Both the position numbers and the translations under genes were made by a program. DNA of 63,874 nt, filler included, from Kipferlia bialata (lineage: Eukaryota): the NCBI GenBank assembly GCA_003568945.1. It is 6 parts of 6 records of this genome, joined end to end, with 100 filler letters (N's around TTAATTAATTAA, not from the genome) between each part and the next. Parts side by side here need not be neighbours in the genome. Positions count along the whole stretch, not along the records: positions 53,326 to 63,874 come from BDIP01001408.1; 5 more parts are not named here. One strand, 5' to 3'. This document shows, in pieces, positions 1-63,874 of the stretch. Numbering within the stretch: the first letter of the stretch is position 1; every line of letters begins with the position of its first letter. Below the pieces are notes generated by a model. The model was not told the origin of the DNA. It did no database searches and worked only from the letters and a program-made list of their open reading frames with translations.

Positions 1-27
1 ACATGTATATACATATACTAATTGCAG

Positions 28-718
28 GCGTGCCCTTCGTAAGAAGAAGGCCCAGGTCGAGGCCTCCCCCACTGTCACCAAGCCCATGCACGTGCACGTG
101 GCACCCAAGCCTAAGGTATAGATGTTGTGTATATGTATAGTACATATTCTATATGTATGCATTTATATAGCTCTTGTTTATGCACATACACGTGGCACTC
201 AAGCCTAAGGTATCATAGCATATACTACATGTATTGTCTGAGTATAATTGTATATAGCCACTGCACTATGCCCATGGCACCCAAGCGTAAGGTATATATA
301 CACACTGTAGTCACAATGTACACTTTGTCATCCGCCCTTCTAACCACGAACCGTTAGATCCTGGGGTCGTGGGTACTCTCTCTTGCTCTTCATCTCACTC
401 TCTCCTTATATATATATATATATATATCAATATATATATCAATATCCTCTCCCCCTCACCCCCAGCCCGACCCCGAGCCCAAGGCACCCGAGGGATGGTC
501 CACAGTGTCCAAGGTGTGTATACGTAGATATGTTAGTGTAGACAGTGTAGATATACTCTCCACTGTGGTTATGGTATATTTCATATCTCTGGGAATATAC
601 GTACTCTAAACATCTATCTCTCTGTCTCTCTCTCTCTCCTCCCTCTGCACCCTTATTCCAGGCCCCCAAGAAGGACACCAAGAAGAAGAGCAGAGGCCCC
701 TCCATCGTCGGTCTGTAA
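28..718 (+). CDS. 3' end of an unidentified Lys/Pro-rich protein (exons ~28-115, 466-513, 662-718)
   Basis: AG/GT-bounded exons join in frame: RALRKKKAQVEASPTVTKPMHVHVAPKPK|PDPEPKAPEGWSTVSK|APKKDTKKKSRGPSIVGL*. TAA at 716-718. 5' partial. Confidence 0.6.
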
Positions 719-1031
719 GTGATAGACACAGACAGAGAGAGAGAGAGAGGGAGAGAGAGAGTTCCCCTGAATTCCCACTGTGGCAGAAGGCAGCGACCAC
801 CAGTGGACGTACGGGGACAGACGTAGTATGATAATAGAGGTAGATTGATGGTGCATAGGGAGTATATGACCAGCAACGAGATTGATAAGAGCTTTCTGAT
901 TATGTGCGAAAATGACAGATAAGAGGAATGAAAAGATATCCTCAGGTATGACTGTTGACTCCCACAAGAACTGAACTCCCGGCACATGATGATCTCTTTA
1001 CATTCCCTCACTCCCTGTCTCCCTTTGACCA

Positions 1032-3034
1032 ATGGGCTTCGAAGACCGGTTCCAAGACAAGTCGCCTGACAAACAGAAGGGGGAGAGGGGCAGAGAGAGG
1101 GAGAGGGAGAGGGAGAGAGACGTGCCAGTTAAGGGGTATGCCCTCCCTGATGGTATCCCAGCTACGGTGTGTAATGGCAACGTGTACCCATACCCAAGCC
1201 AAGGTGGGTATGCAGGTATACTATGTGTTACTTTTGCTAAGTGTGGTGTTGTAGTGGGCGTAGCTTAGGTATGGAGGACACTATCCCTTCCGTGCAGCTG
1301 TAGACCATTCTGTCAGAACTTGTCTGCTACTCTGTCTCGCTCTACAATATCGATGCAAATATCCCTTCACCCTAGATCAGGCTCCATACTCCCAGATCCA
1401 CCGCCCTGCAGCACCGACACTAGAACCAGTTACAGGTACAATCACCCAAAATATGGGTCATATATGAGTATAACACAATAATGGTAGACTTCTCCAAACC
1501 CCACACTGGATTCCAGTGGGCCACAGGAGAGACAGAGCATTCAATTACTACTAGTATTTGGCTAATACCCAGATCAACCCATAATTCCAGATGGGGTCCT
1601 CACTCCCATGAGTGTCGCCGACAACCAGGTCAGTATGGGCAATACCTTAGTAGTCTTCCGCATTGTATATGGTGTATCGGCCTACAGTGTGATGCAGTGT
1701 ACTACACCGAGTGTAATTTCAGTACTCTTAGTGGCCGACAACCAGGTCAGGCATACTCTTGGTTAATATCACCACTGTTTCTACTCTATCCTTTCTTACC
1801 CTAGGCACTACTCACGGCTGTTACAATGGCCAGTACTCTGCAAGAGCAGAACAAGGAGTTGCAGGTTAGAAGTGCTTGACTGCTATTGACACCTGCCAAA
1901 GCACAGTGAGATATACGCTTTCCAAGAGTTCGAATGCTATTTCTTTGAACGACCTATGTCGTGTAGGACCTACATGAACACCTGCAGTGTTAGCATAATC
2001 TATGGCTATTCCATTGCATCACATACCATTAACCCAGGAGACTGTTTCAGCCATGAAGGCTGCGATCAGGGACCTGGAAAGAGAGAGAGACCAAGCTCCG
2101 GAGCAACGTGAGGATCGTGGTGGAGTAATGGGTGCCGCTGAGACATTGTCTCAGAGAAGAGTGTGGGAGAGGGAGAGGGAGAGGGAGAGGGAGGTGCACG
2201 AATTCCAGGTTCGTCTATCATCAGAGATATGCACTGTAACCTATATTTGGTGACTGAGTTGGGAAGAGACCTTGTGTATCAACTCCGTAATCCCAGAGAT
2301 CTACAAGAATTAGTGACACAGCTCAGATGCTAAAGAGAGAAATGGATGCTCTGGATGAGACTCTCGAGAGGACCCTGGCGGAGAGAGGCAGGCTCCAGCA
2401 GCGGCTTATGGACTCCAAGGCTCTGGGAAGAACCACCTTGCAGTATCAGGTGGATTCCTCTCTGATAGGGTCTCAAGCTCGAGGGAACCAGGAAACTATG
2501 ACTCTCAAGGAAGCCAGAGAGATGGCTACCTCTCTAAGAGACTCTCAAGCTATAGAGAAGCAGGAAACTACTGCTCTCAAGGAGGTTAGAGACCAGCTTA
2601 CTGAAGCCCAGATATCTCTCCACCAGTGCCGAACTGAACTGAAAGCGAGCCAGGAGAGCTTGCAAAGGACACACAGAGAGCTTGTCAAGTACAAGATGAG
2701 GGAGAGAATGTGGGTTCGTGGTGCCACGGCTACAGAGAGCACCCTGCGGATCCCAGGCGTCTCTGGTTCTACTGCAGCAGCATCACCCACCACTACAGCG
2801 CCTGGGGCTGCATCACTCCCTAATACCTACAGTACCACATACCCTTCCCCTGCTGTACTTGCGTCAGACACTCCTAGGGGTCTTTCATTTTCACCAGCGG
2901 ACATACTTTCACGTCCAGCTACTGCACCTAGGCGTAGCTCAACCAGAGCTGGTGTGGTGTTGTCCTCTATTGGTTACCACACTGCAACACTTACTACGGC
3001 CAGAAGAAGAGGTGGTATGAATGGGTCACAGTGA
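1032..3034 (+). CDS. Hypothetical coiled-coil protein with Pro/Thr/Ser-rich tail, paralog 1
   Basis: Exons ~1032-1204, 1376-1435, 1573-1628, 1805-1864, 2037-2208, 2297-3034. Starts MGFEDRFQDKSPDK; heptad-like last exon (LKREMDALDETLERTLAERGRLQQRL). Exon-by-exon homology to 4045-6223. Confidence 0.6.
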
Positions 3035-4044
3035 GCATAGGAATAGACTGACACCTTCTCCTACTCTCAGAGACACGAACATATGACACTACTGGATAAA
3101 TGCACTGTAAATTATGGTATAGCATTGCTCTAATTGCAACAGATATATAGTACTGTTAATGGTAGTCTATTATTACCTTTGTCACGACTTGGAAACACAC
3201 ATATACGTGAGAGGTGAGTGTATCCAGGTGTCTAGTACATGTGTATGACCCCAGGAGGCAAGTTTTACTCTAGACATGTGTAGAACACAACAGGCGGTTG
3301 ACATTGTCAACATTGTTGACAACAGTAGTGGACTGACTCTATCTAGTGACTTAGACTAGTAGGCTAAGCTTAGTAGCCTATAAGTATAGAAGTTCTACAC
3401 TAGAACACTCCAGCGGACTGAAATTGTTCAAGGATCTGGTACTTGTGTGCTCTCTCTCCCTCTCTCTCGCCCTGTATCTATCCAATTCACTCTCCCGGTG
3501 TTAATATATGTTGCCGGAGTCCAGTGCTATGCCAATGAGTATGAGTATACACACACACAGACATATAGGTGTATATGAATACATACATACTTATATATAC
3601 CAGTATCTATCCTATGCTAATGCAGGGTCTCACACCGTTGTACTCACTTGAGTGTGAGTGTATCCATATATATGTATTTATGTATATAAGAGGCCTTCAT
3701 CGTGGGACTGTAAGTGATAGTCAGAGTCTCTGACCCAGAGAGAGAGTTCCCCTGAATTTCCACCGTGGCATCTGGCAGCGACCAGCGATGGACGTATAGG
3801 GACAGCCGCACTATAATAGTAGAGGTAGATTGGTAGCACATAGGGTGTGAGCAGCAACGAGATTGATGGGACCTCTCTGAAAGCATCTGAATAGCATGTT
3901 GTCTAGTATACTGCCACAGCACACCAAGGTGTCTCAAGTTGAAGAACAGATATCCTCAACAATGGCTACTGTTGACTCCCACGAGAACTCAACTCTGACA
4001 CACGATCTCTCTACACTCGCTCACTTCCTGTCCTCGATTGACAC

Positions 4045-6223
4045 ATGGGCTTCTTCGACCGCTTCCAAGACAAGTCGCCTGACAAGGACAAGGGAGAGAG
4101 GGGCAGAGAGAGGGAGAGAGACGTGCCTGTTGAGGGGTATGTCCTTCCTGAGTCAGCGACTGAGTGTGTTTCAGCCACGGTGTGCAATGGCAACGTGTAC
4201 CCATACCCAAGCCAAGGTGGGTATGTTGCTGTACTATTTGTGTTACTTTTGCTAAGTATGGTGGGTTAGTGGGCGTAGCTGAGGTATAGAGGACACTATC
4301 CCTTCCGTGTAGCTGTAGACCATATGTCAGAAGCTGTTTCCTACTCTGTCTCGCTGCATATATCCCTTCACACTAGACCAGGCCCCACTTTATCACACAC
4401 TCACAGAGCCAAGTCACCCAGGCGTCCAGCACCAGGTGATATATGTTGTATACAGTATCACACATCGACTGTAGAGGGAATACCCTGTAGAGAGAGGGTG
4501 GTTAGGAGGCACTCAAGTGTTGCTTCGTAGCACCCTGTAGAGTCTACAGTTGTAGCCGTATCATTCACATCTGACTCAGTACAACCAAGACCCAGCGTAC
4601 ACTCAGTTCCACCAGCATTCAGCACCGGCACCAGAGCCAGTCACAGGTACAAACATCAGTATGACTAGAGAGTACAATAGTAATAGATGTCTCTTCCGAA
4701 ACTAACTCCCAGATCAACCCATCCTTCCTGATGGGGTCTTTACTCCCATGAGTGTCGCCGACAACCAGGTCAGTCGTTGGTATTGTATAGTTAGTAGCTA
4801 TTAGCTACGCATTGTATGATGTGACCCTCACATTGTGAGCCGTTTGTATCACCCATCAGTATGACCCATCATTGGAGTATGATCATGTCTGGAGTGTGTC
4901 CCCAATATATTCACCACTGTCTCTACTCACTATTTTAACTTAACTTAGGCACTACTCAAGGCTGTCACTATGGCCAGTACTCTGCAAGAGCAGAACAAGG
5001 CGTTGCAGGTTAGGAGTGATGTTGAGTCAACAGTATCAACGATTGTACACATTGCCAGTACAAGTGTGTCTGACTTTGTCATCCCATCATTTGTCGTTAA
5101 CCCAGGAGACTGTTGCAGCGATGCAGGCCACCATTCACGACCTTGAGAGAGAGAGAAACCAAGCTGAGGACAAGATGGTCGCTGCCACAAGCGGGATGCG
5201 CCATCAGATCGCAGAGATGCAGGTTCGTTATCATCCAGAGTGCTACACTGTTATTGACAAGCTGTACTTTACATTGTAAAGTTTACAACCTACAACTATT
5301 GCTGTACATAATCAGATTAGTTGCCTTATGGTGTTATCTCATAACTGTTATAGTATATCACTGTTATTTACTGATACTAGGCATTCATCAGCACCAATGA
5401 CTCCACTACACGGGATCTGAGGAGCGAGATGGCTACTCTCAAGGCCTCTCTTAGAGAGAGAGTGGTAGAGAGAGACAGAGTGAGACAGCAGCTTGTGGAC
5501 TGCAAGGCTCAGCTGGCAACACACACCAAGCGGGCAGTAGCTACACTGAATGAGTCTCAGTCTCGAGAGCAGGAGGTGTTCACTGCTCTCCAAGAGGCCA
5601 GACAGAGGGCCACCGCTGTGCAGGGGAGGTATGATGCAGTGATGCAGACACACTCACACGAGGTGGCCAGGCTCAAGAACTCCCTCGCCAAGTGTGAGAG
5701 GGAGAGAGTGCAGGCTGTCACGACAACACAGATCCTCAGAGAGGGTATGAGACGGGGCAAGAGAGAGACTGCCAAGGTGGAGGCTGAAAGAGACAGCACC
5801 ATGTCAGCTACCATACAAGTGCTTGCCAAGCAGCTAGCTGAGACAGAGACCTCTCTCCAACGGTGTAGAGCAGAGCTGACAACAAGCCAGCAGAGGGAGC
5901 AGAAGACTGCTAGAGAGCTGGCAAAGTACACCACCTGGGAGAGAATGAGGCCTAGTGGTACCAAGGCAGGGGAGAGCACACGGCGTGCACCAAGGGCCTT
6001 CGGTGCCGCTGCCCCTGCTCTCGTCCCTACTACCACACCTGCTGCCGCTCGACTCCCAAAGACATACAGAATCACACACCCCGCCCCCACTGTCCCACTT
6101 ATAGTACTCCCTGGTACCTCCGCTACTCCATCAGTGGCCACCCTGCCTCTGCCCACACCTGCACCTACCAGCGTCAGCCACGAGGTAAGAGAGCGGCGCC
6201 TACGACCGGAACCCACTACTTAA
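4045..6223 (+). CDS. Hypothetical coiled-coil protein with Pro/Thr-rich tail, paralog 2
   Basis: Starts MGFFDRFQDKSPDK. Shares exons with paralog 1 (ATVCNGNVYPYPSQG; TPMSVADNQ; AVTMASTLQEQNK). Long terminal ORF 5429-6223. Confidence 0.6.
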
Positions 6224-6322
6224 CGCTATGTGACGGCATTAGTTCTGACACCCGGTCACCGCGCAACTGTGATACAAATGTATTACAGTCTCTAATTGTA
6301 GTCATAGACGTTTCGTCTTACA

Positions 6323-8684
6323 ATGCATCAAAGTATCAACCTCCAGGTACTCTCCCTTGCTGCCCTCGAGGCACACGTGGAAAGCTATCCCTGGTACAGC
6401 AGGGTGATCCACTGCATCAAGGGTCAAGGTAAGAAGGTGAGGCCTTACCAGCGGTATTTCTTGTCGTGTGTGTTGATACATTATCATGGTCTCCTCACTA
6501 TATCAGTATCGTCTAACACTTTCCGAAACTCTCAATGGTATGGTGTTCAAGAGAGTGCATACTTTCTGTTTTGTGTCATAACCTAGCATACACTTACCTG
6601 AGCTGACAATACTATCTGAGGCAACTGTGGACTCCGAGGGAGTCTGCGCCGTCGCCCAGGCCCTGCCCTCCCTGCCTAACCTACAAGAGGTGATTGTATG
6701 TAGCCTACTATTTATGCATAGAAGAATACAGGTGACCCTTGGTCGAAAATCTCCAGATTACCTTCAGATTTGTTTCTTTGGCGTCAACAGGTTTGGAGAT
6801 GGCGCCGTGTCGCTTGGAGAGGCCCTCACATGTGTACCCCACCTGACCAGGGTACGATGTGAAACTGTTTTGGTCTCATTCATTCTCTATTCATGAATGA
6901 CTTCACTTCCAATAGTTATCAAACAAGAACTACATTCCACAACTGGTGTTTTGCACAACGCCTCTGAACGTGTTTTATGCGCTTACCCCTTCAGCTGCTT
7001 GTAAGCGCGTGTGGTATTGGCCCCGCTGGCGCAAGTGCCATTGCATCATCCATCAGAACCTCACTGCCGCACCTTACCCAGGTAGATACTAGAGATGTGT
7101 CGCGCCAGACTTCAGAAGTGATGTGCATAAGAATTGTTATACTTCTTATAGGATTGTATTCATGTCACACCGCATATTTCGTGTCTCACCCCTATTTGAC
7201 TGAAACAACAAATATTCACAACTCTACCAAGGCTATGGTATTGTATACTCATGTGATACTTAGTGACCTTTACGTAATGCTTGGGTTTGGAATTCTATTA
7301 CACTTCCCTTGAATACGACTTTGGTTTACCACAATGAACACTGTTAAGTAGTCTCATTTCTTTAGTCATTCTGCCAGCATCTTCTCATGTCAGCTCTCCA
7401 TTGGCAATTGCAACCCCCTTGGTGAAGAAGGAGTTCGGGCGTTTGCAAAGACACTTCCCTACGTACCCAGACTCACTGAGGTCCGATTACACTTTCCCTC
7501 ACTGCTATATCTATGATCAGTAGTGACATTATCCTATCATACCAGTCCACTATTGGTATAGAGGTTCATATATTTCTCTACTTACACCAGTTTGACTTCT
7601 CGTGTGTCAACAATGGCAAGCAGGACGTACTGGCTGTTATCCGAGCGTTGCCATGTGTGCCACTGTTGGAGAGGGTATGTGGTTACCATATTGTCGTGCA
7701 GTGATGCTTAACTCGTTTCATATATATTACTCGGTCGCTTCTCATTCAACATATTGTAGTAGTCAATTGAGCCATCATTATTCTGGAAGACCTATCGGGT
7801 CTCTAGGATGACGCTAGACATGAAGAACTATATCTTTGAAGAACTCTTAGGGTATACACCTGTAATCCGTCAGTAACACAGCTAAACTTGTCTTACGATG
7901 CTATCAACGCCGAGCATGCCTGTGTCCTCGCAGAGTCTCTAAAGAGTATGAAGTATATGAAGCAGGTATCTTACTCTTCAAATCATAACGCACTCCTGCT
8001 CAAATCATTTCATTTACAAATACTTAGAGGTGATTCACTGCAGCTTCGTCTGTCCAACAACCCCATATGTGACCAAGGCATCACCGCACTGGCAAGTGTC
8101 CTACCGGCCATGCCTGGTCTCTCGGAGGAAAGATAGGCATAGGTCTCTCTCTCTTGTATATCATTCTCACCTGTAGCTCTGGGTATCCCACACACGGATA
8201 GGGGAAACTGGAGTTAACGCTCTGACTACCTCACTCAGTGCCATGGGATGTAGCGCATTGGTATGTCGGGTGCTTACTGTTCATCCAGCATTCTCTCCTT
8301 TTCGCAGTGAATGGCAACTCCACTACATTGGAGATTTCATTTGTAGTAGCGATTAGTACACAGATTTCCTGGGTTGTTACATATCTATACCAAATGCTTA
8401 ACACTTTCCATTCCAACTCAGGCATTATTCATCAGTGGGAACAGAATCAGTGAGAGAGGTGCCATAATCCTTGCCCAGTCACTCCTTACTGTCGGTGAAA
8501 GGGTATGCCTAGTTGCATTGTAGCCCTCTGTATGGAATTGAAAGAGATTATCTCTTCCACGCTACTACCGGTGAGATAATTACATTGTGTTTAACCTCTA
8601 GCTTCCAGCACAGTGTGATCTCAGTGGTCCAGAGGCCAGGAGAGATCTCCAGAGACTAAAGGATGAGAAGCGCCTCTCTATTTA
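6323..8684 (+). CDS. RNI-like (NLRC3-type, 28-aa) leucine-rich repeat protein, one LRR per exon
   Basis: ~84-nt phase-0 exons: LLVSACGIGPAGASAIASSIRTSLPHLTQ; LSIGNCNPLGEEGVRAFAKTLPYVPRLTE; LNLSYDAINAEHACVLAESLKSMKYMKQ; LRLSNNPICDQGITALASVLPAMPGLSE; ALFISGNRISERGAIILAQSL. Last exon ends ...DEKRLSI*. Confidence 0.75.
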
Positions 8685-9155
8685 ACACCGTGTCTCTGAC
8701 ATGGATACATGGTACCTTATCGCCGGTTAGTAACGAGTGACCAATGCTGGCTAGATATAATCAGTGTTGATCAGTGTTGACCAGGGATACTGCGAAATAT
8801 GACACTGTACCAGGAGCCTCCTGGCAGGAGGATATAGAGCCTATACTATAGACAAGAGATACTTGGGCCAAGTATCTACACCCAAGTATTACTTGTGTGT
8901 GTGTCACTGGTTACCAGTCTGGTAGCAGTTAATTGAGAGACATTACAGAGTAATCGTTGCAGATGACGTAGTTATCGTTACACCGTGACGTCTCTTCACA
9001 CATAGAGTACTCAAATGATAGTCGTTTGAGTGCTCTACAAAAGTGTCCGACTACAAAGAGCGAATTGAGTTACAACTGTCGTCTCCAGTGCCAGACCGAC
9101 CTGCTCTCCCCGGACGGAGCACAGCGGAGCAGAACAGGGTGGGATTGAAGGCTGT

Positions 9156-10390
9156 CTAGGTATACACGCTGCATCCACTCCTGACTGCAGCACGGAGCGC
9201 CTTGGCCCATTTGACTCCGATGCTGTTATGGTACAGGTCCAGCTGGGGTGAGGGGCCAGAGAGAGGAGAGGATAGGGGTATCTGGATACTGCAGCTCTTC
9301 CCACGCACCCGCATGAGGGCAAACGTGGAAGGCAGTGCCACAGCGAGTGCCTTGGCCCCGTCGTCTCCGATGCTGTTATTGTTCAGGTACAGCTGGGATG
9401 AGGGGCGAGAGAGAGGACGGGATATGGGAACCTAGGTACTGCAGCACTTCCCACGCACGTATGTGAGGGCAATCGTCGAAGGCAGTGCCACAGCGAGTGC
9501 CTTGGCCCCGTCGTCTCCAATGCTGTTATTGTGCAGGTTCAGCTGGAGTGAGGGGCCAAAGAGATGAGGATAGGGGTATCTGGGTACTGCAGCACTTCCC
9601 ACGCACTGTTGTGAGGGCACTCATGGAAGAAAGTGCCACAGTAAGCGCCTTGGCCCCGTCAGCACCGATAATGTTACTGTTTAGGGTCAGCTGGGGTGAG
9701 GGACCAGATAGAGAAGAGGATAGGGGTATCTGGGTTCTGCAGCACTTCCCACGCACTGTTGTGAGGGCAGTCAGGGAAGGCAGTGTCACAGCGAGTGCCT
9801 TGGCTCCCTCGTCTCCGATACTGTTATTGTACAGGTGCAGCTTGGATGAGGGAGGAGATAGAGGAAAGGATAGGGTATCTGGGTACTGCAGCACTTCCCA
9901 CGCACGTGTGTGAGGGCAGTCAGGGAAGGCAGTGCCACAGCGAGTGCCTTGGCTCCTTCGTCTCCGATGCTGTTATTGTCCAGGTCCAACTGGGTGAGGG
10001 GCGAAAGAGAGGAAAGGAGAGGGTATCTGGGTACTGCAGCACTTCCCACGCACTGTTGTGGACCCATCACGGAGACAGGCCTGCACCTTGGGACCCCATG
10101 GGAACCGACGCAGCTAGAGTCAGAGAAACAGTGGTTAGGGTCAATATATATAAATACCTCTTCCACTTCGTGTGGAATCGAGTTACCATCGTACCTCTGT
10201 TGACAAGACACTGTATTCACTGGTGAGAGTGGCCGGCTTCTGGTCGGAGAGACGTGGGCGACTGGGGTTAGTTTGGGAGAGACAGAGAAGGAGAGTACTA
10301 CGCACCATACCCCATCTTGAGAGCGATGATGTCTCTGTCCGTCTTGGTGCCCTCGATGTCCTCAAGAGTCCTCAAGAGTCCTCTAGAGTC
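9156..10390 (-). CDS. RNI-like LRR protein with six near-identical 84-nt LRR exons (5' end unresolved)
   Basis: Exons 9989-9906, 9840-9757, 9690-9607, 9542-9459, 9392-9309, 9242-9159 plus TAG 9158-9156. Consensus LxLxxNSIGDxGAKALAVALPS. Cap exon LRRFPWGPKVQACLRDGSTT resembles YPWYSRVIHCIKG of the neighbouring LRR gene. Confidence 0.85.
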
Positions 10391-10440
10391 CTGTAGAGTC
10401 CTTAATAGTCCTCAAGAGTCCTCAAGAGTCCTCAAGAGTC
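10361..10440. repeat. 10-bp minisatellite (ctcaagagtc) x8
   Basis: Five exact and three variant consecutive copies read directly. Confidence 0.95.
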
Positions 10441-10579
10441 ACCTGGGGTTGGCGCGGGAGGGTAGAGGGAACTGTACTATGATATTTCCAACAACTGGAG
10501 AGTGAGATAGGCCAGCATGATGGGTGGGAGGACTAGACTGTAGTATGTCGATTATGCAGACAGAGACGATTGATAGAGG

Positions 10580-10679
10580 NNNNNNNNNNNNNNNNNNNNN
10601 NNNNNNNNNNNNNNNNNNNNNNNTTAATTAATTAANNNNNNNNNNNNNNNNNNNNNNNNNNNNNNNNNNNNNNNNNNNN
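10580..10679. other. Artificial scaffold-joining spacer (N44-TTAATTAATTAA-N44); identical spacers at 21251-21350, 31916-32015, 42574-42673, 53226-53325
   Basis: Same 100-nt structure with stops in all frames. Intervening pieces are 10579, 10571, 10565, 10558, 10552 and 10549 nt, i.e. size-sorted independent scaffolds. Confidence 0.98.
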
Positions 10680-10700
10680 CCCTGTCCTTCCCATCAATCT

Positions 10701-10747
<47 letters not shown>

Positions 10748-10783
10748 TCCCTTCATACTATCCCCCTTTATACTCACCCCCAA

Positions 10784-26018: not shown

Positions 26019-26517
26019 TTTCATATATGTATGTATGTGTGTACTATATTCTGACTGCAGATCTATGCCAGAGACTATGTCTCTGTGTACATGTCCCTAA
26101 GTACCCATATTCTCTCTCTCTCTCTATCCATATATTTATATATTAATTTATATATAAATATCATACTGACCCTAGATCTATGCCGGGGACTATGTCTCTC
26201 TCTCTCTCTCTCTCTCTCTGTATATATATATATATATATATATACAAGTCTTACTCCAGATCTATGCCGGGGACTATGTCTCTGTCTACGTGTCCCCCAA
26301 GTACCCCAATGGTGACCCAATATGCAGTGTGATAGACTGGGTAGAGGGTGCTACCAGTGTCAGTGATGATCTAACCCTTGTGGCGCCAACTACTGTGCAG
26401 GTATTGTATATGTATTAATTAATATAGTATAGTATATATACCCTATATAGACTGGGTAGAGGGTGCAACGACAGATACACTCAGTATAGTGGTCCCAACC
26501 ACGGTGCAGGTACAATT

Positions 26518-26549
<32 letters not shown>

Positions 26550-29025
26550 GTATATATAGTATATATAGTATATATATATATATATATATATAGTATATAT
26601 AGTATATATACACTCAGTATAGTGGTCCCTACCACGGTGCAGGTACGCTGTATACTAGAGTATCCTAGTATATACTACTACCCATGTATACTTTAGTGTA
26701 TATTTACTCACGCCACTCTGACCCCAGATATTCACCTCCCTCCGTGTGGGTTTCACTCTGTATACTTGTTCATATGTTATATAGAGTATATACTATCAAG
26801 ATACTATTCCTGTTATCAATTACTCTATACTCACCTCCAGATCTGCACCTCTCTGCGTGTGGGTGTCACCCTGTACTCTGAGGAGTGTACACTCATCACA
26901 GTGGCTGATATAGTGACAGGTATGAGTGTATATATATATAGATAGATAGATGTAGTAGAGAGTATACATACACGTATATATATATATACTCTGTACTCTG
27001 AGGAGTGTACCCTGATATCAGTGGTAGACATAGTGACAGGTATGTACACATGTGTAGTATTCAATTACTAATGTGTCTTACCCCATTGTATATAGATATG
27101 TATGTATCCCTCCTTATTCCAGCTGTCGTGTCCACCTCTAGGTCCGATCTGATCAGCGCAGTCCTGGGGGCAGTTGAACCAGGTGGTGTATATGTATAGG
27201 ATATAGTGTATATATAGTATATACATATATATATAGTATATACATATATATATATATTATATTATATATGATATATATATGCAGAGTGACCTGATCAGTG
27301 CAGTCCTGGGGGCAGTGGATCCAGGTATTATATATGTATGTAGTATGTCTATATAGTGTATAAATATATATACACTGTATATATATATAGATGCTGAGTG
27401 ATCTGATCAGTGCAGTCCTGGGGGCAGTGGATCCAGGGATATCCAAGTACACCCTATATAGAGGCATCTCATTTGCATACATGCCCTTATAGTCGTACTT
27501 CATATATATTTATATATATAATATTTTTATACTACTATATATATAGTATATATATATACTACTATATATATAGTATATATATACTACTATATACTATATA
27601 TACTATGTATACTGTATATACTATATATACTCTATATACTATATATATATTACTATATATATATATATATATATATGTGTATATATATACTATCAGAGAG
27701 TGGCTGGACTCCTATTTGTATGTGTATTGTATCTATCTACCTCTTCTAACTGTCAGAGAGTGAGCTAGACCCCTTATTGGGCTAGACCTGATCCAATGTA
27801 TATATATTTATATGAGTGTATATCTCTCTACCTCTAACTTAACTAGAAACTGAGTTAGACCCTTTGTTGGGCTGGACCTATGCCGGGGATGGCACCTTCC
27901 TGGGGCTAGTGAGACACACGGCATACGGTGTAGTTAGTGATGATCCAACAGTAGTACCTGAGGTATCACACTGTTATTATACACTCTGTGAATTTGATTA
28001 TTCATATGCATACTCTAAGTGTCTGAGGAACGTATGTGTTCTGCAAGCCTGTATACGTGCATGTGTATTATCATCTGACACCAGGTTGAGCTGACTGTTG
28101 GTGTCAGACTGCTGGTTTCGTATACTGTAGCATACTATATATGTTCCACATAGAATTATCACGATTGTACTATNNNNNNNNNNNNNNNNNNNNNNNTGTT
28201 CCACATAGAATTATCACGATTGTACTATGCCTATGGTAACTACACATATTCCTATATAGTTTCTAATGGACAGGTCGAGCTGACTGTGGGTGTCAGACTG
28301 CTGGTTCCGTATACCGTATATGTTCCATGTGTATATACCATGTATGTTGTATTATATATATATATATGATCTGACACCAGGTCGAGCTGACTGTTGGTGT
28401 CAGACTGCTGGGGGAGGGGGAGGTGCTCAGTGAGGACGACGGAGGTACAGCATATATGTGTATATATGGATTGTGTGATATGTATGTATGAAAGAGTACG
28501 TGTATAGTAGATACCTGTGAGAGGGCGTACTCAGTGAGGACGACGGAGCTATATTATGTATCAGTACAGTGTGACATAGTAATGATTGTGATATAGTATA
28601 TACTAATTCTGTATGAAAGAGTACGTGTATCGTAGATACCTGGGAGAGGGTGAGGTGCTCAGTGAGGACGACGGAGGTACATACACAGTGTATATATGTA
28701 TTATGTGATATAGTACATATATATATGGTAAATATGATGATACACAACAGTCAGGACGACGGAGGTACAGTATACATCAAGATAGTGTTATAATTACAAT
28801 GTATCATTACAATACGAATAGTATGTATGGTCTAGTAGTGAGGATGATGGAGGTACATATAGTAATCAGTTGTATAACTACACCTGTGAACCAAGGTTCC
28901 TCTGTCTGTCTCTCTCTCTATATATATGTGTGTATGTATGTATACTACTGTATACTAACCCAATAGGCCTATCCTCCCATGGCACCCCCGAGTTCCATGA
29001 TCTATCTATCTCTCTTCTCTCTCTC

Positions 29026-29067
<42 letters not shown>

Positions 29068-31915
29068 ATGTATACTAACCTCTAGGCCTGTCTTCCCATG
29101 GCACCCCCGAGTTCCATGCTGTGTGGCCTCTCCTTCCCTCTGTGCCATCAGCTGAGACTAGTACATTCAGGTATATATATGTTTATACTTTGTGTATATA
29201 TATAGACTGTCTACATATACAAGCATTTACTAGTGCCAGCAGTGTGGCCTCTCCTGCCCTCTATGCCATCGCCAGAGACTAGTACATTCAGGTATGTATA
29301 TATATTTTTATATATCTATATCTATATATATTGTACACGCATGTACTACTGTGATGTGTGGCCTCTCCTACCCTCTGTGCCATCACCTGAGACCAGTACA
29401 TTTAGGTATATGTATACTTTGTGCGTATGGTGTATGTATAGCAGTATATATAACCCCAGCATAGACATATCCACCCCCATCAATGCCTTCCTGTCCATCT
29501 ATGCAGACAATCATATATATGCAGACATATATAGCATTAACACCAGCATTGATATTGATACCCCCGTTGACCCCTCCACCCCCCTGTCCATCTATGCATG
29601 TCTATATAGTGTATATGTATATATACATGGCACTAACACTAGTATTGATGTCACTACTCCTGTTGACCCCTCCACCCCCCTGTCCATCTATGCATGTCTA
29701 CATATATAGTGTATATGTATTCCTTGCTTTCTTACCCGTAGTATAGACGTATCAACACCCGTAGACCCCTCCACCCCCCTGTCCATCTATGCAGGTGCCA
29801 GTACCATAGATGTGTCCACTGTACTGAGGGACCAGTACAGCAATGTGTGCTCAGTGATGAGTAATAGGCCGCCTCTCATGGATGAGGTATTATTATAGTA
29901 TATATATAGTATATAGTATATCTCCCCTAATGGACGAGGTATTATTGTAGTATATATATACACGTGTATATGAGTACAGCAATGTGTGCTCGGTCGTGAG
30001 TAACAGACCACCCCTGATGGACGAGGTATACATATAGATATATATATATATACGAGGTATATATCTGTGTATTAGTATTAATACATACATACATATATAT
30101 ATATATACATATATGAGTACAGCAATGTGTGCTCGGTCATGAGTACCAGACCTCCGTTGATGGATGAGGTGTGTACTCTCTGCTTGTCTCTCTCTCTAGC
30201 TTCATATATATATACATATACATATACCTCTCATCTTCAGGTAGCTTCTGCCTCCCTCGGCCCCTCTGTGTCTGTATCAACCTATAGATACACCCCATCG
30301 GAGACTGAGGGAGAGAGTGGCACTATAGGGGACACGGCACTGTCCTCCTTAGTATTGAGTTCGGCAGATGCGTTGTCTGATACCAAGGTTAGTTTCACAT
30401 GTATAGTACTTGTACTCTCTATATATCTATCTATATATATATATATCTTGTAGGTATGCGGTATAGTTATACTCGCTATATATACACTCACAGTATTATG
30501 AATGCGTATATAGTATCTAACGAGTCAGGTCCCCACCAGTGTGCTTAACTACTACACCACTGTGGCAACATCAGTATATAGTATATATACATATTATATA
30601 TATATGAGTGTGTGTGTGTATATATACCAACCCCTAGGTCCCGAACAGTGTGCTTGACTACTACACCACTGTGGCAGCTGATAATATGCGTATATTTATA
30701 CATATTGTATATAGTGTATATACTTATTCCTCTATACATTTATACTTTGTTACTTACCCTAGATACCTACGAGTGTGCTTGACTACTACACCACTGTGGC
30801 AGCTGACAATGGGTCACTCACTGTCACGGGGGACCTGGTGCTTAAGGTGAGTAATACCCAATAGTTAGCATCATTGTAATATTATAGGATATATTACATT
30901 ATGTGTCTTGACATTTGACAATGGGTCATTGACAGTGACAGGGGACCTAGTGTTGAAGGTATATGACATATAAGCAGCAATCTCTATATAGCTATCATTG
31001 TTCAAGATACTATGGGCATATATACGACAGCTGACAAAGGCTTTCTCACGGTCGCAGGAGGCCTTTGTAATTGAGTAACGTCATGTGGTGGAATATGCAT
31101 ATGAGTATTTGTAATATGTATGTATGTATAGGTGTTTATATGTGCTATTTCTTACCCTCCAGGCCTATATGAACGCGGAGTCCTTCACCGACGACCTAGA
31201 TGCAGACATATCATCAGACGTCGTGTCTGTCCTGCCAGGCTCAGCAGATACCTCCACAAGCACATTCTATATAGCACAGAGCGGGGTGGCCGGTGCCTAT
31301 ATAGACATATACACGGTGCTACGCGATGGGTACTCTAACGCCTTGCTCTCTGTGACCAGTGAGGTATCCTCTGTGTCGGTGTTGGTAGATGGCGTAGGGG
31401 CTACACCTGTGTCCTCTGAGGCTGTTGACAATGACGACCTGGTGCCGGACAGCAGTGCCACTGTGGTTGTGCATACTATACTGCAGATAGACACAGTTGG
31501 TACCTACAGTGTGTCTGTGACATACGGGGGAGTGGCACTAGGTATTCATACATTGATACTGATACATCGTAGATACACATTCGGCCATACAGTATAGCAA
31601 CTCTCTATACTGCATATGTATACTATATATTTATAATATGTATATACTCACCCGATTTATATAGTAATATATATATACAGTATATTAATTCTCACCCTAG
31701 GTGCTGTTGACATTGACTCTGGTACTGCATGGAACACTGCCGCCTATGTAGATATATATTCTATATATGCTATGTACTATATACATATATACACTCACAC
31801 CAGATGCTGTCGATCTAGATAGTGGCACCCCCTGGACCACTGCCTCTGCCTCCTACGTCGTGTACTCCAGCTCAGTCAATGCCCAGATGTCCACATTCTG
31901 TATAGGGTGTGAATC
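21510..31915 (+). CDS. Large beta-rich, acidic Ser/Thr-rich protein with filamin/Ig-like repeats (partial)
   Basis: Recurrent motifs DIVDIFGNP, VLRDQYSN and VLRDGYSN, plus GTYSVSVTYGG, typical of filamin-type Ig folds. Longest exon ~31163-31541. Confidence 0.6.
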
Positions 31916-32317
31916 NNNNNNNNNNNNNNNNNNNNNNNNNNNNNNNNNNNNNNNNNNNNTTAATTAATTAANNNNNNNNNNNNNNNNNNNNNNNNNNNNN
32001 NNNNNNNNNNNNNNNTCCATTTTCCCTCCCCCCCCCCCCCCCCCCCCCCCCCTCACGTAACTATTTGTATATTTCTCCTCCAGTTTACCTCACTTCTTAC
32101 TGTATCCCCCACCCCCTCTTCCCCTGTCTTACTCCAGGAGATAGCTGATCTCATGTTCCCCTAATCTTTGTGATATATATATGTGTATATATATACCGGT
32201 ATCATGTGCATCCATCCTGCCATTCTTACCTCTTCATTCTTACCTCTCCCCCTGTCTCTTTCTCTCTATCGCTCCCCTTTCATTCTTGTATTCTCTCTCT
32301 CCCCCTGTCTTACCCCA

Positions 32318-32679
32318 GGAGATAGCCGATCTCAAGAGGATAGATGCATTCCTAGGCATCTTTGAGATGATTGGAAGGTATGTATTGAGAGTGTGTAGTA
32401 ACTCTAGATATATGTATTACTTAAGATACTTGTATGTGGGTAACCGAATCCCCTAGGGAGAGACTTGATGCCATTCCCAGGCTATATAGTGTGGTGTCTA
32501 TGTCTATATGTGTCTATAGAATCTAACCACTAGGGAGAGACTTGGTGCCATCCAGAGACATATATATATGATACCATACATAATCCATATGGTTATATAT
32601 GTGTGTTTATATACTATGATGCTTGTAATACCCCAGGGAGAGACTTGGTGCCATCCAGAGACACGTATATGTGATAGAG

Positions 32680-32714
<35 letters not shown>

Positions 32715-33399
32715 CCACATATGTATATATGTAGTCTAACCTTAGGGAGAGACTTGGTGCCATCCAGAGACGGTTCAAGATGGCACCGAAGCAACAGCTG
32801 GATCTGCTGGAGGTAAGCCTGTGTGTTAACTGTTCCATGGTCTCTTTATCCTCCCTACCCCGTTCGTACGTCAGTCCTTATTCTGTGTCCCCCCCCCCCC
32901 CCTTCCTCCTCTCTGTCTCTCTCTACGTTAATATTCTAACCCCCCCAGTTTGTGTATGCTGTCATCAGTGTCATCTCTCTGTCTCTCCCCTCTCTCTAGA
33001 AGTATATGTATCCATATATCTATATACCTAGTCTCACCCCCAGTTTGTGTATGCAGTCATCAGTGTCACACACCCAGACCTCAACATGCAGGAGAGGATA
33101 GGTATGAGACGATTTACTCTATAGGATCATATATATATAGTGCATTTAGTGTGTGTTTGACTCTATGCCTGACCAGGAGAGGGAGGGTGTACATCTATCC
33201 TTCAGCTTTCTAGAATGTTGGTATTTACGAAATCATCTACTCCATTCACCCCCAGGTCGTGACAAGCAGGAGATGGTGGCTGTACTCTGTGAGCTGTACC
33301 AGGAGATGGACCCAAGTGAGTGTACTAGTTCGATCTCTCTCTCTCTCTCTTTGTCTCCACCCCTATATATCTTTCCCCCAGCCAATGACCAGGCCGTGA

Positions 33400-33436
<37 letters not shown>

Positions 33437-34936
33437 CCCCCCCTCACCCCCAGCCAATGACCAGGCTGTGACTGCCGAGGACTTCACCTCCCTCATGATT
33501 GACATGACCAGTGTCGAGGACTCACTGGGTATGATAACGGATCGCTTGTGTTCTCTCTCTGTGTGTGTGTGTTTGTTCACATATGTCCCACTCCCTCCCC
33601 CTCTCATCCCCAGACAATGAGAACAGGTTCATCGACCCTGTCAAGCCGATACCCCTACCTGTTGTGTCTGCCGTGACCCCATCCAGTGCCCTGATACATT
33701 ATGTGTCACAGTTGGATGCTGATATGCCAGGTATGCACATGTGTAGGATTGTTGTCATAAATGTACTCTGCAGTCTCTCTAACCCCTCAGCCAGCAGACA
33801 GAAGTCTGAGCAGATTGACTCCATTGCCCCAGACATGACGGCCTTGATACTGCTACCTGCTAACAATGGGAACATATACGTGCTGTCAGGTATTGAGAAC
33901 ATACCCTCCCGTAGTTCTTAGCACTCGTTATGTCAGTATTGTTCCCACCTCACTACATACGCATTCCTCTTTACCCATCTCAAAGAAAGATTGATATGCC
34001 GTTATGTATCCATTTTTATATACTGTATCTCCGTATGTATTCTTACGTCCCAGATGAGTTCAAGCTGAGGCGCACCCTGAGTGGTGGACACACATCAGCC
34101 GTGGCCACAGTGTGCAGGCTGAGGTATTATTGTTAATACCATATTCATAATATAGTACATATGGTGTAATAGTATTATTAGTCTCTATCTCTCTCTCTAA
34201 CCCTCAGAGGTGACAAGACCCCCCGCCCCTCCGATGAGGTCATGAGGACAGTGGCACCTGATGCATCAAGCATCTTTACCCATCAGGATGAAGGTACGAT
34301 AGACTATGAGTATTCACACTCGAGTATCCAGACTGAATATCTCTATCTTACTGTATTCTCTTATTTGTACTCTTCTAATACATCGATATATTATCGTATC
34401 AGAGTTATATATCTATGTGTCTCTCTCTTCTAACCCCCCAGCCAAAGAGTTCTCCCGTGACTGCATCTCTCTATCTCTTACACACTCGTTCCCTTATGTA
34501 TTATATATATATATATATATTCTTACCCCCAGCCAAGGAGTTCTCCCGTGACTGCATAGTGTCCTCAGGCACAGACTCCAGACTCACAATCTGGGAGTGC
34601 GGGATCAGGTACATACGTGTATATATATGTGTGTGTGTGTATTCTCTTTGCGGATCTCTGTGTATTCAGTTTCTACTTGCACCCTATCTCACCTGTCAGG
34701 CAGAGCCAGTATCAGTATCAGTATCAGTATATCCCAATATCCCTATATGTATATATATATTTATACATAGTAGTATCAATATATCTCACCTGTCAGGCAG
34801 AGCCAGAACCCCATGATTGCGTCATTCCCACTCAGTGAGGTATGGATATAGTAGCATATATATATATACACAGATACATTACAATCCTTCACAGCTAGGT
34901 CTTTCTCACCATTTTCTATTTGTCCTTGGTCTTAGA

Positions 34937-34967
<31 letters not shown>

Positions 34968-37615
34968 ATACATAGAGATTAGTAATCATTCATATATATA
35001 TGTGTGTATACTAATCTATAGGTCATCCTCACCATGTCCCCTTGGCATCAGATCTCTCTCTCTCTATATATATATATGTAAATATAATTATGAATTAGAA
35101 TATACTTATATCCTAGGTCATCCTCACCATGTCCCCTGCCCTTGGCCTTAGATATGTCAAGGACGCAGTGAGTCACAGGAATGTGTTCCTAACAGGAGAC
35201 ACAGGTATGGGATATTTACTATATTTGTGTGTATATATTTATAGGTATACATGCTCTTGGCTTACCCTTCAGGCGGATACCTCTCTGGCTATGTGCTGTC
35301 TGAGACTGCCAGACCATATTTGTATTGAACACATATTTATATACGGCTATATAAGTCTAAGTGTATTCTCTATATGTACTTAGCTCACACTCTAGGCGGA
35401 TACCTCTCTGGCTATGCCCTGTCTGAGACTGCCAGACCCATCCAGCTGTTCAGTGTCAAGGCTCACAACACATGGGTATGTGGAGTGTATGTNNNNNNNN
35501 NNNNNNNNNNNNNNNNNNNNNNNNNNNNNNNNNNNNNNNNNNNNNNNNNNNNNNNNNNNNNNNNNNNNNNNNNNNNNTTATAGTACTAGTACCATCCAGC
35601 TGTTCAGTGTCAAGGCTCACAACACATGGGTACGTAGAGTGTATGTATATAGTTAGGTATATGTATGTATAGATATATAGTACTAGTACCATCCAGCTGT
35701 TCAGTGTCAAGGCACACAACACATGGGTATGTACATGTATGCATATATAGCTCACTCTCACACTCTCTATGTCAGATGTATACCCTCACCCCTAGGTCTC
35801 CGTTGTGTACTACATCCCCTCTGTACCATGTGCTCTCTCTCTCTCTCTCTCTCTCCCTCTCTCTTTCTCTCTCTGTCCATATACCTAACTAACCCCCAGG
35901 TCTCTGTGGTGTACTACATCCCCTCTGTGCCATGTGCTGTCACAGGCTCATACGACGGAGAGCTCAAGCGTACGTAGTTGAGTATTTACTATACTGTTCT
36001 TCATACCATTATTGTATTAAACAGTCCCTCCTCTATTTGTAGTTTGTGCGTTCTTATATTGTTATTACCTTCTTTTCACTCCAGTCTGGGACCTGTCCAA
36101 CCTTTCCCATCTCTCTCTCTCTCTCTCTCTGTATATATATGTCTCACCCCAGTGTGGGACCTGTCCAACCTGTCCTGCCATATTTTTCTCTCTCTCTCTC
36201 TCTGTCTCTCTCTCTCACACTTTTTATGTATCCTGACTCCAGTGTGGGACCTGTCCAACCTGTCCTGTCGTGACTCGTATCTCTTTCTCTTTCTCTCTCT
36301 CTCTGTCTCTCTCTCTCTCTCTATTCATATATCTCCTGACTCCAGTCTGGGACCTGTCCAACCTGTCCTGTCGTGACTCCTTCAAGGCACACTCCAAGAG
36401 TATCACGTGCCTGGCATTCAACCAGAGACTCAAGATCATCATATCAGGTATGATGTATTGTATTAGATTTAAGGAATATATATATATATATATAGAGTAT
36501 GTGATATATAGAGTATGTGATATATATTGCTGCCATTCAACCAGAGACTCAAGATCATCATTTCGGGTGAGTTTAAGATACACGAAGTATGTGTATGAAT
36601 ACGGACATATGAATGTGTTTTGGTTTCTCACTCTAGGCTCTGCCGATAGGACTGTCAAGCTGTGGAACACCTTCTCCTTCAATGATCTCTCTCTCTCTCT
36701 CTCTCTCTCTCCAATTAGTCTCTCATTATAGGCTCTGCTGACAGGACTGTCAAGCTGTGGAACCCCTTCTCCTTCAATGGAGAGATCCAGTGTCTCACAT
36801 CACACGATGGGGCACTGACCGGGCTGTTCTGTCCTGCTGACACGTGCCAGTATCAGGTACTATGCATTGTACCATACTATACTTTCACTTTGTGTCCATA
36901 TATGCATACCTCCTACTTATTCTCAGGGCCTCCCTGTGCCTGCCCTGGAGGCACTGGCTGCATCACCCATCACAGATCTGCTGGTCAGGTACATTATGCA
37001 CACAGCAAACAGTGAATACATGATTATAGTGGGTATATATATGTGAAGAGTATTTGTCAAGATTTGTCGTAGCATTACCCATCACAGACCTCCTGGTCAG
37101 GTATATTGTGTACAATTGAACAGAAGTTCATTGATAGTATAGTAATTACATCCACAGTTTACAATTCATAATTAATACTGTTCCTCACCCCCAGCGTAGA
37201 TGCGTCTGGTCTCATCCAGGCCATGTATATACCATTCATACACTGTCACAGTCATTATTACCCATTGCATTCATATACCTATAGTGGTATATATGTCTCA
37301 CCCCCAGTGTGGATGCGTCTGGTCTCATCCATGTGTGGAACCTGCACCACTCGGCATTCCTCATGCAGGTGTATTCATTCGTAAACTGCTACAGATACTG
37401 ATACATACCTATCTATATTTTTTTATATGTATATACACATATATATATATATATCTGTTATATTTACCTATCTATATGTATCTACCCCCCCACTCGGCAT
37501 TCCTCATGCAGGTGATCTCTCTCTCTCTCTCTCTCTCTCTGTCTGTGTGTGTGTGTGTGTGTGTCTAACCCCTAGACCCTCCGCTTCACCCCTGTGGAAT
37601 CCATGCCCTCCCTGC

Positions 37616-37647
<32 letters not shown>

Positions 37648-39005
37648 AACCCCTAGACCCTCCGCTTCACCCCTGTGGAGTCCATGCCGTCCCTCCCTAT
37701 CTTCGATGACCTCAACAGCAGACTGTCCATCCTGAACAGAAACATATACATCTACAACCTGGGGTCAAGGTATGGGCATATATATATGTAATATATATAG
37801 ATAGATAGATATTTTCCCATCACATACTTATTCATTTACTCATGTGCCAGGTTCCGTCTCCCCCGTGCCTCTGACTACACCATCCAGTGCATGGTGTGCC
37901 ACCCAAGGTAAAGATGTATGTATAGAGTATACATATAGAGTATACAGAGCATGTATATATATAGTATATAGTACGAGAGTCTGACTACACCATCCAGTGC
38001 ATGGTGTGCCACCCAAGGTATGATATATATAGATACATAAATATAATATAATGGAAATGAATACTCGCTTTTCTTTCATCTATTCGGTCACTGACCCCAG
38101 GCTCCCCATTCTGTTTGTGTTCAGTGCCAGCAACTACCAAGTGTGGAACATGCTCAGTGGGCGCTGTTCAGAGATCAGAAGGTATATTAGTTGTATATGA
38201 GCTACTACTATATAATATATAGTAGTGGGGTATACTATATAGTATACTCTATTGTATTAGCACTATATCTACCAAGTGTGGAACATGCTCAGTGGCCGAT
38301 GCAGTGAGATCAGAAGGTATGTGTAGAGTATCATGACACACGAAGTATAACTGTCTATGTGTTGTTTGTTGTTGTCGGTTTTGATCAATATTCTCGCCTC
38401 TGGAGACATTCTCAACTTTGACATCTGACTTGCTGTCGTTATAGGTATATTCATTTCTTGTGTATTTCATCAATATCTGACCCTCAGAGACATTCTGAAC
38501 TGTGACATTGTGGCTGCCAATGTGTCACCAAATGGGTCACTATTGACAGTGGTTGGTGAGTGCATGGTGTATATCCTTCATTCTATGAGTATGGCTTAAT
38601 GTGGCATTGCTTTATAGTGATTGTACATATATCCACGGATCACTACTGACAGTGGTGTGCATAATTAGAGTATTATTGATTATCTCATTCAATATTTGCC
38701 TATGGCTCATGTGTTGCGTTCAATAGGGCATATCATCTCATCCGTTAGGCGGTGACGGCTCTTCCAAGGTCATCAGTCTCTCCTCTGTCACAAATGATAT
38801 TTCATTGATTATACATAATATATTCATTAGGCATGTATTGTATATAGTGTGTATCTCACCCCAGGTGGCGATGGCTCCTCCAAGGTCATCAGCCTGTACT
38901 CCGGCAGAGAGATGGGCCACTTCCTGATATGCCCACATGATCAGGAGAAGAGACGGGACAAGAAGAAGCAGGGTGAGGCATATATACACCCATATTCACT
39001 AATAG

Positions 39006-39046
<41 letters not shown>

Positions 39047-39830
39047 CACATGACCAGGAGAAGAGACGGGACAAGAAGAAGCAGGGTAAGACAGAGGAAG
39101 ACACATACGTTGATATATATATGTATATACATGTACATATATGTATGCCCACATGATCAGGAGAAGAGGAGAGACAAGAAGAAGCAGGGTATGCAGAGTA
39201 AGATATATGTGTATATAAATATGTGTATACATGTACATATTTGTATTCCCACACGACCAGGAGAAGAGACGGGACAAGAAGAAGCAGGGTGAGGCGTATT
39301 ATATCATTTTTTCTTGCTTTTTGCGTGTTATCCTCTCTATACTTGTGGTGTCTCTCTCACCCCCAGGTGCCCTTGACGATGATGAGATCAACGATGCCAT
39401 GGGGCGTATATCGAATATGCTCGAGATGAGCGAGAAGTTCTCATTAGGTAAGATACTCCCTGGACGATAATCACAATCTGTATATATCGATTGTGTATAT
39501 ATCTGTATATACCTTAATCCAACATGCTCGAGATGAGCGAGAAGTTCTCCCTGGGTGAGTTGAAATAGTATCTGTATATCATAAACGCCCACCCACAGAC
39601 AACTATATATGTACACCATTTACCCCCAGGTGACAACGAGTCCCTGGTCGATGCTCTCATTCTCCTTCTCCCTCTCTCTCTTTAGTGTGATGTATATCCA
39701 TTACTAACCCCCAGGTGACAACGAGTCCCTTGCCGAGAAGAGGTCCAAGGAGGGGAGGGGGCAGCACAGGGACGAGGGGCAGGTGTCAGAGGTGGGTAAC
39801 AGTGAGTGTAGTTGTGTATATAGTTATATC

Positions 39831-39876
<46 letters not shown>

Positions 39877-40098
39877 ACAAGGGGCAGCACAGGGACGAGG
39901 GGCAGGTGTCGGAGGTGAGGATACCTCTCTCTATATATATATGTTACTTTCCCTCTAGGTCTTCCTCATTTCTACGACCTCTCTAGACCCCTATCTTCCT
40001 CTCTCTCTCTTTCTCCCCCCTTGTCCCGATATGAATATATATGTACATATAATACAATACTGACCCTAGGCCTCCCTCATCTCCTTCATCGCCATGAC

Positions 40099-40130
<32 letters not shown>

Positions 40131-53389: not shown

Positions 53390-54496
53390 GTGGGCCATGT
53401 GCTGCCACAAGGACAGCCGCAGACAGGTGAGACATATGAATACAGCATATGCTGTCTACATTGGCATTTCACCAGTGTATACGTATGGGTGTACACTTCT
53501 TTTATACCTCCTCTTTCCCAAGGTCCTCCAGGCCCAGTACCCCGTGTACCTCTCTCTCCCTCTCTTTCTCTCTCTCTCTCTTCCAATATACCCCTCACCC
53601 CAGGTCCTTCAGGCCCAGTACCCCGTGTACCTCTTCCCACTCATATCGTCATCCCCAGCAGACAGGGAACTGAGGTATATTAGTATATGACTATATATAT
53701 ATATATACTTGTATTGTATACAGTGTACCTCTTCCCACTCATATCGTCATCCCCAGCGGACAGGGAACTGAGGTGTGTGTGACCAGTGGTCCTCCCTCTC
53801 TATGTCTACACAGCAGTACTCTCTCTCTCTCTTTGTCTCTTGCTACACCCCTCACTCCCAGGCGTCTTCACACTCTCTCTCTCTCTCTCTCCCCCCCCCC
53901 TCCCTTCCTACACCCCTCATTTCCAGGCGTATCTTCATCTCTGCCCTCTCTGTCTTCACAGCCATGGTCTCTCTCTCTCTCTCTCTCTGTATCTTCCTAG
54001 ACCCTCATTCTCAGGCGTATCTTCATCTCTGCCCTCTCTGTCTTCACAGTTTCTGTCTCTCTCTCTCTCTCTCTCTTGCTAGACCCTTATGCCCAGGCGT
54101 ATCTTCATCTCTGCCCTCTCTGTATTCACAGCAATGGTCAAGACAGACGACCCGGTAGTCATCAGATTCTTCGTAAACAGGTAATTATACCATTCAAATA
54201 TTTGAATATACTGAACATAATATAGTTATATCTGTGGATATATGGTCAAGACAGACGACTCGGTCGTGATACGGTTCTTCGTCAATAGGTATTAATGGTG
54301 TTACATATATTAGTATGGATATACTGAACATAATACCTGTGTAGATATGGTCAAGACAGACGACCCAGTAGTCATCAGATTCTTTGTCAACAGGTGTGAT
54401 ATAACGCATAATTATCTCTCTTTCACTCTGCCGTTACCATTCGCTCATTGGGATAGTGGCATCCCTCAATGTACATAGCACACATACCCCCCCCCC

Positions 54497-54538
<42 letters not shown>

Positions 54539-55787
54539 CCTTCTCTTATCATCAGTGAGATTGTAGCCACTGCCCTGAATGTAGTGCTGTCCCCTGACCA
54601 GTTGGGCAGACAACTGGCACTGGGCATCATCAAGCACATGTCCATGCATGAGGTATAGTCATTATTATACACTACATATTACATATATATGCTATATCTC
54701 TGTGTGCGTCTCTCTCTCTCTCTAGACCCTTATACTAGGATGGCATCAGGCACATCTGCTCCACCCCAGAGAGAGTGGGGGCTATGCTATCTGCACTGAG
54801 CAGGGTAGTAGAGATGGTTAACAGGTACATAGAGCACTATATATTTGTATATGCGTTATATGTGTATATTGCATGTATTTGTATAAGTGAGTGGGGGCCA
54901 TGCTATCAGCACTAAGTAGGGTAGTGGAAATGGTCAATAGGTTAGTGCATGTATATATATGTGTGTGTACATATGTATGAGTGTGTACACTGTATTTACC
55001 TCCAGAGAGGTCGAGAGGCAGGGTGACGACATGTCTGAGCTCTGCTGAATAGTATTCACTATATACTGTTGTATATCACTTATTATATCTCTATATATAC
55101 CCTTCTAACCCCTTCAGGGAGGTCGAGAGGCAGGGTGACGACATGTCTGAGAGGAGTGTCAAGAGGATGTCCAGCATAGTGTCAGACACACTGCAGGTGT
55201 GTATAGTATACATAGTATGTAAAGTATAAACATATGTATATGTATATAGTGTCAGACACACTCCTGGTGTGCACCCTCTCATCTATGCATGTTTCATCTG
55301 TTGCATTCCATCATTATCCATATATATACCCATACTTATCCCTAGATCATGGCCCGTGTTGTGACCCACCTCAAGGGCAGGGTCAGCAAGGACATTGTGC
55401 CGGAGAGGCTGCAGGGGCTGCTTAAGTCAAGTATGTACAATATTGATATATATTATATATTATTATATATATATATATATATGTGTGTGTGTATGTGTAT
55501 GTCTTACCCCATTGTGCCAGAGAGGCTGCAGGGGCTGCTCAAGTCAAGTGCGTAATTTACAAGTCTCATTCTCTCTCTCTCCTCTCTAATATCTCATTCC
55601 TAGGCTTTGTGCTCCAGACCGTGTCCCTGTCTCCCATACCTCTCTCTCTCTCTCTCTCTCTAATTGTCTTTATTATACTATTCAAACCTTACCCTAAGGC
55701 TTTGTGATCCAGACCGTGTCCCTGTCCCCCAAGAACAAGGCCGCTGTCACCACCCTATCCTCACTGGGAGCAGGGCAGGCATCTTAG
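53390..55787 (+). CDS. CNOT9: CCR4-NOT subunit CNOT9/Rcd1/Caf40 (5' partial)
   Basis: Spliced peptide VLQAQYPVYLFPLI...RIFISALSVFTAMVKTDDPVVIRFFVNSEIVATALNVV...DGIRHICSTPERVGAMLSAL matches Rcd1 motifs (IPLFLYPFL; ALVKTDEQEVINFLL; GLAYICQTYER). TAG at 55785-55787. Confidence 0.8.
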
Positions 55788-56557
55788 ACAGAGAGAGAGA
55801 GAGAGAGGGAGACTGTCTGGTATTATGGGTCTAGAGAGAGAGATGGAGAGAGAGGTCGTTCCTAGGACCAGAGAAGGTCGTGTAGAGAGAGGCTGAGGGG
55901 TTGTCGACCCCCTCGTGTAGTTAGAGAGAGAGAGTAGTGCATTATCCCGGGCACATTGGGTGTTCCCTTTTGTTGTTGTAGTTCTTTTGTTTAGCAGGTT
56001 GTTCAGTCTCAGAGAGAGAGAGAGGCTGGAGTTGGGTATATCTGATATGGTATGCCGACAATCTGCCTTGTTAAGTGTCTTGTGTTGCCGAATGCGTGTA
56101 TCAAATAGACAAGGGAGTGTTCACAATTGTTCATATAGTTTCTCGTACACATCTATAGCTATGCAACTAATGTCGCTGACACCTCTGTTCGTGGCCATTC
56201 CACCTGGTACGTAACATGAACTACCATATTACACAGGATTGTAATAATATCAAAGTTCAAAAATGTCGAGCCTAACACGACAGAGAGTATGGATCATACT
56301 AGTAAGAATCCTCATCATAGTTACTATGAATCAGATTCATTGTAGTGTAGGAAAGATCCCAGGAGCACAGTTTGGCCTACCCCTGGGGACTTGTTTCACC
56401 ACAAACCAAATACATTTCTGTACTTCGCTACTGTACATATTCCATCACTCATTTACTGGTACATATATTCAATACCACTGGTACGGATGCCCGAATTGGG
56501 TGGGTATAGATAGATCACTTGCAGAAACTCTAATCAACTACACCCCGTAGTCATTGC

Positions 56558-59500
56558 CTAGTTCCTCCTCCTACCGTTCCGTCTCCCTCTACGGCAGATG
56601 TCCGGCTGTGAAGCAGGCTTGGGACCAGCCCTGTGCCACTTCTGCTCCTTCCGTCTCTTCTGATCCTGATAGTACCTCATCTTCTCCTCTTCGTTCTCAA
56701 ACAACACCCCGAAAGAGTACTGTCCCCTTCTGTAGCCTTGGCGGATGAAGAAGGGTTCGTCGAGAATCTTCGTCTTGTCTGCCTCACTCTTCAAGTTGAC
56801 AATGACCTTGGAGTCCTTGTAGGAGAAGTATACGCTCTTGGGCTTAACCCCACACACGTTTCCCATCTTTTTGCGTATAGCCTCCTCCGTGAGACCCATA
56901 CCTGAACGCCGCTCGACACTGGGTCTTGGATAACCGACGTATCTGACCCTGCGTTAGTATCAATTGCGCGTCACAACAGAGGATTTGCAATTATCTAGGA
57001 CATGTACCCACCTGTATCCCATTCTGATCAGGTCCTCTCTCATATCCTTGGCATTCGATATGTCACGAGAAAAGACAAGCGAGGTCTTGGGGATGTCCTA
57101 CACGTTAGACAGGTATGCTGGAGTATATAGTGAGACTCATTATATATCATTATAATAATGAGTGACGTGGGAAAGAGGTTGTGAGCAGGAAGGAAGAGGG
57201 GAATCACGCGGGAAACAGCATGGAATGGTCTGTGGTATATCACCTGGACTCTGACATACTATGATATTCTAACAAATAATATGAATCATAGTCTATGATA
57301 TACTGTGATATGTTATATCACCTGTACTCTGGTTGGGGCCCCACTAAGTATATATATAGTATATATATATAGTATATAGTGTGTATATTACACTATATAA
57401 ATATCACCTGGACTGTGGTTGGGGGCCCACTAAGTANNNNNNNNNNNNNNNNNNNNNNNNNNNNNNNNNNNNNNNNNNNNNNNNNNNNNNNNNNNNNNNG
57501 TATATATATAGTATATAGTAAACTATATATATATTATGTATATTACACTATATATATCACCTGGACTGTGGTTGGGGGCCCATCCACTAGGTAGGTGTAG
57601 GGGTTAGGCAGGCCAGTCAGGTCACAGAGCTCAAGGGTCTGAGGGTTGGGCCTTGGGGTAAGTACTAATCCAAGGAGGTACACATACATGAGACTAAGTA
57701 CAGCATTCTCTTGTACCTGAATACACAAGGATCCCTGTCGGGGTCTACTCTGTAGTCCGGCACTGGGTATGCTAGGGGAGCCTGTCGGTGAGACACGATA
57801 CTCTAGAGTAACGTATTCACCTCATATCCATAACGAAACTATCAATTACTGGTGAGAAAATGTATTGGTGAGACATTAGGACAGTAAAGTATAGAGTAGA
57901 ATCAATAACCCTCATTCCATTTACACATATCAAGATATTACAATGTGTAGGAAGTGTACCTGGTTCTCAGCAGAATCATTGGAGCAGGGTACAAAGTATA
58001 GCCTTCCGGTATCAGCTGTCCCCTGGTTGTCTATGTCCGAATGTCCCTGGCCATAAGTGCAACAAACCACTTGAGCGTTAAGTGAAATAGTTGATGGAGT
58101 GGATTCAACCTGCTCAGTGAGTCTGGCAAAGCTCTCGCGGAGCTCAGTGTCGTCCAGGGTGAGGAAGGTGTAACCCTGATCCCTGTTGACACCCTCTGTC
58201 TCACTCTCATCTCCACCACACGTCATATCCCCAGCCTCATTGCCAGGTTGAGGAGCGGGCTCAAGTACCACGTCCATAGCAAGGCCCGTGAATACAACGG
58301 GAGAGCCCAGAGACTCAGAGGTAGCGCCAAACTCTCTCCCCTTTCCCCTGTCGCTATCCAGCTCCACTTGGCCTTCTGACACACATACCCCTGCTGGCAC
58401 AGTGGCCTCTGCAAAGTAGTGCATGTGTGCAGCCCACCAGTGTGCCTGAGAGTGAGTGATGACACACTAATTGACTATATGAAATGAGTGTATGAGTATA
58501 CCAGTCATATATCATGTGGGCGGCCACCAGAGTGTCTGGGAGTGAGTGAATATTGATTTTAAAGATAGTACTTCAAGTAAAGAGACTCTGTGGAGCCCAA
58601 ATGAAGGATACAACGATATGGTATGATATTTCGACAGTAATATACTGAGTATGCGTTTGTAATTGGACTTGCCTCGCCAATGACCGGAATAGCACCACTT
58701 GTGATGTCTGTGAGTAGACCGGTAGAGAGTGGCGAACCCTGCTCTCCTGCGCATTTCTCGTGCTGGGAGTTAATATGTTCATCAGTAAATACGTTAACAT
58801 GTTTAGAGATCAGTACTCAGGCTAAACTGTATAATTATAGAATAGTTAACAGGATTTGTTATTTAAATAATGTGAATACTATATATACATATGTATATAT
58901 GTATATATATATATATATACAATGGCTACCTTAGGAATGTACACAAAGTGCTCGTTGGGAGTGGTGACGATTGTGGGCCTGTCGTAAAAAGGTGTATTGG
59001 ATTTGCATCACAACATGACTATAGGAGATAGATTAGACACATACCAGTCGTGAGTGAGTACAGTTGTCTTCAGCTGGGGCTGTCTACTGAGCGTGTGTCT
59101 GAGGGGGTCTACCTCTGCCCTCCTGTGGTGGAAGCAGGATTCAATACTGCCCTGATTCGTGAGAATATACAATAGAATTATAAATATTTACATAACTTTT
59201 GTATATTCATGTATATACATGGCATTACCGAGAGACACACACACATATATATACCAACAAGAATATAGTACCGGGGCTGTAACAGGCTCCATGTACGTAG
59301 AGTGAGTTGAGAGATTGGGGCAAATACACTGTAACATCTGAATGACCTAGCCTTCATAATAGAGTAGTATTGAGTACCTGGTCAAACTGGGTGGGATTGT
59401 AGTCTCTCTCTTCCTTGGCACTGCTGGCATCGTAGATACCACTGATACCAGCCACTCTCAGGTGCCTATCACCCAGGACAAAGTCTACTGCCCCAACACG

Positions 59501-60357
59501 GCCTGGGTGAGATATCAATAGAATAGTATCATTACACTGTAAGTAATTATACTAATTTGAGTAGTTCATGAAAATCTACTGCCCCAACGCGGCCTAGGTG
59601 AGAAGAGATATGATAAATAGGGGTAAAGGAGGGACATGATCACGTACCCATGTAGTACACGTTGTGTGCAATCTCATTGTATTATACTATTCACTATGCA
59701 TTACATACTATGTAACATAGCCCTACCCATGTAGTACACGTTGTGTGCAATGTACCCCCCGTATGGCAGCTCCTCTAAGTAGAGAGAGGCCTCGTGGTTG
59801 CCACCCACGTAGATGACGGGGACAGGCATAACGAGAGTACCTGGGTGTTAGTGGATGTGCATACATACTAAATGTATACAAATATATGAATATGTACATA
59901 TAGAGAGAGAGAGATGACAGGGACAGGCATGACTATGGAACCTGGGTGTTAGTGGATGTGCATACATACTAAATTTATACAAATATATGAATATGTACAT
60001 ATAGAGAGAGAGATGACAGAGACAGGCATGACTATGGAACCTGGGTGTTAGTGGATGTGCATATACACTAAATTTATACAAATATATGAATATGTACATA
60101 TAGAGAGAGAGATGACAGGGACAGGCATGACTAGGGTACCTGGGAGTTAGTAGATGCCTATATATAAAGAGAGAGAGAGAGTTCCGATATCAGATCACAG
60201 GTACAGGCATGACTATGGAACCTGACTGTTAGTGGATATATATATGTACATCTATATATATATATATTAGCATTGAGAGAGAGAGAGATAAATATAAGGG
60301 ATGATAAATGACGGGGACAGTCATGACTAGTACCTGGGAGTCAGTATACATCTGATA

Positions 60358-60393
<36 letters not shown>

Positions 60394-61037
60394 TTATATA
60401 TTTATAGAGAGAGAGGGAGAGATGTTGACGACGATAAATGTCAGGGTTAGGCAGGAGTACCTGGGAGTTGGCAGAGTATTTACATATATATACATATATA
60501 CATATATGGAGAGAGGGAGAGAGTTCTTCAGATGACGGACCGTCACCATGGCGGTACATATATATGACAAGGAAACCTGGAAGATAGGTTCGGAGAGAGA
60601 GAGTTGGAGTAATGTATACGGTATATACATGCACTGTCTATACAGTATATATACCCCGGTTAAGACCTGAGAAGGAAACCTATAAGTTACTAGATGACCA
60701 CATATATTGAAATAGAGAGACATGGAGAAGACTAGATAGTATCTTACTATTGGTATGTAAGTAGATGAGGAGAGAGTAAGATGTACCTATACCGCATATT
60801 GTTAATGTAGGAGGTTGTCTTACCATTCAAGAGGCCTTGGAAGGAGTTCATGTTCTTTCTGAGCTCATCAGAGAACTGTGTGAGCGCCAATACTGTTATA
60901 TATGTGATGTACATATATATACTACTAAGTACATATATAACATGTAGTAGTGTAAACATAGTAAATGGCCAGCGCACAGGATAAAAATGTCACTCACCCT
61001 CGGAGGCATGCGTCCGAACTGGATACCGAACTTATCC
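56558..61037 (-). CDS. DBR1: Lariat debranching enzyme DBR1 with in-frame C-terminal RRM/xRRM-like extension; N-terminal motifs missing
   Basis: MNSFQGLLNG|TLVMPVPVIYVGGNHEASLYLEELPYGGYIAHNVYYMG; RVAGISGIY; VLTHDW; QGSP; HWWAAHMH; C-terminal PNPQTLELC. All are DBR1 hallmark motifs, in order. Confidence 0.9.
59841..60140. repeat. ~100-bp near-identical tandem repeat x3 (intronic spacer + acceptor + DBR1 exon-head echo)
   Basis: Unit ctgggtgttagtggatgtgcatacatactaaa...gatgacagggacaggcatgactatggaac read three times. Confidence 0.9.
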
Positions 61038-61218
61038 CTTTGAGTAAGACAGATAATGGGAAAATGAATAGGAGAGAGAGAGGAGGACTTATAGTGCAAG
61101 ACAGATAAGTTGGCGGTGGAAAGGGGGAGGGGGGGGGGGGGGGGGGAAACCCCCCCCGGGGGGGGAAAGGGAGAGAGAGAGAGAGAGAGAGAGAGAAGGA
61201 GCAGAAGAAGGTACTCAC

Positions 61219-63249
61219 CATCTGCTCTGGTGGCACTGGCCTTGTGTCGTTGTATGCCGTGGGGATGGGGGTGGGGATGACGCTCTCATCTATGAGGGCC
61301 CACCTAGGGTCAAATAGAGTGGTATATGGAATTGCATCAACACTTTACACGTTTAGCATAACATACTCAAATTTCCCATGCACTCTCTTTGTACATGTCT
61401 TCTTGGAGTCGAGCATTATCTATCTCTATGTATATTCAAATCAGTCCCTGTGAATGAATACTATACCATTCCACTCTATATCACACTACAAACCTCTGTA
61501 CTCTCTTTGCACATGTCTTCTTGGAGTCGAGCATGATCTTGTACACCCTCTTGTTCTGGTGGTCGGACACACCGCCTGTGTAAGTATAACACAATGAATA
61601 TATACTGAATATACACAGGCAAGGTATACATATTTACACATCTATATATATGTATAACAAATTGAATTTATGAAATAATAGAGAGAGAGAGAGAGAGAGA
61701 CTTTACCTGTTGCCCACACTTCAAACTCCTTGTACATTTCTCTCTCTCTCTGATACATAAATATATATGTGTGTGAATATATATACATATCGTACCTGTA
61801 GCCCACACTTCAAACTCCTTGTACAGGCCCCATATGTCATCCAGGGCAAGGTGGGGGTACTGCAGAGCACTTACATAGGCCTAAGGTGAGGTTTCTATAC
61901 AATAGTACATAGTGTGTGAGAGAGAGAGAGAGAGAGAGATGTTGGGGTACTGAAGAGCACTGGCATATGTCTATATAGGGTAAGGCCTCTATATAGTAGT
62001 ACATATGTGTATGTATACACACAATCACTTACGTTTCTGACCCTCAGTGCACCCTTCTGGACATCCAGAGAGGGCTCACCCTCCTCCTCCTGGGATGAGT
62101 GAGGGATATGCGAGACAAGAATAGTGAATACTGAGATACGGGGGATAAGGCTATGCATCTACATACACACACCTTCAGGTTGAGGATACTGCGGACCAGG
62201 GTGACATACTCAGTCCAGAGGGGACCTGAGGGTAAGAGAGAAAGACGCACCCACACATATAAATATACATTGAGAGAGAGAGAGAGAGGACCTTACTCAG
62301 CCCAGAGGGGGCTTGCAGAAAAAGAAGGAGAGAGGATGGGAAGAGAGAGAGAGAGCCCACTGATAATACTAGTTAGATATCCATCTATATATAGTAAATG
62401 TACCTGAATACAGAGAATATCCGACTCTAGCCAATTCAAAGCCGTATGTATCATCGTATACCAGTCTCTCCAATATATATATATATATGTATCCAATCTA
62501 CCTGAGTACAGGAAGTATCCGACTCTAGCCAATACAAACTCGTATGCCTCAATAATTATAAATCAATATACATGAATACACTGTACCTGAATACAAAGAG
62601 TATCCCACTCTCGCTAGCACAAACTCGTATGCATCAATATATACACAACGTATGTACCTGAATAGAGTGAGTACCCTACTCTTGCTAGTACAAACTCGTA
62701 TGCATCGATGACACTGTTCAGCAGCAGGGCCTTGCCAGGGAGGCGGAAGAAGGCACGGCACTCGTCAGAGCCTAATATGAGAACATGTATAAAGAGAGAG
62801 AGAGAGAGAGAGAGATGAAGGTAGGCGGAAGAAGGTGCGGCACGCATCAGGGCCATACTCTTTTGAGACAGTTGGGTACCTGGCTTTCCTGGGACTCCAT
62901 TGGTGATGAGGATGAACCTGATGTACTCCTGGGGTGACTAAAGGGGTGTAGAGGGAGAGAGAGACAGAGAGTAGATGGAAGAACCTGATGTATTCCTGGG
63001 GTGAATAAAGGGTGTAGAGGGGGAGAGAGAAATGAGGGAGCGAAAGAGAGAGTGACATGGTGTGAACATAGAGAATAGATAGGGGGCGCAATATCACACA
63101 TACATGGCTCCAATACCGAGCATTCAGGATATATATGTGCATATACATATTTATAGGTGTATATATATACATATACCTTGCTGATGTCGAGGCTGAGCAG
63201 CTTGGGCATGCAGCACCTGATACCACTGTATACACAACAGTAATACTAT

Positions 63250-63283
<34 letters not shown>

Positions 63284-63390
63284 CAGGTGTGTATATACTA
63301 GTATGAATACCTTGCTGATGTCGAGGCTGAGCAGCTTGGGCATGCAGCACCTGAGGACATCGCGGGCAGAGGGAATGTCGAAGGTGCCTA
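61219..63390 (-). CDS. CSTF3: CstF-77/Rna14/Suppressor-of-forked-like HAT repeat protein, N-terminal portion
   Basis: CMPKLLSLDISK|EYIRFI; IDAYEFVLARVGYSLYSG|PLWTEYV; AYVSALQYPHLALDDIWGLYKEFE match the CstF-77 HAT-N motifs in order. Confidence 0.65.
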
Positions 63391-63819
63391 GTGTGAGTAT
63401 ATATATAAAACATGCTTATAAATATATAGAGAGAGATTCCTAGTAGTAAATAAATATATATATATGGTATATATACATCTGAGGACATCCCGGGCGGAGG
63501 GGATGTCGAAGGTGCCTGAAGGTAAGAACTAAAGTGAAAGTATCATATATATATGGAGAGTGATTATCAGTATTGATATATGTTACAAACGCATGAGGAC
63601 AGAGGGGATGTGGAAGGTGCGTTGGGTTAGAATATGTGAATATATATAATCATATCTACACAGGTCGAAGGTGGGATATACCATATGTGTATACCTTCGT
63701 CTGTCTCCTCCACCCTCTCTAGTGACAACAGTGAATGATACTGAATCATACTAAGGATATATAATACCTTGCTCTGTCTCCCCCACCCTCTCCCCCTCGT
63801 TGATCTCTCTCGAGTAAGA

Positions 63820-63874
<55 letters not shown>

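What the first reader, a model, noticed from the sequence alone, without database searches (positions are those of the whole stretch)
54739..54942. Independent replicate of synonymous echo in CNOT9
Seen: tail of exon 54739-54824 (VGAMLSALSRVVEMVN|GT) vs echo 54889-54942 has eight substitutions, all synonymous (gct>gcc, tct>tca, ctg>cta, agc>agt, gta>gtg, gag>gaa, gtt>gtc, aac>aat). Echo 54242-54287 of the exon two upstream (54097-54180) has six synonymous codon changes, including aga>cgg, and one replacement (P>S). The reading frame is fixed here by Rcd1 homology, so the pattern is not a frame-guessing artefact.
Basis: seen in the sequence. Interest (0 to 1): 0.8.

Follow-up and report, generated by a model that had tools for sequence, protein, structure and literature searches.

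The report
Intron echoes archive other alleles
In this free-living protist most introns of several genes hold short copies of the neighbouring exon's end that differ from it mostly at silent positions; these are likely pieces copied from other working versions (alleles) of the same gene, so a single genome would carry a record of very high population diversity and of recombination.

Summary
Confirmed, and far wider than one gene. The CNOT9-like exon tail 54775-54824 and its intronic copy 54891-54940 differ at 8 of 50 bases, all silent. The window holds 164 such echoes, in 73 of 88 introns of seven gene models and in 0 of 33 introns of two others. Copies of exon starts (with AG) lie upstream, copies of exon ends (with GT) downstream, in units of about 105 bases. 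Exon versus echo: dS 0.44, dN 0.055, omega 0.13; plain duplication and decay gives 0.5 or more. A DNA contig spans one exon plus two echoes at normal depth; the main transcript contig skips them. Exon, echo 1 and echo 2 are equally far apart and mosaic; amino-acid differences are a mix of random AT-biased decay and conservative changes. Best reading (0.62): old junction duplications, repeatedly overwritten by recombination from diverged working alleles, implying silent diversity near 0.25. No other allele was found, so this source is inferred. Rival: low-level coding use (0.14). An identical protein is named as Kipferlia bialata.

The parts
54739..54824 (+). working exon of CNOT9/Rcd1-like gene; its tail 54775-54824 is echoed
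   Evidence: (contig of X2, 0 differences)
54891..54942 (+). 3' echo: copy of exon tail plus GT, 8 silent differences in 50 bases
54825..54890 (+). AT-rich spacer between true donor and echo; no branch point or AG consensus at its end
54097..54180 (+). working exon with two 5' and two 3' echoes
54242..54290 (+). 3' echo 1 of exon 54097 (6 silent, 1 P>S), with GT
   Evidence: spanned by DNA contig X1 record 8
54347..54395 (+). 3' echo 2 of exon 54097 (3 silent), with GT; same left end as echo 1
53927..53969 (+). 5' echo of exon 54097 (preceded by AG; 2 silent)
54015..54049 (+). 5' echo of exon 54097 (preceded by AG; 1 silent)
53604..53674 (+). working exon; 5' echo at 53523-53553, 3' echo at 53716-53772
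54556..54652 (+). working exon with no echo of its own
55118..55196 (+). exon; 5' echo 55006-55039, 3' echo 55246-55266
   Evidence: its start is the loose end of the X2 contig
55346..55430 (+). predicted exon; 3' echo 55510-55547
55699..55787 (+). predicted last exon; 5' echo 55604-55636
10785..21089 (+). gene model gA, 22 exons, 43 echoes, 21 of 21 introns
21519..31906 (+). gene model gB, 19 exons, 50 echoes, 17 of 18 introns
32319..42338 (+). WD40-repeat gene model, 33 exons, 40 echoes, 22 of 32 introns
59045..63387 (-). two minus-strand gene models (m1, m2), 18 echoes, 7 of 9 introns
42773..49456 (.). two echo-free control gene models (0 of 33 introns)

Best explanation
The echoes are genomic head-to-tail copies of one exon end plus most of the adjoining intron, skipped by the main transcript, whose exon-like part is likely overwritten again and again by recombination from diverged working copies of the same exon on other chromosomes (alleles). 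Steps. (1) Shown: units of about 105 bases hold one splice site only; exon starts are copied upstream and exon ends downstream. Inferred: these are the only local duplications a gene with 70-base introns survives, because one whole exon stays intact. (2) Shown: copies in an array share their junction and have related spacers, so an array began once and then grew. (3) Inferred: during double-strand-break repair or meiosis the echo pairs with the homologue's working exon, the only well-conserved sequence nearby, and is converted or exchanged; it then carries that allele's silent variants and a few tolerated replacements. (4) Shown in pattern, inferred in cause: between overwrites the echo gathers random AT-biased mutations. 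The model needs silent-site diversity near 0.25 among the donors and exchange between chromosomes; the donors may be strains of an outcrossing population or homologues in a hybrid or polyploid ancestor. A mismatch-tolerant, Dmc1-only recombination system is a plausible enabler (from the literature; not tested here).
For: Omega 0.126 over 1946 codons, bootstrap over 107 arrays 0.10-0.16; 395 of 524 single-base codon differences silent against at most 0.47 expected if only the exon is constrained; same pipeline on neutrally mutated copies gives 0.103 at 0-fold and 0.098 at 4-fold sites, against 0.054 and 0.30 seen. Echo versus echo is also silent-biased (dS 0.45, dN 0.092), and at informative third positions the odd one out is the exon 33, echo 1 35, echo 2 32 times, with 15 three-way differences: equidistant versions, more than two per locus. 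dS is flat with rank in the array (0.48, 0.45, 0.47) while dN rises (0.045, 0.077, 0.069). 0-fold differences run GC in exon to AT in echo 106 to 36, 4-fold ones 102 to 96. The GC>AT replacements are random in BLOSUM score (36 changes, -0.53 against null -0.59) while the other classes are conservative (16, p 0.009; 20, p 0.022); 10 of 12 replacements shared by echoes are conservative. Twenty multi-base silent codon swaps, including Ser AGC/TCA. Tract-like mosaics (184 against 164 +/- 7.5, p 0.006) and shared junctions (55% of 77 pairs within 3 bases against 16%). Toy simulation: four clonal settings give omega 0.55-0.72; conversion from homologues with diversity 0.255 gives 0.286 silent, 0.056 and 0.095 non-silent, near the observed 0.30-0.33, 0.053 and 0.086. 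DNA contig and transcript contig as. Fornicates lack NHEJ and Rad51A and have two Dmc1 (PMC8516963, passages); crossovers favour exons in a hypervariable fungus (PMC4209137, abstract).
Against: No donor allele was seen: run X1 shows one version of exon 54097-54180 and no other letters, although the species' genome paper calls it diploid from k-mer peaks (PMC5874029, passage); the strain must be homozygous or nearly so here. The diversity needed exceeds the 0.20 reported for Schizophyllum commune (PMC4576712, abstract). Stops are rarer than plain decay predicts (1 of 119 replaced codons against 6.1, p 0.014). The simulation is a toy (60 haploids, independent sites, lethal selection) with parameters picked to fit; a model of weak selection on used echoes plus conversion in cis could give similar rates and equidistance. 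The BLOSUM split was made after seeing the polarity and has small classes. Triplets in the mosaic test are not independent. The two echoes of gene g0 show no silent bias (omega 1.4, 21 codons). The model does not say why units cluster at 95-118 bases or why the block 42.6-53.3 kb has none. Frames outside CNOT9 and WD40 rest on my own gene models.
Confidence: 0.62

Rival explanations
1. The echoes are themselves used for coding at a low level: an unknown RNA-level jump between the direct repeats, or frequent DNA collapse in some cells, puts echo sequence in place of the exon end, so selection keeps the amino acids.
For: Omega 0.13 and conservative replacements; stop depletion 1 against 6.1; splice dinucleotides mostly kept, AG 72 of 87 and GT 68 of 77; no divergent second allele in X1.
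Against: Main X2 contig uses five pieces without differences and no echo-specific letters. Each echo lacks one splice site; unit lengths fall 49/49/59 in the three frames and only 12 of 157 extensions are in frame and open. AT-biased replacements are unfiltered; 7 of 11 indels shift the frame; branch motif kept in 48 of 87 echoes against 100 of 131 true acceptors. No known spliceosomal route (own knowledge).
Confidence: 0.14
2. Arrays expand, collapse and convert within one clonal lineage, so echo sequence is tested by selection from time to time without any divergent allele.
For: Shared junctions, related spacers and mosaics show turnover; needs no extreme diversity and fits the single version seen in X1.
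Against: All four clonal simulations give omega 0.55 or more and echo-echo omega 0.67 or more, against 0.13 and 0.21. Only point conversion was simulated, not copy-number change.
Confidence: 0.07
3. Assembly artefact: exon pieces of divergent haplotypes or strains were stacked in tandem by the assembler.
For: Unit length near 100 resembles a short-read length; the window has many gaps and a few identical repeats across gaps; echo 54891-54940 is mostly not covered by a listed contig; X1 may be the source of the window and so not independent in reads.
Against: A separately assembled 408-base contig spans exon plus two echoes at the depth of its neighbours; three or four versions per locus; echoes join AT-rich spacer, not the rest of an exon; dropping the 7 echoes cut off by a gap changes nothing (157 echoes, 0.054 and 0.30).
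Confidence: 0.04
4. Plain tandem duplication followed by neutral decay, with selection on the exon only.
For: Explains position, polarity and decay; fits some old echoes and gene g0.
Against: Predicts at most 47% silent differences; 75% seen, p under 1e-39 treating codons as independent; nearest echoes of 45 of 58 informative arrays have a silent majority, 4 the reverse.
Confidence: 0.02

Closest known systems
Human F7 intron 7 37-bp minisatellite spanning the exon-intron boundary (PMC1557585, abstract)
   Same: Tandem copies of an exon end plus donor site; downstream pseudo-donors stay silent while the first is used.
   Different: One locus with donor copies identical in sequence; here 164 copies, both donor and acceptor types, units of about 105 bases, and codon-level conservation with 30% silent divergence.
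Concerted evolution by ectopic gene conversion between duplicates (textbook; recalled)
   Same: Mosaic tracts, equidistant copies, one working copy and non-working recipients.
   Different: Recipients are 20-70-base exon ends inside the gene's own introns; the silent bias needs donors on other chromosomes rather than in cis.
Hypervariable Schizophyllum commune: silent diversity 0.20, crossovers in exons (PMC4576712 and PMC4209137, abstracts)
   Same: Level of allele divergence needed, and exons as the places where diverged homologues pair.
   Different: There measured in many genomes; here inferred from one. The abstracts mention no intronic exon-end copies.
Tandem exon duplication with mutually exclusive splicing; intron gain by AGGT tandem duplication (recalled; PMC4974935 seen as search listing)
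   Same: Local tandem duplication involving splice sites; 102 of 121 exon ends read AG|GT.
   Different: Echoes are never whole exons (at most 80% of the exon), carry one splice site and lie inside existing introns.

Membership tests
Boundary-spanning tandem repeat (F7 IVS7 type) | First unit spans an exon-intron boundary, further units in tandem in the intron | tested here: met
   164 of 165 hits with score 15 or more are anchored with the expected polarity; spacers related within arrays
Boundary-spanning tandem repeat (F7 IVS7 type) | Pseudo splice sites normally silent | tested here: inconclusive
   Main contig of X2 skips them in CNOT9; minor use and other genes not testable with contigs
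Boundary-spanning tandem repeat (F7 IVS7 type) | Copies free of coding constraint (identical or decaying at random) | tested here: not met
   omega 0.13; 75% silent
Mutually exclusive duplicated exons | Each copy has its own acceptor and donor and keeps the frame | tested here: not met
   One splice site per echo; no frame preference
Ectopic gene conversion from alleles | Tract-like mosaic sharing among copies | tested here: met
   p 0.006 within-array permutation
Ectopic gene conversion from alleles | Donor alleles carrying the echo variants exist in working exons | not testable with these tools
   No second allele in X1; two metagenome scans found no relative; no genome held
CNOT9/Rcd1 (PF04078) | Match to the Rcd1 profile above the curated cut-off | tested here: inconclusive
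   2 of 7 single exons hit Rcd1, collinear, at 14 and 11.8 bits against a whole-protein cut-off of 37.7; the spliced protein was not scanned

The most novel reading that the evidence does not exclude
The half-exon echoes are live coding alternatives: an undescribed, splice-site-independent swap between direct repeats (in RNA, or by frequent DNA collapse) lets hundreds of intronic exon ends replace the regular ones, and selection on the protein keeps them. The more likely, still new, reading is that introns store exon ends from other alleles, so one genome reveals record diversity and recombination in a free-living fornicate.
Probability: 0.14. Interest if true: 0.92.

Novelty: new variant of a known kind. 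Interest (0 to 1): 0.72.

Why it matters
If the best reading holds, intronic echoes are a built-in sample of a species' alleles: silent diversity near 0.25 and exchange between chromosomes could be read from one assembly, in a lineage where sex is an open question and where break repair relies on Dmc1 without Rad51A or NHEJ. It gives a sharp test: other isolates should carry the echo letters in their working exons. The arrays also plant intact decoy donors and acceptors about 100 bases from most true ones, in an organism with a reduced spliceosome (87 of 174 proteins, PMC6679479, passages), a natural system for how splice sites are chosen. For annotation, gene finders take echoes for mini-exons (mine did). 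If instead the echoes are translated, it is a new way to build mRNA.

Tried and rejected
No RNA holder on record was listed by the run search; X2 is only guessed to be RNA. Most of echo 54891-54940 and the stretch 53870-54085 had no cover in either run; holes prove nothing. No joint from an exon into an echo was listed in X1 or X2; contigs drop rare forms, so this is no evidence. The joints 53838/53840 to 54703-54710 and 54736 to 54857 sit on simple repeats and were set aside. No whole genome was held. Two metagenome scans (162-residue and 197-residue single-exon queries) found no relative; the protein search found one protein, the identical one. In-frame use of echo splice sites: rejected, 12 of 157. 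Saturation of silent sites: rejected, 0.295 against 0.68 expected. Exon evolving fast against frozen echoes: rejected, silent distance hardly rises with decay (slope 0.5, intercept 0.26 over 80 echoes of 12 or more codons). Absence of an AT excess at degenerate sites (-4 against 31 +/- 17) fits either reading, since both copies mutate there. Silent distance of 5' and 3' arrays of one exon is not correlated (rho 0.21, p 0.23, 34 exons). An in-window control on the 150-base repeats at 9.2-10.1 kb failed because they are frameshifted. Inverted copies: 1 hit, chance level. A weak PT-VENN hit on the last exon, below cut-off, was taken as chance. Literature searches listed no paper describing this pattern; only listings were seen, subscription papers are not held, and the supplements of PMC5874029 and PMC8516963 were not read.

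Full report
1. Observation. The tail of exon 54739-54824 (54775-54824) and the intronic stretch 54891-54940 differ at 8 of 50 bases, all silent, and both end at GT. That has a chance of about 1e-3 even if only the exon is constrained. One AGA>TGA change lies at the ragged left edge if the alignment is extended to 54886. The echo 54242-54288 has six silent changes and one P>S; a second echo, 54347-54393, has three silent changes. The CNOT9 label has weak, collinear Pfam support on 2 of 7 exons. A neighbouring protein is identical to one named as Kipferlia bialata, a free-living fornicate with 124,912 introns (PMC5874029, passages).

2. Are the echoes real DNA, and are they in mRNA? In run X1 one contig of 408 bases covers 54094-54474 with no difference, at depth 400 where neighbours have 376-401; it holds the exon and both echoes. 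No other letters were listed, and the exon bin has that contig's depth alone, so no diverged second copy shows there. X1 may be the window's own source, so it checks the assembly, not the sample. One contig of run X2 (guessed RNA) matches five pieces in a row without differences, with GT..AG joints where listed, and goes on into exon 55118: the main transcript skips the echoes. Most of echo 54891-54940 had no listed cover.

3. The pattern is window-wide. I built gene models with a small self-trained gene finder and curated them by hand (131 exons in ten models; other genes at 1-10.6 kb and 51-52 kb were not included). Frames were fixed before echoes were scored. Aligning each exon to its two flanking introns gave 180 hits of score 13 or more; I kept the 164 with score 15 or more (null rate 0.4% per pair) and anchored at the near exon end, dropping 15 weaker ones and 1 unanchored. 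Upstream hits (87) copy the exon start, 72 with AG; downstream hits (77) copy the exon end, 68 with GT. They form 107 arrays of one to four copies in 73 of 88 introns of seven models and 0 of 33 introns of two others. Units are 105 bases at the median (quartiles 95-118): about 36 of exon and 68 of AT-rich spacer, close to a normal intron of 75. Copies in an array share their junction and have related spacers (66 pairs, p 3e-13).

4. Silent bias. Mismatches by codon position are 140 of 2072, 88 of 2064 and 498 of 2048. Of 1946 codons, 415 differ silently, 192 by a replacement and 5 by a stop. dS is 0.44, dN 0.055, omega 0.126 (0.10-0.16 by bootstrap over arrays); six of seven models give 0.05-0.16 and the smallest, g0, 1.4 on 21 codons. 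If only the exon were constrained, at most 47% of single-base differences would be silent; 395 of 524 are. The pipeline does not make the bias, silent sites are not saturated, and gaps in the assembly do not matter.

5. What the differences say. Echoes differ from each other as much as from the exon (dS 0.45), and the odd one out is exon, echo 1 or echo 2 equally often (33, 35, 32; 15 sites with three states). Sharing comes in tracts (p 0.006). At 0-fold sites differences run from GC in the exon to AT in the echo (106 to 36); at 4-fold sites they are even (102 to 96). The AT-ward replacements are as radical as random ones, the others conservative, and replacements shared by echoes are mostly conservative (10 of 12). 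So an echo looks like a working version of the exon end, about 25% away at silent sites, plus about 5% of unselected decay.

6. Mechanism. Two lines can only diverge at silent sites alone while both are working, and one chromosome has one working copy. The simplest source is therefore other chromosomes. A toy forward simulation (ten settings) gave omega 0.55-0.72 in four clonal settings, 0.43 at low diversity, and 0.11-0.24 in five settings with recombination and diversity 0.23-0.26; one of these came close to all four observed distances. I therefore read the arrays as old junction duplications, the only kind a short-intron gene survives, whose exon part is repeatedly overwritten from diverged alleles and decays in between (0.62). 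Anatomy, silent bias, equidistance, mosaics and decay are shown; donors, diversity and the repair route are inferred. Context: fornicates lack NHEJ and Rad51A and have two Dmc1 paralogues (PMC8516963, passages); Dmc1 stabilises mismatched joints (PMC6719624, abstract); crossovers in a hypervariable fungus favour exons (PMC4209137, abstract).

7. Against it. No donor allele was found. The strain looks homozygous here though described as diploid; selfing nematodes with hyper-divergent haplotypes are an analogy (bioRxiv 10.1101/2020.07.23.218420, search listing only). The diversity needed is above the 0.20 of S. commune (PMC4576712, abstract). Stops are depleted (1 against 6.1), which coding use would explain more directly, though two-way conversion and allele-type replacements also lower the expectation. 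Weak selection on used echoes plus conversion in cis could match the rates; what counts against it is the missing splice site, the lack of frame preference, the unfiltered AT-ward changes and the clean transcript contig (0.14). The narrow unit size and the echo-free block at 42.6-53.3 kb are unexplained.

8. Comparison and novelty. The anatomy works like the human F7 intron 7 minisatellite (PMC1557585, abstract) but fails its trait of identical or freely decaying copies. It is not mutually exclusive exon duplication. It works like ectopic gene conversion; the defining donors could not be tested. Searches listed no description of this pattern, and the passages read from the species' genome paper do not mention it; subscription papers and supplements were not seen. 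Verdict: real, gene-spanning, a new variant of known processes, with a cheap decisive test. Interest 0.72.

Noticed in passing
window 42618-53270: A block between gap linkers with no echo in 33 modelled introns; its introns are richer in GC (0.45 against 0.38) and poorer in dinucleotide repeats (4% against 13%) than those of echo genes.
   Followed up: partly
window 53393-53426: The X2 contig matches only these bases before a GT and continues upstream in sequence absent from the window; likely an identical 3' echo of a CNOT9 exon lost in the gap at 53226-53325.
   Followed up: partly
window 32319-42338: Silent distance to echoes is lower in the WD40 gene (0.157 of degenerate third positions) than in gA, gB and m1 (about 0.29); genes differ at p 3e-6.
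   Followed up: partly
whole window: 102 of 121 modelled exon ends read AG|GT, and true acceptors have a C-Y-N-A-C branch motif close to the AG in 100 of 131 cases.
   Followed up: no
window 9195-10060, minus strand: About six 150-base repeats of a leucine-rich-repeat look (label recalled), with frameshifts between units.
   Followed up: partly
window 920-3030 and 3700-6190: Two similar genes in tandem, by eye sharing several exons; seen, not aligned.
   Followed up: no
window 51033-52122: MPN/JAB domain gene (Pfam PF01398, E 2.6e-14) with a long first exon; identical to P0001.
   Followed up: partly
window 57500-60900, minus strand: Gene with a GNHE motif that recalls the lariat debranching enzyme DBR1 (label recalled; no Pfam hit on single exons); one exon has at least five 5' echoes.
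   Followed up: no
window 10624, 21295, 31960, 42618, 53270: Gaps hold a 12-base TTAA-repeat linker, so pieces on either side may not be neighbours in the genome.
   Followed up: no

What the first reader, a model, noticed from the sequence alone, without database searches (positions are those of the whole stretch)
56558..57652. DBR1 fused in frame to an xRRM-like domain
Seen: after the DBR1 C-terminal motif (RPNPQTLELCDLTGLPNPY...TTVQ, phase 0), phase-compatible exons continue DIPKTSLVFSRD...MGYR|YVGYPRP...LTEEAIRKKMGNVCGVKPKSVYFSYKDSKVIVNLKSEADKTKIL...FGVLFENEEEKMRYYQDQKRRKEQKW. Inference: this is an RRM fold with an acidic/aromatic terminal helix like the xRRM of La RRM2/LARP7/p65. Known DBR1 proteins typically have a disordered tail or none. 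An extra RNA-binding module on the debranching enzyme is notable in a genome with decoy-laden lariats.
Basis: partly seen in the sequence, partly recalled or inferred. Interest (0 to 1): 0.7.

Follow-up and report, generated by a model that had tools for sequence, protein, structure and literature searches.

The report
Debranching enzyme with RRM-like tail
In the free-living protist Kipferlia, the transcript of the enzyme that opens spliced-out intron loops runs on in frame into an extra 158-residue tail with no detectable relatives, which is predicted (weakly) to fold like an RNA-binding domain and would likely help hold the enzyme on its RNA targets.

Summary
The fusion is real; the 'xRRM' label is not established. 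One spliced contig of run X1 joins the DBR1 exon ending ...TTVQ (57561) to 57097, then 57012 to 56948, in frame. The tail (residues 616-773 of KIPB_005815, Kipferlia bialata) is an orphan: HMMER over 1.84 billion representatives found only itself; Pfam gives no RRM. Low-confidence models (pLDDT 60 and 49) together give an RRM-like order of strands and helices plus a long terminal helix. RRMs are common among weak structural neighbours (TM 0.44-0.51; Z 3.1-3.8), but nothing is significant and no La/LARP7 xRRM stands out. The acidic-then-aromatic helix is present; the defining beta3 arginine is absent and Y-x-D looks out of register. Best reading: a lineage-specific, atypical RRM-like appendage that likely tethers DBR1 to lariat RNA or the spent spliceosome. 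The database model also wrongly fuses an upstream Suf/CstF-77-like gene onto DBR1. New variant of a known kind; moderate interest, limited by one species and a weak fold call.

The parts
60824..60875 (-). DBR1 exon (P0001 residues 244-261). A further small exon lies at about 61037-60998; the N-terminal exons of DBR1 could not be placed in the window
   Evidence: alignment to Entamoeba Dbr1 starts at P0001 residue 241
59727..59840 (-). DBR1 exon with the GNHE metallophosphoesterase motif (59802-59791)
   Evidence: RNA contig piece 244-355
58673..59502 (-). four DBR1 core exons (59502-59378, 59151-59045, 58978-58930, 58762-58673), including the HDW motif; followed by a GC-AG intron 58672-58446
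57717..58445 (-). three DBR1 exons (58445-58110, 58046-57960, 57781-57717): HMH motif (58427-58419), then an acidic, likely disordered insert of about 135 residues
57561..57651 (-). last DBR1-like exon (NPQT motif at 57647-57636), phase-0 donor at 57560
   Evidence: joints
57098..57560 (-). 463-nt intron joining DBR1 to the tail; holds an assembly gap (57437-57499) and three partial copies of the donor (near 57419, 57333, 57255), all beyond the gap
   Evidence: joint 57096/57560
57012..57097 (-). first tail exon (residues 616-644): predicted strand plus helix ahead of the RRM-like core
56699..56947 (-). predicted RRM-like (ferredoxin-like) core, residues 645-727: b1 645-650, a1 665-676, b2 683-688, b3 691-696, a2 699-707, b4' 711-717, b4 720-726
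   Evidence: low-confidence models; weak structural neighbours
56630..56695 (-). predicted terminal helix a3 (residues 729-750): acidic start, YY, then basic
   Evidence: helix 730-750 in both models
56558..56629 (-). basic, likely disordered C-terminus and stop codon; inferred nuclear-localisation-type or RNA-contact stretch
   Evidence: sequence; 9 K/R against 1 D/E in residues 749-773
56442..56557 (-). 3' untranslated region covered by the same RNA contig
   Evidence: record 2, piece 1392-1897

Best explanation
Kipferlia DBR1 is transcribed and spliced as one mRNA whose reading frame continues past the usual end of the enzyme into a 158-residue tail; the tail's core is predicted to be an atypical RRM-like domain capped by a long basic helix, and it likely works as a tether that holds the enzyme on intron lariats or on the spent spliceosome. 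Shown: the splice junctions and the open frame; the DBR1 identity of the upstream part; the absence of RNP1, RNP2 and the xRRM arginine; the absence of detectable relatives. Inferred: that the protein is made, that the tail folds as an RRM with helix 3 over the sheet, that it contacts RNA through its basic helix and end rather than through an xRRM guanine pocket, and that this does the job of the disordered human tail, which tethers DBR1 to the spliceosome.
For: Fusion: joints 57096/57560 and 56947/57011 in one 1897-nt contig, with no depth in the intron bin 57150-57419. The exon chain gives one 530-codon frame identical to P0001 244-773. Donor copies beyond the N gap tie the two sides together as DNA. 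DBR1: phmmer E 4.4e-16 to Entamoeba Dbr1; GNHE, HDW, HMH, NPQT present. Fold: element order. In the Atlas's independent model, 4 of 10 listed neighbours align on a Pfam RRM family in each of two ranges (TM by query 0.40-0.51). 12 of 50 VIA rows are titled RRM or RNA-binding domain, Z 3.1-3.5. Charge: core 17 K/R against 9 D/E. Precedent for tethering: human DBR1 binds C19L1 and is predicted to bind SYF1 through tail peptides (PMC13736545, section 8). No peptide-I-like motif was found in Kipferlia DBR1 (best score reached by 549 of 1000 shuffles).
Against: Both AlphaFold2 models are single-sequence and weak (pLDDT 59.8 and 49.3), and they disagree on a2 and b4'. Foldseek found nothing at E <= 0.001 for either. 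The best VIA matches were MutS/MSH2 chains (Z 5.3-5.7), above every RRM and below the level the tool calls meaningful. All Atlas rows are under its naming bar, include non-RNA-binding SecD/SecF domains, and the search by features gave no usable hit. A FoldIndex-type score for the core is borderline (-0.04). With no homolog there is no sign of selection on the tail. The RNA evidence is one run, as contigs, listed as the same sample and only guessed to be RNA. A shared fold would not show RNA binding.
Confidence: 0.5

Rival explanations
1. The tail is a true xRRM taken from a La or LARP7 gene and binds a structured RNA (hairpin or bulge) on the side of its sheet, as p65 and LARP7 do.
For: No RNP1/RNP2; a basic residue in b1 (R646); a hydrophobic residue at the b4-a3 turn; an acidic start and aromatic pair in a3; a basic extension (against the features in 10.1101/739532 section 7). 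The p65 xRRM appears in the Foldseek list (4erd_A, rank 15, 98 columns) and a 7SK core RNP chain in the VIA list (7slq_B, Z 3.8). Human La RRM2 also lacks the b3 arginine (PMC5175362, passages).
Against: b3 has Asn where the arginine should be; the triplet in register is Y684-F-S686 (register inferred from a weak model); YY not YW. The p65 row has E 0.68 and rmsd 11 A; the 7SK row has rmsd 5.9 A and ties with unrelated folds. Pfam reports no RRM family at E <= 10. There is no La module in the gene.
Confidence: 0.13
2. The tail is a captured LINE ORF1-type non-canonical RRM (exonised retrotransposon), kept as a general RNA chaperone or simply tolerated.
For: A DUF4283 cluster is among the Atlas neighbours and is one of the few rows that also covers a3 (residues 644-742, TM 0.50). 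DUF4283 marks plant LINE ORF1 (PMC5203782, passages). ORF1 exonisation into host genes is documented (PMC12129022, abstract). The whole core lies in one terminal exon. The b1 pattern resembles ORF1-type RRMs (recalled, not tested).
Against: The Atlas score is under the naming bar. There is no paralog in the window or among 1.84 billion representatives, no Transposase_22 or DUF4283 hit in Pfam, and no reverse transcriptase sequence was seen next to it.
Confidence: 0.12
3. The tail is a folded alpha/beta domain that binds a protein partner (a spliceosome or localisation factor), not RNA.
For: RNP1, RNP2 and the xRRM pocket residues are all missing. Some RRMs with a helix over the sheet bind protein instead of RNA (PMC5175362, passage). 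The human tail works through protein contacts. Non-RNA-binding look-alikes (SecD/SecF, NID, EpsL/PulL) score as well as RRMs.
Against: The domain, helix and end are strongly basic; no partner is identified.
Confidence: 0.17
4. The tail is a fast-evolving, mostly unstructured or dispensable extension (or a minor read-through into a neighbouring gene), and the RRM look is a modelling artefact.
For: Low model confidence, no homologs, and known DBR1 tails are divergent (PMC12238851, passage) and dispensable in vitro. Without splicing the frame ends six codons after TTVQ.
Against: Alternating hydrophobic strands and amphipathic helices recur in two predictors. The only isoform seen is the spliced fusion, and no extra contig depth suggests a separate start or intron retention, although contigs drop rare forms.
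Confidence: 0.08

Closest known systems
RNA lariat debranching enzyme Dbr1 (Entamoeba histolytica structures 5uki/4peh; human DBR1)
   Same: Metallophosphoesterase core with GNHE, HD and HxH motifs; E 4.4e-16 over P0001 241-431.
   Different: Entamoeba Dbr1 ends after about 50 residues of helices and human DBR1 has a disordered tail. Kipferlia has an acidic insert of about 135 residues before NPQT and a basic, predicted folded 158-residue tail after it, with no peptide-I-like motif.
xRRM of Tetrahymena p65, human LARP7 and S. pombe Pof8; La RRM2
   Same: Predicted b1-a1-b2-b3-a2-b4'-b4-a3 order, no RNP1/RNP2, basic residue in b1, acidic-then-aromatic a3.
   Different: No b3 arginine, RNP3 Asp apparently out of register, YY for YW, no La module, no significant sequence or structure match.
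Non-canonical RRMs of LINE ORF1 proteins (DUF4283 and related)
   Same: Weak structural neighbour that includes the terminal helix.
   Different: Single copy as far as could be searched, no sequence match, no element context.

Membership tests
Dbr1 lariat debranching enzyme | Sequence similarity to solved Dbr1 over the metallophosphoesterase domain | tested here: met
   phmmer E 4.4e-16, top 5 of 8 rows are Dbr1. Pfam itself reported neither Metallophos nor DBR1 for P0001.
Dbr1 lariat debranching enzyme | GNHE, HD and HxH metal-binding motifs | tested here: met
   GNHE 274, HDW 374, HMH 429, aligned to Entamoeba Dbr1
Dbr1 lariat debranching enzyme | N-terminal motifs, including the Dbr1-specific Cys | not testable with these tools
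   Not found in the window; the RNA contig has 188 nt upstream of 60875 whose letters were not shown
Dbr1 lariat debranching enzyme | 2'-5' phosphodiesterase activity | not testable with these tools
   needs an assay
xRRM (p65/LARP7/Pof8) | RRM core fold b1-a1-b2-b3-a2-b4 | tested here: inconclusive
   Order of elements fits; RRM neighbours are frequent but weak; nothing significant
xRRM (p65/LARP7/Pof8) | RNP1 and RNP2 absent | tested here: met
   no match to either consensus (consensus)
xRRM (p65/LARP7/Pof8) | Extra helix a3 after b4 with acidic start followed by aromatic residues | tested here: met
   helix 730-750 in both models; EEE then YY
xRRM (p65/LARP7/Pof8) | a3 lies across the beta-sheet | not testable with these tools
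xRRM (p65/LARP7/Pof8) | Y-W pair in the second turn of a3 | tested here: not met
   Y736-Y737; no [YF]W in residues 244-773. The change is conservative.
xRRM (p65/LARP7/Pof8) | RNP3 (Y/W)-x-D on b2 | tested here: inconclusive
   Y687-K-D689 lies at the end of b2 and in the turn; by the inferred hairpin register the equivalent triplet is Y684-F-S686. The register rests on a pLDDT-60 model.
xRRM (p65/LARP7/Pof8) | Conserved Arg on b3 | tested here: not met
   b3 is KVIVNL, with no Arg in it or 9-15 residues after Y687
xRRM (p65/LARP7/Pof8) | Binds paired and unpaired RNA on the side of the sheet | not testable with these tools
   needs binding and structural data
La / LARP7 proteins | N-terminal La module (La motif plus RRM1) | tested here: not met
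   the upstream exons on the same RNA contig encode Dbr1; no La family in Pfam
LINE ORF1-type RRM | Sequence match to Transposase_22 or DUF4283, or a multicopy element context | tested here: inconclusive
   no Pfam hit and no paralog in the window; one weak structural row; whole genome not held

The most novel reading that the evidence does not exclude
Kipferlia, an intron-rich fornicate with a reduced or highly diverged spliceosome, has replaced the peptide tethers that dock DBR1 on C19L1 and SYF1 with a built-in xRRM-like domain that recognises lariat or snRNA structure directly. This would be the first debranching enzyme with its own folded RNA-binding module, and an xRRM-type architecture outside La/LARP7 proteins.
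Probability: 0.2. Interest if true: 0.7.

Novelty: new variant of a known kind. Interest (0 to 1): 0.42.

Why it matters
DBR1 is the only known debranching enzyme, and how it reaches the buried branch point has only just been explained in humans, through short peptides in a disordered tail. A natural DBR1 with a folded, basic appendage in that position would be an alternative solution to the same recruitment problem, and a small, testable construct. I found no report of a DBR1-RRM fusion in two full-text searches, but I could not survey DBR1 architectures across eukaryotes. The weight is limited by a single species, no sign of conservation and an unproven fold. A practical gain: the public model KIPB_005815 is likely a chimera, labelled as a Suf protein, that hides this organism's DBR1.

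Tried and rejected
Homolog searches for the tail found only P0001 or nothing: longer proteins, 1 of 57 candidates; near length, 0 of 19; residues 233-773, 1 of 7995 scored (which also failed to return any other DBR1, so it is no survey of architectures); HMMER over 1.84 billion representatives, self only; metagenome scans, 0 of 277 and 0 of 198 pattern matches. Pfam, NCBIfam, PHROGs and PDB sequence searches gave nothing meaningful for the tail; the weak Ubiquitin_2 and DNA_pol3_a_NII rows are under cut-off and were rejected. The 158-residue model was too poor to search with. The MutS/MSH2 matches (Z up to 5.7, rmsd near 4.7 A) were rejected as a common alpha/beta arrangement from an incomplete model. 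La and LARP7 RRM families were not among the rows listed by the Atlas (10 of the 30 nearest shown), which does not exclude them. No La or LARP7 sequence was on hand, so no direct pairwise or profile comparison was made. An internal duplication in the tail was tested and not supported (55 of 1000 shuffles). A human peptide-I-like motif was not found. A misjoin at the N gap was rejected. A real Suf-DBR1 fusion was rejected (see Noticed in passing). The scoring of SYF1 and AQR as absent from Kipferlia (PMC6679479 supplement 10) was not used as support, because CDC5L, PRP19 and the U5 116K protein are scored absent as well, which points to missed detection. No run on record as RNA was listed. No whole genome is held. 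The 5' end of the DBR1 contig remains unplaced. Two look-ups of earlier findings returned nothing.

Full report
Setting. The finding lies on the minus strand of the last contig of the window. A search with the last exon returned one protein, P0001, 100% identical, which a source names KIPB_005815 of Kipferlia bialata. The genome paper reports about 125,000 introns, an AUGUSTUS annotation and a fragmented assembly (PMC5874029, passages).

1. The observation. The decisive check is run X1. It is listed only as a guess at RNA and as the same sample, but it behaves as cDNA, with joints at GT-AG boundaries and no depth in intron bin 57150-57419. One contig (record 2, 1897 nt, depth 22.5) carries the GNHE exon, the later DBR1 exons and the last exon down to 56442. 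The joints 57650/57716, 57096/57560 and 56947/57011 are listed, the last two with 86 letters on the shorter side. A 12-exon chain from 60875 to 56442, anchored on the first displayed piece, predicts 5 of 5 other displayed piece starts and the total length exactly, and gives one open frame of 530 codons equal to P0001 244-773. Expected depth matches 12 of 14 bins tested; 58500-58769 and 60930-61199 hold more than the chain explains. The intron in question has an N gap, but three partial copies of the DBR1 donor lie beyond the gap, so the DNA is contiguous too. The RNA uses the acceptor at 56949, adding V-R before YVGYP. Limits: one run, contigs only, probably not independent of the annotation; rare isoforms would be lost; translation is not shown.

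2. The enzyme. P0001 241-431 matches Entamoeba Dbr1 at E 4.4e-16, with GNHE, HDW, HMH and NPQT in order. The N-terminal motifs are not in the window. The RNA contig has 188 nt upstream of 60875, close to the roughly 180 nt that the Entamoeba alignment requires, so the true protein is inferred to be about 590 residues. The first 232 residues of P0001 match Pfam Suf and sit on a different RNA contig with depth 193, about 1450 nt of which have no place after 61219. The database fusion of Suf to DBR1 is therefore likely an assembly or prediction artefact, unlike the tail.

3. The tail. Residues 616-773 have no detectable relative and no family hit. Single-sequence AlphaFold2 of the last exon (pLDDT 59.8) gives a-b-b-a-b-b-a; the 158-residue run (pLDDT 49.3) adds a strand at 645-650 and a strand-helix unit at 621-640, but loses a2. 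Together this is the order b1-a1-b2-b3-a2-b4'-b4-a3. The Atlas's own model gives neighbours that align to 643-727: 4 of 10 rows on a Pfam RRM family, a fifth in an RRM cluster, plus NID, DUF4283, two SecD/SecF rows and one unnamed; TM by query is 0.44-0.51 and all are under the naming bar (similar). VIA lists 12 of 50 rows titled RRM or RNA-binding domain at Z 3.1-3.5, and PARN and a 7SK RNP chain at 3.8, but MSH2/MutS rank above them (Z 5.3 and 4.9) and none reaches Z 8. Foldseek has nothing at E <= 0.001; p65 is rank 15 with E 0.68 and rmsd 11 A. I put an RRM-like fold at about 65%.

4. xRRM or not. The class is defined by the absence of RNP1/RNP2, a helix a3 across the sheet, (Y/W)-x-D on b2, an Arg on b3, and charged or aromatic residues late in a3 (10.1101/739532, passages and section 7; PMC5175362, passages; their alignment figures were not visible). 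The tail has the helix-docking features: R646 in b1, L726/F727 at the turn, EEE then YY. It lacks the guanine-reading features. b3 is KVIVNL, with no Arg. If the hairpin turns at 689-690, Y684 faces N695 and the triplet is Y-F-S, while Y687-K-D689 points to the core side and the turn (register inferred from a weak model). It may therefore be built like an xRRM but should not be filed as one.

5. Mechanism. In humans the disordered DBR1 tail carries two peptides: one binds C19L1 and is needed for rescue in cells, the other is predicted to bind SYF1 (PMC13736545, section 8 and passages; its peptide alignment figure was not visible). Entamoeba Dbr1 lacks such a tail (PMC10470207, passages), and the C-terminal region is divergent across species (PMC12238851, passages). 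Kipferlia DBR1 has no peptide-I-like motif by pattern or score and carries a basic, predicted folded domain at that position. The most likely role is a tether that raises the enzyme's local concentration on lariat RNA or the spent spliceosome through the basic helix and end. Only the fusion and the motif content are shown; folding, binding and tethering are inferred (overall 0.5). Rivals: protein-binding domain (0.17), true xRRM (0.13), captured LINE ORF1 RRM (0.12; PMC5203782 passages; PMC12129022 abstract), unstructured or dispensable extension (0.08).

6. Novelty and verdict. Two full-text searches for a DBR1-RRM fusion gave nothing relevant (listings, plus passages of PMC3090354), but I could not survey DBR1 architectures, and the other paper searches were seen as listings only. 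This is a real, transcript-supported architectural variant of a known enzyme in one species, with an unproven fold and no evidence of conservation. Observation confirmed; interpretation partly supported; new variant of a known kind; interest 0.42.

Noticed in passing
window 63749-61219 (minus) and the C/G run near 61190-61110: A Suf/CstF-77-like gene is joined to DBR1 in the database model P0001, but its exons lie on a separate RNA contig (depth 193 against 22.5) whose remaining ~1450 nt have no place here. A likely misjoin at the low-complexity run removes the 3' part of that gene and the 5' end of DBR1.
   Followed up: partly
window 58672-58446 (minus): A GC-AG intron in DBR1, consistent with the RNA contig's piece offsets.
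   Followed up: yes
window 60823-59841, 59726-59503, 58672-58446, 57560-57098: Partial copies of neighbouring exon edges and splice sites in 4 of 12 DBR1 introns; the RNA contig skips them. Similar copies are visible in the upstream gene.
   Followed up: partly
window about 58380-57730 (minus; P0001 446-580): An acidic insert of about 135 residues (29 D/E against 9 K/R) between the HMH motif and NPQT, transcribed in the same contig; it may be a disordered, acidic counterpart to the basic tail.
   Followed up: no
window 57097-57012 (minus): The first tail exon encodes a predicted strand-helix unit (621-640) ahead of the RRM-like core; it could be a linker, an extra element of the domain or an alternative b1-a1.
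   Followed up: partly
window 60930-61199: RNA depth implies about 94 covered bases where only a 40-nt exon is evident; unexplained.
   Followed up: no
window below 56118: A neighbouring transcript (record 1, depth 162) ends at 56118, about 320 nt from the end of the DBR1 contig; it appears to be a convergent plus-strand gene and was not identified.
   Followed up: no
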